DNA from: Deltaproteobacteria bacterium | Lineage (GTDB): Bacteria > Desulfobacterota > Binatia > JACPRU01 | Assembly (NCBI GenBank): GCA_016189835.1 | Contig: JACPRU010000078.1 | Coordinates: 8,275 to 72,274 of the forward strand | Reading direction: 5' to 3' | Length of the DNA: 64,000 bases | Shown here: piece after piece, positions 1-64,000 of the stretch | Numbering within the stretch: the first letter of the stretch is position 1 | Layout of the letters: each line of letters starts with the position of its first letter | Program-made: the position numbers and the translations under genes | Notes under the pieces: model-generated | Database searches by the model: none | What the model was told of the DNA's origin: nothing | What the model saw: only the letters and a program-made list of their open reading frames with translations

Positions 1-2
1 AG

Positions 3-344
3 CGCCCCGTCTGGGTCGTCGAGGGGCGGCCGCGCGACCGCTACTACAGCTACGGCCGCCAGCTCTTCTACGTCGACCGCGACACGTTCCAGGCCTACGC
101 GAAGGTCATCGACACGCCGGCCGGCGAATACTGGAAGACGGTGCTCGTCGACCTCGGCATGTCGTGCGCGCCGGACAACCAGCGCTGCTACCCGGTGGTG
201 GCGATGAGCCTGTTCGTCGACGACAAGAACGACCGCGCCACCGCCACCTCGGTCGCCGGACCGGGCAGCGTGGTCTACGTGAACACCCCGCGCGTGCGCG
301 CCGAGCAGTTCACGCTGCAGGGATTGTTGAAGCAGGGGAAATAG
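3..344 (+). CDS. DUF1329-family (LolA-like outer-membrane lipoprotein-sorting fold) protein, C-terminal fragment; 5' end outside window
   Basis: Frame 3 is open from the window edge to TAG 342-344. The translation RPVWVVEGRPRDRYYSYGRQLFYVDRDTFQAYAKVIDTPAGEYWKTVLVDL...FTLQGLLKQGK has the layout of DUF1329 C-termini. It parallels the C-terminus of the complete DUF1329 gene at 61894-63153. Confidence 0.6.
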   Translation, partial: RPVWVVEGRPRDRYYSYGRQLFYVDRDTFQAYAKVIDTPAGEYWKTVLVDLGMSCAPDNQRCYPVVAMSLFVDDKNDRATATSVAGPGSVVYVNTPRVRAEQFTLQGLLKQGK

Positions 345-360
345 GGGTATCGAGCGGCGC

Positions 361-600
361 ATGAGGCTCGTCGTCCCCGCCGTCTACGAAGACGGTTTCC
401 TCGAGGCGATGGCCGGCTTCATCGACTTCTTCCGCAAGAAGCACGACTGCCGCGTCGGCTGCCGCGACTGCCGCCACTGCGACGACTGGGCGGAGCGGGC
501 GCTGCGCTTGCGCGACGATCACGCCGCCTTCGCCGAGCGCGTCGCCGCCGCGCTCGAGCGTTACGAGAGCGGCGGGTTCCGCAGCGTCAGCGGGCGGTAG
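361..600 (+). CDS. small Cys-rich hypothetical protein (79 aa, C-x3-C-x2-C-x2-C)
   Basis: ATG lies 17 nt after the upstream stop. Third codon positions are strongly G/C. Motif HDCRVGCRDCRHC. No family recognised. Confidence 0.5.
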   Translation: MRLVVPAVYEDGFLEAMAGFIDFFRKKHDCRVGCRDCRHCDDWAERALRLRDDHAAFAERVAAALERYESGGFRSVSGR

Positions 601-632
601 CCGCGATTCGCGGCGGCCGGCCCCGCGTGTCC

Positions 633-1028
633 CTACCGGCGAAGGCGGGCGATCACCTTGATCTCGACGAGGCCGCCGGGGATCGCCAGCTCGGTGATGC
701 CGATCGCCGTCCACGCCGGGTAGGGCTCCTTCACGTAGCGGTCCTTCACGCTCATGAACGTGAGCAGGTTGGCCTGCAGGCCGACGTGGAACGTCGTCAT
801 CTCGACCACGTCGGCGAACGACAGTCCCGCGGCCGCGAGCACGCCCTGGAGCGACTCGAAGGCCTGGGTGAACTGCGTCTGCGGGTCGGCCGCGGCCTTG
901 CCGTCCGGGCCGATACCGATCACGCCCGAGCAGTACAGGTGATCGCCGTCCTTCACGCCCGGCGAAAAATGGTACTGATCGTAGTAGGCCTCCATCCCCT
1001 TCGGAATCACGACATCCCTCTTGTCCAT
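633..1028 (-). CDS. RidA/YjgF-family protein (reactive intermediate deaminase-like)
   Basis: 131-aa product from the internal ATG at 1028 of ORF 633..1556; the upstream 176 codons are Arg/Ala/Gly-rich junk. YCSGVIGIGPDG and AWTAIGITELAIPGGLVEIKVIA are typical of the YjgF/RidA fold. Confidence 0.8.
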   Translation of the reverse strand: MDKRDVVIPKGMEAYYDQYHFSPGVKDGDHLYCSGVIGIGPDGKAAADPQTQFTQAFESLQGVLAAAGLSFADVVEMTTFHVGLQANLLTFMSVKDRYVKEPYPAWTAIGITELAIPGGLVEIKVIARLRR

Positions 1029-1051
1029 CGATGACCTCCTGGTTGTGGGGA

Positions 1052-2206
1052 TCAGCGCGCGGCGGCGCCGCGGAGAAAATAGAGACCGGTCGGATCGATC
1101 TCGGCGACCAGGCCGGTGCGGATCCAGTTGTCGGCGACCAGCGTCCCGCCCGCCGGCGCGTGCGCCGACTTGATGCCCAGCTCGGCGGACTCGACCGCGT
1201 CCCAGCCGATGTTCAGCGGCTCGCCGGTGGCGGGATTGAGCGGCCGGGTATCGACGTTCGGCAGCGGGATGCCGACCGCATCGTCGAGAAACCACGTGGG
1301 ATGGCTGGCGATGATCGGCCCCAGGTCGTTGCGCCCGAGCACGGTGAGCACCGGCGCACCCACCCGCCGCGCCAGACGCCGCCGCGCCGAGAGGCTGAAC
1401 GGCCCCTCCACGCCGACCAGCGCGCCCGCGCCGACGCGCAGCCGCGGGATGCGAGGTGGAGCGTCGAGGAAGCGGGCGACCGCCGTCGGCCAGGTCGCGA
1501 CCACGTAGTCGACGCGCTCCGGCGGCGCCGCAGCGTGCTCCCCCCAGCCCACCCACACCGCGGCGCCGCGCTGCCAGGCGCCGAGCAGCGTCGCCAGCGA
1601 CAGCCAGTCGGTCGGCGGCTCGAGCAGCAGCACCTGCGTGTCGGCGTCGATCATGAAGAAGCTGCCGACGTCGATGGCCGTCGCCGCCAGCGTCTTGTGG
1701 GTGTGGACGACCTCGCCGCCGCGATCGGGCTTGGCGAACGCGATCAGCGGCTTCTTGTAGTCCGGCCGCTCGCTCCTCGGGTCGCCTTCCTCGCCGAGCA
1801 AGGCGGCGACCGGAACCGCGCGCTCGCCCGCGCCGATCACCAGATCGGCCCCGAACAGCTCGACGGTCTCGGCCGCGATCGCGCCGGCGCTCACGTACGC
1901 CAGCATCTCGGTCTCGAAGCAGGCGAACAGCGCGGCGGCGAGGTCGGCGGGCTCGGCGACTGCCACGGCGACGCGCGAGCCCTTGGCCAGGCGCGCGCGC
2001 AGTGACGCGGCGAGCTTCTTCGCGCGCGCCGACACCTCGCCGTACGACACCGGTCCGCCGTCGGTCACCAGCGCCGCCCGATCCGGGGCGCTGCCGGCGA
2101 AGGCGTGCAGCGTGATCTCGCCGACGCGCTTGAGCGGCACGTGCGCGTAGCGCGCCGTGTCCTCCGGCCAGTAGGCGGCCAGCTGGCCGAGCGCTCCCTT
2201 GCCCAT
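1052..2206 (-). CDS. adenylate-forming (AMP-dependent synthetase/ligase) superfamily protein, short and motif-divergent
   Basis: 384 aa. PDRGGEVVHTHKTL stands in place of the canonical TSGTTGxPKGVxxTHxxL. The C-terminal WIRTGLVAEIDPTGLYFLRG resembles the ligase hinge region (W.rTGD...d..G.....GR). Confidence 0.6.
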   Translation of the reverse strand: MGKGALGQLAAYWPEDTARYAHVPLKRVGEITLHAFAGSAPDRAALVTDGGPVSYGEVSARAKKLAASLRARLAKGSRVAVAVAEPADLAAALFACFETEMLAYVSAGAIAAETVELFGADLVIGAGERAVPVAALLGEEGDPRSERPDYKKPLIAFAKPDRGGEVVHTHKTLAATAIDVGSFFMIDADTQVLLLEPPTDWLSLATLLGAWQRGAAVWVGWGEHAAAPPERVDYVVATWPTAVARFLDAPPRIPRLRVGAGALVGVEGPFSLSARRRLARRVGAPVLTVLGRNDLGPIIASHPTWFLDDAVGIPLPNVDTRPLNPATGEPLNIGWDAVESAELGIKSAHAPAGGTLVADNWIRTGLVAEIDPTGLYFLRGAAAR

Positions 2207-2218
2207 CGCGCGCCGCCC

Positions 2219-3547
2219 TCAGCCGACCTGGGTCTCGGAGAGCACGGGCGCGACGCCCTTGAACTGGAGCGGCAGCTCGCGCACCCAGGCGACTTCGCCG
2301 CCGGCCCCGAAGCGCTCGGCGAGCGCCGCGACGATGCGCTCGGCGAGAGCGGCGGCTCGGGCTTCGGGCTCGGGCATCAGCAGCCGGAGCTTGCCGCAGT
2401 TCAATCCCTCGCGCGAGATCACGAACGGCATTCCCACCGTCTCCGGCACGGCCTCCTCGAGCGCGAGCTGAACGTCGTACGCGACCACGGTCTCGCCGCC
2501 CAGCCGGAAGCTCGCCTCCCAGCGGCCGACGATCTTAATTCGCGGCGACGGCAGGCCGCAAGCACACGGCGAGTCGTCCCGCGTGATCACGTCCTCGGTG
2601 TCGTAGCGCAGGTACACCGAGCCCTCGGGAATCAGGAAGCAGTGTACCATCGAGCCCCGCCGGCCGGCCGGCACGGGCTCTCGCGTCTGCGGATCGAGCG
2701 CCTCGACGTAGCAGGTGTCGGGAACGACGTGCAGGCCGCTCCGCTCGGTGCACGACACCGCCAGCACTCCTTCGGTCGCGCCGGCGACCTCCGCGATGCG
2801 ACCGACGCCGGTCATCTCCTTCAGGTGCCGCTCCATGCCGGCGGTGATCGGCGCGCCGGTCACCAGCAGCACCTCGGCACGGTCGAACAGCGCGCGCGGC
2901 TCGAGGCCCATGCGCCGCGCCGCCGCCAGGATCGGAAACACCATCGGCAGGAACATCGTCACGTAACGCGGTCGGAAGCGGCGCAGCGCATCGACGATGC
3001 GGTCCGCGTAGCGCGGCAGGTACGTGCCCGACACCACCACGCAGGGCGCGTCGAAGAATTCGGCGAGATACGGCTGGATCGCCGCGTAGGCGTGCCAGGC
3101 CGGAGCCGAGATCACGAACGGCGAACCGGGGCGAAACCCGGCCCACCAGTGCGCGCGCGCCGAGGAGCGGCCTTGCCGGCGCCGCCAGCGGGGATTGACG
3201 GTCAGGAACGTCGTGCCGCTCGTCCCGGAGCTGACCGTCAGCGTGTCGCCCACCCGCCCATCGGCCCGCCGCTCGATGCCGAGCGCGTGGCTCTGCAGCT
3301 CCGCCTGCCGGCCGAGCATGTCCCGTTTGCGAAACGTCGGCAGGCGCCGCAGGTCGTCGAGGCTGCGGAACTCCTTCGCGTCGAAGCCCGCCGCGCCGAA
3401 GCGGCTCCGATAGAACGGCAGCTCGCTCATCGCCGTCTCGAGCACGCCCCGCAAGCGCTTCGTCCACCACCGTCGCAGCGCGGCGGGCGTCAGCGTGTCG
3501 AGCCGGTCGAACGGCTCGGCCGGGCGCGCTCGGCCGTTCAGCTCCAT
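2219..3547 (-). CDS. PaaK-family adenylating enzyme (phenylacetate-CoA ligase / coenzyme F390 synthetase-like)
   Basis: 442 aa from ATG 3547 (aa 200 of ORF 2219..4144; the upstream part is Arg-rich junk). FYRSRF...LRRLPTFRKRDML and the P-loop-like VSSGTSGTT match the PaaK N-domain. Confidence 0.75.
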   Translation of the reverse strand: MELNGRARPAEPFDRLDTLTPAALRRWWTKRLRGVLETAMSELPFYRSRFGAAGFDAKEFRSLDDLRRLPTFRKRDMLGRQAELQSHALGIERRADGRVGDTLTVSSGTSGTTFLTVNPRWRRRQGRSSARAHWWAGFRPGSPFVISAPAWHAYAAIQPYLAEFFDAPCVVVSGTYLPRYADRIVDALRRFRPRYVTMFLPMVFPILAAARRMGLEPRALFDRAEVLLVTGAPITAGMERHLKEMTGVGRIAEVAGATEGVLAVSCTERSGLHVVPDTCYVEALDPQTREPVPAGRRGSMVHCFLIPEGSVYLRYDTEDVITRDDSPCACGLPSPRIKIVGRWEASFRLGGETVVAYDVQLALEEAVPETVGMPFVISREGLNCGKLRLLMPEPEARAAALAERIVAALAERFGAGGEVAWVRELPLQFKGVAPVLSETQVG

Positions 3548-4389
3548 GCCAGTCTCGCCGCGCGCCGCTCCGCGGCGCAGCCGCGCCCGACGATCTCGGC
3601 GCCGTCCAGCCGGTAACCGATCGCCGGGCACTCCGCGGCGAACCGCGCGCTCAGCGCGACCCCTCCGCCCGCGAGCGGCTCCGCCCGGTACGCGGGGTCG
3701 AGGTGGAAGAGGCCGCAGCTCGGACAGTCTCCGCTCACCAGGTAGGCGGCGTCCGCGCGCAGCAGCCGGCGCACCGGAGCGCCGATGGCGGCCTGCAGTC
3801 GCTCGGCGTCGGCGCGGGCGGGCGCGCCTTCTACCTCGCTCACCGCCGCCCAGCGCAGCCGCGACCCCGGCGGCAAGCCGCGCGTGCCGAGCGCATCGAC
3901 GAACGGCGCGATCAGGTCGCGGCGGATGACCAGCGCCGAGGGATGCACGGCCTCGAGGATCCCCAGCAGGCGCGCCGTCATGCTGGCCACGCCGTCGTTG
4001 CAGATCACGCTGGCGCCGAGCCGCGTCGCCGCTCCGCGCCGCAGGTGCGACACGTAGATCGACGACGACAGCAGCACGCAGGGGTTCGAGCCGTAGTCGA
4101 AGAACGCGATCGAATCGCCCGCCCCGAGCCCGAAGCGCGCCCACAACCGCGACACCGCGCCCGCCCAGGCGTCGAGGTCCCTGCCGTCGAGCGAGGACCA
4201 GACCGGCGGCTCGCTCGTCGCCTCGATCTGCAGCGCGACGCGCGGCTTCGCGCCCGCGCGCACGCGGCCGGCGAACGGGTCGTCGTGCGCCCCGGCGAAG
4301 TCCTCGAGATCCTCGACCGACCAGGGCGCCGGCACGCCGCGCCCGTCGAGGCGCGGGCGATAGAAGGGAAAGTCGCGGAGGTCGGTCAC
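3538..4389 (-). CDS. PaaK-like paralogue lacking the SSGTTG P-loop (probable non-catalytic partner)
   Basis: 283 aa. FPFYRPRL...DLEDF... aligns by eye to the PaaK N-terminus, but the P-loop position reads IEATSEPP. Its 3' end overlaps the start of the downstream PaaK-like gene by 10 nt. Confidence 0.6.
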   Translation of the reverse strand: MTDLRDFPFYRPRLDGRGVPAPWSVEDLEDFAGAHDDPFAGRVRAGAKPRVALQIEATSEPPVWSSLDGRDLDAWAGAVSRLWARFGLGAGDSIAFFDYGSNPCVLLSSSIYVSHLRRGAATRLGASVICNDGVASMTARLLGILEAVHPSALVIRRDLIAPFVDALGTRGLPPGSRLRWAAVSEVEGAPARADAERLQAAIGAPVRRLLRADAAYLVSGDCPSCGLFHLDPAYRAEPLAGGGVALSARFAAECPAIGYRLDGAEIVGRGCAAERRAARLAWS

Positions 4390-4425
4390 GGCGCGGCTCA
4401 GGTCACGACGGCTCGCCGCCGCACC

Positions 4426-4944
4426 CTAGAATTTCGCCATCGCTCCGCCGAGCGCGGCCAGCACGGCGGCGACGACGTTCCAGTAGTAGAAGCGATCCTG
4501 CCAGAGCGTGACGCGCTCTTGAGCCGCGCGCATCTCCTCCATGTCGCGCAGGCCCGCCGAGTACGGCATCTTCTTGGTCAGCACCGCCTTGTACCAGTAG
4601 CCCGACAGGCCGCCGGTGATGAACAGGAAGAACCACGACGTGATCATCAGCGTGATCCATCGGCCGTAGGGGCCGGTGACGAAGTCGGCGGTGAGCAGGC
4701 TCGGCAGCTGTCCCATCAGCCACAGGCGGGCGAACCCGGAGAGGCCGAGCAGCAGGATCGCCGTCGTCCCGACGACGAACAGCCCGCCGCCGATCTTCTG
4801 GCTGACGACCGTCGAGTGCGCGGGCGGAATGCGCTTCAGCGCGGGATTGAGAATCGCGGTGTTGAACACGATCGATCCGACCAGCAGGATGGCCGAATAG
4901 ACGTGGATCACCCGCAGAAGCTGCAGCCAGAAGACGGTCGACAC
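4426..4944 (-). CDS. integral membrane protein, about 4 TM helices (CopD/DUF2269-like appearance)
   Basis: 172 aa with four hydrophobic stretches (AILLVGSIVF, GGLFVVGTTAILLLGL, ITLMITSWFFLFITGG, YYWNVVAAVLAALGG). GTG start with a weak SD, so the start is uncertain. Confidence 0.6.
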   Translation of the reverse strand: MSTVFWLQLLRVIHVYSAILLVGSIVFNTAILNPALKRIPPAHSTVVSQKIGGGLFVVGTTAILLLGLSGFARLWLMGQLPSLLTADFVTGPYGRWITLMITSWFFLFITGGLSGYWYKAVLTKKMPYSAGLRDMEEMRAAQERVTLWQDRFYYWNVVAAVLAALGGAMAKF

Positions 4945-5032
4945 GGGTGACGGCGGCGGCGTGGCGGCGAGGGTCGGCGCCGTGGCGGCGAGGAATCCGG
5001 ACCGGTCCTCGCCGCCACGTCACCGGGGCGCC

Positions 5033-6418
5033 TCAATCGTGCCAGATCTTCGACCGGTTGCGGATGCGGTCGTTGACGTAGCCGGCCTTGTAGTAGGTGT
5101 CGTAGAACTCTTCGTCGACGTTGTGGATCACCGCGCCGAAGTGGGCCTGCATCGGGTTGTAGGTCACCGGCCACTGTCCGAAGTTCTTCACGCAGTAGTC
5201 GATGTAGGCCGTGAGCGCTTCCTTGACCCAGGGCGAGGGCCGGGTGCGCGGGTCCTTGAGAATCGCGTCGCGGGTGGCGTCCTTCCAGGGCGCGCCGACC
5301 GCGCGCAAGTAGCCGGTGGGGGCGTCGTTCATCACGCCTTCCTTGCCGTATTTCTCGTCGTACCAGAAGTCGACCAGCTGCTCGGCCGACTTCCAGCGCG
5401 GCGACGGCACGTAGGTGGCTTCCTTCACGCCCTCGATGCCGAACACCTTGATCTGTCCGGTCGAGATCGGCGCCCGCGGGTTCGGCGCCTCGACGTGGAA
5501 CCCGAGCCCCCGGGAGATCTCGGGCATGGCGCCGAACAGGATCTCGGGGTTGAAGCCGCAGTACACCCAGTTGCCGAGCCCCATCGCCTCGGCGGCGAGG
5601 CGAATGTTCTGGATCTGCATGCCCGTCGGGTAGCTCTCGGTCTGGAAGATCAGCTGCTCCGACCCGGCGATCGTCGAGGCCAGCTCGAGCTTGCCCTCGC
5701 CGATCCACTTCTCGCAGCCCGCCGGACGCCCGCCGTTCCACTCGTCGACGAAGTACATGTGCCAGCAGTCCATGAAATTGATCAGCGCGGAGTTCAGGTA
5801 GCCGGCGTCGGTGAGCGGAATGAACCAGGTCGTTCCCGGGCTGTTCATGTTGACCTGGTAGGGGCCCATGAGCGTCGCGTTCGGGGCGCCCTGCGCGCGC
5901 ATCACGTGGTCGACGTCCGGGCGCTCGTCGAGGATCTGCGTCGTCGACTCCTCGTACCAGCGCACGACCTTGTCGTAGTCCTTCTCGCCTTCGATCTCGA
6001 TCGGCTTCTCGCGCTTGGTGGTCGGCTTGTAGATGAAGGCGCCCTGGTCGTTGATGATCAGCAGGTCGGTCGCCAGCGAGTTCCCGGGATGCGGCGTGGT
6101 CCGGCCGGCGATCCAGGTGAGTTCGTGAAAGCCGCCGTCAAGCGAGATGTCCCACGCCACCAGCCCGTTCGGACCGCAGGCCGCCCAGGCGATCAGCGCC
6201 TCCTCGAGCTTGGAGAGCGGCTTCGGCTCCTTCTTGGAGACGAACTGCATCGGACCCTTCTGCTGCTTGACCAGGCGGCCGGTGGCCGGGTGCTTGTATT
6301 CGGTGCCGGAGTCGATGCGGTAGCCGCGCCCGACGCGGCGGCTGCGAATCGTGCTGCACAGCTGGAAGAAGCTCGGCGTCTGCTCGAACGCGTACTTCAG
6401 TCGCTCCTTGTCCGTCAT
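5033..6418 (-). CDS. large nitroreductase-superfamily-like protein (461 aa), function unknown
   Basis: Non-biased composition. RSRRVGRGY near the N-terminus, LEEALIAWAACGPNG and IQNIRLAAEAMGLGNWVYCGF resemble nitroreductase-fold motifs. The protein is about twice the usual length. The assignment is tentative. Confidence 0.6.
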   Translation of the reverse strand: MTDKERLKYAFEQTPSFFQLCSTIRSRRVGRGYRIDSGTEYKHPATGRLVKQQKGPMQFVSKKEPKPLSKLEEALIAWAACGPNGLVAWDISLDGGFHELTWIAGRTTPHPGNSLATDLLIINDQGAFIYKPTTKREKPIEIEGEKDYDKVVRWYEESTTQILDERPDVDHVMRAQGAPNATLMGPYQVNMNSPGTTWFIPLTDAGYLNSALINFMDCWHMYFVDEWNGGRPAGCEKWIGEGKLELASTIAGSEQLIFQTESYPTGMQIQNIRLAAEAMGLGNWVYCGFNPEILFGAMPEISRGLGFHVEAPNPRAPISTGQIKVFGIEGVKEATYVPSPRWKSAEQLVDFWYDEKYGKEGVMNDAPTGYLRAVGAPWKDATRDAILKDPRTRPSPWVKEALTAYIDYCVKNFGQWPVTYNPMQAHFGAVIHNVDEEFYDTYYKAGYVNDRIRNRSKIWHD

Positions 6419-6643
6419 GGAAAGTCTCCTTCGATCTCGTTCGTCGCTACACGGCCGCCGGGCTCCGCCGCCGGCAGCCGCCCATCGATGAGCACATAGT
6501 CAACGGCTCGCCGCGAAGTCAATCGCCGTCGCCGCCGAACGCGGAGCATACTCCCAAAGATTGAATCGGCGGGCGTTTTGGGCGATGGATTCGGATCGGG
6601 ATTTGGTCTAATTCGCCGTGATCTCGGCGCACGGAGGACATCC

Positions 6644-7432
6644 ATGGAATTCCAACAAGTCGTAGGCATCCGCAGGTCGATTCGTTACTTCGAGCCCGAC
6701 AAGCCGGTCGAGCAGGAGAAGATCCAGAAGATTCTCGAGGCCTGTCGCGTGGCCTCGTGCGCGGTCAACGCGCACTGGTTGAAGGCGGTGGTCGTGCGGC
6801 GCGACGACATCGCGCCCGCGGATCTGGAGAAGATGAAGAACCCGGTGCAGGCGAACGTGATCGCCCTCGCTCCGGTACACATCTACTTCTACGGCGATCC
6901 CGGAGTGGTCAACCAGATCAAGGGCTCGCGCCTGAAGCAGCTCCACGACGTCGGCGCGCTCAACCCCACCCACGGCTGGAGCCACAAGTTCGTCGACGAG
7001 GTCGTCTACCCGCAGATCCTGAAGCCGCTCACCGACAATCCGTTCTACCCGGTCGCGCTGGCCTTCGACTGCGGCGTCGCCGCGTGTCAGGGCGTCTTGA
7101 TGGCGTTCGACCAGGGCCTCGGCGCCTGCCTGACCGCGTTCGTCCCGGAGGTCGTCGCCAAGTACACCAAGGTGCCGGGCAACTGGATCCCGTTCTACCA
7201 GCTGAACGTCGGCTACCCCGCGGAGTCGCGCGAGGCCGGCGGCCAGCGGCCGCGCCCGCCGTTCGAGGAGCAGTACTTCCTGAACCAGTACGGCAGCTCC
7301 TTCCCGCGCGATCCCAAGGTCGTGAAGGAGCTCGAGGCTTCGGGCCTGTTCACTACCCCGGCGCGGCCCGACAACGCGGAACGGCGCAAGGAGATCCGCG
7401 ATCTCGCGCGCCGGCTCAACCTGCCGATGTGA
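6644..7432 (+). CDS. nitroreductase family protein
   Basis: ATG 6644 is preceded by GGAGGA. VVGIRRSIRYFEPDKPVEQEKIQKILEACRVASCAVN and GVAACQGVLMAFDQGLGAC are classic nitroreductase motifs. The upstream 22 codons of ORF 6578 are unlikely to be translated. Confidence 0.8.
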   Translation: MEFQQVVGIRRSIRYFEPDKPVEQEKIQKILEACRVASCAVNAHWLKAVVVRRDDIAPADLEKMKNPVQANVIALAPVHIYFYGDPGVVNQIKGSRLKQLHDVGALNPTHGWSHKFVDEVVYPQILKPLTDNPFYPVALAFDCGVAACQGVLMAFDQGLGACLTAFVPEVVAKYTKVPGNWIPFYQLNVGYPAESREAGGQRPRPPFEEQYFLNQYGSSFPRDPKVVKELEASGLFTTPARPDNAERRKEIRDLARRLNLPM

Positions 7433-7434
7433 CG

Positions 7435-7779
7435 ATGGCGCTCGACAAGCCGCTCACCGACTACGACACCGTCAAGACCTGGGACCAGGGTCTCCGCCGT
7501 CAGTGGGGCGGAGACCCGCTCGCCGAAGAACCGGATATGCTCGAATCGCTGCGCGAGTTCTGCGAGTTCGTCGCCGAGGATCCCGACGCCATCGCGTCCA
7601 AGCTCTTCCGCATCCGCAAGTCCGACGGCGAGCGCGTGCTGTCGGTCAAGTGGCGCACGCATTACGCCGACAAGGTGAAGGAGTTCCGCGCCCGATCCGG
7701 CGGCGGCCCCGAGGGGCAGCGCAAGGGCTCGGCCGTGCTCTCGTTCATGATCCACAACGGCGTGCTGATCCAGGCCTGA
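7435..7779 (+). CDS. hypothetical protein (114 aa)
   Basis: ATG lies 2 nt after the nitroreductase stop, which suggests coupling. Composition is unbiased (MALDKPLTDYDTVKTWDQGLRRQW...). It is the tail of the spurious ORF 6757..7779. Confidence 0.6.
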   Translation: MALDKPLTDYDTVKTWDQGLRRQWGGDPLAEEPDMLESLREFCEFVAEDPDAIASKLFRIRKSDGERVLSVKWRTHYADKVKEFRARSGGGPEGQRKGSAVLSFMIHNGVLIQA

Positions 7780-7789
7780 GGAGACCCGC

Positions 7790-8812
7790 ATGGCCAACAA
7801 GCGTCGCTACTGGGGGGTGATTCCCCCCCTGCCGGGAGCCGCCCTCGGCGCCGCTGTCCGGCAGTGCGAGGCGATCGGCCTCGAAGGCGTCTGGGCGATC
7901 CAGCTGTGGGGGCCGCCGTTCGTCACGCTCGGCGCCGCCGCCATGGCCAGCACCCGGCTGAAGCTCGGCAGCGGCGTCGCGCTCGCCTTCGTGCGCAGCC
8001 CGCTCGAGACCGCCGCCGCGGCGCTCGACGTCGATACCATCAGCGGCGGCCGCATGGTGCTCGGGATCGGGCCGTCGGTTCGCTGGTGGAACGAGGAGTG
8101 GTTCGGCGTCGAGTACGGAAAGCCGATCCCGCACCTGCGCGAAGCCGTGCGGGTGATCCGCGCGATCATCGAGAAGGGGCACAGCGGCTCGCTCGGCCGG
8201 ATCGGCGGCGAGTACTACAAGCTGAACCTCGACCGCTACAAGGCGCTGGCGGCGCCGGTGCGAACGCACATCCCGATCTATCTGCCGGCGCTCTACGAGA
8301 CCGCGATGCAGCTCGCCGGCGAGGTCGGCGACGGCCTCGCGTCGCACCCGATCTCGAGCGAGCAGTGGGTCTTCGAGCGCATCGTGCCGAACGTCAAGAA
8401 GGGCCTCGACAAGGCGGGCAAGCCGCGCTCGAGCTTCGACCTGAACGTGTGGCTCTACGTGGCCCCGAACGCCGACACGAAGCAGGCGATCGCCGAGACG
8501 CGGCCGACGGTCGCGTTCTACGCGCTGCACACGCAATACGAGAAGTACTTCGCCGCCAACGGCTTCGGCCGCGAGGCGCGGGCGATCGCCGCGGCCGCCC
8601 AGGCGAAGGACGAGGCCGCGATGCTGCGGGCCTGCACCGACGCGATGGTCGAGAAGTTCGCGATCATCGGCTCGCCCGACGAGGTGCGGCGGCGCATCGA
8701 CCGCATCGCCGAGGTGGTCGACTCCTTCACGCTGTGCGCGCCGTACGTCGGCATCGGCGGCGAGCGCATCGGCTTCTACAACCAGCAGATCGCCGAGACG
8801 TTCTACGCCTGA
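7790..8812 (+). CDS. LLM-class (luciferase-like) F420-dependent oxidoreductase
   Basis: 340 aa. GLEGVWAIQLWGPPFVTLGAAAMASTRLKLGSGVALAFVRSP and GRMVLGIGPS match the luciferase-like monooxygenase fold. cofD is nearby. Confidence 0.75.
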   Translation: MANKRRYWGVIPPLPGAALGAAVRQCEAIGLEGVWAIQLWGPPFVTLGAAAMASTRLKLGSGVALAFVRSPLETAAAALDVDTISGGRMVLGIGPSVRWWNEEWFGVEYGKPIPHLREAVRVIRAIIEKGHSGSLGRIGGEYYKLNLDRYKALAAPVRTHIPIYLPALYETAMQLAGEVGDGLASHPISSEQWVFERIVPNVKKGLDKAGKPRSSFDLNVWLYVAPNADTKQAIAETRPTVAFYALHTQYEKYFAANGFGREARAIAAAAQAKDEAAMLRACTDAMVEKFAIIGSPDEVRRRIDRIAEVVDSFTLCAPYVGIGGERIGFYNQQIAETFYA

Positions 8813-8819
8813 GGTCGCG

Positions 8820-9134
8820 ATGGATGCCGCCCGGCCCGAAGAAGTCGGACTCGATCCGGCGCGAATCGAGCGCCTCTTCGCCACCGCCGAGCGCATGGCC
8901 GCCGCGGGCTGGATGTTCGGCGGCGCTTTCGCGCTGGCGCGCCGCGGCCGGCTGGACGCCGCCCGGCGCCGCCCGGCGCGCGCCGACGACGTCTACACGA
9001 TCCTCATGGCGTGGGCCGACCCGGCTCGCGCCCTCGTCTTCGTCGGCCTGACCGCCGGCCTCATCCACGAGCATCGCCACATCCTGCGCATGCACACGCT
9101 GTCCGACCTCGTGCAGGCCTGCGTGGTCGATTGA
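8820..9134 (+). pseudogene. in-frame collapsed remnant of a beta-lactamase-fold serine hydrolase
   Basis: 104 aa. The N-terminus PEEVGLDPARIERL...GGAFALARRG matches the start of class-C-like esterases. The C-terminus MAWADPARALVFVGLTAGL...LSDLVQACVVD matches their last ~55 residues. The ~300 aa core, including the SxxK motif, is absent. Confidence 0.55.
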
Positions 9135-9148
9135 CAGGAGCCCCTCCC

Positions 9149-10711
9149 GTGCCCCGAGCCCAGAGCGCAGTCGAGCAGATCATCCGCCACCACGCGGCGC
9201 GGCAGCCGGAGGAGACCTGGCTCAAGTGGAAGGACGGCGGCTACAGCTACGCGGAGGTGCTCTCGAACACGCAGCGCGCCGCCAACGGCCTGCTCGCGCT
9301 CGGCGTGAAGCCCGGGGAGCGCGTGGCGATCATGATGGGCAATCGCCCCGAGTTCCTCTGGGTGCACTTCGCCATCAACTTCATCGGCGCGCACTCGGTG
9401 CCGATCAACACCTCGCAGCGCGGCGCCACGCTGCAGCACATCCTCGCCAATTCGGACTCGGTCGCGGTGGTCTTCGAGAACGCGCTGCGCGACGCCGTGC
9501 TGTCGGTGAAGGACAGCGTGCCGGCGCTGCGCTCGACGGTGGTCGCCGACGGCGCGGCCGGCAAGGGCGTCGACTGGACGATCGAGAAGCTCTTCGATCA
9601 TCCCGACCGCGAGCCCGAGGTCGAGGTCGCCGAGCCCTCGGCGGCGGTCGGCATGATGTACACCTCGGGGACGACCGGCCCCCCGAAGGGCGTGGTCGCC
9701 ACCGGCTACGACATGACGCCGATGCAGACCGTGTTCCGGGTGAGCGGCGTGCAGCCGGGCGAGACCATGTACACGGCGCTGCCGCTGTTCCACGGCAACG
9801 CGCTGCTGATCTCGGCGATCGGCTCGCTCACGATCGGGGCCAAGCTGGCGCTCGCCGAGAAGTTCAGCGCCTCGCGGTTCTGGGACGACTGCCGCAAGTA
9901 CGACGCGGTCGAGTTCAACACGCTCGGCGGCATGGTCTCGATCCTCATGAAGCAGCCGCCGAAGCCGAACGACCGCGACAACCCGGTGCGCGTCGTGATC
10001 TCCGCCGCCTGCCCCGCCAACGTGTGGCGCGAGTTCGAGCAGCGCTTCGACGTGCGGCTGGTCGAGTTCTACGGCATGGTCGACTCGCCCGGCTTCCTGA
10101 TGAACGACGTCGGCAAGGTGGGCGCGATGGGCAAGCCGATCGGCGGCGTCGAGTTCCGGGTGGTCGACGATCACGATCGGCCGCTGCCGCCGGGCAAGGT
10201 CGGCGAGCTGCTGTTCCGCCACCCGCGGGGGCCGCTCACGCTCTACTACAAGCTGCCGGACGCGACCTCCGAGGCCTACCGCGGCGGCTGGTTCCACTCC
10301 GGCGACCTCGCCGAATACGACGCCGAGGGCTTCTATTACTTCCGCGGCCGCAAGAAGGCCTCGATGCGCCGCCGCGGCGAGAACATCTCCGCGTGGGAGG
10401 TGGAGTCGGTGCTGAACGAGCATCCCGCGGTGCTCGAGTCGGCCGCCTACGCGGTGCCATCCGAGCTCGGCGAGGACGAGGTGATGGTGGCGGTGATCGT
10501 CCGACCGGGAGTGAGGCTGACGCCGGCGGAGCTGCTGGATTTCTGCCAGGGCAGGATGGCGCATTACGCCGTCCCGCGCTACGTTGACTTCGTGGAGGAC
10601 ATCCCCAAGACCGGCACGCAGCGCGTGCAGTACGGCGTGCTTCGCGAACGGGGCATCACCCCGACCGCCTGGGACCGCGAACGGGCCGGCTATCAGGTGT
10701 CGAAGAAATGA
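9149..10711 (+). CDS. ATP-dependent acyl-CoA synthetase (AMP-forming)
   Basis: GTG 9149 lies 8 nt after AGGAG. MMYTSGTTGPPKGV, WFHSGDLAEYDAEGFYYFRGRKK and the PKTGTQRV motifs are present. Confidence 0.85.
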   Translation: MPRAQSAVEQIIRHHAARQPEETWLKWKDGGYSYAEVLSNTQRAANGLLALGVKPGERVAIMMGNRPEFLWVHFAINFIGAHSVPINTSQRGATLQHILANSDSVAVVFENALRDAVLSVKDSVPALRSTVVADGAAGKGVDWTIEKLFDHPDREPEVEVAEPSAAVGMMYTSGTTGPPKGVVATGYDMTPMQTVFRVSGVQPGETMYTALPLFHGNALLISAIGSLTIGAKLALAEKFSASRFWDDCRKYDAVEFNTLGGMVSILMKQPPKPNDRDNPVRVVISAACPANVWREFEQRFDVRLVEFYGMVDSPGFLMNDVGKVGAMGKPIGGVEFRVVDDHDRPLPPGKVGELLFRHPRGPLTLYYKLPDATSEAYRGGWFHSGDLAEYDAEGFYYFRGRKKASMRRRGENISAWEVESVLNEHPAVLESAAYAVPSELGEDEVMVAVIVRPGVRLTPAELLDFCQGRMAHYAVPRYVDFVEDIPKTGTQRVQYGVLRERGITPTAWDRERAGYQVSKK

Positions 10712-10767
10712 GGGAAGGCCGGCGGCCCGAGCGCGGGTCGGCGGCCCAGACTCGCAGGAGATCGAAC

Positions 10768-11997
10768 ATGGCTGAGAACGTCGTCGTCGCAGGCATCGGC
10801 ATGACGCGCTTCGGGAAGTATCTCGAGCGGGGCGTTCGCTCGCTGGCCGAGGAGGCCGTCGGCGACGTGTTGAAGGACGCCGGAGTGGAGCCGAAGCAGG
10901 TCCAGACGGCCTACTTCGCCAACGCCGTCGCCGGTCTCATGACCGGACAGGAGATGATCCGCGGCCAGGTGGCGCTGCGCAACACCGGCCTGCTCGGCAT
11001 TCCGATCTTCAACGTGGAGAACGCCTGTGCCTCGGCGGCCTCCGCGTTCCACCTGGCGTGGATGGCGATCGCCTCCGGCCAGTACGACGTGGCGCTCGCG
11101 GTCGGCGCGGAGAAGCTGTTCCACGAGGACAAGTCGCGGGCGTTCCGGGCCATCGGCGCCGCGGTCGACCTCGAAGCGATCAACGACCTGAAGAAGAGGA
11201 TGGCCGAGGCCGCGCAGGCCAGCGGCAAGCCGCCGGACGAGAAGGGCGGCCAGAACCGCTCGTTCTTCATGGACATCTACGCGACGATGACCCGCGAGTA
11301 CATGAAGCAGAGCGGCGCGACCGCCGAGGATTTCGCCGACGTGGCGGTCAAGAACCACGACCACGGCGCGCTCAACCCCAAGGCGCAATACCGCAACCGC
11401 TGCACCCGCGAGGAGGTGCTCGCATCGCGCGACATCTCGCCGCCGCTCACGCTGATGATGTGCTCGCCGATCGGCGACGGCGCCGCCGCGGCGATCCTCT
11501 GCTCGGAGAAGGCCGCGCGCACGCTGGGGGTTCGCCGGCCGATCACGGTGCGCGCCTCGGTGCTGGTCTCCGGCCGCGACCGCAAGGCCGACGAGCCGGG
11601 AGCCGCGGAGCGCGCGGCGGAGCGCGCTTACCAAATCGCCGGCGTCGGCCCCGAGGACATCGACGTGGCCGAGATCCACGACGCGGCGGCGCCCGCCGAG
11701 CTGATGATCTACGAGGACCTGGGCTTCTGCAAGCGAGGCGAAGGCCCGCGCCTGCTGCGCAGCGGCACGACCAAGCTCGGCGGCAAGCACGTCGTCAACC
11801 CGAGCGGCGGCTTGCTCGCCAAGGGGCACCCGATCGGCGCTACCGGGATCGCGCAGATCGTCGAGATCTGCGAGCAGCTTCGCGGCACGGCCGGCGACCG
11901 GCAGGTGAAGGGCGCGAAGATCGGCCTGACCGAGAACGGCGGCGGCTTCCTCGGCCGCGACGCGGCGGCGATGTCCGTCCACGTCTTCGGCGCCTGA
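10768..11997 (+). CDS. thiolase-family acetyl-CoA acyltransferase (SCP-x-like)
   Basis: ATG 10768 follows AGGAG. NVENACASAASAF (active-site Cys), NPSGGLLAKGHPIGATG and ENGGG motifs are present. Confidence 0.85.
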   Translation: MAENVVVAGIGMTRFGKYLERGVRSLAEEAVGDVLKDAGVEPKQVQTAYFANAVAGLMTGQEMIRGQVALRNTGLLGIPIFNVENACASAASAFHLAWMAIASGQYDVALAVGAEKLFHEDKSRAFRAIGAAVDLEAINDLKKRMAEAAQASGKPPDEKGGQNRSFFMDIYATMTREYMKQSGATAEDFADVAVKNHDHGALNPKAQYRNRCTREEVLASRDISPPLTLMMCSPIGDGAAAAILCSEKAARTLGVRRPITVRASVLVSGRDRKADEPGAAERAAERAYQIAGVGPEDIDVAEIHDAAAPAELMIYEDLGFCKRGEGPRLLRSGTTKLGGKHVVNPSGGLLAKGHPIGATGIAQIVEICEQLRGTAGDRQVKGAKIGLTENGGGFLGRDAAAMSVHVFGA

Positions 11998-12000
11998 AGC

Positions 12001-12047
12001 GTCGGGAGTCTTTTCGCGGTTCCCGCGAAAAGACTCCCGACCCCTTT
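12001..12047. repeat. REP-like palindromic element, full copy (probable bidirectional terminator)
   Basis: Arms GTCGGGAGTCTTTTCGCGG (12001-12019) and CCGCGAAAAGACTCCCGAC (12023-12041) are perfect complements, followed by CCCCTTTCTT. It sits between the convergent thiolase and cofD genes. Same core as copies at 25885, 51009, 14398 and 45829. Confidence 0.8.
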
Positions 12048-12048
12048 C

Positions 12049-12984
12049 TTACGTGCGGCCGATGAGCGCGCCGAGCGCGCCCGCCAGCCGCGACTCGTCG
12101 AGGATGTCGGCGGTCACGGCGCGCAAGCCGAGACGCGCGATCGCCTCCACCTCGCCGGCGTCGCTCTCGTCGAGAACGAACGCGTCGACGAGATTTCGGT
12201 AGCGGACGGCGATCGACGCCGGCCGGTCGGCCAGCCCGGCGGCCTCGAGCACTCGGCGGCGCGCCCGCGCATGGTGCTCGATGCTCGCGCTCGCGCTCGG
12301 CCGGGCGCAGACCACCGGCGACACCGCCAAGCGGCGAGGCACGCGGCGCATCGCCGCCTCCATCCCGTCGAGCGCGAGGATCGGGCCGATGCTGGTCAGC
12401 GGGTTGCTCGGCGCCAGCACGACGGCATCGGCTCGAGCGAGCGCGCCGAGCGCCGCCTCGGCGGCGGCGCCGCCGGCGGGCACGGTCTCGGCGACCACCG
12501 GCTGCGCGTGCTCGCGGACGTACCATTCCTGGAAATCGAGCCGGCGCCCGTCGGCGAGGCGCAGGCGGGTCGGGCTCGGACGGTCGCTCGCCGGCAGCAG
12601 CCCCGCGCCGCGCACGCCGAGGCGCCGGGCGAGATCGGCGGTGACCTCGGTGAGGCTGCGGCCCTCGCCGAGCATCCGCGCGCGCTCGAGGTGCAGCGCG
12701 AGATCCCGGTCGCCGATGCCGAACCACACCGCGGCGCCGAGGCCGCGCAATCCGTCGCGCACCGCGAACGTCTCGCCTCGCCGCCCCCATCCGCGCACCC
12801 CGTCCCACAGGCCGGCCAGGGCATAGGCGATCGAATCGAGATCCGGGCAGACCTTGAGACCCATCCACTCGAGGTCGTCGCCGACGTTGGCGATCACGTC
12901 GAGGCTGCCGGGGCCGATCTCCCGGGCGAGCGCGGGAGCCAGTCGGGCACCGCCGAGTCCACCGGCCAGCAGGACGACGTGCAT
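12049..12984 (-). CDS. cofD: 2-phospho-L-lactate transferase (F420 biosynthesis)
   Basis: 311 aa. MHVVLLAGGLGGARL, VGDD...CPDLDS and VVLAPSNPLTSIGPIL are the CofD/FbiA signature regions. Confidence 0.8.
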   Translation of the reverse strand: MHVVLLAGGLGGARLAPALAREIGPGSLDVIANVGDDLEWMGLKVCPDLDSIAYALAGLWDGVRGWGRRGETFAVRDGLRGLGAAVWFGIGDRDLALHLERARMLGEGRSLTEVTADLARRLGVRGAGLLPASDRPSPTRLRLADGRRLDFQEWYVREHAQPVVAETVPAGGAAAEAALGALARADAVVLAPSNPLTSIGPILALDGMEAAMRRVPRRLAVSPVVCARPSASASIEHHARARRRVLEAAGLADRPASIAVRYRNLVDAFVLDESDAGEVEAIARLGLRAVTADILDESRLAGALGALIGRT

Positions 12985-12995
12985 GATGGAGGCTT

Positions 12996-13032
12996 AACAA
13001 AAAGGGCGGCCGGAGGCATCTGCGACCGCCCT
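12996..13032 (-). terminator. candidate intrinsic terminator downstream of the Ycf48-like gene
   Basis: On the minus strand the stem AGGGCGG/CCGCCCT (13032-13026 pairs with 13009-13003) has a 16-nt loop and is followed by TTTTTGTT. Confidence 0.4.
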
Positions 13033-13192
13033 CGCAGCTCACCGCGGGAGGCCGTCCGGCCCGGCGGTGCCCTTGCGGCGCCTGCCGCGCCGCCCCGCGG
13101 TCGAGTCGGCCCCGACCTAGCGGCTCGACTGCCGCGTCGTCCGCCCCACGCCCGTCGCCGCTCGGGGCACCGCCGCGCGGCTCACGACCGGC

Positions 13193-14269
13193 TCATCCGA
13201 GGCAGACCTTCCACGACTTTCCGCCGTCTTCGCTGCGCAGGATCGTTCCGTAGCCTCCCACCAGCCACCCGTTCTGGGCGTCGGCGAAGTCGACCGAGCG
13301 AAGCCACGTGTAGACCGGCATGCCGAGGTCGGCGCGAGTCCACTCCGTCTGCCCGGCGGGGAGACGCACGACCTCCCCCGCCGCCCCGACCGCCCAGGCG
13401 GTGCCGTCGGCGGTGACGTAGGGCTGGTAGAGCGGATCGGCGAGCGGAAAAGCGAGCTTCATCGGCTCGAAGCGCCAGGTCGCGCCACCGTCCCGCGTGC
13501 GCGCGATCCGGCCGTCGAGGCCAGCCGCCAGGGCTTCCCGATCGTTGATCACGAACTGACCGAAGAACGTCGGCAAGTTCATCGCATCGACGATGCCCGA
13601 CTCGGGAGTCATCAGCGTGTTCTGGCGGGCGGTCCAGGTCTGGCCGCCGTCGATGGTTCTCAGCAGCTGTCCGAACTCTCCCGAGATCCAGCCGTTGCGC
13701 TCGTCCGTGAAGCGCACGTCGTAGAAGATCGGATCCTGCATGGCGAGCGCCATCTCGGACTCGCTGTCCTGCGGCGCGAGCGCCACCTGGCGTGCCTGCC
13801 AGGTCTGGCCGCCGTCGCTGGTCTCGGCGAGGGTCGATCGGTCGCCGACCGCGAAGCCGCGGCTCTCGTTCAGGAAGTACACCGAGAACAGGTAGACCTT
13901 GGTGCCGCTGTCCTGCTTCTGCCAGGTCTTGCCGCCGTCGGCCGAATGCAGGATCAGCCCCTTCTGCCCGACCACCCACAGCCGGTTGCCGACGGCCGCG
14001 ATCTTGTAGAGCGCGAGGTCGGTGCCGCCGTCGATGCGGGCGAAGCTCGTACCCCCGTCGTCGGTCGCGAGCATCTTGCCGCCGTAGCCGACGATCAGCG
14101 CCCGGGTCGGTGACAGCGCCTTCACGTCGTAGAACTTGTCCGAGAAGTAGATGTTCTGATCGCTGAGCGGCACGTTCTCCACCTGGGAGTGACAGGCCCC
14201 GAGCGTCACACCCAAGCCGAGCGCGGCGGCGGCGATCCCCAGGCGTACCTTGATCCTGCTCACGACCAC
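13193..14269 (-). CDS. Ycf48/Hcf136-like BNR-repeat beta-propeller lipoprotein
   Basis: Repeated SxDGGxTW motifs (TDDGGTSF, SADGGKTWQ, TSDGGQTWQ, TIDGGQTWT, TRDGGATWR, SEDGGKSWK). GTG 14269 lies 9 nt after GGAG and gives the signal peptide VVVSRIKVRLGIAAAALGLGVTLGAC with a lipobox. The ATG 14341 of the ORF track is probably too far upstream. Confidence 0.75.
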   Translation of the reverse strand: MVVSRIKVRLGIAAAALGLGVTLGACHSQVENVPLSDQNIYFSDKFYDVKALSPTRALIVGYGGKMLATDDGGTSFARIDGGTDLALYKIAAVGNRLWVVGQKGLILHSADGGKTWQKQDSGTKVYLFSVYFLNESRGFAVGDRSTLAETSDGGQTWQARQVALAPQDSESEMALAMQDPIFYDVRFTDERNGWISGEFGQLLRTIDGGQTWTARQNTLMTPESGIVDAMNLPTFFGQFVINDREALAAGLDGRIARTRDGGATWRFEPMKLAFPLADPLYQPYVTADGTAWAVGAAGEVVRLPAGQTEWTRADLGMPVYTWLRSVDFADAQNGWLVGGYGTILRSEDGGKSWKVCLG

Positions 14270-14330
14270 GGCCAAGCACTCCTTCTGAACCGCAACCGAG
14301 CGGCCATCCGAGCCATGAAAAGCCGAACTG

Positions 14331-14360
14331 CTCCTACCCAATAGATTCTTCGAGTGTCAA
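14331..14360 (-). promoter_or_regulatory. candidate sigma70-type promoter for the Ycf48-like gene
   Basis: On the minus strand a perfect TTGACA (14360-14355) is followed by an 18-nt spacer and TAGGAG (14336-14331). It lies in an unusually AT-rich patch about 60 nt upstream of GTG 14269. Confidence 0.35.
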
Positions 14361-14397
14361 GAAATTCCGAGAGTTAGCCGCGCTCGCAGAACCTCCT

Positions 14398-14427
14398 CCC
14401 GAAAAAGACTCTCGACCCCTTTTCGGG
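14398..14427. repeat. REP-like element, degenerate half copy forming its own small hairpin
   Basis: GAAAAAGACTCTCGACCCCTTTTC matches the right arm of the family with one mismatch. The flanking CCCGAAAA/TTTTCGGG can pair. It lies between the NTF2-like gene and the Ycf48-like gene. Confidence 0.6.
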
Positions 14428-14435
14428 CGTCATGG

Positions 14436-14921
14436 CTACGGCGGCTGCTTGGGGAACCACTTGGCGATCTCCGCGGCCTCGATCACCTCCTTCTGGCGAT
14501 CGATCTTCCAGCCGCCGTCTTCCTTGATCAGCGTGTACAGCTCGTATTCGTCGATGCCCAGTTGGTTCAAGAACTTGTCCTGCGACGAGAGCAGGTTCGG
14601 CACCACCGCTTCGTCGCCCTCGAGCTGGGCCTTGCCGACCTTGAAATCGAAGATCTTGACTTCGGAGAAGGCGAAGATGTACTGCGACTCCTTGACCCAG
14701 ACCTCCTTGGGCTTGACCAGCCCGGTCTTGCGATCGGTCTTCATCGCCTTCGACACCAGCTCGTAAGCCGCGTCGAACCGCTGGTCCTGGATCGCCGACA
14801 GGTAGCGCCGCAGTGCCTCTTCCGGCGACAGATCCTCGCCGAGGCACGGCGCGCCGAGCGCCGCCGCCGCGACGAACGCGACCAGCAGGAGCCCGATTCT
14901 TCGCCAGCGCAGCTCGGCCAT
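14436..14921 (-). CDS. secreted NTF2-like/DUF4878-like small protein
   Basis: ATG 14921 lies 6 nt after GGAGG. Signal peptide MAELRWRRIGLLLVAFVAAAALGA. ALRRYLSAIQDQRFDAAYELVS and the C-terminal EDGGWKI are typical of NTF2-like lipoprotein folds. Confidence 0.6.
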   Translation of the reverse strand: MAELRWRRIGLLLVAFVAAAALGAPCLGEDLSPEEALRRYLSAIQDQRFDAAYELVSKAMKTDRKTGLVKPKEVWVKESQYIFAFSEVKIFDFKVGKAQLEGDEAVVPNLLSSQDKFLNQLGIDEYELYTLIKEDGGWKIDRQKEVIEAAEIAKWFPKQPP

Positions 14922-15114
14922 CGACGACCTCCGGGGTGCCAACGCCTGCTTAGAGTATGGGCCGCCGGATTACAATTCACCGATCTCGCGGGCTGTTCGA
15001 AAGATTCCCGGCGCTGCGCCCAAAAGAGGGTTGTCGACCCTCGGCCCGCCGGCCGACGATCCCGCCGACGTCGAGCCATGACCGGCGGTGGGGCGGTCGG
15101 CGCACGGAGGGGAT

Positions 15115-16314
15115 ATGCCGCACTGGTTCGTGATCTGGGCCTCCTTGGGGGCAGCGACCCTGGCATGGACGGCGACCAGCGCCGAGGCCAGCGTGATCAG
15201 CTCGCCGAGCCTCGGCGGGCGAAACTCCGGGATGGGCGGCGCCGACGTGGCGACGCCGGAGGACGGGCCCGGGATCCTGCTCTCGAACCCCGCCGGCGTC
15301 GTCGGTCAGAGCGGCACGCGCTTCAACGTCAGCTGGTTCACGATCTTCTTCGACGGCCACTACCAGCGGCCCGACCTTGGTTACGATACCAAGAGCAGCG
15401 AGATCCCCATCGCTCCCACGCTGTGGCTTTCGACCGACCGCCTCGCGCCCTGGTTCGTCGGCGCCGGCGTGTACGGCTCGGTGGGCGCGTCGTTCAACTT
15501 CCCGGGCAACCCCGCCGTGGGGATCCCGAACCGTTTCTTCAGCGAGATGACCACCATCCATCTCGGCCTGGTGGCGGGCCGCGAGATCGCTCCCGGCCTG
15601 CGCCTCGCGATCCAGCCGATGCCCACCTACGGGAGGGCCCGCGCGCACTACCCGAGCCCGTTCGGTCCGGTCTCCTTCGACATCGCCGGCGCGGGGATCG
15701 CCGGAATGGTCGGCCTGCTCTACGACGTCGACGAGCGCACGACGCTCGGCGTCGGCTACCGCTCGCCGGGGATCGTCTACATGAGCGGCGACGGCGAAGT
15801 CGGCCCGGCCGCGGAGCACGTAGACTGGAACCTGCACCTGCCGCAATCCGTGAACTTCGGGCTCGCCCGCCAGATCACCCCACGCCTGCTGGTGGCGGCC
15901 AACGCGCGCTGGACGGACTACGGCCAGTTCGAGAAGGGGCAGCTCGACTTCCGCGCCGCTGAGCACGCCGCGCTCGATCACGGGCCGTTCTCCGCGACGC
16001 GAGCAACCTTCCGCTACGGCCTCGGCCTGGAGTATGCTCTGGTGAAGGATCACGTGTGGCTGCGCGGCGGGGCCTCGCGTGAGCAATGGATGATGGAGGG
16101 CTCGTCGCTGTCCCCGGTGATCTACGACACCGGCGACGTGCTGTTCGCCATCGGCCTCGGCGCCGCGTACGCCAACTGGGGCGTCGACTTCATCGCCGGC
16201 ATCCCGTACCAGGAGGACCGCGTGGTCACCGCCGCCGAGAACCCCGCCTTCCCGGGGCGCTATTCAGGCGGCGGAGGGGTCGCCGGGATCTCCGTCACGT
16301 ACCGCTTGGACTAG
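15115..16314 (+). CDS. FadL/TodX-family outer-membrane hydrophobic-compound channel
   Basis: ATG 15115 follows GGAGGGG and is followed by a signal peptide. GGRNSGMGGADVATPEDGPGILLSNPAG at the N-terminus and a terminal ...GISVTYRLD beta-strand are typical of the FadL family. Confidence 0.75.
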   Translation: MPHWFVIWASLGAATLAWTATSAEASVISSPSLGGRNSGMGGADVATPEDGPGILLSNPAGVVGQSGTRFNVSWFTIFFDGHYQRPDLGYDTKSSEIPIAPTLWLSTDRLAPWFVGAGVYGSVGASFNFPGNPAVGIPNRFFSEMTTIHLGLVAGREIAPGLRLAIQPMPTYGRARAHYPSPFGPVSFDIAGAGIAGMVGLLYDVDERTTLGVGYRSPGIVYMSGDGEVGPAAEHVDWNLHLPQSVNFGLARQITPRLLVAANARWTDYGQFEKGQLDFRAAEHAALDHGPFSATRATFRYGLGLEYALVKDHVWLRGGASREQWMMEGSSLSPVIYDTGDVLFAIGLGAAYANWGVDFIAGIPYQEDRVVTAAENPAFPGRYSGGGGVAGISVTYRLD

Positions 16315-16370
16315 GCGCGTTGGCCAGCGACCGACCCGACCCGCCGCGCGATTCCCGCCGTCAGGCGACG

Positions 16371-16742
16371 ATGTTCACCGGCGGCTGTCACTGCGGGCGG
16401 GTGCGCTTCCGCGTCGAGGCGACGCTCGAGCGCGTGACCGAGTGCAATTGCTCGGTCTGCTCGAAGAAGGGATTCCTCCACCTGATCGTGCCGCGCGAGC
16501 GCTTCGAGCTGCTCGCCGGAGCCGACGAGCTGTCGACCTACCGCTTCAACACCGGGGTCGCGCAGCATCTGTTTTGCCGCCACTGCGGCATCCACTCTTT
16601 CTACGTGCCGCGCTCGGATCCCGACAAGATCGACGTCAACGTGCGCTGCCTCGACGGCGTCGATCTCTCGGCGGTCCGCCCGCTTCCCTTCGACGGACGG
16701 CACTGGGACGAATCGATGGCCGCGCGTCCCCCCTGGCGCTGA
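16371..16742 (+). CDS. GFA/CENP-V family protein (glutathione-dependent formaldehyde-activating enzyme-like)
   Basis: 123 aa. GGCHCGRVRF...CNCSVCSKKG...FCRHCG is the zinc-binding Cys pattern of GFA domains. Confidence 0.8.
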   Translation: MFTGGCHCGRVRFRVEATLERVTECNCSVCSKKGFLHLIVPRERFELLAGADELSTYRFNTGVAQHLFCRHCGIHSFYVPRSDPDKIDVNVRCLDGVDLSAVRPLPFDGRHWDESMAARPPWR

Positions 16743-16802
16743 AGCGGCGGGTCTCGCGGCCGCGTCATGCCGCCTCCACGGCGCGCGGGAGCGACGTTCC
16801 GG

Positions 16803-17990
16803 TCAGTGCGGCAGGCCGACCAGGCGCCGCGCCATGACGATGCGCTGGATCTGGCCGGTGCCTTCGACGATGTCCATCGCCTTGACGTCGCGGTAGAGCT
16901 TCTCCACGTAGTGCTCGCTCGCCACGCCGGCGTCGCCGAGGATCTCCACGGCGAGGCTCGTCGCCTCCTGGGCGATCTGCGGGCAGAACGCCTTGGCCAT
17001 CGACGCCTCGACCTCGTTCGGCTGCTCGGCGTCGGCGAGCCACGCGGCGCGCCAGCACAGCAGTCGGCCGACCTCGATCTTGCGCGCCATGCGGGCGAGC
17101 TTCTCGCGGTAGCGCTGGTAGCGCGGGATCGGACGGTCGAGCCGGTAGTGCTGGCGCGCGAAATCGCGGGCGGCGTCGTAGGCGGCGCGGGCGATGCCGA
17201 TCGCCATCACGGCGATCGCCGGGCGCGTCGCGTTGAAGCTCTTCATCGCTCCCTTGAAGCCGGCCCGGCCCGCGTAGTGCGCCTCGCCGCCGAGCAGGTG
17301 CAGCGCCGGGACCCGGCAGTCGCGCAGCGTGAACGACGAGCTCTCGTAGGCGATGAGCCCCATCTTGTGCTCGTAGCGCAGGTCCTCCAGACCCGGGGTG
17401 CCGCGCTCGACGATGAACGCGCGATGGCCGGCGCGGCCGAGCGACTTGTCGATCGTCGCCCACACCACGATCCACTCGGCGCGCATCGAGTTCGAGATGA
17501 ACGTCTTGGCGCCGTTCAGGATCCATGCGTCGCCGTCGCGCACGGCGCTGGTCTGGATGCCGGCGACGTCGCTGCCGGCGCCGGGCTCGGTCATGCCGAA
17601 CGCCGCCCAGTGCGGGCGGGTGGTGTCGCGAAACGGCGCGAGGAAGCGCTCCTTCTGCTCGGGCGTGCCCATCGACAGCAGCGGCGGCCCGCCCAGACCG
17701 AGGCCGGGCAACGCCACCGACATGCCGCGGTCCCAGTACGACATCTCCTCGGCGAGCAGCACGCCGCGCCGCGCGGCGGTGCGCGGCCCGCCCGCGGCGC
17801 GCGGCTCCTCCACGCCGATCGGCTGGCCGATGCCCTGCTGCCAGGCGAGCAGGAAGAAGGGATGCTCCGGCGGCACGGGCTCGCGCTTGCGATCCGCCTC
17901 GATTCCCAGCGGACGGAGGTAGCGCCGGCCGAGCTCGCGGGCGCGCTCGAGCTGAGCCCCAGCCTCGGCGCCGATCTCGAACGTGATCAT
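16803..17990 (-). CDS. acyl-CoA dehydrogenase
   Basis: 395 aa from ATG 17990; the longer ORF 16803..19103 is a read-through artefact. AAFGMTEPGAGSDVAGIQTSA, GAKTFISN and LYRDVKAMDIVEGTGQIQR motifs are present. Confidence 0.85.
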   Translation of the reverse strand: MITFEIGAEAGAQLERARELGRRYLRPLGIEADRKREPVPPEHPFFLLAWQQGIGQPIGVEEPRAAGGPRTAARRGVLLAEEMSYWDRGMSVALPGLGLGGPPLLSMGTPEQKERFLAPFRDTTRPHWAAFGMTEPGAGSDVAGIQTSAVRDGDAWILNGAKTFISNSMRAEWIVVWATIDKSLGRAGHRAFIVERGTPGLEDLRYEHKMGLIAYESSSFTLRDCRVPALHLLGGEAHYAGRAGFKGAMKSFNATRPAIAVMAIGIARAAYDAARDFARQHYRLDRPIPRYQRYREKLARMARKIEVGRLLCWRAAWLADAEQPNEVEASMAKAFCPQIAQEATSLAVEILGDAGVASEHYVEKLYRDVKAMDIVEGTGQIQRIVMARRLVGLPH

Positions 17991-19030
17991 CGCAGCCCGA
18001 TCTCCCGATCGACCACCCGCTCGGCGACCGCCAGCTCGGCTTCGTCGCGACCGCCCGCGAGCTGGGCGAGCGTGCGAACGTCGCGCATGTACTTCTCCAC
18101 GGGATGGTCCTTCATGAAGCCGTGACCGCCGAGCACCTGGACGGCGTTCGGTCCCACGAACAGCGCCTGCTCCGCGGCCTCGGCGAACGCGCACGCGCAT
18201 TCCCACGCGGCGCCTCCGCGGTCGGCGGCGGACGCCGCGCGCCACACCGCCAGGCGCGCGGCGTCCACCGCGGTGGTCAGGTCGGTGAGCAGGAACGCCA
18301 GCGCCTGATGGTGGGCGATCGGCCGACCGAATGCCGTGCGCTCCATCGCATAGCGGGTGGCGTAGTCGCGCGCCGCGCGCGCCACGCCGACCAGCAGCGC
18401 CGCGACGTGCAGCCGGATCCGGCCGAGCGCCCGCGCGACGGCCTCGGGGTCGTCCACCCGCCCTGCCACTGGCGCGGCGCTCAGCCGCAGCGCCGAAGCC
18501 CCCGCGGCTTCGAGCCCGCAGGGCCGAACGGGCTCGAGGTCGATCCGCTCGCTCACCCACAGCGCGCGGCGCGGCTGCAGGATCAGCACGGCGTCGAGAC
18601 GATCGGCCGGCACCCAGTCGGTCGTCCCCGACACCCGCCGTCCGCCGGTCGTGAAGCGCTCCGCGGCGTCCACCACCGCCGCCACCCGCCGCCCGGCGCC
18701 GCCGACCGCGCGCGCGAGCATCTCGCTGCCGGACTCGATCGCCAGATGGGCGGCGAGGCCTGCTGGATCGAGCGCCAGGGCCGCTCCCGCGTCGGTCGCA
18801 CCCAGCTCCTCGAGGACCAGCGCGTGAGCGAGCGCCCCCGGACCGCCGGGCGCCCCGAGGTCCCGGGTGGAGAGCCCGAGGCGCGCGAACTCCTCGATCA
18901 GCCCCTCGTCGAGCCCGCGGCGGCGTTCGTGCTCGCGGCAGCGGGGCGCCAGCCGCTCGGCGGCGAACCGCCGCGCCGTGTCCTGGATCAACCGTTGTTC
19001 TTCCGAGAGCCCGATCTCGAACACGCGCAT
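17987..19030 (-). CDS. acyl-CoA dehydrogenase-like protein, shorter paralogue (probable partner subunit)
   Basis: 347 aa from ATG 19030 (GGAGA SD). YAMERTAFGRPIAHHQALAFLLTDL is ACAD C-domain-like. The ATGA overlap with the downstream ACAD start indicates coupling. Confidence 0.7.
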   Translation of the reverse strand: MRVFEIGLSEEQRLIQDTARRFAAERLAPRCREHERRRGLDEGLIEEFARLGLSTRDLGAPGGPGALAHALVLEELGATDAGAALALDPAGLAAHLAIESGSEMLARAVGGAGRRVAAVVDAAERFTTGGRRVSGTTDWVPADRLDAVLILQPRRALWVSERIDLEPVRPCGLEAAGASALRLSAAPVAGRVDDPEAVARALGRIRLHVAALLVGVARAARDYATRYAMERTAFGRPIAHHQALAFLLTDLTTAVDAARLAVWRAASAADRGGAAWECACAFAEAAEQALFVGPNAVQVLGGHGFMKDHPVEKYMRDVRTLAQLAGGRDEAELAVAERVVDREIGLR

Positions 19031-19348
19031 TCTCCGGCGTGGATCCGTTCCGCGCCCTGCCCGCATCCGCCGCGTTCCCGACGAACAGTTGATGGATCTC
19101 CACGAGAAGCGCAAGCGGCGAACCATCTGCGAGACCGCGGGCGGGACTGCGCGGGTCGCGCCCGTGCCCGGCACCCGGGGGCTGCGACGACGCGGGGCGC
19201 CGGCTCGTTCCACACGGCGCGAGCGTGCGGCGCAGAGTGGGACGCCGGCTTGCGGCGCGTGCTCGGGGCGCGGGCCCTTCCCTCGCCGCACCCGGCGGGG
19301 CTACAAGCGGAGAGCCGCTCTCGCCGGAGGCGGCCGGAGGGCCTGCGC

Positions 19349-20866
19349 ATGAGCCGTCCCAGCTACGAGCGCCTGAGCTTCCTCGACAACTCGTTTCTCG
19401 TCATGGAAGGGCCGTCGAGCCCGATGCACGTCGCCGCCACGGCCACGTTCGAGACCGGCTCGCTGCGCGGCGCGGAGGACGGCCTCGACATCGACCGCAT
19501 TCGCGCCTACGTGAGCTCGCGGCTGCACTTCATCCCGCGCTACCGGCAGCGCCTCGCCTTCGTTCCGCTCGAGAACCATCCGGTATGGGTCGACGACGAG
19601 CACTTCAACATCCACTACCACGTGCGCCACGCCGCGCTGCCGCGGCCGGGAGACGAGCGGCAGCTGAAGCGCCTGGCCGCGCGCATCATGAGCCAGCACC
19701 TCGACCGCTCCAAGCCGCTCTGGGAGATCTGGGTGGTGGAGGGCCTCGAGGGCGGGCACCGCTTCGCGCTGGTCTCGAAGATCCATCACTGCATGGTGGA
19801 CGGTCTATCGAGCGTCGATCTGCTGAACGTGCTCCTGCAGCCCGATCCAGTCGAGGACTTCGAGCCGCCCGCCGAGTGGGCTCCGCGCCCGGCGCCGACC
19901 GCGCTCGAGTTGTTCACGGACGCGCTCGGCCGCTGGGCCGCCGCGCCGTTCGCCATCGGCCGCAACCTCCGGGACCTCGCCCGGCAGGCCGGCGACCCGC
20001 GCTCGGACCTGCGGGCGCGGCTGCGCGCGGCGCGCGACCTGCTGGCCTCCAACCTGCAGCGCCCCTCCCCCACCCCGCTGAATCGGCCGATCGGGCCGCA
20101 CCGTCGCTTCGACTGGCTGGCTCTCGATCTCGCCACGGTGAAGCAAGTGAAGAACCGCCTCGGCGGCACGCTGAACGACGTCGTGCTCGCCACCGTTGCC
20201 GGGGCCCTGCGGCGGTTTCTGGCGCGGCGCCGGGTGCCGACCGACCGCCTCGACTTTCGCGTGATGGCGCCGGTCAGCGTGCGCGGCGACGAGGATCGCG
20301 GCCAGCTCGGCAACCGCATTTCGGCATGGATGGTGCCGATGCCGCTCGCCGAGCCCGACCCGCGCCGGCGGCTCGGCATCATCCGCGCGACCACCGCCCG
20401 GCTCAAGGAGACCAAGCAGGCGCTCGGCGCCGAGGCGCTGACCGCGGTCGGCGAGTGGACGCCGTCGACGCTGCTCTCGCTCGGCGCCCAGCTCGCGACG
20501 CGCCGCCTGCCGTTCAACCTGGTGGTCACCAACGTTCCCGGCCCGCAGGTGCCGCTGTACCTGCTCGGCGCCCGCATGCTCGACACCTACGGCCTCGTGC
20601 CGCTCACCGACAACCTCTGCCTCGGCGTCGTGCTGTTCAGCTACGCCGGCCGGCTCTGCTGGGGATTCACCGCGGACTGGGACCTGCTCCCCGATCTGCA
20701 CGACTTCGTCCTCGACGTCGACGCCGCGTTCGCCGAGCTGGCCGCTCTCGATCCCGTCGAGGCGGAGAGCGAGAGACCGCGGCGCGCGATCCCGCGCTCC
20801 AAGCGCGGCCTGCGCGTCACGGCACCCGCCGCGAAGACGCGCGGCGCCACGCCGTCGGCGCGCTGA
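19349..20866 (+). CDS. WS/DGAT wax ester synthase / diacylglycerol acyltransferase
   Basis: 505 aa. ATG 19349 lies 8 nt after GGAGG. The catalytic HHCMVDG (HHxxxDG) motif and NVPGP motif are present. Confidence 0.85.
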   Translation: MSRPSYERLSFLDNSFLVMEGPSSPMHVAATATFETGSLRGAEDGLDIDRIRAYVSSRLHFIPRYRQRLAFVPLENHPVWVDDEHFNIHYHVRHAALPRPGDERQLKRLAARIMSQHLDRSKPLWEIWVVEGLEGGHRFALVSKIHHCMVDGLSSVDLLNVLLQPDPVEDFEPPAEWAPRPAPTALELFTDALGRWAAAPFAIGRNLRDLARQAGDPRSDLRARLRAARDLLASNLQRPSPTPLNRPIGPHRRFDWLALDLATVKQVKNRLGGTLNDVVLATVAGALRRFLARRRVPTDRLDFRVMAPVSVRGDEDRGQLGNRISAWMVPMPLAEPDPRRRLGIIRATTARLKETKQALGAEALTAVGEWTPSTLLSLGAQLATRRLPFNLVVTNVPGPQVPLYLLGARMLDTYGLVPLTDNLCLGVVLFSYAGRLCWGFTADWDLLPDLHDFVLDVDAAFAELAALDPVEAESERPRRAIPRSKRGLRVTAPAAKTRGATPSAR

Positions 20867-20902
20867 GCGCGCGGCGGCGGCGGCCGTGGCGGGCGCCGAG
20901 CG

Positions 20903-21025
20903 TCAGTCGAGCGCGGCGGCGATCGCCTTCGCCATCTCGATCGTCCGCGCCGAGCCCCCCAGGTCGCGGGTGACGGCCTTGCGCTTGACTTCCGGGCCGA
21001 TGCCGTCGCCGGGAAGCACCGCCAC
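20903..21025 (-). pseudogene. collapsed in-frame remnant of an isopropylmalate/isocitrate dehydrogenase-family gene (40 codons)
   Basis: The minus-strand ORF GTG 21025..TGA 20903 encodes VAVLPGDGIGPEVKRKAVTRDLGGSARTIEMAKAIAAALD. That is the family N-terminal motif (LPGDGIGPEV) joined directly to the C-terminal motif (TRDLGG...). It begins 2 nt after the parE stop. Confidence 0.55.
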
Positions 21026-21026
21026 C

Positions 21027-22946
21027 CTATACGTCGAGCGCTTCGACCTTCGGTGCCCGTTCCATGATCAGCTCGAAGCGCGGCTGCACGTCGCGACCCA
21101 TCAGCCGCTGCAGGGTCTCGTCGGTCGCGTCCGCGTCGCCGACCGCGACGCGCAGCAGCGTCCGGCGCGCGGGGTCGAGCGTGGTCTCCTTCAGCGTCTG
21201 CGGGTTCATCTCGCCGAGCCCCTTGAAGCGGGTCACCGAGACCGGCTTGCCGTCGGCGCGCGCGAGCAGCCGATCCTTCGCCGCGTCGTCGAGCGCCCAG
21301 TGCGTCTCCTTGCCGACGTCGACGCGATAGAGCGGCGGCTGCGCGATGTAGACGTAGCCGCCGACGACCAGCTCGCGAAGATGGCGATAGAAGAACGTGA
21401 GCAGCAGCGTGCAGATGTGGTTGCCGTCGGAGTCGGCGTCCATCAACAGGCAGATCTTGTGGTAGCGCAGCTTGGCGAGGTCGAAGCTCTTGCCCGCGCC
21501 GCAGCCGAGCGCCGACACCAGGTCCGAGAGCTCCTTGTTGGAGAGCACCTTCTCGGTCGAGGCTTGCTCGGCGTTCAGCACCTTGCCGCGCAGCGGCAGG
21601 ATCGCCTGGAAGGAGCGGTCGCGGCCCTGCTTCGCCGAGCCGCCCGCCGAGTCGCCCTCGACGATGAAGATCTCGCACTCGGCGGGGTCGGTGGAGCTGC
21701 AGTCGGCGAGCTTGCCGGGCAGGTTCAGGCGGTGCGACACCGCGCCCTTGCGCGTCACCTGCTGCGCGGCGCGCGAGGCGCTGCGCGCCTTGGCGGCGAG
21801 CACGACGCGCGCCGCGATCGCGTCGCCGAGGCTGCGGTTGGCGAGCAGCTGGTTCTCGAGCGCCGTGCGCACCGCGCCGTCCACCACCGCCTGCGTCTCG
21901 GGATTGTTCAACCGCTCCTTGGTCTGCCCCTGGAATTGCGGCGCCGTCAGGTAGCAGGAGAGAATCGCCACCACGCCCTCGCGCACGTCCTCCGGGGCGA
22001 TCGACAAGCCTCTCGGCACGAGGTTGTGGATCTCGAGGTAGTTGCGCACGGCCTTGACCAGCGCCGACTTCAGCCCGGTCTCGTGCGTGCCCCCGGAGGT
22101 CGTCGGGATGCTGTTCACGAACGAGAGAAACGTCTCGTCGGTCGCTTCCGTCCAGGCGAGCACGCACTCCAGCTCGGGCAGCGCGCCGTGCTCCGCCTCC
22201 TGCATGCGCTCGACGGAGAATACCTCGCCCCCGATCGGCTGGAGGCCGCGCTCGGCGAGCAGCTTGCCGAGATAGGCGCGGATCCCGTCCTCGTAGCGGT
22301 AGGTGCGGCTCCCGCCGCGCGCCTCCTCGGCGAACGTCACGGTGAGGCCGCGGTGCAGGTAGGCCTTGGCCTCGAGGCGCTCGGCGATCAGCCGGGGATC
22401 GAACTCGACCTGCGGGAAGATCTCGCGATCGGGGCGAAAGAAGATCGTCGTGCCGCTGCCGCGCGCCGCCCCCACGCGGCGCAGCTTCGACTTCGCCTTC
22501 CCCCGCGAGAACGTCTGCTGCCACTCGGCGCCATCGCGCCGCACGGTCGCCGTCATCTCTTCGGAGAGCGCCGTCACCACGGAGGCGCCGACGCCGTGCA
22601 GCCCGCCGGAATGCACGTAGCTCTTGGCCTCGAACTTGCCGCCGGCGTGAAGCGTGGTGAGGATCAGCTCGAGGGCGGGCTTCTTGTACTTGTCGTGAAC
22701 GTCGACGGGGATGCCGCGGCCGTTGTCGGTCACGGTCGCCGACGCTCCGTCGCGGTGCACGGTCACGCCGATGCGGTCGGCGTAGCCGTTGATCGCCTCG
22801 TCGACGGCGTTGTCGACGATCTCCCAGAGCAGATGGTGCAGCCCCGCGGAGTCGACCCCGCCGATGTACATGCCCGGCCGCTTGCGCACCGGCTCCAGGC
22901 CCTCGAGGACCGTGATGTCCTTCGCGGTGTATTTCGACTTGGCCAT
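21027..22946 (-). CDS. parE: type IIA DNA topoisomerase subunit B (topo IV ParE-like)
   Basis: 639 aa from ATG 22946. LEGLEPVRKRPGMYIGG, DNGRGIPV, the EGDSAGGSAKQGRDR Toprim motif and PLRGKVLN are present. Short form without the GyrB insertion. Confidence 0.8.
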   Translation of the reverse strand: MAKSKYTAKDITVLEGLEPVRKRPGMYIGGVDSAGLHHLLWEIVDNAVDEAINGYADRIGVTVHRDGASATVTDNGRGIPVDVHDKYKKPALELILTTLHAGGKFEAKSYVHSGGLHGVGASVVTALSEEMTATVRRDGAEWQQTFSRGKAKSKLRRVGAARGSGTTIFFRPDREIFPQVEFDPRLIAERLEAKAYLHRGLTVTFAEEARGGSRTYRYEDGIRAYLGKLLAERGLQPIGGEVFSVERMQEAEHGALPELECVLAWTEATDETFLSFVNSIPTTSGGTHETGLKSALVKAVRNYLEIHNLVPRGLSIAPEDVREGVVAILSCYLTAPQFQGQTKERLNNPETQAVVDGAVRTALENQLLANRSLGDAIAARVVLAAKARSASRAAQQVTRKGAVSHRLNLPGKLADCSSTDPAECEIFIVEGDSAGGSAKQGRDRSFQAILPLRGKVLNAEQASTEKVLSNKELSDLVSALGCGAGKSFDLAKLRYHKICLLMDADSDGNHICTLLLTFFYRHLRELVVGGYVYIAQPPLYRVDVGKETHWALDDAAKDRLLARADGKPVSVTRFKGLGEMNPQTLKETTLDPARRTLLRVAVGDADATDETLQRLMGRDVQPRFELIMERAPKVEALDV

Positions 22947-22990
22947 CGTTCCGACGAGGTGCGACCGCAGGCGGCCCGCGGCCGATTCCT

Positions 22991-25273
<2,283 letters not shown>

Positions 25274-25312
25274 CTTGGCTGGCGTTTACCGAGAAGGAAG
25301 GCCTTTTTCTAC

Positions 25313-25879
25313 ATGCCGGGTTTTGTTAGCGTGCGAAACACGATGCGGCGACGTGCACGACGGCTGCTCGCCGGTCTCGCGACGGCGGCGGTTTCGGTCG
25401 CGGGCCGTGCGCGCGCCGACTCGATGACGCTGGCCAGCGACGCGTTCCAGGACGGCAAGCCGATTCCCGTCGAGTACACCTGCGACGGAGCCGACCATTC
25501 GCCGCCGCTCCACTGGGAAGGCGCCCCGCGGGGCACGCGGGCGTTCGCGGTCGTCGTCGACGATCCGGACGCCCCGTCCGGGAACTGGAATCACTGGCTG
25601 CTCTACAACGTGCCGGCCGGCGCCAAGGCGCTGGGCGCGAAGGTGCCGACCGCACCCGCGCTCGGTGACGGCTCGCGCCAAGGCACGAACGACTTCGGGC
25701 GCATCGGCTACGGCGGGCCCTGCCCGCCGCCTGGCTCGCCGCATCGCTACGTCTTCCGCGTCTACGCGCTCTCGGCGCCGCTCGAGTTGCAGCCCGGCGC
25801 CAAGCGCGCGGCGGTGCTCGAGGCGATCCGCGACAAGAGGATCGGCCAGACCGAGCTGACCGGCCGCTACGGCCGTTAG
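25313..25879 (+). CDS. YbhB/YbcL (PEBP/Raf-kinase-inhibitor-like) family periplasmic protein
   Basis: It is the tail of ORF 23762..25879, whose first ~500 codons are antisense to parC and spurious. YTCDGADHSPPLHW, DDPDAP and GYGGPCPPPGSPHRYVF motifs are present. The start could be ATG 25313 or ATG 25343. Confidence 0.75.
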   Translation: MPGFVSVRNTMRRRARRLLAGLATAAVSVAGRARADSMTLASDAFQDGKPIPVEYTCDGADHSPPLHWEGAPRGTRAFAVVVDDPDAPSGNWNHWLLYNVPAGAKALGAKVPTAPALGDGSRQGTNDFGRIGYGGPCPPPGSPHRYVFRVYALSAPLELQPGAKRAAVLEAIRDKRIGQTELTGRYGR

Positions 25880-25884
25880 CCTTG

Positions 25885-25942
25885 AAAAAAGGGGTCGGGA
25901 GTCTTTTCCCGCGGGCGGGAAAAGACTCCCGACCCCTTTTTT
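25885..25942. repeat. REP-like palindromic element, most complete copy (bidirectional intrinsic terminator)
   Basis: AAAAAAGGGGTCGGGAGTCTTTTCCCGC (25885-25912) is the perfect complement of GCGGGAAAAGACTCCCGACCCCTTTTTT (25915-25942). An A6/T6 run is on each side. It lies between convergent genes. Confidence 0.85.
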
Positions 25943-25952
25943 GGGCCCCTCC

Positions 25953-26957
25953 TCACCAGCCGGCCGAGTTCCGGTACGTCAGCCAGAGCGCGGTGCCGTA
26001 TGCGACGAGCATCAGCAGGCTGTCGGGCTCCAGCATCGCGAAGCGACGCTTGGCCCGGTAGACGATGGCGGCCAGACCCAAGCTCATGAGCACCACTGCG
26101 AACAGGCCCGAGAGGGCGTGATTGGGATCAAGCGACGCGAACAGGTCGTTCGGCTGGACGAGGTCCAGCGGGAAAAAGACGGCCATGTTGAACGCGTTCG
26201 ACCCGAAGAGGTTGCCCACCGCGAGGTCGAACGCGCCCATCCGGACTGCGGCGAGGCAGGACACGAGTTCCGGGAGCGATGTCGCGAGTCCGAGGAGCCA
26301 GGTGCCGACGAAGGTGTTCCCGAGGCCGCTGATCTGCGCGATGCCCTTCGCTGACCACGCGAAGGCCGGCGCCGCCGCGAGCACGACAAGAGCCGCCACC
26401 GTGAACCCGAGCGCGGCGCGACGGAGAGACCGGGCCTGTTCGGCCCCTTCGCCCGCGGCCGCGGACCGAGGCGTGGGCGCCGCGCCCGCACGCACGGCGT
26501 GCCGATACACGGCGCGCGTCCCGGCCAGATAGGCGAGGAACAGGACCACCGAGCCGGGACCGACCCACGACCGTGATGCCCCGGGACCGACGACGACCAA
26601 CACCGCCGCCAGCGCATTGAGCGAAATGGCCAGACTCGCGGCGAGCGCGTGGTCGAGCGCCGCGTGCCGGAGTACTTGCTTGTGCGGCGGCACGAGGTCG
26701 ATGACCGCGAGAATGAGCATGTTGGCCATGCTCGAGCCGAAGAGGTCGCCGACGGCGAGGTCGGTCGCGCCGAGCCGGACCGCCGCGACGTCGGTCGCCA
26801 GCTCCGGCAGTGATGTCGCCCCAGCCAGCAGCACGGAGCCGATCCACAAGCGACCCAGCTTCGTGGCTTCCGCGATGGCGTCGGCATGACGAGCGAGCGC
26901 GGTACCGGCGAGCACCACGACGACCCCGCTGGCCACGAAGGCGAGCACGTAGGTCAT
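25953..26957 (-). CDS. CaCA-family sodium/calcium exchanger membrane protein
   Basis: 334 aa from ATG 26957. Duplicated alpha-repeat motifs GATSLPELATDVAAV and LATSLPELVSCLAAV. The ATGA overlap with the upstream P-type ATPase stop suggests coupling. Confidence 0.8.
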   Translation of the reverse strand: MTYVLAFVASGVVVVLAGTALARHADAIAEATKLGRLWIGSVLLAGATSLPELATDVAAVRLGATDLAVGDLFGSSMANMLILAVIDLVPPHKQVLRHAALDHALAASLAISLNALAAVLVVVGPGASRSWVGPGSVVLFLAYLAGTRAVYRHAVRAGAAPTPRSAAAGEGAEQARSLRRAALGFTVAALVVLAAAPAFAWSAKGIAQISGLGNTFVGTWLLGLATSLPELVSCLAAVRMGAFDLAVGNLFGSNAFNMAVFFPLDLVQPNDLFASLDPNHALSGLFAVVLMSLGLAAIVYRAKRRFAMLEPDSLLMLVAYGTALWLTYRNSAGW

Positions 26958-29704
26958 CGCGCGGCTCCAGCGGTGAGGCGCGCAGCGCGCCGGCGTACGA
27001 CGAGCTTGCGCAACTCCTCCACCCAGAGGACCAGGCTGCCGACGATACCCAGCGCGGCCACCTCCTCGAGACTGAAGCGAACCGTGTGAAAGACGCCGGC
27101 CAGGGGCGCCCAGAAGACGACGGCCACCTGGAGGAGATTGCCGATCACGAGTCCCCCGAGCAGCCAACGGTTTCCGAGCAGACCCAGCGTGAGGGCGGAT
27201 TTGCGCTCCGAGCGACAGTTGAGGACGTTGAACCACTCGCAGATGGCGAGCAGCGTGAACGTCTCGGTTCGGACCTGGGCCTCGGGGACGCCCTCGGCGA
27301 TTCGCGCGATGAACCACCCGAGAGTGGAAGCGACGATGGCCGGTACCATGAATCCCATCCGCGTGAGCAGGATTCGCGTGAGCAGGGGCTCGTCGGGCGC
27401 GATCGGCCTTTGCCGCATCTCGTCCCCCTCCGGCGGCTCCATGACCAGGTTGACGGTGATGACGCCCTCGGTCACGAGGTTGTTCCAGAGGATTTGCACG
27501 GCCGCGAACGGCGGCGGGTAGCCGAGCAGCATCGCGAGCACGAGGACGAGAACCTCGGCCGCCGAGGTGGAGAAGAGAAACAAGACGGTCTTCTTGATGT
27601 TCCGATAGACGACGCGGCCCTCTTCGACGGCCGCGACGATGGTCGCGAAGTTGTCGTCGGCGATGACGATCTTGGCCGCCTCCTTCGCCACCTCGGTGCC
27701 CGTGACTCCCATCGCGACGCCGACGTCGGCCTGGACGAGCGCCGGGGCGTCGTTGACGCCGTCGCCGGTCATCGCCACGACTTCGTCCCGTCTCTGGTAG
27801 GCGTCGACGATACGGAGCTTCTGCGCCGGGTGGACGCGCGCGAAGACCGAGATGTCCTCGATGCGCTCGGCCAGCTCGGCGTCGGACATCCGTTCGAGCT
27901 CGCGCCCATCCACCGTCACGTCGCCGTCCCGAGCGATGTCGAGAGCTTTGGCGATGGCATGGCCGGTCACCTTGTGGTCACCGGTCACCAGGACCGGCTT
28001 GATGCCTGCGGCGCGGCAGCGTTCGACCGCATCCTTCGCTTCCGGGCGCGGTGGGTCGATCTGTCCGACCAGGCCGAGCAGCGTGGCCCGGCCACGGAAG
28101 GCCGCGAAGCCGGCTCGGCCGTCGATCTCGGCGCCGTCGACGACGGCTACCGCGAGCACGCGCAGGGCTCCGGCCGCCAGGCGCTCGGCGGCCGCGTGCA
28201 TCGCGGGGCGGGCGTCCTCATCCAGCGGCTCGTCCGCTCCGTTGCGGCGGACCGCGCGGCACAGCTCCAGCACCGCCTCGGGCGCCCCTTTAAGGACGAC
28301 GCGCGTACCTTGCGGGGTCTCGTGCTGCGTGGCCATCATCTTCGCGGCGGGGTCGAACGGGATCTCCGCCCGGCGCGGATAGCGGACGCGAAGCTCCTCG
28401 GGGACGACGCCTCCCTTGATGGCGAGGGTGAGGAGCGCCACCTCCGTGGGGTCACCGATGGGCTTCCACCGCGGCTCCACCTGCTCGGGCCCCTGCAGTC
28501 GGGCGTCGTTGCACAAGGCCCCCGCTTCGAGCAGCACGCGCAGCTCCTCGTCGCCGGCCGGGTCCGCCTCGCGAACGCCGTCGAGGAATCTCCCGAGCGG
28601 CTCGTAGCCGGCGCCCGTGACCGACAGCTCTCGACCGTCCGGCAGGTAGACCGCCGTCACGGTCATCTCGTTTCTCGTCAGCGTGCCCGTCTTGTCGCTG
28701 CAGATGACCGTGGTCGAGCCCAACGTCTCGACGGCGGCCAGACGACGGACCACGGCGTTGCGGCGAGCCATGCGCTGCACGCCGACGGCGAGCGCGATGG
28801 TCATCGCCACGGGCAGTCCCTCCGGAATCATCCCGACGAGCTGGCTGATGCCGACCATGAGGATCTCGCCGAGCGGCACGCCGCGCAGCAGCCCGATGGC
28901 GTTGACGAGGAGGAACATCCCCGCGGCCGCGAAGATGATCCACCGGCCGAACTGCGCGATGCGGCGCTCGAGCGGCGTTTTCGGCTCCGTCGCCGCCTCG
29001 GCCAGCGCGGCGATGTGACCGATCTCCGTGGCCAGGCCCGTGGCCACCACCACGGCGCGTGCCCGCCCCGCGGTGACGTGGGTGCCCGCGTAGACCATGT
29101 TTCGCCGGTCCGCGAGCGGCGTGTCCGGAGCAAGCGGCAGCAGGTGCTTGCCGACCGGGACCGACTCACCCGTCAGCGCGGCCTCTGCGATCTGCAGCGC
29201 GGCGCCATCGAGGAGCCGCGCGTCCGCGGCGATAGCGTCACCGGCCTCGAGGAGCAGCACGTCTCCCGGAACGACCTCGCCCGCCGCGACGATGCGCTGC
29301 CGGCCCCCCCGAACCAGGCGGGCCTTGTGCGTCGCGAGCTTGCGCAAGGCCTCCAGCGCCCGCTCGGCCCGCCCCTCCTGGAACGCCCCGATCAGCGCGT
29401 TGAGGAGGACGACGATGAAGATGACCGCTGCGTCGCTCGCGTGGCCGAGCGCGACCGCGATGACCGCGGCGACCAGCAGAAGGTAGATGAGAGGGCTCTT
29501 GAACTGGCCCAGGAAGACCGACGACAAAGAGCGCCGCTCGGGTTCCGGGAGCGCGTTGCGGCCGAAGCGCTCGAGCCGACGGCGGCTCTCCTCGGGCGAG
29601 AGTCCGGATGCCGCGTCCGATTCGACGGCTGCCAGGGCTTCCGCGGCGTGCAGCGCGTGCCAGTGGCGGTGCTCGTTCCGCTCGGGCGGAGGGCGGGTGC
29701 TCAC
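26954..29704 (-). CDS. P-type cation-transporting ATPase, type II (Ca2+-ATPase-like)
   Basis: 916 aa. DKTGTLT phosphorylation site, TGDHKVTG, MTGDGVNDAPAL, and PEGLP in TM4. GTG start follows CTGGAGG. Confidence 0.85.
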   Translation of the reverse strand: MSTRPPPERNEHRHWHALHAAEALAAVESDAASGLSPEESRRRLERFGRNALPEPERRSLSSVFLGQFKSPLIYLLLVAAVIAVALGHASDAAVIFIVVLLNALIGAFQEGRAERALEALRKLATHKARLVRGGRQRIVAAGEVVPGDVLLLEAGDAIAADARLLDGAALQIAEAALTGESVPVGKHLLPLAPDTPLADRRNMVYAGTHVTAGRARAVVVATGLATEIGHIAALAEAATEPKTPLERRIAQFGRWIIFAAAGMFLLVNAIGLLRGVPLGEILMVGISQLVGMIPEGLPVAMTIALAVGVQRMARRNAVVRRLAAVETLGSTTVICSDKTGTLTRNEMTVTAVYLPDGRELSVTGAGYEPLGRFLDGVREADPAGDEELRVLLEAGALCNDARLQGPEQVEPRWKPIGDPTEVALLTLAIKGGVVPEELRVRYPRRAEIPFDPAAKMMATQHETPQGTRVVLKGAPEAVLELCRAVRRNGADEPLDEDARPAMHAAAERLAAGALRVLAVAVVDGAEIDGRAGFAAFRGRATLLGLVGQIDPPRPEAKDAVERCRAAGIKPVLVTGDHKVTGHAIAKALDIARDGDVTVDGRELERMSDAELAERIEDISVFARVHPAQKLRIVDAYQRRDEVVAMTGDGVNDAPALVQADVGVAMGVTGTEVAKEAAKIVIADDNFATIVAAVEEGRVVYRNIKKTVLFLFSTSAAEVLVLVLAMLLGYPPPFAAVQILWNNLVTEGVITVNLVMEPPEGDEMRQRPIAPDEPLLTRILLTRMGFMVPAIVASTLGWFIARIAEGVPEAQVRTETFTLLAICEWFNVLNCRSERKSALTLGLLGNRWLLGGLVIGNLLQVAVVFWAPLAGVFHTVRFSLEEVAALGIVGSLVLWVEELRKLVVRRRAARLTAGAAR

Positions 29705-29859
29705 CTCGGTTGCCTCCAGGTAGTGCGCCCAGGATGCGGCAAGGCAGCTCGTCGTAGGGACGCAGCCGGCGTCGAAGCGCCGCGGGCCCGCCCCTGGAAG
29801 TCTGCTACGCCCGCTCGTAGCTCCTACCGAGCGTGGATTCCATTAAACGGAAGTTCCCA

Positions 29860-30306
29860 TTAGATCGGGTAGAAGGACAGCGCGCGGCGCTGCGCGGAGG
29901 CGCGAAGCTCGGCGCCGACCGCCTTGCGGATGCGCGCCGCCCAATCCTCCACGCGCTCCTCGACCAGAGCGTGCAGCTCGATCAGCAGCGCGCGCAGCCG
30001 GCCGTTGGCGGCGTTCAGGTCGCTCACCCGCAGGCTCTCGTCGGTCTCCGCGGCGGCCGCCGCGAGGCGCGCGCGCAGCGTCCCCTCGTCGAGGAGCGGC
30101 GCGGCATCGGCGAAGATAGCGCGCATCGCGCGGTTCTCCTCGACGCGGAGGTGAGCCGCGCGGTCGTATTCCTCGGCCGCGGCCGCCATCAGGGCGGCGA
30201 TCACCTCGACGTTGCTGCGCAGGTAGGCGTCGCCGAGCGCCGGCGCCACCTCGGCGAGCAGCCGCGACGCGCTCGCCCGCAGCACCCAATCGACCTCAGG
30301 AATCAT
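29860..30306 (-). CDS. hypothetical helical protein (148 aa)
   Basis: Unbiased composition. It overlaps the stop of the upstream phosphotransferase gene by 11 nt. No family recognised. Confidence 0.5.
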   Translation of the reverse strand: MIPEVDWVLRASASRLLAEVAPALGDAYLRSNVEVIAALMAAAAEEYDRAAHLRVEENRAMRAIFADAAPLLDEGTLRARLAAAAAETDESLRVSDLNAANGRLRALLIELHALVEERVEDWAARIRKAVGAELRASAQRRALSFYPI

Positions 30307-31339
30307 CGCCGTCCTCCTCCGCGGCCAGCCGCTCGACCAGCACGCGCTCGTGAACGTCGGTCGGGAACCAGCTCGCCAGCGCGAGGATGGGATCGAGGTT
30401 CCGCCCCTCGGCGAACTCGCGTCCCGAAGAGATCCAGATCGCCAGGCCCTTCAGCGACGCGAACGTCTCCCACCATTCGAGCGCGCGGGCGTCGATCGCG
30501 ATGCCGCTCGCCGCGCTCCAGCTCGCCAGCGCACGGTCGCGCGGGATGAGCTTTCCCGGGCGCTCGCGGTCGGGCCAGCTCCAGATCGGATCGAGCGCCC
30601 AGGCCAGGTCTTCGAGCGGATCGCCGAGATGACACATCTCCCAGTCGAGGATCGCGCGGATCTCGCCTTCGGCGTCGAACAGGAAGTTGCCGGTCCGATA
30701 GTCGCCGTGCACGACCGAGAGCCGCCGCGGCGCAGGCGGCGGGCGGCGCCGCAGCCGGCGAATCACCGCGCGGGCGATCGGCTGCGGAACCAGCTCGTCC
30801 TCGTCGATCACCCCTTCCCAGAATTCCAGCTCGCGGCGCCAGCACCCCTCGAGCGGCGGCGCTTCGAGATGCTCGGTCAGCCCGAGCGCGGCCGGATCGG
30901 CGGCGGCGATCTCGCCGAGGATCCGCCACTTCGCCTCGCCGAGCCGCTCGACGTGCCGAGCGTACGGCGGCTCGGCGAGCAGCTTCGCCGACGACACGGC
31001 GCCGACGACCTCCTCCATCACGAAGAACGGCCGATCGAGCCAGCGCGGGTCGGTCTCGAGGACCAGCGGGCGGGGCACCGGCACGCGGGTGCCGTGGAAC
31101 GCCACGTAGGCCCGGTATTCGTTGGCGCGGTCGGTCTCGATCAGGCTCGACTCGGGATCGCGCCGCAGGATCAACCGGCGCTCCGACTGGCCGCGGGGAC
31201 CGCGCACCTGCACCGCCGCTCGGTAGGTCTCGCGCGAAGCGCCGCCGTAGATGCGCTCGAAGGCCGCGACGCGGACCTCGTCCGCCTCGCGCCACTGCCG
31301 CGCGAGATAGGCCGCAAAGCGCTCGCCGAGATCCGCCAT
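30296..31339 (-). CDS. phosphotransferase-family protein (APH/choline-kinase-like fold)
   Basis: 347 aa from ATG 31339. VVHGDYRTGNFLF (Brenner motif HGDxxxxN) and ILDWEMCHLGDPLEDLA (DWE...GD) are present. Confidence 0.75.
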   Translation of the reverse strand: MADLGERFAAYLARQWREADEVRVAAFERIYGGASRETYRAAVQVRGPRGQSERRLILRRDPESSLIETDRANEYRAYVAFHGTRVPVPRPLVLETDPRWLDRPFFVMEEVVGAVSSAKLLAEPPYARHVERLGEAKWRILGEIAAADPAALGLTEHLEAPPLEGCWRRELEFWEGVIDEDELVPQPIARAVIRRLRRRPPPAPRRLSVVHGDYRTGNFLFDAEGEIRAILDWEMCHLGDPLEDLAWALDPIWSWPDRERPGKLIPRDRALASWSAASGIAIDARALEWWETFASLKGLAIWISSGREFAEGRNLDPILALASWFPTDVHERVLVERLAAEEDGDDS

Positions 31340-31377
31340 CCGCTCCGGGCCCGCCGCCCCCTCGCTCCGTCCGGGCC

Positions 31378-32475
31378 TCAGTCGCCGGCCAGCTCGCGGA
31401 AGCCGGACGGCCGGTGCGGGCCGAGCACGAGCTGCTCGAGCACGCCGACGCCGGCGCGCGTGCGCCCCGCCTCGGTGAAGCGCGCGCGGCAAAAGGCCTG
31501 CACGTGCAGGTGGAGCGGCAGGCGCTCGTCGAGCGCGGCGAGGTCGTAGACGTCGTAGCCCGCGCGGTCCTCGCCGCCGTACGCGCCGTGCGCCCACTCC
31601 GGATTGAAGTAGCCGAGGCCGGCCATGTAGAACTGGAACTGCGGCTCGAGCGCGATTTCGATCGTGCCGCCGCCGCGGCGGCGTAGCTCGAGCACCGCGC
31701 CCTTGGCGTGGCGCGTCCCGGGCTTGAACTCGACCCGAGACGCCGCCGAGGCCATGGCCTCGGGCTCGCCGTCGCCGAGCGGGGCGAGAAATGCGGCCTC
31801 GTGCCAGGGCTCGCCCGCCGCGTCCTGGTTCACGTCGTAGAGAAAGACCGCGTCGTCGAAGTTGAGCGGCGCCCACAGCCAGTAGAACTGCGGCGGGCTC
31901 GCCGGCGCGTGCGGCTGCGCGTCCGGAGCGCCCACCGATCGCACGCCCCACGAGCGGTCGCGGGTGCCGAGCACCCGCTCGGGACGAACCTCGATCCGGC
32001 GGCCGCCGACCTCCAGCCAGCCTTCGTAGGCGCCGTTCTGCGTCATGCGGGTCAGGTCCATGAACGTGCGCGGGCCGATGCGCCGGGTGTAGCGCGGCTC
32101 CTCGATCGGCCGCGCGCGGGCGACGAACAGCAGCTCGGCGCGGATCCCGTGGGCGCGGTCGTCGACGCGCAGGCGCAGCCGCCGCAGCGGCTCGACGACC
32201 TCGACGGCGATCGGCCCGACGCGGGTGTGCATGCGCTCCATCCGCAGGCAGCGCGACGCGTGAACGTTGTGCTGGCGCCGCTCGTCGATCACCGAGAACG
32301 AGGCGTCGATCACGTTCAGGTGCGGATAGACCCCGAGCGCGGCGGCGAAGAACGTCTCGCCGTCGCGGCCGTAGCCATTGAAGAAGTAGCGGTCGTAGAA
32401 GTTGCGGTCGGTCCCCGCGTAGGCGATCGGCTCGGGGGTCTGATGGATCGGGTAGTCGTCGGCCTCGGTGATCAT
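31378..32475 (-). CDS. conserved hypothetical protein (365 aa)
   Basis: Unbiased composition (DYPIHQTPEPIAYAGTDRNFYDRYFFNGYGRDGETFF...). No family confidently recognised. Confidence 0.6.
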   Translation of the reverse strand: MITEADDYPIHQTPEPIAYAGTDRNFYDRYFFNGYGRDGETFFAAALGVYPHLNVIDASFSVIDERRQHNVHASRCLRMERMHTRVGPIAVEVVEPLRRLRLRVDDRAHGIRAELLFVARARPIEEPRYTRRIGPRTFMDLTRMTQNGAYEGWLEVGGRRIEVRPERVLGTRDRSWGVRSVGAPDAQPHAPASPPQFYWLWAPLNFDDAVFLYDVNQDAAGEPWHEAAFLAPLGDGEPEAMASAASRVEFKPGTRHAKGAVLELRRRGGGTIEIALEPQFQFYMAGLGYFNPEWAHGAYGGEDRAGYDVYDLAALDERLPLHLHVQAFCRARFTEAGRTRAGVGVLEQLVLGPHRPSGFRELAGD

Positions 32476-32489
32476 CGCTGCGTTCGCCT

Positions 32490-32677
32490 CTCAGCGCGGC
32501 ACAGCCGCAACCGAACGGTGGTCGCGTACTGAGGCCTCGTATCCCATATCTTCGTGCAAAACAGCGAAGTCGCGTCCTAGCAGCTCAGCGCGACACAGCC
32601 GCAACCGGGAACGGCGGCCGCGTACGGAAACCTCGCATCTCATGTCTTCGTGCAAGACGGCGAAGTCGGCCCCGGCG
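32490..32677. repeat. tandem duplication of a ~94-bp non-coding unit
   Basis: Unit 1 spans 32490-32583 and unit 2 spans 32584-~32677. Both begin CTCAGCGCG(G/A)CACAGCCGCAACC and share the ...CGCGTAC... and TCTTCGTGCAA(A/G)AC(A/G)GCGAAGTCG blocks. Identity is roughly 80-85% over ~80 nt by eye, with a 2-nt indel. Confidence 0.8.
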
Positions 32678-32679
32678 GA

Positions 32680-33768
32680 TCAATACACGATCACGCTGCG
32701 CGCCACCTCGCCCTTCTCCATGGCCGCGAACGCGTCGTTCACCGCCTCGAGCGGGATGCGGCGCGAGATCAGCTCGTCGAGCTTCAGCCGCTTCTGCTGG
32801 TAGAGCTCGAGCAGTCGGGGCATGTCGCGGTGGACGCTCGCCGAGCCGTAGAGCGAGCCGATGATCGATTTCCCCTCGAGCGGGAACGACCAACCCTGGA
32901 AGCCGACCTCCTCGCCCATCCGCGGCACGCCGACGATCACCGCCTTGCCGCCGCGCTTGAGCGTGGCGAAAGCCTGCTGGATTACGGCCGGGACGCCGAT
33001 CACCTCGAAGGCGTAGTCGACCCCCCGCCCGCCGGTCAGGCTCTTCACGGCGTCGACCGCGTCGGTCTCCTTGCCGTTCACCAGGTCGGTGGCGCCGAAC
33101 TCGCGGGCGAGCTCGAGCTTCGCGTCGGCGAGATCGACGGCGATGATCCGGGACGCGCCGCACAGCGCCGCGCCCTGGACGACGTTGAGGCCGACGCCGC
33201 CGCAGCCGAACACGGCCACCGTCTCGCCGGGCCGCACCTTCGCCGTGTTGACCGCGGCCCCTACCCCGGTCATCACGGCGCAGCCGACCAGGCAGGCGCG
33301 GTCGAGGGGAATCTCCTCGGCGATCTTCACGCAAGCCGTGGCGCGCACGATCGTGCGCTCGGCGAACGACGCGACGCCGGCCATGCGGGCGATGTCCACG
33401 CCGTCCTTCTCGAACACCGCCTCCTTTCCGGCCATGGCGTTCCGGACGCCGGTGTCGCAGAGATGGCTGTCGCCCGCAGTGCAGTAGAGGCAGCGGCCGC
33501 AGTTCTCGACCCAGGACATCACGACGTGGTCGCCGGGCCGGACGTTCTGCACGGCGCTCCCCACCTCCTCGACGATCCCCGCCCCCTCGTGCCCGAGCAC
33601 CAGCGGCGGGGGAATCGGCAGCACCATCTTCACGACGGAGAGATCCGAGTGACACACCCCGCTCGCCACCACCTTCACGACCACCTCGTCCTCGCGGGGC
33701 GCCTTGAGCTTCACGGAGTCGATTCTCAACGGCTCGTTGAATCCCCACATCACGGCGGCCTTGACCAT
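32680..33768 (-). CDS. zinc-dependent alcohol dehydrogenase (class III / formaldehyde-DH-like MDR)
   Basis: GVCHSDL, GHEGAGIVEEVG, CGRCLYCTAGDSHLC (structural zinc) and GCGGVGL (NAD-binding) are present. ATG 33768 lies 5 nt after GGAGG and is preferred over ATG 33780. Confidence 0.85.
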   Translation of the reverse strand: MVKAAVMWGFNEPLRIDSVKLKAPREDEVVVKVVASGVCHSDLSVVKMVLPIPPPLVLGHEGAGIVEEVGSAVQNVRPGDHVVMSWVENCGRCLYCTAGDSHLCDTGVRNAMAGKEAVFEKDGVDIARMAGVASFAERTIVRATACVKIAEEIPLDRACLVGCAVMTGVGAAVNTAKVRPGETVAVFGCGGVGLNVVQGAALCGASRIIAVDLADAKLELAREFGATDLVNGKETDAVDAVKSLTGGRGVDYAFEVIGVPAVIQQAFATLKRGGKAVIVGVPRMGEEVGFQGWSFPLEGKSIIGSLYGSASVHRDMPRLLELYQQKRLKLDELISRRIPLEAVNDAFAAMEKGEVARSVIVY

Positions 33769-33890
33769 TCGTGCCTCCATTCGCTAGCGACGAGCCACCT
33801 TCGCGCCGCAGCCCGTGGAATCGGTTTCGTATGCCGAACGCGCGGAACAGGCAACCGGAAAATCGCCGGCGTCCACCGAAGGCCTGGACG

Positions 33891-34352
33891 ATGTCCGCAC
33901 CCCGCCACCTGTCGCCGAGCTCGGCGGCGATCCTGCGCGCCGTGATCGCCGCGATCCGCCCGCGCGGCCACGGTTTCGATCAGCCGATCGACGAGGACGT
34001 GCTGCTCGAGGTCGATCGCTGCCTGCCCTGCCTGCCCGCGCTCGCGCGCGCCGCTCTGCCGCTCGGGCTGCGCTTGCTCGAGTGGGGGCCCGCGCCGTTC
34101 TTCCGGCGGTTCACCCGCCTCAGCGCCATGCCCCGCGACGAAGCCCGCGCCTACCTTCAGGGCTGGCTCGACAGCCGCCTCGCGCTCCGCCGTCTGCTCG
34201 TCCACGGCCTGCGCGCGCTGGTGTTCCTCGCCTTCTATCAGCACCCGTCGGTGCTGCGGGCGATGGGCGTCGGCTGGGACCGCCGCCTGGCCGAGACCGT
34301 CCGGCTGCGCGCCGACACTCTCGATCGCGAGAAGTATGGCTATCCCCGCTGA
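33891..34352 (+). CDS. small accessory protein upstream of the GMC oxidoreductase (gluconate-2-dehydrogenase subunit-3-like?)
   Basis: 153 aa from ATG 33891. It overlaps the GMC gene start by 17 nt. The family call rests on context and weak resemblance. Confidence 0.45.
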   Translation: MSAPRHLSPSSAAILRAVIAAIRPRGHGFDQPIDEDVLLEVDRCLPCLPALARAALPLGLRLLEWGPAPFFRRFTRLSAMPRDEARAYLQGWLDSRLALRRLLVHGLRALVFLAFYQHPSVLRAMGVGWDRRLAETVRLRADTLDREKYGYPR

Positions 34353-35937
34353 GCTGCCCGCCGAGGTTTCCGCCCGCATCCCCGAGCGCGGCCTCGCCTA
34401 CCCGAACTGCGAGTCGGGGCGCGGCGCCCGGCGCGGCGCCGCGCTGGCCGCCGACGTGCTGGTGGTCGGCAGCGGCGCCGGCGGCGCCGTCGCCGCCTGC
34501 CTGCTCGCCGAGGCGGGCCTCGACGTGCTGATGCTCGAGGAGGGAAGCCTGCACCGCACCGAGAGCTTCTCGACCGACGTGCTGGCGATGATGCGGGCGC
34601 TCTATCGCGACCTCGGCGGCTCGATGATCCTCGGCCGCCCGCCGATCGTCTTCGCCGAGGGACGCTGCGTCGGCGGCTCCACGGTGATCAACGGCGGGAT
34701 GTACTGGCGCACGCCGCCGCGCATCCTCGAGCGCTGGGAGCGCGAGGACGGGCTTCCCGAGATCGGCCCGCGGGCGATGGAGACCGCGTTCGCCGAGGTC
34801 GAGCGCGAGGCCAATCCCGAGACCCAGGCCGACGACACGCTCGGCGTGCACCACCGGCTGTTCGCCGATGCCGCGCGCGCGCTCGGCTGGCATCCGCGCG
34901 AGAACCTGCGCAACATGCGCCGCTGCGCCGGCCTGAACAACTGCGCGTTCGGCTGCCCCACCGGCGCCAAGCAGAGCACGCTCGTCACCTGGGTGCCGCG
35001 GGCGCTGCGCGCCGGCGCGCGCCTCTCCGCCGACGCGTACGTCGACCGCGTGCTGTTCGAGGGCGGCCGCGCGGTCGGCGTGCGCGGCCGCTACCTCGGC
35101 GCGGACGGCCGGCCGAGCGACCGATTCAGCGCGCACGCGCCGATGGTCGTGCTGGCGGCGGGCGCCCGGCACACCGCGGGGATCCTCAAGCGCAGCCGGC
35201 TCCGCGCCCGGCCGATCGGCCGCCACCTGACGGTCCATCCCAACGCCAAGGTGGTCGGCATCTTCGACCAGACGATCCGTCCCTGGTGGGGAGCCCACCA
35301 AGCGCACCAGATCCACGACTTTCTCGACGACGGCATCCTGATCGGCTACGCGGTGCCGCCGCCCGGCCTGCTGGCGGCGGCACTGCCCGGCCTCGGCGAA
35401 CGCAGCGCGGAGCTGATGGCGCTCTACGACCACATGTTCCCGGTCGGCTGCCTGATCGAGGATACGTCGAGCGGGCGGGTCGTGCTCGGTCTCGATCGCC
35501 AGCCGCAGATGCTCTACTCGCTCTCCCGCCGCGATACCGCCACGGCCCACGAGGGCGTGGCCAAGGTCTGCGAGCTCTTGTTCGCGGCGGGCGCGCGGCG
35601 CTGCCTGCTGCCGTTCGCCGACCTCGCCGAGATCGGCTCGCCCGACGAGATCCGCCGCATCCGCGCGCGGCCGCCCGACCCGCGCGGCCTCGAGCTGATG
35701 ACCGTGCACATCATGGGCAGCGCGCGCATGGCGGCCGATCCGCGGCGCGGGGCCACCGACCCGTTCGGCCGCGTGTTCGACGTCGCCGGCCTGTACGTCG
35801 CCGACGCGAGCCTCTTCCCTTCGCCGATCGGGGTCAATCCGCAGGAGACGATCATGGCGCTGGTGACGCGCAACGCCCGGCGCTGGCTCGAGCGGGACGT
35901 GCCGCGCCTGCGCGCAGCGCGCCGCGACCGCGCGTGA
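34336..35937 (+). CDS. GMC-family FAD oxidoreductase
   Basis: 533 aa. DVLVVGSGAGGAVAACLLAEAGLDVLMLEEG (FAD ADP-binding fold), GGSTVINGG and C-terminal VADASLFPSPIGVNPQ are present. Confidence 0.8.
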   Translation: MAIPAELPAEVSARIPERGLAYPNCESGRGARRGAALAADVLVVGSGAGGAVAACLLAEAGLDVLMLEEGSLHRTESFSTDVLAMMRALYRDLGGSMILGRPPIVFAEGRCVGGSTVINGGMYWRTPPRILERWEREDGLPEIGPRAMETAFAEVEREANPETQADDTLGVHHRLFADAARALGWHPRENLRNMRRCAGLNNCAFGCPTGAKQSTLVTWVPRALRAGARLSADAYVDRVLFEGGRAVGVRGRYLGADGRPSDRFSAHAPMVVLAAGARHTAGILKRSRLRARPIGRHLTVHPNAKVVGIFDQTIRPWWGAHQAHQIHDFLDDGILIGYAVPPPGLLAAALPGLGERSAELMALYDHMFPVGCLIEDTSSGRVVLGLDRQPQMLYSLSRRDTATAHEGVAKVCELLFAAGARRCLLPFADLAEIGSPDEIRRIRARPPDPRGLELMTVHIMGSARMAADPRRGATDPFGRVFDVAGLYVADASLFPSPIGVNPQETIMALVTRNARRWLERDVPRLRAARRDRA

Positions 35938-36080
35938 AGCGACGCTGCGAAGAGATCGCGCCGACGACGGCGTACGAGCGCGACGCACCGCTCGCGCACG
36001 GCGGCGGCCGAGCCGGTTCGCGAAGCGCGGCGGCTCGAAATCGCGCCGGCGAGCCGCTACAATCCGCCGCCGACTCGACC

Positions 36081-37334
36081 ATGCACCAGGCGCCGAAAGC
36101 GAAGCCCGCGACGCGCCCGGCGGCGAGCGCCGCGCCGGCGTGGGCCGACCCTCCGCGGTGGGCGACGCGGCTGCTCGCCGGCGGCGCGCTGGCGGGCATC
36201 GCGCTCGGGTCGGTCTCTACCTGGGTCCATTACCGGGTCACCTCCTCACACGGCGCGTACACGAGCTTCTGCAACGTCAACGCCACGATCAACTGCGACA
36301 CCGTGGTGACGAGCCCCCACGGTCTGCTGCTCGGCGTTCCCGTGTCCGTGTGGGCGGTCGGCTTCTACCTGGTGCTGCTCGGCCTGGCGCTGCGCGCCGG
36401 CGCCGGCGCGTCGCAGCGGCGCGACCGGGCGCGCGCCGACACCCTGGCCTGGGCGCTTGCCGGGTCGTCGTTTTCGGCGTATCTCGCCGCCATCTCGATC
36501 CTCGTCCTCAAAGCCGTCTGCCTGCTCTGCGCCGGGCTCTACGCCGTCAGCCTGCTCGCGCTCGGCGCGGCGTGGGCGCAGGCGTCCCCGGTCGGCGAGG
36601 CGATCCGGCGCGTGCTCGAGCGCTGGAACGCCGTGCGCCGCCGGCCGCTATTGGCCACCGCCGTGGCCGGGACCGCGGTCGGCGTGCTGGCGCTGTCGGG
36701 ATGGCTCGGCGCACAGACCCGGCTCACCCGCGAGCAGGTCTTCCGCAGCAGCCCGCAGTTCTACGACTGGTACACGAACCGGCCGATCATCGACACGCCG
36801 ATCGACGGCGGCTACGCGCAAGGCCCGCAGGACGCGCCGATCCGGCTCGTCGAGTTCTCCGACTTCGAGTGTCCGCACTGCGCGCAGGCCCACATGACGC
36901 TGAAGGACCTGCTGCCCCGCTACCGGGACCGCGTGCGCTTCACGTATCACCATTATCCGTTGAGCAGCGACTGCAATCCGTCGATGCAGCAGCGCGGCCA
37001 CGAGCACGCCTGCCGTGCGGCGGTGGCCGCCGACTGCGCGGCGCAGGCGGGGCGCTTCGCGCCCTACGCCAACCTGCTGTTCGCCAACCAGGGGGCGCTC
37101 GACGACGCGTCCCTGGTCTCCTACGCCGAGCAAACGGACCTCGACGTCGCGGTCTTCGAGCAGTGCATGCGCTCGCCCGCGCCGCTCGAGCGCATCAGCC
37201 AGGACGTTCAGCTCGCCGCGCGGCTCGGCATCCACTCGACGCCGACGTTCTTCCTCAACAACCGCCGGATCGAGGGCAACCTGACGTTCCAGAACTGGCT
37301 GTTCGCGTTCGCGGTCGAGCTCGACAAGGGCTGA
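36081..37334 (+). CDS. VKOR (vitamin K epoxide reductase) domain fused to a DsbA-like thioredoxin-fold domain
   Basis: 417 aa. The N-terminal membrane part carries CNVNATINCD and the CLLC pair. The C-terminal part has FSDFECPHCAQ (CxxC) and GIHSTPTFFLNN. Confidence 0.8.
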   Translation: MHQAPKAKPATRPAASAAPAWADPPRWATRLLAGGALAGIALGSVSTWVHYRVTSSHGAYTSFCNVNATINCDTVVTSPHGLLLGVPVSVWAVGFYLVLLGLALRAGAGASQRRDRARADTLAWALAGSSFSAYLAAISILVLKAVCLLCAGLYAVSLLALGAAWAQASPVGEAIRRVLERWNAVRRRPLLATAVAGTAVGVLALSGWLGAQTRLTREQVFRSSPQFYDWYTNRPIIDTPIDGGYAQGPQDAPIRLVEFSDFECPHCAQAHMTLKDLLPRYRDRVRFTYHHYPLSSDCNPSMQQRGHEHACRAAVAADCAAQAGRFAPYANLLFANQGALDDASLVSYAEQTDLDVAVFEQCMRSPAPLERISQDVQLAARLGIHSTPTFFLNNRRIEGNLTFQNWLFAFAVELDKG

Positions 37335-37380
37335 GCCCCGCGGGGCCGGAGGCGGCGCGGCGTCCGACCCCGCGGCGCGC

Positions 37381-38154
37381 TCAGCGGCCCTTCCACACGG
37401 GCTTGCGCTTGGCGGCGAACGCGCGTGGCCCCTCGACCGCATCCTCCGAGGCCCACAGGCGGGTCTCGGCCTCGAGGTGCGTGGCCATCGCTTCCTCGAC
37501 CGAGAGGTGGAGGCTCTGCATCGCCGCCTGCTTGCTCGCCTGAACCGAGAGCGGCGAGCACTCCAGGATCTCCCGCGCCCAGCGCTCGGCGGCGGGGAGC
37601 AGATCCTCGGCCGGCACCACCTCGTTCACCAGGCCGAGCCGCAGCGCTTCCTGGGCGCCGACGTGGCGGCCGGTCAGCATCATGCCCATGGCGACCTTCA
37701 GTGGAACGTGCCGCGGCAGGCGGTGCACGCCGCCGGCGCCGGCCATCAGGCCCACGCGCGGCTCGGGCACCCCGAAGCGCGCGTGCTCGGCGGCGACGAT
37801 CAGGTCGCAGGCGAGCGCGATCTCGAAGCCGCCGCCGAGCGCGAGGCCATTGACCGCCGCGATCAGCGGCTTGACCAGATCGAAGCGGCGGGTGATCGCG
37901 CCGAATCCGTTTTTGGGGAGCGTCGGCGCGCCGTGCGCGGCGGTCCACTTGAGATCGTTCCCCGCCGAGAACGCCTTGTCGCCCGCGCCGGTGACGATCG
38001 CGACCCAGGTCTCGGCGTCGGCGGCGAAATCGTCGAACACGCGGTCGAGCTCGTCGTGGCAGGGCGGATGCAGCGCGTTCATGACCTCCGGGCGGTTGAG
38101 GGTCACGTAGGCGATGCGGTCACGCTTCTCGTAGCGGATGAACTCGAGCTCCAT
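37381..38154 (-). CDS. enoyl-CoA hydratase/isomerase (crotonase) family protein
   Basis: 257 aa. VTLNRPEVMNAL, FSAGNDL and AAVNGLALGGGFEIALACD are present. Confidence 0.85.
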   Translation of the reverse strand: MELEFIRYEKRDRIAYVTLNRPEVMNALHPPCHDELDRVFDDFAADAETWVAIVTGAGDKAFSAGNDLKWTAAHGAPTLPKNGFGAITRRFDLVKPLIAAVNGLALGGGFEIALACDLIVAAEHARFGVPEPRVGLMAGAGGVHRLPRHVPLKVAMGMMLTGRHVGAQEALRLGLVNEVVPAEDLLPAAERWAREILECSPLSVQASKQAAMQSLHLSVEEAMATHLEAETRLWASEDAVEGPRAFAAKRKPVWKGR

Positions 38155-38181
38155 GCGTCCTCCCCGTCGTCGTTCCGCCGG

Positions 38182-39342
38182 TCACAGCCCGGCGTCGTGG
38201 AGCAGCTTCTCTAGCACAATCTCGGCGCGGAAATAGCTCTCGGCGATGGCGCGCGCCGCGTGGCAATGGCGGCGGTAATCGGCGTCCACCGCCTCGATCG
38301 CGGCCGCCGCGTCCTCGATCCCGCGGAACGCGAACAGCCCCTCGCCGGTCGGATAGAGCCGCGAGAACCCGGTGTCCTGCACCACCACCGGCTTGCCCAT
38401 CGCCAGGTAACAGGCGCTGCGGCAGCTGAACCAGCCGCTCGCGGTCGCCACGTAGGCTTCCTTGGCGACGCTCCACTCCGCGCGCGAGGCGGCGATGTAG
38501 TCGCGGTAGCGCTCCATGGTCGTCGAGCGCTCCGCGGCGTCGACGACGTGCCAGCCGTGCGCCGCCATCTCCTCCCTCGGCGCGGGGCCGGAGACGGCGA
38601 TCTCGAGCGGCGGCCGCACGCGCCCCGGCAGCGCCGCGAAGCGGCGGAACTCGACGTCCTTGGCGCCGTACACGCGGCCGCCGAGCACGGGCAGTGCGGG
38701 CTTGGTCTTCCACGACATCACGGTCGTGAAGCTCCGCGCCGCGGGGTCGAACCTCGCCGGCCAGTCCTCGAGCGTGATCGGCTGCCGCGTGGTCTTCCAC
38801 TCGACGCCGCAGCGCGGCACCCGGCACGACGCGTCGTTCATGTTCTCGCCCATCGTGAAGTAGGCGTCGTAGCTCCGGTAGGCACCGGGCCGGCTCTGCT
38901 GCGAGCGGTCGCCGGTCTCGGCCGCGAGCCACGCCGCCTGCGTGTACAACGGGTCGCTGTCGTAGCAGGCGAGAACGCGCGCGCCGCGGTAGCCGTCGCG
39001 CAGCCAGGCGGAGTCCGAGACGTTGAGGAACAGCTCCGCGCTCCGGCAGCGCGCGGCGATCTCCTGCTCGGACAGGCCGTGCAGCGTGCCGCGCGGGTCG
39101 CGGTACGCGAACGAATCGGCCATGCCGGGAACGCGGGACAACACGTCGCGCAGATGCCGCAGATTGTCGGCGGCCTCCTCCGTGAACGTGCCGAGGCGCG
39201 GGTTGTAGGCCCACTGCCCGGTGTCCTCGAGATACGTCACGCGACAGCCGAGCGCGACGAACCCCTTGACGAATTGCAGATAGTCCCAGGCCACGCCGCC
39301 GAGCGGGTAGGCGCCGATCAGCCCGGTGACGACGACCTGCAC
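38182..39342 (-). CDS. CgeB-like / Glyco_trans_1_2-type putative glycosyltransferase, paralogue B
   Basis: 386 aa. GTG 39342 shares one base with the upstream TAG (TAGTG). The C-terminus GWFSCRSACYLAMGKPVVVQDTGF...GEGLFAFRGIEDAAAAIEAV resembles the CgeB-type GT C-domain. It aligns by eye along its full length with the upstream gene. Confidence 0.6.
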   Translation of the reverse strand: MQVVVTGLIGAYPLGGVAWDYLQFVKGFVALGCRVTYLEDTGQWAYNPRLGTFTEEAADNLRHLRDVLSRVPGMADSFAYRDPRGTLHGLSEQEIAARCRSAELFLNVSDSAWLRDGYRGARVLACYDSDPLYTQAAWLAAETGDRSQQSRPGAYRSYDAYFTMGENMNDASCRVPRCGVEWKTTRQPITLEDWPARFDPAARSFTTVMSWKTKPALPVLGGRVYGAKDVEFRRFAALPGRVRPPLEIAVSGPAPREEMAAHGWHVVDAAERSTTMERYRDYIAASRAEWSVAKEAYVATASGWFSCRSACYLAMGKPVVVQDTGFSRLYPTGEGLFAFRGIEDAAAAIEAVDADYRRHCHAARAIAESYFRAEIVLEKLLHDAGL

Positions 39343-40493
39343 TACAACCCCGCCGCCTCGAGCATCGGGCCGAGCACGCGGACCGCCTCGAAGCTCTCGC
39401 GGGCGATCGCCCGGGCGGCCGCCGAGTGCGCGGCGTGGTCGGCGGCGACCGCGCGCACCGCGGCCACCGCTTCTTCCAGGCTCCGCACCGCGAATAGGCC
39501 CCGCCCGGTGGGGATCACGTCGCCGAAGCCGGTGTCCTGCAGCACCACCGGCCGTCCGGCGGCGAGGTAGCAGACGCTGCGGTCGCTGAACCAGCCGCTG
39601 CGCAGTCGCACGTTCATGTCCTTGGCCGCCGTGAACTCGCCCTTCGATTCCTGGATGTAGCGACGGTAGGTCTCGAAATCCATCGACACCTCGAGCGGCG
39701 GGCGGATCGCCCATCCCGCCGCGCGCAGCGCGCGCTCGTCCTGCGGCGCGCTCTGCACGTCCATCGCCAGCTCGAAGCGCTCGCCGCTGCGTCGCGGCAG
39801 GTCGAGGAACTTCCGCCACTCGAGGCTCTTGCGCCAATCATAACGCTCGCCGCGGAACTCCAGGTCGCGGCCGCTGGCGTCCCACTTGCCGATGGTGGTG
39901 AACGGCGCGTCGGCCGGTGTCCGCGAGCTTTCCCAGAAGTCGGTCACCACCGCGGGACGGCTCGGCCGCCAGGCGTATCCGCCGGTCGGCAGCGGGCTGC
40001 GCGGCGTGCCGACGTTCTCTCCGTAGGTGAAGAACAGGTTGTGATCGTCGAGCAGCTCGCGCCGTCCGGCGTCTCCCGCCGCGAGCTGGATCTGGGTGAA
40101 CGCCGGGTCGATGTCGAGGTAGATGCGCGCGGGCGGCAGCGGGCGATCGCCCAGCCGGTTGACGCCGGCGACGTTCAGGAACAGATCGGCCTCGGCGAAC
40201 AGCCGGCGCGTTCCCTCGGCCGAGAGCCCGTGATGGCGGTTGAGCGCCGCGTCCCAGAACACCCAGCGGCCGGCGAAACCGAAGCGCCCGAGGACCTCGC
40301 CGAGCCGCCGCACCCCGTACTCGTAGTCGAAGCCCGTGTCGCCGCTCAGCGGATCGTAGGCGTGCGGGTAGTACGCCGAGTCCTCGTAGAAGTACGCGTC
40401 GCAGCCGAGCCGGGCGAGACCGATCAGATAGTGCAGGGTCTGCCAGACGTACCCGCCGACCGGAAAGCGAACGAAATAGCCGGCGACGATCAC
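39342..40493 (-). CDS. CgeB-like / Glyco_trans_1_2-type putative glycosyltransferase, paralogue A
   Basis: 383 aa from GTG 40493 (the tail of ORF 39342..42281). Blocks shared with the downstream paralogue include FLNV, F(F/T)(Y/M)GEN, GWFSDRSVCYLAAGRPVVLQDTGF and RGLFAVRSLEEAVAAV. Confidence 0.6.
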   Translation of the reverse strand: MIVAGYFVRFPVGGYVWQTLHYLIGLARLGCDAYFYEDSAYYPHAYDPLSGDTGFDYEYGVRRLGEVLGRFGFAGRWVFWDAALNRHHGLSAEGTRRLFAEADLFLNVAGVNRLGDRPLPPARIYLDIDPAFTQIQLAAGDAGRRELLDDHNLFFTYGENVGTPRSPLPTGGYAWRPSRPAVVTDFWESSRTPADAPFTTIGKWDASGRDLEFRGERYDWRKSLEWRKFLDLPRRSGERFELAMDVQSAPQDERALRAAGWAIRPPLEVSMDFETYRRYIQESKGEFTAAKDMNVRLRSGWFSDRSVCYLAAGRPVVLQDTGFGDVIPTGRGLFAVRSLEEAVAAVRAVAADHAAHSAAARAIARESFEAVRVLGPMLEAAGL

Positions 40494-40516
40494 GCGCGGT
40501 CGACGCGCCACGCTCC

Positions 40517-42331
40517 TCACTCCGCCAGCGCCGGCAGCCCGCCGTCCTTCTCGCCGGCCTGCAGCCGGACCAGGCGCGCGAACCATCCCTGTCGCGCGAC
40601 GAGGTCCGCGTAGCGACCCTGCTCGACGACCCGTCCGTCGCGCACCACCACGATCGAGTCCGCGTCGCGCACGGTGGAGAGCCGGTGGGCGATGATGAAG
40701 ATCGTCCGGCCTTCCCGCAGCGTCCTCAGGCCGGCGACGAGCAACGCCTCGGTCTCGGCGTCCAGCGAGGCGGTCGGCTCGTCGAGAATCAGGATCGGCG
40801 CGTCGCGCAGCAGCGCCCGGGCGATCGTCAGCCGCTGCCGCTCGCCCTCGGACAGCGTGGCGCCGCCCTCGCCGATCTGCGTCTCCAGGCCCCGCGGCAG
40901 CCGCGCCAGGAACGGAGCGAGCTGCGCCAGCTCGGCCGCCCGCTCGATCTCGGCGGGCGAGGCGCCCGGCCGCCCGTAGGCGATGTTCTCGCGAACCGTC
41001 GCCGCGAACACGATCGGCGGCTGCAGCACCATGGCGATCCGGCCGCGCAGCGAGGCGAGCTGGAACTCGCGCAGGTCGCGGCCGTCGAGCAGCACCCGGC
41101 CGGCGCGCGGATCGTAGAAGCGCGGCAGCAGGCTGACGATCGTCGTCTTGCCGGCGCCGGTCGGACCCACCAGCGCCACCGACCCGCCGGCCGGCGCGAC
41201 GAACGAGACGTTCGACAGCACCGCTCGCCGGCCGTCGTAGGAGAAGCCGACGTCCTCGAAGCGCACCTCGCCGCGCAAGGCGCGCCGATCGAGGACGACC
41301 GGCCCGCTGTTCACCACCTCGGGAGCCTCGAGGATCTCGAACACCCGCCAGATGCCGGCCTTCGCTCCCTGGATCGTCCCGTAGGTCTGGCTGACCGCGC
41401 TCACCGGCGCGTACAGCGCGGCCACGTAGCCGAGGAAGACCAGCACGTCGCCGACGCTCATGTCGCCGGAGAGCACTCGCCAGGCGCCGAGCCACAGCAC
41501 CAGGCCGGTCCCGGCCGCGATCAGCGTGTTGACGACGCCGCCGTAGGCCGTCTGCACGAGGTAGAGGCGGCGGTTGGCGAGCAGGCTCGCCGAGCTCTGG
41601 TCGAGGAAGCGACGATGCTCGGCCTGCTCCTGGGTGAACGCCTGTACGACGCGGATCGCCGACAGGCCGTTCTGAACGATCGAGTACATGCCGCTCTCGA
41701 GCTCGCGCGCCGAGACCGACACGTCGCTGATGCGCCCACTCATGCGCCGGATCGCCGCATAGAGCACCGGACAGACGCCGAGCGCGACCAGCGTCAGCAC
41801 CCAGTCGAGGCGCGCCAGAACGACGGTCATGCCGCCGAGGAACATCGCCGCGCTGACGATCGGGAAGACGCCGTTCATGGTCAGCGTCTGCACCGCGTAC
41901 GTGTCGGCGGTCAGGCGATAGAGCAGGTCGCCGACCTGCCGGTTGGCGTGAAACGTGAGCGACAGCCGCTGCAGGTGCTGGTAGAGGTCGCTGCGCAGAT
42001 CGTTCACCATCCGCTGGCCGATGGTGATCGTCGTGCGGTTGTTCCAGTAGGAGAAGGCGCCGAGCAGGGCCTGCAACACCACCAGCGAGAACGCGCAGGC
42101 GGCCAGCATCGCCGGCTTGCCGAGTCCCGGGTCCAATCCGAGCGGCAGCGGCCGGTCGCCGAGCACGCTGTCGACGACGATCTTCAGCGGCCAGGGCCGC
42201 AGCAGATCGAAGACGCTCATGAAGAACACCTGCGCGAGCGCCAGCGCGAACGGCACGCGGTAGGGGCGCAGGTACTGCCACAGCCGCCTCGCCAGCGGCG
42301 GCCGGGCCGCCGTTTGCCGCGGGTCGCTCAC
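40517..42331 (-). CDS. ABC exporter, fused transmembrane and ATP-binding domains (MsbA/type I exporter-like)
   Basis: 604 aa. GTG 42331 overlaps the upstream TGA (GTGA). Six-TM N-domain, Walker A GPTGAGKTT, signature LSEGERQR and Walker B ILILDEPT are present. Confidence 0.85.
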   Translation of the reverse strand: MSDPRQTAARPPLARRLWQYLRPYRVPFALALAQVFFMSVFDLLRPWPLKIVVDSVLGDRPLPLGLDPGLGKPAMLAACAFSLVVLQALLGAFSYWNNRTTITIGQRMVNDLRSDLYQHLQRLSLTFHANRQVGDLLYRLTADTYAVQTLTMNGVFPIVSAAMFLGGMTVVLARLDWVLTLVALGVCPVLYAAIRRMSGRISDVSVSARELESGMYSIVQNGLSAIRVVQAFTQEQAEHRRFLDQSSASLLANRRLYLVQTAYGGVVNTLIAAGTGLVLWLGAWRVLSGDMSVGDVLVFLGYVAALYAPVSAVSQTYGTIQGAKAGIWRVFEILEAPEVVNSGPVVLDRRALRGEVRFEDVGFSYDGRRAVLSNVSFVAPAGGSVALVGPTGAGKTTIVSLLPRFYDPRAGRVLLDGRDLREFQLASLRGRIAMVLQPPIVFAATVRENIAYGRPGASPAEIERAAELAQLAPFLARLPRGLETQIGEGGATLSEGERQRLTIARALLRDAPILILDEPTASLDAETEALLVAGLRTLREGRTIFIIAHRLSTVRDADSIVVVRDGRVVEQGRYADLVARQGWFARLVRLQAGEKDGGLPALAE

Positions 42332-44880
42332 GCGCGCTTTCCAGGGGGAAACAGGTTCAGTTGCCGGGCGACGATCTCCAGGACGTCGTGCAGGATCTGG
42401 CCGAGGCGGTAGTTCTTGTAGAGCAGCAGACAGAGGTTCACGGCGCCGAGCGCGATCGCGAACTCGACCATCTCGCGCACCGAGAACAGCACCCCGGCGA
42501 CCACCAGCAGCGCGCAGGCGCCGAGCGTCAGCTTGGCGACGCCGGTCAGCCGCTGGCGGCACCGCACGCGCAGCAAGCGCTTGTTGCCGCCGTGGTTCTC
42601 CACCGCCACGGCGATCTCCGAGCGCGTGAACGCGCCGCGGTGGACCTCGATGTCCCAGTCGTTCCAACCGCGGTCGACGTCGATCAGGTACTTGCGGGGC
42701 AACAGGAAATCCATCAGGCCCTGGATGAGCCCCTCCTTCTCCATCGCCGCGTCGTTCCAGTAGCCGAGCCGGAACTCGGTGGCGAGCCAGCCCTGCGGGC
42801 GCTGGCGCGGCTCGGCGAAGCGCATCGGTTCGACGTCGGCGAGGCCGCGCAGCCGCCACTTGTAGCGCTCGTAGGAGCGCAGCAGCGGCCCGAGATAGAT
42901 GAGCAGCGCGAGCAGCGAGCGGCTCTGCCAGTCGTCGTAGCGCGGGTCGAGCCGGCGCGAGGAGGCGAGGGCCACGGCCGAGGCCCAGGAGATCGCCAGC
43001 GGCACGAACGCCGGAACCACGTAGCGTCCCGAGACCATCGCGCACAGGCCCAAGAACAGCGACACCGCGGCCCACTCGAGCGTGAAGGGGAGATACGACA
43101 GCAGCGAGCTGGGCGGCTCGTAGAGCGTCTGGAAGAGCCCTCGCCCGAAGGCGCCGTAGTAGATCACCGGCCGGCGCGACAGGAGCCCCGCCGGCGACTC
43201 ACCGTAGATGCGCCCGAGCCAGCGTGACTGGCCGAGCATGTTGAAGCGGTAGGGATGCTTGAAGTAGAGCAGCGCCTCGGCCTTGCCGTAGCCCCGCTGC
43301 TGGCGAAGATACGCGCCGACCGTGTTGCGCCGGAAGTGCCACACCATCGCCGCCGGGCTGAAGCCGATCTGCAGCCCGCGGTTCTGCAGGCGCCAGCACA
43401 GATCGACGTCGTCTCCGGCGGCGGTGAACACCGGATCGAAGCACTGGACCGCCTGCAACGCGTCGCGGCGGAACGCCATGTTGCAGCCCGGGATGTGCTC
43501 GGCCACGTCGTCGTTCACCAGCACGTGGGTCGGCCCGCCGGGGGCGACCGCGACGCACGCCGGCACGCGCAAATCCTCGGGCGGCGGCAGGTTCGGGCCG
43601 CCGGCGGCGACCCAGCCGTGGCGGACCATGGCGCCGATCAAGTACGTCAGCCAGTCGGGGTCGACCACGCAGTCCGAATCGGTGAACACGACGTACTCGC
43701 CGGTGGCGGCCCCGATCCCGACGTTGCGCGCCGTCGACAGCCCCCGGTTCTCCTGGTGGATGACCCGGAAGGGAAAGCGCCTGGCGATCTGCGCCGTCGC
43801 GTCCTTCGAGCCGTCGTCGACGACGATCACCTCGAAGTTCGGGTAGCGCAGCTGCAGCAGCGACTGCAGGCAGGCCTCCATGGTCGCTTCCGCGTCGTAG
43901 GCGCAGATCACCACCGAAGCCTTCGGCGGCGCGGCCAGCGGCGGCGGCAGCGCCCCGCCGTACAGATCGCGCACCGCGTAGTAGGCGGGCTTCGGCGTGC
44001 GCTCGCGAGTCACCAGGCCGAACGCCCAATCGCCGATCGCCGATCCGCCGGTGAACCATTCGTCCGTCCACGAGAACACGAACGTGCCAGCGGCTCCGCC
44101 CTCGAACGCCGCGCGGATCTGCCACGCCAGGACCTCGGCTTGCCGGCCGGCGCCTTCGCGGATCGAATCGATGCCGAACTCGGTCAGCACCAGCGGCTTG
44201 TCCTCGGCGAGGTTCTGCAGCCGCGACAGGTAGCGGCGAAACGCTTCCTCGCGGTGCAGGTAGACGTTGAAGCAGATGAAGTCCACGCAATCGACGTCGA
44301 GGTACTCCGTGGACGGGAAGTTGGCGTAGCTCACCAGCGCTTGCGGATCGATCTCGCGCACGTCCTGCGCCAGAGCGCTCAGGAAATCGCGCACGCGCCC
44401 CGGGCCGCACCAGCGCACCACGTCGGGCGGGATCTCGTTGCCGATCAGGTAGGCGAGAATCGCCGGATGGCCGGCGACGCCGCGCACGCCGTCGCGCACC
44501 AGCCGGTGGTTCGACTCGACGACCTCGGGGGCGTCCAGGAAGCACGTGTGCTGGGTCCAGGCGAGGCCGACCAGCACCCACAAGCCGTGCTCGGCGGCGA
44601 GATCGAGCAGCCAGCGCGGCGGCGGCGTGAACGTGCGCAGCGTGTTGGCGCCGAGGTCGCGGATGGCGGCGAAATCGCGCGCCGCCTGGTCCGGCCCGGG
44701 GAACGGCGTGCCGTCCGCTCCGGCCGCGAACGGGCCGTAAGTGACGCCGCGAACGAACACCTTTTCGCCGTTGTGGAAGAAGAACTTGCCGGCGACCCGA
44801 GGCCTGCCGGAGCGCGCCGCCCCGGGGGACTCCGAGACGGCCGCCGAGCGGGCTACGACCGCGAGATTCGCCTTCGCCAT
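42328..44880 (-). CDS. fusion protein: N-terminal TIM-barrel glycoside hydrolase domain + GT2 glycosyltransferase + C-terminal membrane region
   Basis: 850 aa. The GH part has LIGNEIP (acid/base NE) and LVLTEFG (nucleophile E). The GT2 part has VIVVDDGS, FTDSDC, AAGDDVDLCWRL and LRQQRGYG. Several hydrophobic helices follow after residue ~620. Confidence 0.8.
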   Translation of the reverse strand: MAKANLAVVARSAAVSESPGAARSGRPRVAGKFFFHNGEKVFVRGVTYGPFAAGADGTPFPGPDQAARDFAAIRDLGANTLRTFTPPPRWLLDLAAEHGLWVLVGLAWTQHTCFLDAPEVVESNHRLVRDGVRGVAGHPAILAYLIGNEIPPDVVRWCGPGRVRDFLSALAQDVREIDPQALVSYANFPSTEYLDVDCVDFICFNVYLHREEAFRRYLSRLQNLAEDKPLVLTEFGIDSIREGAGRQAEVLAWQIRAAFEGGAAGTFVFSWTDEWFTGGSAIGDWAFGLVTRERTPKPAYYAVRDLYGGALPPPLAAPPKASVVICAYDAEATMEACLQSLLQLRYPNFEVIVVDDGSKDATAQIARRFPFRVIHQENRGLSTARNVGIGAATGEYVVFTDSDCVVDPDWLTYLIGAMVRHGWVAAGGPNLPPPEDLRVPACVAVAPGGPTHVLVNDDVAEHIPGCNMAFRRDALQAVQCFDPVFTAAGDDVDLCWRLQNRGLQIGFSPAAMVWHFRRNTVGAYLRQQRGYGKAEALLYFKHPYRFNMLGQSRWLGRIYGESPAGLLSRRPVIYYGAFGRGLFQTLYEPPSSLLSYLPFTLEWAAVSLFLGLCAMVSGRYVVPAFVPLAISWASAVALASSRRLDPRYDDWQSRSLLALLIYLGPLLRSYERYKWRLRGLADVEPMRFAEPRQRPQGWLATEFRLGYWNDAAMEKEGLIQGLMDFLLPRKYLIDVDRGWNDWDIEVHRGAFTRSEIAVAVENHGGNKRLLRVRCRQRLTGVAKLTLGACALLVVAGVLFSVREMVEFAIALGAVNLCLLLYKNYRLGQILHDVLEIVARQLNLFPPGKRA

Positions 44881-45027
44881 CGCTCAAGATCGATTCGCAA
44901 TCGCGGTCATCGACGAGGCCGCTCAATCTACCAGACAGGGGTGGGGGTTCAAGCCGCGGCCGTGGGCGGCGCTGGCGCGTGGGACGCCGCGGTTGAACGG
45001 CGGCTTGCGATCTGTGAAGAAGGTGCC

Positions 45028-45420
45028 ATGGCGTTCCTCCATGCCAGGCACTTCACGCTGGAGGAGGCCCGAGTCGCGCTCGCCGAGGTCGGGCCGCTCA
45101 GCGAAGAGCTCGTCAACCTCAAGGAGACGCTCGACCGCTGGGGCTACGACGTTCGCCGCCATGGCTACTTCGGGGGCGCCGGGCCGAACGGCGAGAGCTA
45201 CTTCCCGCCCGAGCTCGAACGGCTGGTCGAGGTGCTGCGCCATCTCGAGGCGATCGGCGTCGTCGTCAAGGGCATCGACCACGGGCTGGTCGATTTCCCG
45301 CACGTGCGCCGCGGCGGCGAGGAAGTCTACCTGTGCTTTCGCGCCGGCGAAACCGACGTCGCCTACTGGCACTCGATCGACGAAGGCTTCGCCGGCCGCC
45401 GGCCGATCTCGGAGCTGTGA
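45028..45420 (+). CDS. DUF2203-family protein
   Basis: 130 aa from ATG 45028. HFTLEEARVAL...VVKGIDHGLVDFPHVRRGGEEVYLCFRAGETDVAYWHSIDEGFAGRRPI matches the DUF2203 pattern from memory. Confidence 0.65.
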   Translation: MAFLHARHFTLEEARVALAEVGPLSEELVNLKETLDRWGYDVRRHGYFGGAGPNGESYFPPELERLVEVLRHLEAIGVVVKGIDHGLVDFPHVRRGGEEVYLCFRAGETDVAYWHSIDEGFAGRRPISEL

Positions 45421-45421
45421 G

Positions 45422-45823
45422 GTGCCCACCGTCCGCTCGCTCGACCACCTCGTGCTGCGCGTCGGCGACCTCGACCGTTCGCTCGCGTTCTACCGGGGCC
45501 TGCTCGGTCTCGCCGTCGAGGGTCTCGAGGAGCACCGTCGTGGCGCCCGGCCGTTCGTCTCGCTGCGCGTCGGCGAGGCGCTGCTCGACCTCGTTCCCGA
45601 CCCGGCCCACGATCCGGCGACCGCCGCGTCCGGCGGGCTCCTGCACTTCTGCGTGACGCTCGCCGATCTCGGCGAAGCGATTCGCGAGCTGCGCGCCGCC
45701 GGCGTGGCGTTCCTGCACGACGCGCCGGTGCCGCGCGCCGGCGCCCGCGGCGTCGCACCGTCGATCTACGTGCGAGACCCCGACGGCTACGTCGTCGAGC
45801 TCAAGCAGGCGACGGACGCCTAG
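45422..45823 (+). CDS. VOC/glyoxalase-family protein
   Basis: 133 aa. GTG 45422 lies 1 nt after the upstream stop. LDHLVLRVGDLDRSLAFYRGLLGL and YVRDPDGYVVEL are glyoxalase-fold motifs. Confidence 0.75.
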   Translation: MPTVRSLDHLVLRVGDLDRSLAFYRGLLGLAVEGLEEHRRGARPFVSLRVGEALLDLVPDPAHDPATAASGGLLHFCVTLADLGEAIRELRAAGVAFLHDAPVPRAGARGVAPSIYVRDPDGYVVELKQATDA

Positions 45824-45828
45824 CCGCG

Positions 45829-45852
45829 AAAAAGGGGTCGGGAGTCTTTTCC
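45829..45852. repeat. REP-like element, left-arm-only half copy
   Basis: AAAAAGGGGTCGGGAGTCTTTTCC is identical to the left arm of the 25885 copy. No complementary arm follows; the tRNA-Leu 3' end lies 13 nt away. Confidence 0.7.
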
Positions 45853-45864
45853 TTCCTCGAGCAA

Positions 45865-45951
45865 TGCCGGGGGTGGGATTCGAACCCACATATCCCTCTC
45901 GGGACACAAGGTTTTAAGCCTCGCGCGTCTCGCCAGTTGCGCCACCCCGGC
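45865..45951 (-). tRNA. tRNA-Leu (anticodon UAA), type II with long variable arm; CCA not encoded
   Basis: The reverse complement is GCCGGGGTGGCGCAACTGGCGAGACGCGCGAGGCTTAAAACCTTGTGTCCCGAGAGGGATATGTGGGTTCGAATCCCACCCCCGGCA. Acceptor stem GCCGGGG/CCCCGGC, anticodon stem CGAGG/CCTTG with loop CTTAAAA, variable stem TCCC/GGGA, and T-arm GTGGG-TTCGAAT-CCCAC. Confidence 0.9.
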
Positions 45952-46190
45952 CGCAGCTCCTTGCTCTGGCTGAGAACGCGGCGCGCGGCAAGCTTCGCGA
46001 GGCCCGCGCCGCAGGTCGGCGGGTCGAGCCGGCCGATCGCAGGCGCGAGGCTCCGCGTTCGGATCGCCTGACCGCCTCGCCTGACCTGACCGCGCGCTGA
46101 CCCGACCGCGCCGCTTGACAACCCGTAGCCGACGCCGGCATGGAAGGCCACCCGCATCGACGGTCGCCGCGCGGCCGCGAGGCGACCGAC

Positions 46191-46874
46191 ATGCTCTGGT
46201 CCGTCCTGCTCTTCGGCCTCCTGCTCGGCGTCCAGCACGCGCTGGAGGCCGATCACGTGGCGGCGGTCGCCGCGCTGGCGACGCGCGCGCGCTCGGTGCG
46301 CGGCGCCGTCAGCGTCGCCTCCTGGTGGGGGATCGGCCATGCGGCCACGCTGTTCGTCTTCGGCGCGATCCTCGTCGCCCTCGGAGCCACCCTGCCGCCG
46401 GCACTCGAGCGGGCCTTCGAGCTCGCCGTCGGTCTGCTGCTGGTCCTGCTCGGCGCCGACGTGCTGCGGCGCGCCCGCCGGCGCGGCGTTCACTTCCACG
46501 TCCACGAGCACGGCCCGGACCTGCGCCATCTACACGGGCATTCGCACGCAGGCGAGAGCCGGCACGAGATCCACGAGCACCGCCACGCGCTGCCGCCGAT
46601 CCTGGTCGGCTGCGTTCACGGTCTGGCGGGATCGGCGGCGCTGATCCTGCTGTCGCTGCGGACGATGCGCACCCCCGCGCAGGCTCTGCTGTATCTGGCG
46701 ACCTTCGGCGCCGGAACGATCCTCGGCATGGTGTTGTTCGCCGTCCTCCTGTTCGTGCCGATCCGCGTCTCGGCTCGCCGCCTCGAGCGCGCCTCGCGTA
46801 CGTTCGAGGTCGCGATCGGCGCCGGCTCGCTCGCGATCGGCGCCTGGGTCGTCGTCCGCGTCGCGGCGTTCTGA
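46191..46874 (+). CDS. NicO-family nickel/cobalt transporter with His-rich loop (RcnA-like)
   Basis: The HX4DH signature is in TM1 (GVQHALEADHVAAV). The central loop HFHVHEHGPDLRHLHGHSHAGESRHEIHEHRH is His-rich. About 6 TM helices. An alternative ATG at 46140 would add 17 non-hydrophobic residues. Confidence 0.7.
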   Translation: MLWSVLLFGLLLGVQHALEADHVAAVAALATRARSVRGAVSVASWWGIGHAATLFVFGAILVALGATLPPALERAFELAVGLLLVLLGADVLRRARRRGVHFHVHEHGPDLRHLHGHSHAGESRHEIHEHRHALPPILVGCVHGLAGSAALILLSLRTMRTPAQALLYLATFGAGTILGMVLFAVLLFVPIRVSARRLERASRTFEVAIGAGSLAIGAWVVVRVAAF

Positions 46875-46907
46875 GCGCCGCCCCGCGCCCGCGGCGCCCC
46901 CGCGCGA

Positions 46908-46936
46908 TTGTGCGCCACCGTGATCGGTGTTAGGGT
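46908..46936 (+). promoter_or_regulatory. candidate promoter for the small-ORF trio
   Basis: TTGTGC (46908-46913), a 17-nt spacer, then TAGGGT (46931-46936, TAnnnT type). It would give a ~150-nt leader containing the hairpin CGGCGGCGA-N9-TCGTCGCCG. Confidence 0.25.
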
Positions 46937-47096
46937 CCGAGCACTCAACCTGACGGTTCGGCGGGAGCCCACGGCATCGCGGTCTTCACTCCCCCTTCCC
47001 CCCACCCCACTCTCAGGCAGTCTCGGCGGCGATCACAGGTGTCGTCGCCGCGAGCATTCAGCCTGAGGGTGAGCGATTCCCGAAAGGAGGGCGCCG

Positions 47097-47288
47097 ATGG
47101 TCTCCATCAGCGAGCTGTCGAGGATGGAGGGGATTCTGCGCCGGGGCGGCCAGACCGGCGGCGATTCACGGTTGTGTAGAGAATACCTCGGGAAGATCCG
47201 CATGTGGCTGGCCGTCGGCCGGGTCCCGGCCGACGTTCGGCGCCGGCTCGAGATGTTGCTCTCGCGATTCGGCAACGTTCGCTACTAG
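47097..47288 (+). CDS. hypothetical small protein (63 aa)
   Basis: ATG lies 7 nt after AAAGGAGGG. Mostly G/C third positions. No family recognised. Confidence 0.5.
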   Translation: MVSISELSRMEGILRRGGQTGGDSRLCREYLGKIRMWLAVGRVPADVRRRLEMLLSRFGNVRY

Positions 47289-47306
47289 CTCGCGCACGGA
47301 GGCATC

Positions 47307-47705
47307 ATGACGTTCCGCGACCGCCCCCTTCCTCGCTCCCAGCGCGCCGGCGACAGAGCGCCGGTCTTCGCCGTCGGTCAGCGGGCGTACGTCAGCGGAG
47401 CCGGCAGCGCGGACGGCTCCGTCGTGCTCACGGACGGCGCCAGCACCATGGCGGTGGGTCGGCTGAACGACGGGGCCGAGGTCGAGATCACCGAGTGGGT
47501 GCCACGCGGGCCGGCGACTCGCTACCGCGTGCGATCGAAGGAGCGCGCGCTGGTCGGCTGGCTGGCCGTCTCGAGCCTGCGCTCGACGCCGGCCTCCGTC
47601 CCGACCCCGAGCACCGCCGCGCCGGTCTACGTTCCGGTCGAAGCGCGGCGCTCACAGGCACCGTCGAGCGGCGGCGGCGCGTCGCTCGCCAGGCGAAAGC
47701 GCTGA
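47307..47705 (+). CDS. hypothetical protein with SH3b-like core (132 aa)
   Basis: ATG lies 4 nt after GGAGG. GAEVEITEWVPRGPATRYRVRSKERALVGWLAVSSL resembles bacterial SH3 domains. The tail is Pro/Ser-rich. Confidence 0.55.
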   Translation: MTFRDRPLPRSQRAGDRAPVFAVGQRAYVSGAGSADGSVVLTDGASTMAVGRLNDGAEVEITEWVPRGPATRYRVRSKERALVGWLAVSSLRSTPASVPTPSTAAPVYVPVEARRSQAPSSGGGASLARRKR

Positions 47706-47769
47706 CCACCGGCACGGATTTCCGGACGGAAAACAGGAGATACTGCTCACCGAGGAGGCGAGAAACGAC

Positions 47770-48060
47770 ATGGGATCCGTGGTGGAATACCGCTGTACCC
47801 GCTGCACCTTCACCAGCGGGCAGCTTTCCGTGGGATGGGGCAACGACGGACGGCGAGGCTTCTGGGGCGCGCTGGCGCGGTGCAAAGTCTGTCAGCGGCT
47901 CGGCGTGGTCGACCTCAACGCCAGGGAGCCCGACCGTGGTGGCAGGCGCTGCGCCGACTGCAACGGCCTTCTCGTCCTCTTCGAGGGCACCTCGGCGGAG
48001 ATCCAGTGCCCGCGATGCGATGCCGCGCTCCGTCACGCACCCTTGGGAAGCTGGATGTAG
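47770..48060 (+). CDS. hypothetical double zinc-ribbon protein (96 aa, four CxxC pairs)
   Basis: CTRC...CKVC...CADC...CPRC. GGAGG lies 11 nt upstream of the ATG. Confidence 0.55.
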   Translation: MGSVVEYRCTRCTFTSGQLSVGWGNDGRRGFWGALARCKVCQRLGVVDLNAREPDRGGRRCADCNGLLVLFEGTSAEIQCPRCDAALRHAPLGSWM

Positions 48061-48387
48061 CACCGCCCGCAGATTGCCGCTCACCCGCGACCATCGCGGC
48101 CATCGCCGAAACCCCCTGGACACTTTCCCGGCGGTTCGCTAAGGGAACCCGGGCCGCGCCGAGCGGCGCCCAGCGGGGCCGCCGAACCGAAGCCGATCGC
48201 GAGGGATCATCGACAAGAGCGTTCACACCCCACGCCACCGCTCCATCACCATAACGTCGTCTTCCCCCGCAGCCGCCGCCGGCGTCGCCCGCTGCTTCCC
48301 GGCCCAAGCGATCGAGTGGTGCCCGCCCCGTGAAGAGCCGCGCCGCACGCTCGATCCCGCCCGCGACCGCCGCAGGAGACCACGCCG

Positions 48388-50781
48388 ATGACCGCACCTC
48401 AGAGCGAATCCAACGATCAAGAGAAGGCGCTGTACCGGGTCGGCGAGTGGTTGATCGACAACCGCCGCTGGGCCTCGATCGTCACCATCGCCTTCACCGC
48501 CTTCATGACCTACGAGTCGTTGCAGCTCGAGATGTTCACCAGCTTCGGTGAGCTGCTGCCCTACCGACATCCCTTCGTGGCGGTCCACAACACCTACGCC
48601 AGGCAGTTCGGCGGCGCGAACAACATCACGATCATGTTCGAGGTGAAGGAAGGCACGATCTTCACCAAGGACACGCTCACCCGGATCTTCGCGGCGACGC
48701 GCGAGGTCGACCTGCTGCCGGACATCAACCACGACCAGATCGATTCGATCGGCCACCGGACCACCCGGTACCTGACGATGCAGGGCGGCTCGATCTCCTC
48801 GCCGCCGGTCATGCGCCGGCCGCCGGTCACGGAGAAGGACGTCGAGCAGGTCCGCAGCATCGTTCACTACTCGGAGAACATCCACGGCATCCTGGTCTCG
48901 CTCGACGACCAGGCGGCGCTGATCCGCGCCAACTTCCACGAGGGGCGGATCAACTACCGGCAGATCTTCTACGACATCAACCGCAACATCATCGAGCGCT
49001 ACCAGGACGACAACACGAAGATCTGGGTGGCGGGCGAGCCGCGGCTCTACGGCTGGATCTACCGCTACTCGAACGACGTGTTCTGGATCCTCGTCATCAC
49101 CTACGCGATCGAGTGGGTGCTGCGCTGGATGTACTTCCACGATTGGCGCGGCTCGCTTCGCCCGACGATCACCGGCATCCTCGCCGCGGTCTGGGGCCTC
49201 GGCTTCATCAACCTGATCGGCTTCGCCCTCGACCCGCTGATGCTGGTCGTGCCGTTCCTGATCACCGCCCGGGCGGTGAGCCACGCCATCCAGATGCACG
49301 ACCGCTACGACGAGGAGTATCAGAAGAACGCCTGGGACAAGCGCAAGGCGATCGTCGCCGCCTTCGCCGAGCTGTTCGTGCCGACCGTCTCGGGGATCGT
49401 CACCGACGCCCTGGGCGTGCTGGTGATCCTGTTGATCCCCGTGGTGATGCTGCAGAAGCTCGCGATCACCGCCTCGTGGTGGATCTTCGCCATCACCGTC
49501 TCCGAGGTGCTGCTGAACCCGATCGTCTACTTCTACCTGAAGGCGCCCGAGCCCGAGATGGTGATCCTGCGCGAGGAAGGGTGGTTCCGCAGGTTCATGG
49601 ACCGCTTGACGGACCTCACGCTGTCGCGAGCGGGCCGCATGGTGACGCTGGCGTTCTGGGGCGGCGTGGCCGTGCTGTCGTTGATCTTCCTGCGCGGGCT
49701 GACGATCGGCGACCCGACGGCCGCCTCCCCTCTCTTGTGGCAGGACTCGGCCTACAATCAGTCGCACACGCGCATCCAGCAGTTCTTCGGCGGCGTCGAG
49801 CCGCTGATCGTCGTCGTAGAGGGCAAGACCAAGAAGGCGCTGCAGGAGCCGAAGGCCCTGGAAGCGATGGAAGCCTTCCAGCGCTACGTCGATGCCGACC
49901 CGGAGATCGGCTACAGCTTCTCGCTCGCCGACATCGTCAAGTCGATCAACATGGTCTTCTTCGACACCGACCCGCGCTGGGGCGTGATCCCCGAGGAGGT
50001 CGGGCGCATCGCCAACCTGTTCTTCTTCTACTTCGCCGGCTCGCCGCCGTCGGAGACGTCGAAGTACCTCGATCCCTCCTACACCAACGGCCACGTCACG
50101 TTCTTCTGCCGCAACCACCAGGGGGATACCGTGGCGCGCATCATCGCGCGCTGCCGCGACTACATCGGCAAGTTCCCCGCGGAGAAGATCGACTTCCGGC
50201 TGGCCGGCGGCCTCATCGGCGTCACCGCCGCCGCCAACGAAGAGATCGTGCGCAACGACATCCTGATGAACGTGCTCGGCCTGGCGACGATCTACCTGAT
50301 CCTGCTCTTCACCTATCGCTCGTTCGCCGCCGGCATTTACATGCTGCTGCCGCTGTTCGTCTCCAACGCCTTCGTCAACGCGTACATGAGCGTGCGCGAC
50401 ATCGGCGTGAACCTGCACACCCTGCCGGTGGTGACGGTCGGGATCGGCTTCGGCATCGACTACGGCCTCTACATCGTCAGCCGGATCATCGAGGAGATCC
50501 GCGTGACCGGCGATCTCTACGACGCCACCAAGACCGCGCTCTGCACCACGGGCAAGGGCGTGACCTTCACCGCCGTGACGATGGTGATGAGCACGCTGTT
50601 CTGGACCTCGTCGAACATCCGCTTCGACGCCGAGATGGGCGGCCTGCTGGCGATGTGGATGGCGATCAGCTTCGTCGCCTCCCAGACGCTGATGCCGGCG
50701 CTGATCCTGGTCTTCAAGCCGAAGTTCATCACCCGCGAGATGCCGGTGCCGGCGGCATCGACGAAGGCGGCCACGGCCTGA
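48388..50781 (+). CDS. MMPL/RND-superfamily transporter (HpnN-like 'RND family transporter'), copy 1
   Basis: 797 aa. Two 6-TM bundles each follow a large periplasmic domain. FGGANNITIMFEV, GEPRLYGW and GIGFGIDYGLYIVSR are typical of the family found beside DUF1302/DUF1329 genes. Confidence 0.8.
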   Translation: MTAPQSESNDQEKALYRVGEWLIDNRRWASIVTIAFTAFMTYESLQLEMFTSFGELLPYRHPFVAVHNTYARQFGGANNITIMFEVKEGTIFTKDTLTRIFAATREVDLLPDINHDQIDSIGHRTTRYLTMQGGSISSPPVMRRPPVTEKDVEQVRSIVHYSENIHGILVSLDDQAALIRANFHEGRINYRQIFYDINRNIIERYQDDNTKIWVAGEPRLYGWIYRYSNDVFWILVITYAIEWVLRWMYFHDWRGSLRPTITGILAAVWGLGFINLIGFALDPLMLVVPFLITARAVSHAIQMHDRYDEEYQKNAWDKRKAIVAAFAELFVPTVSGIVTDALGVLVILLIPVVMLQKLAITASWWIFAITVSEVLLNPIVYFYLKAPEPEMVILREEGWFRRFMDRLTDLTLSRAGRMVTLAFWGGVAVLSLIFLRGLTIGDPTAASPLLWQDSAYNQSHTRIQQFFGGVEPLIVVVEGKTKKALQEPKALEAMEAFQRYVDADPEIGYSFSLADIVKSINMVFFDTDPRWGVIPEEVGRIANLFFFYFAGSPPSETSKYLDPSYTNGHVTFFCRNHQGDTVARIIARCRDYIGKFPAEKIDFRLAGGLIGVTAAANEEIVRNDILMNVLGLATIYLILLFTYRSFAAGIYMLLPLFVSNAFVNAYMSVRDIGVNLHTLPVVTVGIGFGIDYGLYIVSRIIEEIRVTGDLYDATKTALCTTGKGVTFTAVTMVMSTLFWTSSNIRFDAEMGGLLAMWMAISFVASQTLMPALILVFKPKFITREMPVPAASTKAATA

Positions 50782-50814
50782 GCGGGCGCGCTCTAGACAA
50801 GGAGGAACGATTCC

Positions 50815-51009
50815 ATGGAGATCGACTTTTCCAACGCGGGAATCTTTCTCATCCTGTTCACGATCGGCTTCATCCTGATGGACGAGTACGTCGCCAAGCC
50901 GCTCCGGCGCCGCCGGCTGGAGCGACGGGCGGCAACCGAGCCCAAGGTGCGCCGGGCGCTCGAGATCGCCGACGAGGTCGCGGCTCGCCACGGCGGCAAG
51001 CGGCCGTGA
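50815..51009 (+). CDS. small single-pass membrane protein (64 aa) following the RND gene
   Basis: ATG lies 8 nt after AAGGAGGAA. TM helix GIFLILFTIGFILM is followed by a basic tail. Confidence 0.55.
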   Translation: MEIDFSNAGIFLILFTIGFILMDEYVAKPLRRRRLERRAATEPKVRRALEIADEVAARHGGKRP

Positions 51010-51060
51010 AAGGGGTCGGGAGTCGTTTTCCGGACCCGGAAAACGACTCCCGACCCCTTT
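51009..51060. repeat. REP-like palindromic element, full copy with compensated 1-bp insertion
   Basis: AAAGGGGTCGGGAGTCGTTTTCCGG (51009-51033) is the complement of CCGGAAAACGACTCCCGACCCCTTT (51036-51060). The extra G in the left arm is matched by an extra C in the right arm. It lies between convergent genes. Confidence 0.85.
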
Positions 51061-51068
51061 TCCCTCGC

Positions 51069-51848
51069 TCAGCCGGATTCTTCCTCGAGCCTGGCTTGCA
51101 GCCGGCGCATGCCGCGCAGCCATCGCTCGGGGTCGAACGCCTTCTGCTCGATCCACTTCTGCGCGATCGGATCGGTGAGGATCAGGAAGCGCTCCTCGCG
51201 AACCGCGTCGACGACCATGCGGGCCACCTCTTCCGGCTCGCGGATCGGCCCGGCGGCGAGGCGCGCGAACGGCGAACCGGTGTCACCGAGCATCGGCGTG
51301 CGCACCCCGAGCGGAGCGAGCAGCGACGAGCGCACGCCGCGCTCGTGGTACGTGATCGACAGCCACTCCGCGAGGCCGACCGTCGCGTGCTTGGTCGCGG
51401 AGTAGGGGCAGTTCCCCTGCGCGGTGAGGATGCCGGCCATCGAGGCGGTCTGGATCAGGTATCCGCTGCCGCGGGCGAGCATCTCCGGCAGCACGGCGCG
51501 CACCGCGTGGACGTGCGCCATCACGTGCAGCTCCCATTGCTGCTGCCAGACCTCGAGCGGGGTGTCGAGCGGATCGGAGCCGTTGGCGACGCCGGCGTTG
51601 CTGAAGAACACGTCGATCGGGCCGCAGGCGTCGCGCGCGGCCGCGACCAGAGCGTCCACGTCCGCCTGCCGCCGAACGTCGACGGCGACGGCGAGACCGC
51701 CGATCTCGGCGGCGACCGCCCGCGCGGCGGCGCCGTTCAGGTCGGCGACCACGACGCGCGCGCCTTCGGCCGCGAACGCGCGGGCGCTGGCCGCGCCGAT
51801 GCCGCTTCCCGCTCCGGTGATGACGCTGACCTTGCCGCGTAGCTCCAT
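51069..51848 (-). CDS. short-chain dehydrogenase/reductase (SDR)
   Basis: 259 aa. TGAGSGIG, NAG and YSATK motifs are present. Confidence 0.85.
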   Translation of the reverse strand: MELRGKVSVITGAGSGIGAASARAFAAEGARVVVADLNGAAARAVAAEIGGLAVAVDVRRQADVDALVAAARDACGPIDVFFSNAGVANGSDPLDTPLEVWQQQWELHVMAHVHAVRAVLPEMLARGSGYLIQTASMAGILTAQGNCPYSATKHATVGLAEWLSITYHERGVRSSLLAPLGVRTPMLGDTGSPFARLAAGPIREPEEVARMVVDAVREERFLILTDPIAQKWIEQKAFDPERWLRGMRRLQARLEEESG

Positions 51849-51920
51849 GGCGCGACCCTATCCTCGTTCGAGCGGCCGACTCAAGCGGCTCCTTCCGATT
51901 GACAGTCGGTCGAACGCGAT

Positions 51921-51975
51921 GATACGGCGCAGTAGACTTTCGTACTACGCGATACGACGCACGATGGTTTCGTAC
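51921..51975. promoter_or_regulatory. pair of 25-nt direct repeats (30-bp period), candidate operator in a divergent promoter region
   Basis: GATACGGCGCAGTAGACTTTCGTAC (51921-51945) and GATACGACGCACGATGGTTTCGTAC (51951-51975) match at 19 of 25 positions, with the ends GATACGnCGCA and TTTCGTAC conserved. They lie between the SDR (minus) and the PQQ dehydrogenase (plus). Confidence 0.4.
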
Positions 51976-52204
51976 CATCCACATCGCGCGCGGTTCCACG
52001 CGGCAGCGCGCGGGAGTTCTCGTCGAAACCGCCGCCCGCGCGGATCGCTGTGCCCTTCGGGTACATTCACTCGCGGCGTGCGTCGGAAACGCACACCAGA
52101 TCGTCTACGCCCGGGCGATTCCGTCCACTCCCGGGCGGGAATGCTTTATGCGTATGACCGCTCGAACGACCGCGAATTCGCACCTCCCGGACTGCGAGGG
52201 AACC

Positions 52205-54175
52205 ATGTCGAAACGTGCGCTCGATGTCGCCGCAGCCATGCCCGCACCCGCCGCCGATGCCGCGGCCCTCGGCGTGCGCCGTGAGCTGCGGCGTGGTCGG
52301 GCGCGGTTGCGGCAAGCTCTCGCGCTGGCCGTCCCGCTGCTGCTGCCGATCCCTGGATACGGCTTCGCCGCCCCCGCCTGGCGATCCGTCGGCGCGCCGG
52401 TCGACGGATCGGCGGTGTTCGCGAAGCGCTGCGCTCACTGTCACACCATGGCCTTCCTGATGCCGACGCCTCAGCCGATGTCCAAGCTCGGCGAGGAGGA
52501 CATCTACGACGCCCTGTGGCGCGGCGCGATGGCCGAGATCGCCAACGGGCTCGATGACGCCGAGCGTCGCGCCGTCGCGAAGTACATCGCCGGTCTGAGC
52601 CCGGACAAGCCCGACCGCACGAGCGGCGCGCGCACCTGTGCCGCGGGCGCGAGCGGCGGTTCCCCGCCGAGCGCCGCGGGGACCGAGTGGGGGGGCTGGT
52701 CGGCGGACGCTCGCAATACGCGAGAGCAGGCGCAGCTGAAGCTCACGCCGGATCAGGTCCAGGGGCTGCGCCTCAAGTGGGCCTTCGTGTTTCCCGACGA
52801 GGCGGCGTTCACCGGCGGCGGGAACCAGATCACGGTGGTCGGCGGGCGGATCTACGTCGGCAACTTGAACAAGTGGGTCTACGCGCTCGATGCCGCGACC
52901 GGATGCGCCCACTGGACTTACCGCGCCGAGGGCCGGGTGCGCTCGGACGTGGTCGTCGCCGGCGGCGTGGCGGTATTCGGCGATCTGCTCGCCAACGTCT
53001 ACGGGCTCGACGCGGCGACGGGGCGGCTGCTCTGGAAGGTGCGCGCCGATGCGCAACCCTCGGCGAGGATCACCGGAAATCTCACGGTGCACGACGGGGT
53101 CGCCTACGTGCCCGTCTCGACTCTCCAGGAAGTCTACGGGATGAAGGGAGACGTCCCGTGCTGCAGCGGCAGCGGCAGCGTCGTCGCGATCGACGTCCGC
53201 AGCGGCGAACGAGTCTGGAAAACCTACATGGTCGAGACGCCGCTGCGCTACCTCGGGAAGACCAAGACGGGGACCGCGCGCTATGGGCCCGCCGGCGTCG
53301 TCCTGTGGGCGCCGCCGACCGTGGATGCCAAGCGCGGCGTGGTGTACGCGGCGACCGGCAACCAGCACTCCGAGCCGCTCGTCGCCGAGTCCGACGCCAT
53401 CGTCGCCCTGGACCGGAAGACCGGGGCGAAGCGCTGGATTCGCTCGCTCGCTCCGCGGCAAATGGGCGGCAAGGACATCTATCACCTCGGCTGCGAGAAG
53501 TGGGTCGACGAGACCCGCGCGACGTGCTCCCCGCTCAATCCCAAGGGGCAGGGCGACCGGGACTTCGGTTCTCCGGCCGTCCTGCAAGTCCGCGATGACG
53601 GACGAGAGATCCTGCTCGCGGGGTCGAAGGACGGCATGTTCTACGCCCTGGACCCGGACGACGAAGGCAAGGTGCTCTGGGAGGTCCGTCTCGGGCGCGG
53701 CGGCGAGACCGGCGGCATCCTCTACGGCTTCGCGACCGATCGTCGCCGAGCCTATGTTCCGATCTCGGACATGGACGCGGATCTCACGGCGGATGGTGCT
53801 CTCAATGCCGTCGATCTCATGACCGGGAACCGAGTCTGGCGCCAGCCGGTGCCGCGCGAAACGTGCCAGGGCAAGCCCCAGATGTGCTCGAACGCCATGA
53901 TGTCGCCGCCGACGCTGGTCGGCAACGTCGTGTTCGCCGGCGCCAACGACGGTTACCTGCGGGCATTCGACGCCGACGACGGTCACGTTCTCTGGCAATA
54001 CGACACCACCCGGGAGTTCGAGGGCGCGAACGGCCGCAAGGGCCACGGGGGCTCGCTGGCGTTCGGTGGCCCCGCCGTGGTGAACGGGATGCTGTTTCAG
54101 AACTCCGGGATGGGGCTGCTGAACATGGCCCTGCCCGGCAACGTGCTGCTGGCGTTCGAATACCCGACGCCGTGA
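52205..54175 (+). CDS. PQQ-type beta-propeller dehydrogenase with N-terminal c-type cytochrome domain (polyvinyl-alcohol dehydrogenase-like)
   Basis: CAHCH heme-binding site near the N-terminus, followed by repeated propeller motifs (VYALDAATGCAHW, VYGLDAATGRLLW, VVAIDVRSGERVW, IVALDRKTGAKRW, FYALDPDDEGKVLW, AVDLMTGNRVW, LRAFDADDGHVLW). The start is uncertain (ATG 52205 after GAGGGA, or ATG 52148). Confidence 0.75.
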   Translation: MSKRALDVAAAMPAPAADAAALGVRRELRRGRARLRQALALAVPLLLPIPGYGFAAPAWRSVGAPVDGSAVFAKRCAHCHTMAFLMPTPQPMSKLGEEDIYDALWRGAMAEIANGLDDAERRAVAKYIAGLSPDKPDRTSGARTCAAGASGGSPPSAAGTEWGGWSADARNTREQAQLKLTPDQVQGLRLKWAFVFPDEAAFTGGGNQITVVGGRIYVGNLNKWVYALDAATGCAHWTYRAEGRVRSDVVVAGGVAVFGDLLANVYGLDAATGRLLWKVRADAQPSARITGNLTVHDGVAYVPVSTLQEVYGMKGDVPCCSGSGSVVAIDVRSGERVWKTYMVETPLRYLGKTKTGTARYGPAGVVLWAPPTVDAKRGVVYAATGNQHSEPLVAESDAIVALDRKTGAKRWIRSLAPRQMGGKDIYHLGCEKWVDETRATCSPLNPKGQGDRDFGSPAVLQVRDDGREILLAGSKDGMFYALDPDDEGKVLWEVRLGRGGETGGILYGFATDRRRAYVPISDMDADLTADGALNAVDLMTGNRVWRQPVPRETCQGKPQMCSNAMMSPPTLVGNVVFAGANDGYLRAFDADDGHVLWQYDTTREFEGANGRKGHGGSLAFGGPAVVNGMLFQNSGMGLLNMALPGNVLLAFEYPTP

Positions 54176-54246
54176 GGTCCACGTCCATCGTCCAAGCGCC
54201 GGCGCGTTCGTGGTGAGGGTCGGAGCGGCGCAGGGAGGTCAGTGCA

Positions 54247-56691
54247 GTGCGCAGATTCGTCGAACTCGCGGTGACGTTCCGATACGTCCTCCTCGCCTTC
54301 TGTGCCGCGCTGACGGGATTCTTCGCCTACGTGCTCGTCACCCAATCCAGGCTCTACGACGATCCCAACGACTGGCTGCCGGCGAACAGCGCGATCGGCA
54401 ATCTCAACAATTACATGCAGGAGAAATTCGGCGGCGGCAACCTGGTGACGATCCAGGTGAGCGTCGAGAACGGGGACATCTTCAACGCCGAGACGTTGAA
54501 CAAGGTCAAGCGCATCACCCGGGAGGTCGGCCTCATCTGGGGAGTGATCCCCTACGCGCTGCAGTCCATCGCCGACATCAAGACCAAGTACATGCGGGCC
54601 ACGGAGGAGTTCCTCGACGTGACGCCGCTCCTCGAGCAGGTGCCGCGGACGCCCGAAGAGATGGAGCGGCTCAAGTGGGGCGTCTACCACAATCCGCTCA
54701 TCTACGGGGCGCTCGTCTCTCCGGACGTCAAGTCGACCATCATCCAGGCCGATTTCCGCACCGGCCTCGGATTGTCGAAGAGGAAGGACCTGCCGATCAC
54801 CGACCCCGTCTCCATCTACCGGGCCATCAGCGACATCATCGACAAGGAAAAGGACGCGAATCACGTCATTCAGGCGGCCGGCACGCCGATCATCATCGGC
54901 TGGGTGAACAGCGAGGGGCTGTTGTACATCGCGCTCGCGTTCCTGGCCTTCGTCGGGGGCGTGACCGCGGTCCTCTGGCGCGCGTTCCGCAGCTTCCGCG
55001 GCGCTTTCATCGCCGTGGCTCTCGGGCTCGTGGCCTCGCTGTGGGCGTTCGGCGTGAAGGCGCTCCTCCACGGCCCGGTTCTGGAATCGGCATCGGCGTT
55101 GATCGCGCCGTTCATCGTCGTCGCCGCCGCCGCTTGCCACCACACGCAGTTCTTGAAGCGCTTCTTCGACGAGGAATACCCCAAGGCCGGCGACGCGCGC
55201 CGCGCGATCGTCAACACCTTCACGCCGCTGCTGTTCCCGCTCATGGGCTCGCTGGTGACCGACGTCGTCGCCTTCGTGGTGATGGCGTTCGTGCCGTTCA
55301 AGAACGTCTCCGAGCTCGGCGTCACCGCCACCTACGGCCTCTTGTCGATCGTCTTCAACGTCTTCTTCCTGCAGATCCCCATGCTCGCCGTGTTGCACGG
55401 CTCGCCCCGGGAGATGGCCGCCGTCCGGGCCCGCCACGTCGACAGACGCAAGACCCGCATCGTCCGCCTCCTCGAGGAACTGGTCGAGGATCTCGTCACC
55501 AGGACCCGCCGGGGCAAGGTGATGGTCGCGTGCGTGTTCGGTGCCTTTCTCCTGTCGCTCGCCTGCATCCCGTTCCTCGACCCGGGACAGGACAACACCT
55601 ACGCCATTCACAACTTCCTCACCCGCTCCTGGAGGAACAACGAGATCTTCCAGATGGAGCAGAACATCAAGAAGCATTTCGAGGGCGTCTATCCGCTGAC
55701 CATCCGGATCGACAGCGGCGCGGTGGACGGATTGAAGGAGCCCGAAGTCGAACGCGCGATCGAAGCCTACGAGAACTTCATGCTCCGGCAACCGGGGGTC
55801 AAGGGCGCCCTCGGCCTGCCCGACTACGTCAAGATGATCAATCAGTTCTACGAGGGAGGAGATCCGCGGCACAACCGGCTGCCCGAGGACCCGCAGGCGG
55901 TCGGGCTGGAGCTCGAATACTACCAGGAGGGCTTTCCCGGCAGCTTCGATGCGGTGGCCTCCGTGGACTTCAAGGAGCACGCGCTGCGAGTCTACACGGG
56001 TGACACGAGCCACGGGACCGTTCGGGCAGTCGTCGAGGCCGCGCGACATTATGCCGAGAGCACGTTCAATCGAGGCGAGCTGAGCGCCGAGGTGGGCGGC
56101 GGGGCGGTGGCGATCGCCTACGGCTTCAACGAGAACATCGGCCGCTGGCTGATCCTCGCGACGCTCGCGAGCTTCGTCTCGTCGTTCGTGGTGCTCATAC
56201 CGATCTTCCGGTCGATCGTCGGCCCGGCGCTGTTGTTGCTGCCGCTGGCGCTCGGCACGGTGATCTGGCTCGGCATCGTGTTTCTCTGCGGCATCGAGAT
56301 CAATTCCTTCACGACCGCGGGCATGGCGATGGCGGCGGGGGTGGGAGTCGATGCGGAGCTCTACCTGCTCGGCCGCTTTCGCGAGGAGTACGCGGCGAGC
56401 GGCGATTTCCAGGCGGCGCTCAAGGAGGGATTCGTCAAGGTGCGGGAGGCGCTCAGTTATTCGTACGTCGGACTGATCGCCGGGTGTTGGACTTTGATCC
56501 CGATCCCACTGTACGTGGGGTATCTCGGATTCGGCATGGGGCTCATCCTTCTCGTCTGCTTCCTCTGCAGCTTCGTCGTATCGCCGTTTCTCTGGAGCGT
56601 CTTGCAACCGAAGTTCCTGCTTCCGACCGTTGGGCGCGAAGCGGAACCGGATCTCACACCGATTGCCCGCGAAGGGGGAAGGAGGTCGTGA
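54247..56691 (+). CDS. MMPL/RND-superfamily transporter, copy 2
   Basis: 814 aa. GTG 54247 follows GGGAGG. Same architecture as copy 1 (FGGGNLVTIQVSV, AAGTPIIIGW, MAAGVGVDAELYLLGR). The stop shares one base with the next start (TGATG). Confidence 0.8.
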   Translation: MRRFVELAVTFRYVLLAFCAALTGFFAYVLVTQSRLYDDPNDWLPANSAIGNLNNYMQEKFGGGNLVTIQVSVENGDIFNAETLNKVKRITREVGLIWGVIPYALQSIADIKTKYMRATEEFLDVTPLLEQVPRTPEEMERLKWGVYHNPLIYGALVSPDVKSTIIQADFRTGLGLSKRKDLPITDPVSIYRAISDIIDKEKDANHVIQAAGTPIIIGWVNSEGLLYIALAFLAFVGGVTAVLWRAFRSFRGAFIAVALGLVASLWAFGVKALLHGPVLESASALIAPFIVVAAAACHHTQFLKRFFDEEYPKAGDARRAIVNTFTPLLFPLMGSLVTDVVAFVVMAFVPFKNVSELGVTATYGLLSIVFNVFFLQIPMLAVLHGSPREMAAVRARHVDRRKTRIVRLLEELVEDLVTRTRRGKVMVACVFGAFLLSLACIPFLDPGQDNTYAIHNFLTRSWRNNEIFQMEQNIKKHFEGVYPLTIRIDSGAVDGLKEPEVERAIEAYENFMLRQPGVKGALGLPDYVKMINQFYEGGDPRHNRLPEDPQAVGLELEYYQEGFPGSFDAVASVDFKEHALRVYTGDTSHGTVRAVVEAARHYAESTFNRGELSAEVGGGAVAIAYGFNENIGRWLILATLASFVSSFVVLIPIFRSIVGPALLLLPLALGTVIWLGIVFLCGIEINSFTTAGMAMAAGVGVDAELYLLGRFREEYAASGDFQAALKEGFVKVREALSYSYVGLIAGCWTLIPIPLYVGYLGFGMGLILLVCFLCSFVVSPFLWSVLQPKFLLPTVGREAEPDLTPIAREGGRRS

Positions 56692-58385
56692 TGTTGGCGC
56701 ACAGGTGCTCGTCAAGCGGCATTGGGCTGGTGCTCATCGCCGGTCTGCTCGTGGCCTGCCCTCGATGGTCCTGGGCGGCGGCTCCCGCCGAAGCCGCCGC
56801 GGTCGGATCGCCGCGATTTCTGGCGCCCGGGGAGGTTCGTCCGTCGTTCCGGGACCTCGCCGACAAGGCGCGAGACCCGGTCGAGTCTCTCCACCTCAAC
56901 GCCTGGGTGTTCAACGAGATGCTGATGCGAGCCAGCTCGCCGCGGGTCGGCAGCATCTTCAGCCAGCGCAACGAGTTCAACCTGCAGGCGAGCTACGCCG
57001 TCAACGACAACCTGAAGCTCTATACGTGGATCCGCCCGTATTACGACAGCATCTACGACTGGCACGGCGGGTCGCTGACCGGTCGAAACGGCGCTACGCT
57101 GCGCTCCGACTGGCAGGACAGCTTGAACTGGGACAACGAGAAGGACCCGGTGTTCCGCGAGGTCTACGCCGACGTCGTCTACGGCGACTTCTGGGGCCGT
57201 TTCGGGCGCCAGATCGTCGCCTGGGGAAAATCGGACGGGATCTTCCTCCTCGACAACATCAGTCCGTTCAATTTCCGCGAGCCGCAGCGCTTTCAGGAGC
57301 AGGAGATCAAGATCCCGCAGTGGATGCTGAACTTCAATTACCGGTTCGGCACGTTCGGCACCGCCCAGCTGATCTGGGTTCCCAAGCCGGAGTTCGCATC
57401 CTACCCGGGGATCGGGCCGCTGAAGCGATTCACCGGCGGGCCGAATTGCGAGCACGACCTCGAATTCAGCTCCACCTGCCTCGTGAACCAGCTGTTCGTG
57501 ACCTTCGACGAGTTCTTCAAGGCGAACGGGATCGTCGGCGCCGACGGCAAGCTCGGCTATCCCTTCCCGAACACGAGCAAGCCTCCGTCCCGTCTCGAGA
57601 ACAGCGCCGTGATGGCCCGCTTCGACTCCTCGCTCGGCCAGCTCAACTACAGCCTGGCGTACGAGTACAAGTACAACTGGTTCTTGCAGGACCTGCCGGA
57701 CGTGGGTGACCACGAGGGCACCGTCGGCCGAGGCACCGCGGCGCTCGGCATCGGCAACGTGCGCCGGGCGCAACGCATCCACATCATCGGCGGCGCCGCC
57801 GACTACCAGTTCCCGTGGCTGCCGCCGTTCGGAGAGAACACCGTCATGCGCGTCGAGACCGGCATGTTCCTGAACGACATGTTCTTCCTGCCGGACACTT
57901 CGGGATCGGAGAAGAACCACTATCAGGTCATGATCGGGGTGGACAAATTCTTCACGGACCCCGAGTGGTTGAACTTCCCGGCGCTCGGCCTCGGATCGAG
58001 CGGCGTATCCTGGTTCTTCAGCATGCAGGTCTTCTCCGACTTCATCATTCGTCCGGACCACTGGAAGAACGCCTACTGGACGGGCGGCACGAACAACTTC
58101 GATTTCGAGACGCTGCAAGCGACCAACGGGCTGCGCGACGCGACCCAGCAGTACATCACGTTCTTCCTCGGCAAGGATCTGCTGCCCGACCAGTCGCTGA
58201 ACCTGGAGGAGTTCGTGCTCATCGATCCGAACTTCGGCAACGTCTGGGAGCACATCCAGTTCAAGTACATGTTCAGCGACTTCGTGAGCTTGGCGATCGG
58301 ATACAATCGCAACTGGGGGCGTGAGAGCGAGCCGTTCGGGTCGAACCCGGACTACATGTGGACGCAGTTCACCTTCGGGATCTAG
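56691..58385 (+). CDS. DUF1302-family outer-membrane beta-barrel protein
   Basis: 564 aa from ATG 56691 with a signal peptide (GLVLIAGLLVACPRWSWA). The GRFGRQIVAWGKSDG motif and the aromatic C-terminus WTQFTFGI are typical of DUF1302 barrels. Confidence 0.75.
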   Translation: MLAHRCSSSGIGLVLIAGLLVACPRWSWAAAPAEAAAVGSPRFLAPGEVRPSFRDLADKARDPVESLHLNAWVFNEMLMRASSPRVGSIFSQRNEFNLQASYAVNDNLKLYTWIRPYYDSIYDWHGGSLTGRNGATLRSDWQDSLNWDNEKDPVFREVYADVVYGDFWGRFGRQIVAWGKSDGIFLLDNISPFNFREPQRFQEQEIKIPQWMLNFNYRFGTFGTAQLIWVPKPEFASYPGIGPLKRFTGGPNCEHDLEFSSTCLVNQLFVTFDEFFKANGIVGADGKLGYPFPNTSKPPSRLENSAVMARFDSSLGQLNYSLAYEYKYNWFLQDLPDVGDHEGTVGRGTAALGIGNVRRAQRIHIIGGAADYQFPWLPPFGENTVMRVETGMFLNDMFFLPDTSGSEKNHYQVMIGVDKFFTDPEWLNFPALGLGSSGVSWFFSMQVFSDFIIRPDHWKNAYWTGGTNNFDFETLQATNGLRDATQQYITFFLGKDLLPDQSLNLEEFVLIDPNFGNVWEHIQFKYMFSDFVSLAIGYNRNWGRESEPFGSNPDYMWTQFTFGI

Positions 58386-58399
58386 GCGGGGAAGCGCTC

Positions 58400-60496
58400 G
58401 TGAAGCAGGGGTATCGCGAGAGCGAGCCGTTGCTGCGGTCGATTCCGGGCGGCGCCGGCGAGCCTCGCATCGAGGCCGCGCCGCCGGCGAATCCCGGGAT
58501 GCCGCCCCATCCTGGGTGGTGGGCCGGCACCTGGGCCGTGCTCGTCAAGGAGATCCGCGAGATGGGCCGCTCTCCCCTGCTCCATCTCCTCGGAGCCGTG
58601 TTCCTCGGCCTGGCGGGATACTTCTTCTACACCGATCTCCTGTACTTCGATCTCATGAACCAGGATGGCGCAGGCCTGATGCAAGGCCTGTGGCAGCGGT
58701 ACTTCGAGGACATCCGGCTCTGCCTGCTGACGATCCTGCCCGTGCTCGGGGCACGGGCATTTGCCGAGGAGAAGCGCCGCGGCACGATGGAGATGCTCTT
58801 GACCTATCCGCTCGGCGAGGGACAGCTGGTCGCCGGGAAGTTCCTCGCGCTGCTGATCGTCCTGCTCCCGCTGCTCGGCATCACGCTCACCTACCCCTTC
58901 GTCCTCGGCCTCATCTGGCCCGTCGATCCCCGGCCGCTGGTCGCCGCCTACCTGGGCGTGACCTTGCTGGCCGTCGCCTGCCTCAGCCTCGGAATGCTGT
59001 GCTCCGCGCTGGCCCGCCAGCAGTCCGCGGCGGCGCTCGCGGCATTCGGCGTGCTCTCCTTCCTGTGGTTTCTCAACTGGAACGAATTCGCGGCGAGCCC
59101 GGCGATCGCGAACGTGTTGCAGCGCCTGTCGCTGTTCGACCGCTTCTACGATTTCAGCCGCGGCACCGTGCGCAGCGCGGACGTCGCCTACTTCCTGATG
59201 ATCACCGCGGGCCTGTCGTTCGCCGCCCGCGAGACGCTGCGCTGGCCGTGGCATCGACGGCGGCCCGCCCGGGTCCTGAGGATCGCGCTCGTCGCCGCGA
59301 TCGCCATCGGCTTCGATCAGCTCGTGCTCCGCCGTGGTCCGACCTGGGAGCTGTCGAGAGAGGCCGACGCGACGTTGGCGGCGCACGCCGCCCGAGCGCT
59401 GGCCGGGGTCGAGACCGCGGTCGAATTGACGTTCTTCTACGAGCCGGGCCGCTACTCCGAGACCGAATTCTTCGCCGACCGCTACCGCCGCGCCTCGCCG
59501 CGGATCGCCGTCCGTCTGGCGGACCTGGACCGCGAGCCGTCGCTGGCGCGACGGTACCGGGTCACGGCGTACGGCGAGGTCGTCGTTCGCTCCGGCGAGC
59601 GCTGGACCGTGGTCGACGAGGCGAGCGACGGCGCGATCGTCCGCGCGGTGCTCGACGTGACGGACCCCAAGCCGCGCGTGGTCTGCGCGACGACCGGGCA
59701 CGGCGAAAGCGAGATCTTCGCCGCCGGCCGCGCCGAGGGAGAACAGCCGAGATCCGTCGGCGAGCTGCTCGAACGAATCGGCTACCGCTGGCGCGAGCTG
59801 GCCCTCGACGCCGCTCCGGGCGGAGCGGCCGATTGCGGCATCGTCCTGGCGAACGGTCCGAAGAGAGACTTCACAGCGGCCGAGGTCGACGGGGTCGCGG
59901 CGTTCGTCGGCGGCGGCGGCGCCGCGCTGCTGCTGCTCGATCCGCTGGACACGCCGAATCTCGCGGGTCTCGCCGGGCGTTACGGCGTCGTTCTCGGCGA
60001 CCGGGTGTCGGCGGATGGGTCGTCTCGCCTGTACCGCAACGACCGCTACACGCTGGCCGCAACCGGCGGACTGGAGTCCGCCGGCCGCCGCCACTTTGCG
60101 GCGGTCCTCTACGACGCTCGCCAGATCGGCATCGCCGGGGACGGCGCGGAGCCACGGGGGTTCCCGTTTCTCCACTACCGCTCGCCCCGCCGCGGCGAGG
60201 TGCCGCTGGCGGCGGCGATCGGGCGCAACGGCGCCGACGGCGGGGTGATCGTCGTCGGGGACTCCGATTTCCTCGATGGGCGCCTGTTCACGCGGATGAG
60301 CAGCCAGGACCTGTTCGTGGAGATGGTGCAATGGCTGGCGCGGCCGGACGAGCTTCCCCGCGACCGCGGGGCGCGCGATCGATTCGCCCCGTTGACCGAG
60401 CGACAGGCGCGGATCTGCCTCGGGACGGCGATGATGCCGGCGATCGTCTTTTTCGGCGTCGGCGGCGCGCGATGGTGGCGCAGGCGATGGACCTAG
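58400..60496 (+). CDS. fusion of an ABC-2 (GldF-like) permease and a GldG-like auxiliary domain
   Basis: The N-terminal ~290 aa is a 6-TM ABC-2 permease (AEEKRRGTMEMLLTYPL). An extra TM follows. The GldG-like domain has TFFYEPG, VVCATTGHGE and VVVGDSDFL plus a terminal TM with WWRRRW. GTG 58400 follows GGGGAAG; the start is uncertain. Confidence 0.7.
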   Translation: MKQGYRESEPLLRSIPGGAGEPRIEAAPPANPGMPPHPGWWAGTWAVLVKEIREMGRSPLLHLLGAVFLGLAGYFFYTDLLYFDLMNQDGAGLMQGLWQRYFEDIRLCLLTILPVLGARAFAEEKRRGTMEMLLTYPLGEGQLVAGKFLALLIVLLPLLGITLTYPFVLGLIWPVDPRPLVAAYLGVTLLAVACLSLGMLCSALARQQSAAALAAFGVLSFLWFLNWNEFAASPAIANVLQRLSLFDRFYDFSRGTVRSADVAYFLMITAGLSFAARETLRWPWHRRRPARVLRIALVAAIAIGFDQLVLRRGPTWELSREADATLAAHAARALAGVETAVELTFFYEPGRYSETEFFADRYRRASPRIAVRLADLDREPSLARRYRVTAYGEVVVRSGERWTVVDEASDGAIVRAVLDVTDPKPRVVCATTGHGESEIFAAGRAEGEQPRSVGELLERIGYRWRELALDAAPGGAADCGIVLANGPKRDFTAAEVDGVAAFVGGGGAALLLLDPLDTPNLAGLAGRYGVVLGDRVSADGSSRLYRNDRYTLAATGGLESAGRRHFAAVLYDARQIGIAGDGAEPRGFPFLHYRSPRRGEVPLAAAIGRNGADGGVIVVGDSDFLDGRLFTRMSSQDLFVEMVQWLARPDELPRDRGARDRFAPLTERQARICLGTAMMPAIVFFGVGGARWWRRRWT

Positions 60497-60557
60497 CGGA
60501 GCAGAGTGGAATGGACTCGACCGGAGCCCCTCCTCGGGCTCCGCGGGCGGCCGCCGA

Positions 60558-61121
60558 ATGAAGACGAACGCCGCTTTGTGCCTCCTCGCCGCGCTGCTGG
60601 CGGTGCTCGCCTACCGGGATGCGGCCGGCCCGCGGCCCGCCGAGGAGCGCTCGCCCCCGACGCGCGGCGCCGCGATGGGAGAGCCGCTGCTGCGGCTGCA
60701 GCGCCCCCGGGTCACCGCGATCGACGTCCGCGACGGGCGAGACTGTCTGGTGGCCCGAGCGACGGCGCCAAGCGGCGCCGCGCAGAGCGAACTGGCGGCG
60801 CTGGCCGATCTGCTGGCCGGGACCAGGACGATCCGCCGTTTTCCACCCGCCGCGGACTGGAGCGCGTACGGGCTCGACGAGCCGAGGATGCGCATCGAAG
60901 TGTCGCAGAGCGGCGACGAGCGTTTCCAGGAGATCGCGATCGGCGACGTCGCTCCGACCGGGACCTCGGTGTACGCGCGCCGAGATCGCGGAGAAGAGGT
61001 GCTGGTCGTCGGCCGCTATTTCCTGCAGCAGCTGGAACTGGCCGTGCCGCAGCTCCAGGAACGCGACCTCGGGACCGCTCGCCCCTGTACTCCGGACATC
61101 GTCCGGTCGAGGGCGTCGTGA
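60558..61121 (+). CDS. DUF4340-like periplasmic protein (N-terminal anchor)
   Basis: 187 aa with an N-terminal hydrophobic anchor. WSAYGLDEPRMRIEV...IAIGDVAPTGTSVYARR resembles DUF4340 repeats, which typically follow GldG genes. Confidence 0.6.
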   Translation: MKTNAALCLLAALLAVLAYRDAAGPRPAEERSPPTRGAAMGEPLLRLQRPRVTAIDVRDGRDCLVARATAPSGAAQSELAALADLLAGTRTIRRFPPAADWSAYGLDEPRMRIEVSQSGDERFQEIAIGDVAPTGTSVYARRDRGEEVLVVGRYFLQQLELAVPQLQERDLGTARPCTPDIVRSRAS

Positions 61122-61897
61122 ACGATCCCATCGTCGAGCTCGAATCGGCAACCAAGGTCTTCGGCGGGGTCGCCGCCGTGAACGACGTGTCGCTTCGCAT
61201 CGACGCCGGAGAGGTGATCGGTCTGGTCGGACCCAATGGGTCGGGGAAGACGACGCTGATGCGTCTTCTGTGCGCCTACTTTCCCCCCACCCGCGGCAGC
61301 GTTCGAGTCGCCGGCCACGACACGCGCGACGCTCGCGCCGAGGTGCGTCGCCGCGTCGGCTACGCGCCGCAAGGGGTGTCGCTGTACCCCGACCTCAGTG
61401 TGTACGATTTTCTGTCGTTCGTCGCGAGCGTGAAGCACGCGGGGCCCGCGCAGCTCGGCTACGTGGTCGAGCGTTGCGGGCTCGGGCCGCGGATGCAGCA
61501 GCGGATCGACACCCTTTCGAAGGGCTACCGCCAGCGAGTCGTCCTGGCGCAGGCGATGCTCGGAGATTCGCCGGTCCTGCTGCTGGATGAGCCGACGATG
61601 GGCCTCGATCCGGAGGCGGCCATCGAAGTGCGGGCCTGGATCCGCTCCTTCCGGGGGAACCGCACCGTGGTCCTCACGACGCATTCCTTGAACGAGGCGA
61701 TCGTCCTCTGCGACCGGATCCTCGTGCTGGACCGGGGAAGCATTCTCGCGCAGGGCCGGCCGCGAGATCTGTTTCCCGGACGGGTCGGGGTCTCGACGCT
61801 CGAGGACGAGCTCGTTCGACTGTTTCAGTCTCGCTCGCGCGCGGAACGGGTCGTAACCAGTCTCACAGTTCAGTCGAGGATGGAGGATAGACCATGA
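61118..61897 (+). CDS. ABC transporter ATP-binding protein (ABC-2/GldA-like)
   Basis: 259 aa. GTG 61118 overlaps the upstream TGA (GTGA). Walker A GPNGSGKTT, signature LSKGYRQR and Walker B LLLDEPT are present. Confidence 0.85.
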   Translation: MNDPIVELESATKVFGGVAAVNDVSLRIDAGEVIGLVGPNGSGKTTLMRLLCAYFPPTRGSVRVAGHDTRDARAEVRRRVGYAPQGVSLYPDLSVYDFLSFVASVKHAGPAQLGYVVERCGLGPRMQQRIDTLSKGYRQRVVLAQAMLGDSPVLLLDEPTMGLDPEAAIEVRAWIRSFRGNRTVVLTTHSLNEAIVLCDRILVLDRGSILAQGRPRDLFPGRVGVSTLEDELVRLFQSRSRAERVVTSLTVQSRMEDRP

Positions 61898-63153
61898 GAA
61901 CGATGGGTCACAGGCGATCGTCAGGCATCCTGCTCGCGGCCGCGGTGGCAGTTGGGCTGCTGGCCCTGCCGCCGGCAGGCCGGACCGAGGAGGCGAAACC
62001 CGCGGGCGGTGGGGAGGTCGTGTACTCGAAGACCGTGCTCGGCAAGGAGTACCGGATCGAGCGCATCGCGGGGGAAAAGGGAGCGTATCGGGTGTCCTGG
62101 GGGCAGGAGACGACGAAGTGGGAGCCCAAGCCCTACTACGAGAACGAGGTCAACGAGAAGGGCCCGATGTTCTACGTCGAGTACTCCGAGGCGATGAAGA
62201 AGCTCTTCCCGTACAACGTCCCGCTCGAGGAGCGCGAGAAGTTCACCGCCTTCGACGTGCAGAACTCCGGGGCGTTCTTCGCTCCGTTCGTGAACGGAGG
62301 CCTCGACCTTCAGGACATGTTCGAGGGACACCTCTACTCGCCCACCGGCTACCGGCGCGACAAGACCGGGTTCGAGTACAACAAGTGGTTTCTCGAGGGG
62401 CGGACGCGCGGTGTCTGGGATCCCAACGACACCAGCGGCCAGCCCTACCGGAAGTACATCTTCGTGTTCCGGTCTCCGCGCGACCTCGCGAAGGTGGGGT
62501 TCCTGCAGATCCAGTATCAGGGCCAGAAGGAGGACGACAACCTGCTCTACGTCCCCACCGTGCGGAAGGTCCGCCGCCTGGCGACCGCGAACCGCCAGGA
62601 CGCGACCGGCGGCCTGGTGCTCCGCCAGGAGCAGAACGCGCTGATGACGCCGATTCACAACTACAAGATGATCGGCAGCCAGCTGCTGCGCCTGGCCGAG
62701 ACCGACCCGGGCCTGGGCTTCGAGGGGACCGAAGACCAGGGCACTCCCTCCAACGACGCCAAGCGCATCGACGGCATGGCCGAACCCTGCTGGGTCTACG
62801 AGACCACGCCTTTCCGACCGGACTGGTGGTTCGCCCGCCAGGTCAACTACGTGGGCATCTTCAGCATGGCCTCGTGGCGGACGGATTCCTTCGATGCCAA
62901 CGGCCGTCTCATCCAACGCTTGATGTGGTTCCAGACGCTGTCGCCGCCCGGAGACGACTCCCGGGGAGTCCCGCAGACCGGCCGAAAGACGTTCCTGGCG
63001 TGGGGACCCGCCCCCGTGAAGGACTACACTACCGGCTTCCTGACCATCTTCTTCCCGAGCCAGCGCACGGTCAACCCGAATCTTCCCGACAGCATGTACA
63101 ACACCAACACCCTGATCGAGGAGCCGAAGGTCATCGATTTCTATCGGAGGTGA
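61894..63153 (+). CDS. DUF1329-family (LolA-like) periplasmic/outer-membrane lipoprotein-sorting-fold protein
   Basis: 419 aa. The ATGA overlap with the ATPase stop suggests coupling. A signal peptide is present. LLYVPTVRKVRRLATANRQDATGG matches the conserved DUF1329 core. Confidence 0.75.
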   Translation: MRTMGHRRSSGILLAAAVAVGLLALPPAGRTEEAKPAGGGEVVYSKTVLGKEYRIERIAGEKGAYRVSWGQETTKWEPKPYYENEVNEKGPMFYVEYSEAMKKLFPYNVPLEEREKFTAFDVQNSGAFFAPFVNGGLDLQDMFEGHLYSPTGYRRDKTGFEYNKWFLEGRTRGVWDPNDTSGQPYRKYIFVFRSPRDLAKVGFLQIQYQGQKEDDNLLYVPTVRKVRRLATANRQDATGGLVLRQEQNALMTPIHNYKMIGSQLLRLAETDPGLGFEGTEDQGTPSNDAKRIDGMAEPCWVYETTPFRPDWWFARQVNYVGIFSMASWRTDSFDANGRLIQRLMWFQTLSPPGDDSRGVPQTGRKTFLAWGPAPVKDYTTGFLTIFFPSQRTVNPNLPDSMYNTNTLIEEPKVIDFYRR

Positions 63154-63260
63154 ACGCCGGTCTCGGGAGCCATCGTGGGGCGGGGGGCGTCTCCCCCGCC
63201 CTCTCGCGGTCCGGCGACCGTCGCGGTCTGTCACTCGCCGTCGAGTAGGGAGAAGGCCAT

Positions 63261-64000
63261 ATGCTGGAAGAGCGATACGGCGACGTGAGCATCGCCCTCG
63301 ACGGCAACGTCGCGCTGGTCGAGATACACCGGCCGCCGCACAACTTCTTCGACGTCGCGCTGACCCGCAACCTCGCCGACGCCTTCGAAGCGCTCGACGG
63401 CGAGTCCGAGTGCCGCGCCTCGGTGCTCTGCGCCGAGGGAAAATCGTTCTGCGCGGGTGCGAATTTCGGCAACCGCGAGTCCGAGCCGGTATCCGGCATC
63501 GCCAACCCGCTCTACTCGGAGGCGGTCCGGCTGTTCGCCTGCCAGAAGCCGATCGTGGCGGCGGTCCACGGCGCGGCGATCGGCGGCGGACTCGGGCTGG
63601 CGCTGGTCGCGGATTTTCGCGTGGTCTCTTCCGAGGCGCGCTTCGCGGCCAACTTCGTGAAGCTCGGCATCCATCCGGGCTTCGGTCTCACGCACACGCT
63701 GCCGCGGCTGGTGGGCGTTCAGAAGGCGGCGCTGATGTTCTACACCGGCCGGCGCATCGGCGGCGAAGAGGCGGTCGCCTGGGGCCTGGCCGACCTGTTC
63801 GCCGAGCCGAGCCGGCTGCGCGCCGCCGCCCTGGAGCTGGCGGCGGAGGTCGCCGAGGGCGCGCCGCTCGCGCTGCTCTCGATTCGCGCGACGATGCGCC
63901 GGGGGCTCGCCGAGGCGGTGCGAGCGCAGACCGATCACGAGGCGCGGGAGCAGGCCCGGCTGTTCCGCACCGAGGACCACCGCGAGGGCGTCCAGGCGGT
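63261..64000 (+). CDS. enoyl-CoA hydratase/isomerase family protein, 3' end outside window
   Basis: It is not in the ORF track because it has no stop inside the window. ATG 63261 follows GGGAGAAGG. The translation MLEERYGDVSIALDGNVALVEIHRPPHNFF...FCAGANF...AAVHGAAIGGGLGLALVADF has the crotonase motifs. Confidence 0.8.
   Translation, partial: MLEERYGDVSIALDGNVALVEIHRPPHNFFDVALTRNLADAFEALDGESECRASVLCAEGKSFCAGANFGNRESEPVSGIANPLYSEAVRLFACQKPIVAAVHGAAIGGGLGLALVADFRVVSSEARFAANFVKLGIHPGFGLTHTLPRLVGVQKAALMFYTGRRIGGEEAVAWGLADLFAEPSRLRAAALELAAEVAEGAPLALLSIRATMRRGLAEAVRAQTDHEAREQARLFRTEDHREGVQA

Follow-up and report, generated by a model that had tools for sequence, protein, structure and literature searches.

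A candidate system for making and exporting a beta-linked glycan, built from a GH-GT2 membrane fusion, an ABC exporter and GT-B-fold partners

Four consecutive minus-strand genes within a 64,000-nucleotide stretch of Deltaproteobacteria DNA (the window) encode a GH-GT2-membrane fusion protein, an ABC exporter and two paralogues, here called ParA and ParB. With modest confidence, we propose that they represent a widespread three-component system for cytoplasmic synthesis, sizing or remodelling of a beta-linked glycan and for export of the product. This system is probably an undescribed route to exported glycans. The original prediction for this DNA also had the genes making and trimming a glycan, which is a plausible function.

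Gene layout and domains of the fusion protein

The gene coordinates and junctions given in the original prediction were all borne out when the four genes were re-read. The genes, the domains of the fusion and the upstream region are as follows.

38182..39342, minus strand: ParB (P0004), 386 aa, clade B (paralogy to ParA, tree)
39342..40511, minus strand: ParA (P0003), 389 aa, GT-B fold, clade A (AF2, Foldseek, tree)
40517..42331, minus strand: ABCB-type (type IV) half-transporter exporter (P0002), 604 aa (ABC_membrane and ABC_tran, Pfam)
42328..44880, minus strand: GH-GT2-membrane fusion (P0001), 850 aa (open frame, no internal stops)
43945..44799, minus strand: N-terminal clan GH-A (beta/alpha)8 barrel of the fusion, aa 28-312 (Pfam; profile and Foldseek matches to LaGH157)
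43246..43926, minus strand: GT2 (GT-A) domain, aa 319-545 (PF00535, motifs, PDB relatives)
43090..43245, minus strand: near-invariant linker, aa 546-597 (invariant alignment columns; pattern FKHPYRFN.LGQSRW.GRIYG...GRGLFQTLYEPPSS)
42955..43089, minus strand: first TM hairpin, aa 598-642 (alignment-averaged hydropathy, K/R distribution; AF2 helices 601-617 and 626-641)
42547..42930, minus strand: basic amphipathic helix (aa 651-681), then a conserved alpha/beta domain (aa ~700-778) (AF2 secondary structure, invariant columns)
42412..42543, minus strand: second TM hairpin, aa 780-823 (hydropathy; AF2 helices 780-799 and 802-840)
44881..45027, no strand: divergent intergenic region, 147 bp (read from sequence)

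The fusion TGA (42330-42328) overlaps the ABC GTG (42331-42329) in a GTGA at 42331-42328, and the ParA TAG (39344-39342) overlaps the ParB GTG (39342-39340) in a TAGTG junction. The ABC start codon is uncertain across the first ~13 codons, with homologue alignments beginning only at about residue 13. The 147-bp intergenic region is presumably the site of the operon promoter. It contains a weak candidate, TTGAAC-N16-TAGATT at 44952-44925 on the minus strand (8 of 12 matches), which a consensus promoter scan did not flag, and no Rfam element was found there.

The N-terminal part of the fusion had been described as a TIM-barrel glycosidase with NE and TEFG catalytic motifs. Pfam recovers the barrel (GH2_C TIM barrel, aa 29-254, E 2e-11), and the generic label can be replaced by a closer one. 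The nearest solved structure is the endo-beta-1,3-glucanase LaGH157 (9fz9/9g4n/9g5g), which is matched with E 5.7e-15 (single sequence), E 2.2e-19 (profile) and E 3e-12 (Foldseek) at an identity to GH157 of only ~22%, and the next-best matches are GH2 beta-glucuronidases and galacturonidases. This ranking suggests a domain nearer to GH157 beta-1,3-glucanases than to a generic glycosidase, with GH2 following. The catalytic pair is intact: the putative acid/base E149 (NE, 148-149) and putative nucleophile E234 (TEFG, 233-236) are invariant, as is N148, in a 25-sequence alignment (58-89% identity), and E234 lines up with the nucleophile position that is altered in the E224A entry of LaGH157 (9g4n). 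No signal peptide was found on the fusion.

The adjoining GT2 domain (PF00535 at aa 322-475, 122.9 bits, E 1.7e-35, Pfam) carries every motif that had been read from it, namely DDGS (355-358), DSD (401-403), GDDVD (489-493) and QQRGYG (527-532), and the key residues D356, D401/D403, D490/D491/D493 and Q527/Q528 are invariant in the same 25 sequences. The QxxRW motif of processive synthases is replaced by QQRGY, in which Q527, Q528, G530 and Y531 are invariant and position 529 is R or M. The best NCBIfam match of the domain is MftF (171 bits, below the cut-off of 280), and its PDB relatives include chondroitin synthase, GalT1 and WrtF. Inverting GT2 enzymes form beta-linkages and the substrates of clan GH-A enzymes are beta-glycosides, and thus the two domains together give an internally consistent beta-glycan reading.

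Topology analysis, with an AF2 check, finds helices in the C-terminal region, as expected from its earlier description as multi-helix, but only four are predicted to span the membrane, as two hairpins, and an alpha/beta domain lies between these. The outer loops are short and K/R-poor and the flanks are K/R-rich, and in this model all soluble domains of the fusion appear to be on the cytoplasmic side. Because it has two TM hairpins only, the fusion is without an obvious channel of its own. The full-length AF2 model is moderate (pLDDT 73) and leaves the most conserved linker unmodelled, so that a channel built by fusion oligomers or jointly with the ABC transmembrane domains is conceivable. This linker (pLDDT 25-35), which has no Pfam match, possibly forms membrane-interface helices or an exporter-docking surface. 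The module at aa 651-778, also without a Pfam match, occurs almost exclusively at the C-terminus of ~830-930-aa proteins, and its alpha/beta domain, predicted to be cytoplasmic, has the pattern EKE...LPRK...GW..D...ENHGG.KR.

Exporter, Par proteins and genomic linkage

PDB relatives of the ABC protein are ABCB1, TM287/288, Sav1866 and MsbA. It scores 435 bits against the NCBIfam MsbA model (cut-off 602), 377 bits against the glucan-exporter model NF010178 (cut-off 733) and 291 bits against a second such model, TIGR01192 (cut-off 585), and it also matches the NCBIfam PglK model far below cut-off. These similarities point to a generic ABCB-type exporter, whose cargo is not readable from sequence. 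The original terms ‘lipid-flippase-like’ and ‘glycolipid’ have no basis beyond this generic ABCB/MsbA similarity and are not retained here; the four-gene cluster contains no priming phosphoglycosyltransferase or lipid-related gene.

ParA and ParB had been recognized as ~385-aa paralogues, and they are related end to end (37% identity over full length, E 7e-60). The CgeB/Glyco_trans_1_2-like C-domain attributed to both is below threshold at the level of sequence: ParA scores 19 bits against PF13524 (cut-off 25) and exceeds threshold for no family in Pfam, NCBIfam or PDB profile searches, and ParB has no match in Pfam and NCBIfam. The implied GT-B fold, however, stands. The AF2 model of ParA is of high quality (pLDDT 96, pTM 0.94), and the top Foldseek matches of the Par proteins are GT-B glycosyltransferases throughout, of the retaining GT4 type (E 5e-10 to 1e-6), with a Foldseek probability of 1.0 and TM 0.5-0.63 for tll1591, BGluT, GlgM, HepE, BshA and PimA. 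The Par proteins can confidently be modelled as having a GT-B, GT4-like fold, and only from this fold do we infer catalysis. Like retaining GT4-type GT-B enzymes, both have the two-Rossmann-domain fold and an N-terminal P-x-G-G loop; unlike them, they have no evident canonical EX7E motif and no significant sequence match to solved or curated glycosyltransferases, the best PDB profile match (E 0.24) being non-catalytic GtfB. The family comprises four ancient clades, with ParA in clade A (100% SH-aLRT) and ParB in clade B (98% SH-aLRT). Thus, the two represent separate ancient clades rather than the recent duplicates implied by the phrase ‘duplicated accessory transferases’.

Full-length relatives of the fusion number more than 7000 (~60% identity) and come from at least 597 species genomes in several phyla, mostly uncultured bacteria, and no characterised member was found among them. 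The co-occurrence data support the original view of the genes as a unit. In 71 of 74 informative loci, defined as those of the 80 surveyed with enough sequence, the gene immediately after the fusion encodes the ABC protein, and because identical gene order recurs across dozens of independent loci, the arrangement is far beyond chance. Par genes are present at 34 loci in one to four copies. In a sample of 151 genomes of the phylum, seven carry the fusion (one copy is cut by a contig end), and Par is found in six of these and in none of the other 144. When unlinked cases are included, 15 of 16 fusion-bearing genomes have Par. The Par family is a core partner of the fusion/ABC system. In Verrucomicrobiia, the adjacent ABC gene is absent at three loci, and the only genome searched among these (G162) is also without Par.

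The genes flanking the system vary between lineages, and the enoyl-CoA hydratase gene downstream of the present locus is not conserved among loci. At 26 alphaproteobacterial loci, a co-oriented galE immediately precedes the system, and ugd and a UXS-like gene are close by; the galE and ugd neighbours argue against a pure glucan. A SAM methyltransferase gene lies inside the cluster at 5 to 7 loci. OpgG is also encoded in 5 of 19 genomes that carry the system, and therefore a role purely as a stand-in for OPG synthesis does not fit. The mismatch to classical layouts noted in the original prediction also holds, as all NCBIfam equivalog scores for the four proteins are below cut-off, the set contains no Wzx/Wzy, Wzm/Wzt or Bcs/Pel/Pga components, and a literature search for a characterised pathway matching the set found nothing.

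Proposed mechanism and rival readings

In the proposed mechanism, the GT2 domain would act as an inverting GT-A enzyme on the cytoplasmic face of the inner membrane, where it would join hexose units from a UDP-sugar into a beta-linked chain. Glc and/or Gal would be the hexose, and the relatives of the GH domain make a beta-1,3-type linkage the most reasonable guess. The leaderless GH157-like domain, with its Glu/Glu pair, would act in cis on the nascent chain by size-cutting, release or transglycosylation (branching or cyclisation). ParA and ParB, which are GT4-like and probably retaining, would add priming or decorating residues, and the product probably varies between lineages, which differ in their combination of the four Par clades. 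Finally, the ABCB-type exporter would carry the finished soluble (possibly lipid-linked) glycan across the inner membrane, as its strict linkage suggests.

It is possible, if unlikely, that the GT2 domain and Par proteins instead assemble a glycan on polyprenyl phosphate or another membrane lipid, which the ABCB protein flips as PglK or MsbA do, yielding an envelope glycolipid or a periplasmically transferred glycan, with the GH domain trimming or proofreading the lipid-linked chain. The fusion is membrane-anchored, and MsbA-type models give the ABC protein its highest scores, with PglK matched as well, but both scores are far under their cut-offs. Similarly, polyprenyl-phosphate glycosyltransferases (DPM synthase 5mlz, GtrB-like sll0501) are among the weaker matches of the GT2 domain, whereas the enzymes most similar to it use soluble acceptors or polymerise (MftF, EpsD, chondroitin synthase). 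A GT-C (PMT_2) gene does adjoin the Par genes at one locus (L001), in a block with methyltransferase and SmaI-type restriction endonuclease genes; this company, and a transposase in the equivalent position at L049, suggest that the block is a mobile insertion. None of the 80 loci has a priming phosphoglycosyltransferase, a ligase or a conserved GT-C gene. We regard as distinctly improbable a fusion that polymerises and extrudes its chain through its own TM region, like hyaluronan, cellulose and PNAG synthases, with the ABC protein as an auxiliary for primer or modifier export or for energising release. Glyco_trans_2_3 (PF13632) matches aa 396-614, the NCBIfam PgaC/IcaA model gives 102 bits, the D, DxD, DD, QQxxY pattern is similar to D,D,D,QxxRW, and interface helices could come from the conserved linker that follows the Q motif. 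Foldseek also aligns 460 columns to the Chlorella virus hyaluronan synthase, but with low TM-scores to HAS (0.24 and 0.39). Moreover, QQRGY stands in place of QxxRW, and the fusion has four predicted TM helices in two hairpins versus six or more in HAS and eight in BcsA. An extruded chain would be out of reach of the GH domain, from which the membrane would separate it, and near-obligate ABC linkage is not typical of such synthases.

Two further readings are given very little weight. If the GT2 domain placed a short beta-glycan on a non-carbohydrate aglycone, as MftF or SunS do, the ABC protein would secrete a glycoconjugate. Peptides and natural products are common cargo of ABCB-type exporters, and the mycofactocin glycosyltransferase MftF is the best NCBIfam match, with SunS listed too, yet the MftF score is under cut-off, the flanks are lineage-specific (including the non-conserved enoyl-CoA hydratase gene), and across the 80 loci no gene for a precursor peptide, a radical-SAM enzyme, an NRPS/PKS or another scaffold is a conserved neighbour of the system. 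The fusion and Par proteins might otherwise produce a polysaccharide that stays in the cytoplasm for storage or as a carrier, much like polymethylated polysaccharides, with the ABC protein only loosely related to this function. The catalytic domains are all predicted to be cytoplasmic, some clusters contain SAM methyltransferases, and the Par fold matches include the methylmannose-polysaccharide mannosyltransferase 7qsg. However, a purely cytoplasmic product would make the membrane anchor of the synthase needless, and the strictly adjacent, translationally coupled exporter (GTGA overlap; 71 of 74 loci) points to export.

Comparison with known systems

The proposed synthesis-and-export system has partial counterparts among characterised enzymes. 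GH157 enzymes (LaGH157 of Labilibaculum antarcticum; BcellWH2_01931) are closest to the GH domain in both sequence and fold and share its aligned NE and TEFG motifs. They form an endo-beta-1,3-glucanase family of secreted or surface catabolic laminarinases with additional C-terminal domains (PMC10229575). The GH domain of the fusion differs in being predicted cytoplasmic, joined to a synthase and as distant in sequence as noted above.

In the Nod-factor pathway, NodC is a membrane-anchored GT2 enzyme that makes a short cytoplasmic oligosaccharide, which partner enzymes modify and the ABC transporter NodIJ exports. The fusion matches the NCBIfam NodC model TIGR04242 with 39.7 bits, far below the cut-off of 550. 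NodC is without a hydrolase domain, NodIJ is of the ABC-2 rather than the ABCB type, and the NodC partners are a deacetylase and an acyltransferase rather than GT-B proteins.

The Cgs/Cgt system (ChvB/NdvB plus ChvA/NdvA) of Agrobacterium, Brucella and Sinorhizobium also combines glycosyltransferase and glycan-processing domains in one membrane-anchored chain. The soluble domains of Cgs are all cytoplasmic, and Cgs depends on the Cgt ABC exporter (PMC10901819). Passage of the finished glycan to a dedicated ABCB-type half-transporter is what we propose here, and the ABC protein matches the glucan-exporter models, though far below their cut-offs. In contrast, the domain families are unrelated: Cgs joins GT84, a cyclase and a GH94 phosphorylase in ~2800 aa with 6 TM helices, whereas the fusion joins a GH157/GH2-like barrel to GT2 in 850 aa with 4 TM helices, and Cgs/Cgt has no GT-B partner.

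NdvB, the pseudomonad ‘Orphan’ cyclic beta-1,3-glucan synthase (PA1163), is a GH17-GT2 fusion in which the GT2 domain is proposed to build a chain that the GH domain cleaves or cyclises (PMC10237404). It is likewise a single chain (~860 aa) with an N-terminal clan GH-A barrel, GT2 and TM helices, and its barrel, like that of the fusion, is related to beta-1,3-glucan-active enzymes. However, the GH17 domain of NdvB has a signal peptide, is modelled as periplasmic and is separated by channel-forming TM helices from a BcsA-like processive GT2 domain with QxxRW. The GH domain of the present fusion has no PF00332 (GH17) match in Pfam and directly adjoins the QQRGY-bearing GT2 domain in the cytoplasm. 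All TM helices of the present fusion lie towards its C-terminus, and a separate ABC exporter is a near-obligate partner. The logic of the proposed system resembles that of Cgs/Cgt and NdvB, but the system is a member of neither family.

The operon and its fusion protein

The minus strand of the window carries four open reading frames arranged head to tail, which encode a fusion of GH, GT2 and membrane parts, an ABC half-transporter and two paralogous proteins (ParA and ParB, whose whole family is called Par here). The gene junctions named in the original prediction are present, with GTGA joining the fusion and ABC genes at 42331-42328 and TAGTG joining the paralogues at 39344-39340, and an 8-nt gap separates the ABC stop from the ParA start.

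Features of the operon and its flanks
42328-44880, minus strand: P0001, the fusion, 850 aa, open reading frame
40517-42331, minus strand: P0002, the ABC half-transporter, 604 aa, open reading frame
39342-40511, minus strand: P0003, ParA, 389 aa, open reading frame
38182-39342, minus strand: P0004, ParB, 386 aa, open reading frame
37381-38154, minus strand: DpgD/EchA19-like enoyl-CoA hydratase (331 bits, below the cut-off of 400)
45028-45420, plus strand: 130-aa open reading frame, divergent from the operon, without a match in an NCBIfam search
about 45440-45823, plus strand: glyoxalase/bleomycin-resistance-family gene, divergent from the operon
45865-45951, minus strand: tRNA, beyond the glyoxalase-family gene

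A 147-bp spacer separates the operon from the divergent plus-strand genes. An Rfam scan found no riboswitch upstream of the operon, the tRNA being its sole match, and a promoter and terminator scan of the locus gave no signal above background. The enoyl-CoA hydratase gene starts 27 nt past the ParB stop with its own Shine-Dalgarno sequence (GGGGAGGA) and may be co-transcribed with the operon; it was rejected as a fifth gene of the system because it is absent from the conserved neighbours of 80 related loci. The closest relatives of the window, which has a G+C content of roughly 70%, are Candidatus Binatia MAGs, and the source genome is itself a MAG of 2.6 Mb in 87 contigs that is about 75% complete.

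Pfam places a GT2 domain at residues 322-475 of the fusion. PF00535 scores 122.9 bits against a cut-off of 23.3 and the DSD at 401-403 is invariant, which places the domain in CAZy GT2. Of the motifs on which this assignment was originally made, DDGS, DSD and GDDVD are kept, with their key residues invariant in a 25-sequence alignment. At the site of QxxRW in processive synthases the fusion carries QQRGY, with either R or M at position 529 in its relatives. This sequence, together with only four predicted TM helices, all C-terminal, sets the fusion apart from processive GT2 synthases of the BcsA/PgaC/HAS type, which are defined by Q(Q/R)xRW and a channel of at least six TM helices around the GT domain; the PgaC_IcaA model gives 102 bits against a cut-off of 422.

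The N-terminal part of the fusion contains a TIM barrel that Pfam recognizes as GH2_C (residues 29-254; PF02836, 43.9 bits, cut-off 21). The barrel begins at about residue 28, and the N-terminal sugar-binding and Ig-like domains of GH2 (PF02837 and PF00703) are not matched, which rules out full GH2 membership. Instead, the nearest solved structures are 9fz9, 9g4n and 9g5g, with E values of 5.7e-15 for the single sequence and 2.2e-19 for the family profile. A literature search under PDB codes 9FZ9, 9G5G and 9G4N found nothing, and the enzyme is identified here from its Foldseek description as LaGH157, a GH157 enzyme crystallized with laminaribiose and laminaritriose. GH157 is a family of endo-beta-1,3-glucanases (PMC10229575). 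The next PDB relatives are GH2 beta-galacturonidases and glucuronidases, followed by GH158 and GH72 beta-1,3-glucan enzymes.

Alignment by phmmer pairs TEFG (E234) of the fusion with TEFG in wild-type LaGH157 (9fz9) and with TAFG in the E224A entry (9g4n), and pairs GNE (E149) with INE. All 25 aligned relatives, at 58-89% identity, share N148, E149 and E234, so the NE and TEFG catalytic pairs seen originally are borne out. The domain is GH157-like, being a clan GH-A barrel with a putative acid/base Glu (in NE) and a putative nucleophile Glu aligned to E224 of LaGH157, at an identity of only about 22%. Membership in the NdvB-type GH17-GT2 proteins is ruled out because PF00332 (GH17) is absent from the Pfam matches of the fusion and its N-terminus lacks a hydrophobic leader. 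When the window's own genome was searched with PF00332 for an NdvB yardstick, nothing matched; the result is uninformative, because the control genomes also gave no match.

The last 320 or so residues of the fusion match no family in Pfam at E values up to 10, and the same is true for the alpha/beta domain of about 110 aa within them.

Segments of the C-terminal module of the fusion
aa 546-597: linker, nearly invariant, which AF2 fails to model
aa 598-642: TM hairpin 1
aa 651-681: basic amphipathic helix
aa about 700-778: small alpha/beta domain
aa 780-823: TM hairpin 2

The original prediction had left topology and structure to be predicted, and the predictions give four TM helices in two hairpins. 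The outer loops of these hairpins are short (8 and 5 residues) and K/R-poor, their flanks are K/R-rich and no signal peptide was found in the protein; together these features point to a cytoplasmic location for the GH, GT2 and alpha/beta domains alike. A PilZ-like c-di-GMP domain, considered on account of an RxxxR after the helix, was dropped when no match supported it. Elsewhere, the C-terminal module is found at the end of proteins of about 830-930 aa (near-full-length matches; 866 clusters at 50% identity), and many of its shorter matches are probably gene fragments.

The exporter and the Par proteins

P0002 is a half-transporter in which a TMD (PF00664, 139.7 bits) is fused to an NBD (PF00005, 105.1 bits), as in type IV (ABCB-like) exporters, and its PDB relatives are the generic ABCB-type proteins ABCB1, TM287/288, Sav1866 and MsbA. 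The original description of an MsbA-like exporter therefore stands as regards the ABCB-type half-transporter and fails as regards the family: the MsbA models TIGR02203 and NF008381 give 435.5 and 353.6 bits against curated cut-offs of 602 and 867, which places the protein outside the MsbA lipid A flippase family. Scores of 376.6 and 291.3 bits against cut-offs of 733 and 585 (NF010178 and TIGR01192) likewise place it outside the glucan exporters NdvA/ChvA/Cgt.

ParA and ParB are 37% identical, have no Pfam or NCBIfam match above threshold and belong to a family that sources label 'hypothetical protein'. Their proposed resemblance to CgeB/Glyco_trans_1_2 (PF13524) falls below the gathering threshold of 25 bits (ParA, 19 bits, E = 1.5e-3; ParB, no match), and what remains of it is the fold. 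The AF2 model, based on an alignment of 34 sequences (pLDDT 96, pTM 0.94), contains two Rossmann-like domains with an inter-domain cleft, and all 50 listed Foldseek matches are GT-B glycosyltransferases, with E values down to 4.6e-10. The top fold relatives are mostly of the retaining GT4 type (tll1591, BGluT, GlgM, HepE, BshA and PimA; E = 5e-10 to 1e-6, TM 0.5-0.63). Thus, the modelled Par fold is shown to be GT-B, and we infer from it that the proteins act as glycosyltransferases. A search of PDB sequences with the Par profile gave nothing significant (best E = 0.24, GtfB), and so provides no sequence-level anchor for catalytic residues. Residues E292, K297, R311 and K228 are invariant; EX7E spacing is not evident by eye, and no GT4 sequence alignment was obtainable.

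A maximum-likelihood tree of 82 Par family members resolves four well-supported clades (A-D), with ParA in clade A and ParB in clade B. Binatia-type loci typically carry Par triplets in the order C-B-A or B-D-A. The window has clades A and B only, and the rest of its incomplete genome holds no further copy. All alphaproteobacterial copies in the tree (4 genomes) fall in clade C, and so does the one linked Par gene in each of two Methylomirabilota loci. One related locus (L009, 5993-8376) shows a recent local duplication, with a second copy of the 3′ end of the ABC gene (6704-7192) between two near-identical clade-C copies of zero branch length in the tree.

Distribution and linkage of the three components

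Relatives of the fusion form more than 7000 protein clusters, and the 120 best matches are for the most part full length, with identities of 59% or more. At least 597 species-representative genomes carry the fusion. Almost all of them are MAGs, and among them are Binatia, 'delta-proteobacterial' bins, Stellaceae and other Alphaproteobacteria, Methylomirabilota/Rokubacteria, Desulfobacterota, Planctomycetota and Verrucomicrobiota. Annotation calls the proteins of the system no more than 'glycosyltransferase' or 'hypothetical protein'.

In 71 of the 74 loci with enough sequence the next gene downstream of the fusion is the ABC gene, the three exceptions all being Verrucomicrobiia, and 34 of 80 loci continue with one to four Par genes. 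Among 151 genomes drawn evenly from the window's phylum, seven carry the fusion (one copy is cut by a contig end), and Par is present in six of these seven versus none of the 144 others. Taken naively, this co-occurrence has a hypergeometric p of about 5e-10, although three of the six carriers belong to one genus and the effective sample is smaller. Par is also present in 15 of 16 fusion-bearing genomes reached through the loci; these 15 include all ten alphaproteobacterial genomes tested, which have one or two copies away from the fusion. The co-occurrence of the genes in other genomes, posed originally as a check, is therefore borne out: because Par tracks the fusion genome-wide, even when unlinked, fusion, ABC and Par behave as one system.

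Neighbouring genes vary among lineages. In 26 alphaproteobacterial loci, galE (TIGR01179, 430 bits) lies directly upstream of the fusion gene on the same strand (for example, L022, 4335-7897), and genes for UDP-glucose 6-dehydrogenase (ugd) and a UXS/ArnA-like dehydratase diverge from galE in alphaproteobacterial loci, a hint that the system of this lineage draws on galactose and/or uronic acid or pentose sugars. An SAM methyltransferase gene is found inside the cluster in five to seven loci.

Genes of about 245 aa between ABC and Par in related loci
L042: 12297-13028
L078: 8243-8986
L055: 7540-8274
L070: 12372-13115
L069: 6490-7218
L037: 13797-14585
L001: 14409-15152

Those scanned (L042, L078 and L001) encode SAM-dependent methyltransferases, which suggests O-methylation of the glycan in some lineages. 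Two loci have gaps of 5-6 kb between ABC and Par (L001, 12288-18475; L049, 12351-17795). The L049 gap holds a DDE transposase, and the L001 gap has genes for a methyltransferase, a PMT_2 GT-C protein and an SmaI-type endonuclease; both look like insertions of mobile DNA that interrupt the operon. The PMT_2 gene was rejected as a component of the system, given its block of methyltransferase and SmaI-type endonuclease and the transposase in the same position in L049.

Several loci depart from the usual pattern. The Verrucomicrobiia fusions (L077, 10614-12940; L076; L079) are 45-50% identical and have no ABC gene beside them; two Par genes lie on the strand opposite to the fusion in L077, and none was found in the genome that holds L079. 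This version may be a divergent or degenerate system. In L015, L022, L046, L058, L059, L070 and L073, which come from several MAGs, mostly long-read, the GH-GT2 or ABC matches are split into two frames or truncated, reflecting either frameshift errors or pseudogenes. Five bins labelled as Klebsiella pneumoniae, Enterobacteriaceae or Rhizobium MAGs (L008, L014, L024, L034 and L074) carry a high-identity locus of Binatia or Alphaproteobacteria type, and their taxon labels look wrong.

Proposed mechanism and known systems

Inverting GT2 enzymes convert UDP-alpha-sugars into beta-linkages, and clan GH-A consists of retaining enzymes active on beta-glycosides. In the predicted topology, GH and GT2 domains share one chain and one membrane face. 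The two TM hairpins offer the synthase no evident channel, and a translationally coupled ABCB exporter gene almost always accompanies it. The most economical model has four steps, in which the GT2 domain would synthesize a beta-linked glycan in the cytoplasm, the GH domain would cut, release or transglycosylate it in cis, the GT-B Par partners would decorate or prime it and the ABCB exporter would drive it out with ATP. Similarity to GH157, GH158 and GH72 points to beta-1,3-glucan as the putative product; similarity to GH2 and the neighbouring galE and ugd genes suggest instead that it contains galactose or uronic acid. OpgG occurs in 5 of 19 carrier genomes and is absent from the window's genome; its coexistence with the system led us to reject a strict substitute for OPG synthesis. 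A more specific version is put forward tentatively, as one possibility: a new multi-phylum route to periplasmic or secreted beta-glycans, perhaps cyclic or size-defined and OPG-like, whose chain would be polymerized and then cut or cyclized wholly in the cytoplasm by the GH157-like/GT2 protein, decorated by a variable set of enzymes of a new GT-B family and exported by a dedicated ABCB transporter. The C-terminal module of about 320 residues (linker, two TM hairpins and alpha/beta domain) might then serve as a docking or gating device that passes the glycan to the exporter.

Among the alternatives, the strongest is a lipid-linked route in which the ABC protein would act as a flippase; it is unlikely, as both a priming transferase and a conserved GT-C gene are absent. 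Neither the conserved neighbours of the 80 loci nor the window flanks contain a priming phosphoglycosyltransferase, Wzx/Wzy or an ABC-2 transporter, which agrees with the original statement that the operon matches no Wzx/Wzy or ABC-O-antigen layout. A processive synthase that translocates its own product is harder still to credit, given a membrane part of just four helices, an altered Q motif and a GH domain that is predicted to be cytoplasmic. That the glycan is purely intracellular seems very improbable. Glycosylation of a small molecule in the manner of MftF, whose model (TIGR03965) is the top curated match of the fusion, is equally far-fetched: the score of 171 bits is under the cut-off of 280 and mft genes are not found in the window flanks or the 80 loci, which places the fusion outside the mycofactocin glycosyltransferases.

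We found no characterized GH-GT2/ABC system, nor a description of its members, in the searchable literature. The components all come from known superfamilies and the general logic has precedents; what is noteworthy is how broadly the system is distributed, with high abundance in uncultured lineages of soil and sediment, how strictly its three components co-occur, and that two of its sizeable modules have no family (Par and the C-terminal module of the synthase). The co-occurrence provides a clean, testable definition for genome annotation, and the system would assign a function to a large GT-B family that lacks a Pfam model. The cytoplasmic beta-1,3-glucanase-like domain on the synthase may be a transglycosylase or cyclase of use for oligosaccharide synthesis.

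If an exported glycan is made, the system would join the Wzx/Wzy, ABC-2 and synthase-dependent pathways as a further option, nearest in spirit to Cgs/Cgt. All domains of Cgs are cytoplasmic and the ABC transporter Cgt carries its product out (PMC10901819), a logic that the window system resembles. NdvB, like the window fusion, joins a GH domain (GH17) and GT2 in one protein, which has been proposed to synthesize and cyclize beta-1,3-glucan (PMC10237404). Both precedents nevertheless differ from the window system in domain families, topology and curated scores, which rule out membership in either family.

What the first reader, a model, noticed from the sequence alone, without database searches (positions are those of the whole stretch)
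54247..63153. Six-gene coupled envelope module: a GldFG-like ABC system inserted inside an RND-DUF1302-DUF1329 cluster
**Seen in the sequence.** Six same-strand genes run in this order: MMPL/RND transporter, DUF1302 barrel, GldF-GldG fusion permease, DUF4340, ABC ATPase, DUF1329. The junctions are TGATG (56689-56693), a 14-nt gap, a 61-nt gap, GTGA (61118-61121) and ATGA (61894-61897).

**Established knowledge (from memory).** DUF1302, DUF1329, a Ycf48-like BNR protein and an MMPL-type RND transporter recur as a conserved cluster in proteobacteria, and I know of no accepted mechanism for it. GldF/GldG/DUF4340 ABC modules are a separate, widespread and poorly understood unit.

**Inference.** Here the two units are interleaved and translationally coupled. 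That arrangement suggests one trans-envelope machine with two energisers (PMF and ATP), a LolA-like shuttle and an outer-membrane barrel. Its cargo is plausibly a very hydrophobic lipid, such as a wax ester, long-chain alcohol or hydrocarbon. The context fits this idea:
- A periplasmic cyt-c/PQQ dehydrogenase lies upstream and a crotonase downstream.
- WS/DGAT and FadL genes are in the same window.
- The usual BNR partner is displaced to 13193-14269.
- A second DUF1329 gene sits at the window start.
Basis: partly seen in the sequence, partly recalled or inferred. Interest (0 to 1): 0.8.

Follow-up and report, generated by a model that had tools for sequence, protein, structure and literature searches.

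The report
ABC-augmented RND/barrel/LolA-like envelope transporter
Six tightly packed genes join two poorly understood bacterial envelope systems (an RND pump with an outer-membrane barrel and a LolA-like carrier, and a GldFG-like ABC transporter). The same combination recurs in many uncultured bacteria, so it is probably one conserved transport system for hydrophobic molecules rather than a chance insertion.

Summary
Six + strand genes lie at the stated coordinates with the stated junctions, and all six family assignments pass Pfam thresholds.

The main inference, that the ABC and RND/DUF1302/DUF1329 genes form one functional unit, is supported by comparative genomics:
- The set recurs in at least four gene orders in Binatia and delta-proteobacterial MAGs and in metagenome contigs (GC 0.42-0.72).
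- It recurs in at least five RND clades.
- The RND and GldF trees are congruent (Mantel r = 0.93).

In the window's own clade, the steadiest partners of the ABC permease are DUF1329 and DUF1302, not the RND. One 83%-identical relative has barrel, ABC, DUF4340 and LolA-like genes but no RND. This clade never carries the BNR partner.

The proposed cargo (wax ester, alcohol or hydrocarbon) is not supported. Close relatives sit beside amine-dehydrogenase, amidohydrolase and sigma-54-regulated catabolic genes, and more distant ones sit among housekeeping genes.

Physical unity, transport direction and cargo remain inferences. I found no paper describing the ABC-augmented architecture. It is best filed as a new variant of the AmeABCD-type system.

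The parts
52205..54175 (+). PQQ-like eight-bladed beta-propeller protein with an N-terminal cytochrome c-like domain. It ends 71 nt upstream of the RND gene on the same strand and may be the first gene of the operon.
   Evidence: Pfam PQQ_2 120.9 bits, PQQ 111.5 bits, Cytochrome_CBB3 23.7 bits. NCBIfam PQQ alcohol-DH subfamily scores only 92 bits against a cut-off of 480. The gene call on L102 gives 656 aa. A PQQ_2 protein also follows the GldFG gene on a related JGI contig.
54247..56691 (+). HAE3-family (MMPL) RND inner-membrane transporter, 814 aa.
   Evidence: Pfam MMPL 83.4 bits. The best NCBIfam match is HAE3 TIGR00921 (E 1e-28, below its cut-off). It forms a BNR-less, ABC-linked clade with L001, L008, L019 and L020. 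H298, D339, D702 and Y706 are invariant across 9 RNDs.
56691..58385 (+). DUF1302 outer-membrane beta-barrel protein, 564 aa, with an N-terminal signal-like sequence.
   Evidence: Pfam DUF1302 28.3 bits against 23.2. An iterated HMM groups it with clear DUF1302 proteins (L015 scores 82 bits in Pfam). Its start overlaps the RND stop by 1 nt.
58400..60496 (+). Fused ABC-2 permease (GldF-like, NosY-like, 6 TM) plus GldG-like periplasmic GIFT domain flanked by TM helices, 698 aa. An alternative start is ATG 58499.
   Evidence: Pfam ABC2_membrane_2 71.2 bits and ABC_transp_aux 39.7 bits. NCBIfam GldF 99.6 bits, below its cut-off. The AF2 model has pLDDT 70.6. Foldseek matches IFT52 N-domain (TMt 0.67) and NosY (TMt 0.67). 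It is 100% identical to P0034.
60558..61121 (+). DUF4340 protein, 187 aa, with an N-terminal membrane anchor or signal sequence. It is the conserved partner of the GldG-like domain.
   Evidence: Pfam DUF4340 46.3 bits. It is found after GldG in 21 loci. The AF2 model is unusable (pLDDT 46.5) and there is no PDB relative.
61118..61897 (+). ABC ATPase, 259 aa, GldA/DrrA-like. Walker A, Q-loop, signature, Walker B-E and H-loop are all present.
   Evidence: Pfam ABC_tran 112.7 bits. The best NCBIfam match is GldA, 201.9 bits, below its cut-off. The motifs were read from the translation. There are 4-nt overlaps on both sides.
61894..63153 (+). DUF1329 / LolA-like periplasmic protein, 419 aa, with a signal-like N-terminus and no lipobox cysteine.
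   Evidence: Pfam LolA_like 38.8 bits and DUF1329 27.0 bits. Weak PDB matches to the LolA-like structures 4Z48, 9TP6 and 3BK5. Its orthologs follow the ABC ATPase gene in the window, L001, L019, L020, L104 and a JGI contig.
63260..64000 (+). Enoyl-CoA hydratase/isomerase gene, cut by the window end. It starts 106 nt downstream of the cluster. Context only.
   Evidence: Pfam ECH_1 173 bits. The gene call on L102 gives 258 aa.
48388..50781 (+). Second, orphan HAE3 RND ('MMPL2'). It is probably part of a separate, dispersed Ame-type system and not of the six-gene cluster.
   Evidence: Pfam MMPL 78.4 bits. NCBIfam HAE3 145 bits. It falls among the BNR-linked RND clades. A 20-bp-stem hairpin follows at 51012-51057.
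13196..14269 (-). Orphan BNR/Ycf48-like beta-propeller (AmeC-like). It more likely partners MMPL2 than the six-gene cluster.
   Evidence: Pfam PSII_BNR 138.9 bits. NCBIfam Ycf48 131 bits, below its cut-off. BNR genes precede MMPL2-like RNDs in many loci, but never precede RNDs of the window's clade.

Best explanation
The six genes encode one conserved, modular envelope transport system. It is an ABC-augmented version of the AmeABCD-type 'DUF1302 / DUF1329 / (BNR) / HAE3-RND' system.

**Shown**
- The genes are real, co-oriented and overlapping.
- The families are as stated.
- The same set is kept together in many unrelated contigs in several orders, and the components co-diversify.
- The ABC permease has the type-V (ABC-2, NosY/ABCG-like) fold, with a periplasmic GIFT domain held between two TM helices.
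- The ATPase has all its catalytic motifs.

**Inferred mechanism**
- Two exporter-class inner-membrane pumps are present: the proton-driven HAE3 RND, and the ATP-driven GldFG-like ABC with its single-pass DUF4340 partner.
- Each takes a hydrophobic small molecule or lipid from the inner membrane or periplasm.
- Each passes it to the soluble LolA-like carrier DUF1329, which docks on the DUF1302 outer-membrane barrel for release into or across the outer membrane.
- This would resemble RND and ABC pumps sharing TolC, or LolCDE-LolA-LolB.
- In the window's clade the ABC is the constant inner-membrane partner and the RND is an optional second pump.
- The cargo is unknown. In this clade it is probably a hydrophobic catabolic substrate or a toxic intermediate of the neighbouring periplasmic and cytoplasmic oxidoreductases.

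**My confidence by step**
- The ABC, DUF1329 and DUF1302 genes are functionally linked: about 0.85.
- The RND works in the same pathway: about 0.7.
- The direction is outward: about 0.5.
- Specific cargo: not determinable here.
For: **The genes.** Gene structure and junctions. Families.

**Conserved linkage in different gene orders.**
- Window, L102 and a JGI 7.4-kb contig: RND-1302-GldFG-4340-ATPase-1329.
- L001, L003 and L019: ATPase-1329-RND-1302-GldFG-4340-1329-1302.
- L015-18, L053, L069 and L082: 1302-BNR-RND-ATPase-GldF-GldG-4340-1329.
- L012 and L054: BNR-RND-1302-ATPase-GldF-GldG-4340.

**Frequency.** Among 80 metagenome loci found through the RND alone, 11 carry the ABC module beside it. 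Three more have an ABC ATPase at the contig end. Of the 22 loci with at least 6 kb downstream of the RND, 8 carry the module. GC ranges from 0.42 to 0.72.

**Co-diversification.** ABC-linked RNDs fall in at least 5 clades. The GldF tree shows the same clades. Mantel r = 0.93, with 0 of 2000 permutations reaching it.

**ABC with barrel and carrier but no RND.** L104/L105, L106 and L107.

**Fold.**

**Literature on the four-part system.**
- Deleting ameABCD lowers monoterpene tolerance and raises Nile Red accumulation (PMC6394551).
- The four genes show cofitness in several bacteria (bioRxiv 10.1101/072470).
- They are needed for growth on Tween 20 and butyl stearate in P. putida (bioRxiv 10.1101/2020.07.04.188060).
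- AlphaFold co-folding predicts DUF1329 contacting both the barrel and the RND (PMC10866462), and a DUF1302-DUF1329 complex with ipTM 0.84 (PMC13499233).
Against: - No experiment or complex prediction here links any ABC component physically to DUF1329, DUF1302 or the RND.
- The Mantel correlation is also expected from plain vertical inheritance of two unrelated neighbours.
- Some members of the same GldF subfamily have no RND, DUF1302 or DUF1329 nearby (L014). Others have only a DUF1329 gene 4-10 kb away (L004, L021). A further JGI contig has no RND or DUF1302 either, and no DUF1329 in the stretch shown.
- The sample of 80 loci was drawn with an alignment that included RNDs from ABC-linked loci, so the fractions are biased upward.
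- Outward direction rests on class precedent only. The P. putida ester phenotypes and the multiple DUF1329-DUF1302-amidohydrolase units read more naturally as uptake.
- The DUF1302 Pfam match of the window protein is weak and partial.
Confidence: 0.55

Rival explanations
1. It is an uptake system. The DUF1302 barrel and the DUF1329 carrier bring a bulky hydrophobic growth substrate across the outer membrane to periplasmic and cytoplasmic catabolic enzymes. The inner-membrane ABC and/or RND energise or gate this, or clear the carrier.
For: - In the window's clade the cluster sits in catabolic islands. Neighbours include a PQQ-like/cytochrome c protein, an SDR and an ECH in the window. Relatives carry quinohemoprotein amine dehydrogenase, amidohydrolases, Rieske oxygenase, P450, FMO and sigma-54/TetR/MarR regulators.
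- Extra DUF1329-DUF1302-amidohydrolase units without their own pump look like substrate-specific outer-membrane modules.
- P. putida DUF1302/DUF1329/BNR/RND mutants fail specifically on Tween 20 and butyl stearate (bioRxiv 10.1101/2020.07.04.188060). The Foldy paper calls it a 'substrate transport system' (PMC10866462).
Against: - Both pumps belong to exporter classes: HAE3 RNDs such as HpnN, and type-V ABC-2 transporters. No substrate-binding protein is encoded.
- Deleting ameABCD lowers tolerance and raises dye accumulation, which is efflux-like (PMC6394551).
- The commonest architecture (loci with BNR) lies among housekeeping genes, not catabolic ones.
Confidence: 0.25
2. The ABC module is a maturation or export factor for a neighbouring periplasmic redox enzyme. 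It would stand in for QhpF, which exports the QHNDH gamma subunit, or act like NosDFY, which matures NosZ. Its proximity to RND/DUF1302/DUF1329 would then be secondary.
For: - In at least 5 distinct loci of the window's clade, ATPase(-GldFG) directly follows qhpA-D-C-B plus a nitroreductase-family flavoprotein. A subtilisin (qhpE-like) gene lies upstream in L001, L002 and L021, and no canonical qhpF or qhpG is present in the DNA held.
- Known QHNDH operons need an efflux ABC transporter, QhpF (PMC7876137).
- NosY is the closest solved relative of the permease.
- A PQQ-like propeller flanks the module in the window and on a JGI contig.
Against: - The window has no QHNDH genes.
- L104/L105, L106, L107 and all BNR-type loci have no adjacent periplasmic redox enzyme.
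- In L001 and L019 the DUF1329-RND-DUF1302 genes lie between the ATPase and permease genes of the same transporter. This is hard to reconcile with an unrelated function.
- QhpF is a different ABC type (from memory, not tested here).
Confidence: 0.1
3. These are two independent systems that merely share an operon. The GldFG-like ABC exports something unrelated, and the RND/DUF1302/DUF1329 genes work alone as in Pseudomonas or Castellaniella.
For: - Most described Ame-type clusters have no ABC (PMC6394551, bioRxiv 10.1101/072470). Most sampled metagenome loci have none either.
- GldFG/DUF4340 modules occur alone, as in L014.
- No physical evidence links them.
Against: - The genes are embedded, not just adjacent, in at least four different orders across GC 0.42-0.72.
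- The clade structure is congruent.
- There are 4-nt overlaps between DUF4340/ATPase and ATPase/DUF1329.
- An ATPase-DUF1329 adjacency is conserved.
- ABC-plus-barrel-plus-carrier units exist without any RND.
Confidence: 0.07

Closest known systems
AmeABCD of Castellaniella defragrans, and the cofit DUF1302/DUF1329/BNR/RND clusters of Shewanella, Kangiella and Pseudomonas (PP_0765/0766 + PP_2018/2019)
   Same: An HAE3-family RND, a DUF1302 outer-membrane barrel and a DUF1329 LolA-like periplasmic protein are encoded together. They are often found in islands for hydrophobic substrates. A published model has DUF1329 bridging the barrel and the RND.
   Different: The window cluster and its whole RND clade lack the BNR/Ycf48-like AmeC partner. 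They carry a complete ABC transporter (fused GldF-GldG permease, DUF4340, ATPase) between the barrel and the carrier genes. No described Ame-type system includes an ABC pump.
GldA/GldF/GldG ABC transporter of Flavobacterium johnsoniae (needed for gliding; transported substrate unknown)
   Same: Same Pfam families (ABC_tran, ABC-2 permease, ABC_transp_aux/GIFT domain). GldA and GldF are the best-scoring NCBIfam models.
   Different: All scores are far below the equivalog cut-offs, so these are not orthologs. The permease and GldG are fused here. The host is not a Bacteroidota glider. The partners are DUF4340, DUF1302, DUF1329 and an RND, not gliding or T9SS genes.
NosDFY(L), an ABC-2 transporter that powers periplasmic maturation of N2O reductase
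   Same: NosY is the closest solved structure to the permease half (TMt about 0.67). It is a type-V ABC whose work is done through a periplasmic partner domain.
   Different: No NosD beta-helix or NosL is present. The periplasmic domain is a GIFT (IFT52-like) fold. No N2O reductase is encoded.
HpnN (hopanoid) and BstA (sterol) HAE3 RND lipid transporters
   Same: Same RND family. They move very hydrophobic lipids from the inner membrane towards the outer membrane, in the sterol case with periplasmic and OM-associated partners (BstB, BstC).
   Different: Scores are far below the equivalog cut-offs (29.8 and 27.9 bits). The partners are different, and no hopanoid or sterol synthesis genes are nearby.
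Shared-duct and shuttle paradigms: AcrAB/MacAB sharing TolC, and LolCDE-LolA-LolB
   Same: By analogy only. A PMF pump and an ATP pump use one outer-membrane exit, and an ABC transporter hands a lipidic cargo to a LolA-fold carrier and then to an outer-membrane acceptor.
   Different: There is no homology beyond the LolA-like fold. The ABC is type V, not type VII. The barrel is an AlgE/Occ-like monomer by published prediction, not TolC.

Membership tests
AmeABCD-type DUF1302/DUF1329/BNR/HAE3-RND cluster | HAE3-family (COG1033, MMPL) RND transporter | tested here: met
   Pfam MMPL scores 83.4 bits against a gathering score of 20.5. HAE3 TIGR00921 is the best NCBIfam match, at 99.7 bits, below its subfamily cut-off of 351.9. 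The protein groups with RNDs that have BNR/DUF1302/DUF1329 neighbours.
AmeABCD-type DUF1302/DUF1329/BNR/HAE3-RND cluster | DUF1302 outer-membrane barrel encoded alongside | tested here: met
   PF06980 scores 28.3 bits against 23.2, covering only residues 96-221. Orthologs carry precomputed PF06980 hits. An iterated HMM joins it to strong DUF1302 proteins.
AmeABCD-type DUF1302/DUF1329/BNR/HAE3-RND cluster | DUF1329 LolA-like periplasmic protein encoded alongside | tested here: met
   PF07044 scores 27.0 bits against 23.1. PF17131 scores 38.8 bits against 30.
AmeABCD-type DUF1302/DUF1329/BNR/HAE3-RND cluster | BNR/Ycf48-like (COG4447) periplasmic propeller next to the RND | tested here: not met
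   There is none in the cluster, and none in any locus of its RND clade (window, L001, L003, L008, L019, L020, L102). One orphan BNR gene lies about 40 kb away at 13196-14269.
AmeABCD-type DUF1302/DUF1329/BNR/HAE3-RND cluster | Role in tolerance to, or growth on, hydrophobic compounds | not testable with these tools
   This needs genetics. Only the literature on other organisms is available (PMC6394551; bioRxiv 10.1101/2020.07.04.188060).
GldAFG gliding-motility ABC transporter (NCBIfam equivalogs) | GldA equivalog score (TIGR03522) | tested here: not met
   201.9 bits against a cut-off of 402.6.
GldAFG gliding-motility ABC transporter (NCBIfam equivalogs) | GldF equivalog score (TIGR03518) | tested here: not met
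   99.6 bits against a cut-off of 288.5.
GldAFG gliding-motility ABC transporter (NCBIfam equivalogs) | GldG-type periplasmic domain (ABC_transp_aux / GIFT) | tested here: met
   PF09822 scores 39.7 bits against 34.7. Foldseek matches the IFT52 N-terminal domain with E 2e-6 and TMt 0.67. No NCBIfam GldG model matched.
Pfam DUF4340 | Score at or above the gathering threshold | tested here: met
   46.3 bits against 25.
Type-V (ABC-2) ABC transporter | ABC-2 permease fold and a catalytically complete ATPase | tested here: met
   ABC2_membrane_2 scores 71.2 bits. Foldseek matches NosY and ABCG transporters. Walker A (GPNGSGKT), the signature (LSKGYRQR), Walker B-E (LLLDEP) and the H-loop were read from the translation.
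NosDFY system | NosD periplasmic beta-helix partner and NosL/NosZ context | tested here: not met
   No such domains occur among the cluster's proteins or their neighbours.
   92.2 bits against a cut-off of 480. BamB and 'empty quinoprotein' models score similarly. Only the PQQ-like propeller plus cytochrome c-like domain is supported.

The most novel reading that the evidence does not exclude
GldFG-like ABC transporters with DUF4340 are inner-membrane engines of a modular lipid/hydrophobe conduit. They hand cargo to a LolA-like DUF1329 carrier and a DUF1302 barrel, and they can be interchanged or combined with an HAE3 RND (with or without BNR). This would be a new trans-envelope pathway class with either-or-both ATP and PMF drive. 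It would assign a role to four 'unknown function' families at once, and it would hint that the long-unexplained Bacteroidota GldAFG transporter also moves a lipidic cargo.
Probability: 0.35. Interest if true: 0.75.

Novelty: new variant of a known kind. Interest (0 to 1): 0.6.

Why it matters
DUF1302, DUF1329, DUF4340 and GldG-like ABC transporters are all widespread, and none has a defined mechanism. As of August 2026 no DUF1302 structure or direct functional study exists (PMC13499233). I found no paper giving a mechanism or cargo for the GldAFG transporter that Flavobacterium johnsoniae needs for gliding.

These families are kept together, in several gene orders and clades, and sometimes without the RND. 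That turns two separate puzzles into one testable hypothesis: exporter-class inner-membrane pumps feed a LolA-like carrier and an outer-membrane barrel.

It also points to which partners to co-fold or co-purify. In addition, it suggests the system matters for how uncultured soil and sediment bacteria such as Binatia handle hydrophobic or toxic catabolic substrates.

Tried and rejected
- **DUF4340 structure.** The alignment had only 4 sequences and the AF2 model is unusable (pLDDT 46.5). I did not run a fold search on it.
- **DUF4340 against the PDB.** A profile search with a 14-sequence alignment gave nothing below E = 0.06.
- **Other cluster proteins against the PDB.** Searches with the RND, barrel, permease and carrier found only distant relatives: MmpL4, NosY, IFT52, and the LolA-like structures 4Z48, 9TP6 and 3BK5. 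Nothing usable matched the barrel.
- **Promoter and terminator scan of 51-64 kb.** Zero promoters were found and terminators were at the chance rate. The only convincing hairpin (51012-51057) lies outside the cluster. Operon boundaries therefore rest on spacing alone.
- **Recurrent flanking genes in BNR-type ABC-linked loci.** These were SDR, LMW phosphatase, SLT/LysM, MobA-like, Sir2 and MBL-fold genes. They give no clue to the substrate.
- **Wax-ester or alkane cargo.** Rejected as unsupported. WS/DGAT and FadL are 34-39 kb away in the window and are absent from every related locus examined.
- **'Displaced BNR partner'.** Rejected in favour of the reading that the BNR gene belongs with the second RND.
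- **Literature searches.** Searches for DUF4340, GldG+GldF+RND, DUF1329+ABC+LolA-like and DUF1302 found no description of the composite.
- **Representative-library search.** I did not run it, because family size without genomic context would not change the verdict.

Full report
**1.

The window is about 70% G+C. Six + strand ORFs lie at:
- 54247-56691
- 56691-58385
- 58400-60496
- 60558-61121
- 61118-61897
- 61894-63153

An independent gene call on an identical public contig gives the same six products and the same overlaps (L102, Logan SRR12113390).

Pfam places each protein in the stated family above the gathering score. The DUF1302 match (28.3 bits, partial) and the DUF1329 match (27.0 bits) are weak. 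They are backed by a LolA_like hit (38.8 bits), by precomputed hits on orthologs and by iterated HMMs.

NCBIfam's best models are HAE3 for the RND, GldF for the permease and GldA for the ATPase. All three score far below the equivalog cut-offs.

The exact protein of gene 3 is deposited as 'MAG: Deltaproteobacteria bacterium' (P0034). The nearest named relatives are Candidatus Binatia and Thermodesulfobacteriota MAGs.

**2. What the parts look like.**

An AF2 model of the permease has moderate confidence (25-sequence alignment, pLDDT 70.6). It shows:
- a six-helix membrane domain
- a further TM helix
- an alpha/beta periplasmic domain
- a C-terminal TM helix

Foldseek matches the periplasmic domain to the IFT52 GIFT domain. 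It matches the membrane domain to NosY and to ABCG transporters, which have the type-V ABC fold.

The ATPase keeps Walker A, the Q-loop, the signature, Walker B with the catalytic glutamate and the H-loop (read). DUF1302 and DUF1329 begin with signal-like sequences. DUF4340 begins with a hydrophobic anchor. No solved structure is close to any of the six proteins. The DUF4340 model failed.

**3. The combination is conserved, not an accident of this genome.**

Neighbourhoods of homologs of the DUF1329 and GldFG proteins show the same gene set in other orders:
- ATPase-DUF1329-RND-DUF1302-GldFG-DUF4340 in L001, L003 and L019. This is a cyclic permutation of the window's order.
- The window's own order on a JGI contig.
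- A version interrupted by two minus-strand genes in L020.

A scan of species-representative genomes with a GldFG alignment found more distant relatives (39-46% identity, with GldF and GldG as separate genes). Their orders were:
- DUF1302-BNR-RND-ATPase-GldF-GldG-DUF4340-DUF1329
- BNR-RND-DUF1302-ATPase-GldF-GldG-DUF4340

I then sampled from the other side. I retrieved 80 metagenome loci through the RND alone and annotated them with iterated HMMs. The counts were:
- 63 have BNR, DUF1302 or DUF1329 partners.
- 11 have the ABC module directly alongside.
- 3 more end in an ABC ATPase at the contig edge.
- Of the 22 loci with at least 6 kb downstream of the RND, 8 have the module.
- GC ranges from 0.42 to 0.72.

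These fractions are biased upward, because the query alignment included RNDs from ABC-linked loci.

ABC-linked RNDs fall in at least five clades. The GldF tree shows the same clades. The two distance matrices correlate at r = 0.93, with 0 of 2000 permutations reaching that value. This fits long co-inheritance, although shared vertical descent alone could also produce it.

**4.

(a) In the window's own clade (GldFG at least 49% identical) I examined 14 distinct loci.
- DUF1329 and usually DUF1302 are the most constant neighbours of the permease.
- The RND is present in only about half.
- L104/L105, whose DUF1329 is 83% identical, is TetR | DUF1302-GldFG-DUF4340-ATPase-DUF1329, with no RND in the 4.4 kb upstream.
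- L106 and L107 are GldFG-(DUF4340-like)-DUF1329-DUF1302-amidohydrolase.
- The ABC is therefore not a passenger of the RND. It looks like an inner-membrane partner of the barrel/carrier pair in its own right.

(b) This clade never has the BNR/Ycf48-like gene.
- The window contains a second HAE3 RND at 48388-50781.
- That RND belongs to the BNR-linked part of the tree and is followed by a strong hairpin.
- The orphan BNR gene at 13196-14269 and the DUF1329 fragment at 3-344 are more plausibly its partners.

(c) The upstream 'PQQ dehydrogenase' is only a PQQ-like propeller with a cytochrome c-like domain (92 bits against a cut-off of 480). A PQQ_2 protein does, however, also flank the GldFG gene on another contig.

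**5. Context and cargo.**

WS/DGAT and FadL are real but lie 34-39 kb away, and they are absent from all related loci.

Close relatives sit in sigma-54-, TetR- or MarR-regulated catabolic islands. Neighbours include quinohemoprotein amine dehydrogenase plus a nitroreductase-family protein (at least 5 loci), amidohydrolases, Rieske oxygenase, P450 and FMO. The BNR-type loci sit among housekeeping genes.

The cargo is therefore probably clade-specific. For the window it is best described as an unknown hydrophobic substrate or intermediate.

The QHNDH adjacency has an alternative reading. Known QHNDH operons need an ABC exporter, QhpF, for the gamma subunit (PMC7876137), and no canonical qhpF is seen in the DNA held. 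This rival cannot explain the window or the many loci without QHNDH.

**6. Mechanism.**

Published work on the four-part system gives:
- a tolerance/efflux-like phenotype (AmeABCD, PMC6394551)
- cofitness of the four genes (bioRxiv 10.1101/072470)
- a requirement for growth on fatty esters in P. putida (bioRxiv 10.1101/2020.07.04.188060)
- AlphaFold co-folding that puts DUF1329 between the barrel and the RND (PMC10866462; ipTM 0.84 for DUF1302-DUF1329 in PMC13499233)

To this I add the present results. The most economical model is that exporter-class inner-membrane pumps (RND with or without BNR, the ABC with DUF4340, or both) load the LolA-like carrier, which delivers cargo to the barrel.

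The functional linkage is well supported. The physical complex, the direction and the cargo are inferred. Uptake is a serious rival, at about 0.25.

**7. Novelty.**

The RND/DUF1302/DUF1329(/BNR) cluster is known but mechanistically open. GldFG/DUF4340 modules are known only as families. I found no paper describing their conserved union.

I file the finding as a new variant of a known kind. It fails the BNR criterion of the Ame-type cluster and the equivalog criteria of GldAFG.

I score interest at 0.6. This is a solid, testable link between four 'unknown function' families. So far it rests on gene neighbourhoods in mostly uncultured bacteria.

Noticed in passing
window 48388-50781 (+) and 51012-51057: A second, orphan HAE3/MMPL RND about 3.5 kb upstream of the cluster, shown only as a distant paralog of the cluster's RND (phmmer E about 5e-70). 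It is followed by a perfect-looking 20-bp-stem hairpin shared with the convergent SDR gene. It falls among the BNR-linked RND clades.
   Followed up: partly
window 3538-6499 (-): Three consecutive minus-strand genes (295, 197 and 488 aa by stop-to-stop ORF) with coding-type GC3 but no Pfam or NCBIfam match. They lie next to a nitroreductase-family gene (6500-7432) that is distantly similar to the one linked to the ABC ATPase in related loci.
   Followed up: partly
L001, L019, L021, L004/L005 and a JGI 3300056388 contig: Quinohemoprotein amine dehydrogenase genes (qhpA, D, C, B) plus a nitroreductase-family flavoprotein directly precede the ABC ATPase of this GldFG subfamily. A subtilisin gene lies upstream in L001, L002 and L021. 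No canonical qhpF or qhpG is visible. The ABC and the flavoprotein may substitute for them.
   Followed up: partly
L019 16676-20999, L020 12142-16446, L106 9820-14175, L107 12202-16435: A recurring three-gene unit, DUF1329-DUF1302-amidohydrolase (Amidohydro_1/3, about 383 aa), sits next to the GldFG gene. It looks like a substrate-specific outer-membrane module coupled to a hydrolase.
   Followed up: no
window 31381-32490 (-): A strong match to the NCBIfam Rv3169 family (418 bits against a cut-off of 150). This family is named after a mycobacterial protein of unknown function, so its presence in a Binatia-like MAG is unexpected.
   Followed up: no
window 42328-44883 (-) and about 40.6-41.3 kb (-): An 851-aa ORF combines a GH2-like TIM-barrel domain with a family-2 glycosyltransferase. 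A further ABC ATPase domain lies just downstream on the same strand.
   Followed up: no
window 17987-20866 (+): The WS/DGAT domains start only at residue 463 of a 959-codon open frame, and a 438-codon minus-strand ORF overlaps the front part. The true start and any N-terminal extension of the wax-ester synthase are unresolved.
   Followed up: no
L004, L013, L018, L020, L021, L084, L088: Sigma-54-dependent activators, some with a MimR_N domain, recur beside ABC-linked clusters in seven loci. This suggests substrate-inducible expression.
   Followed up: no
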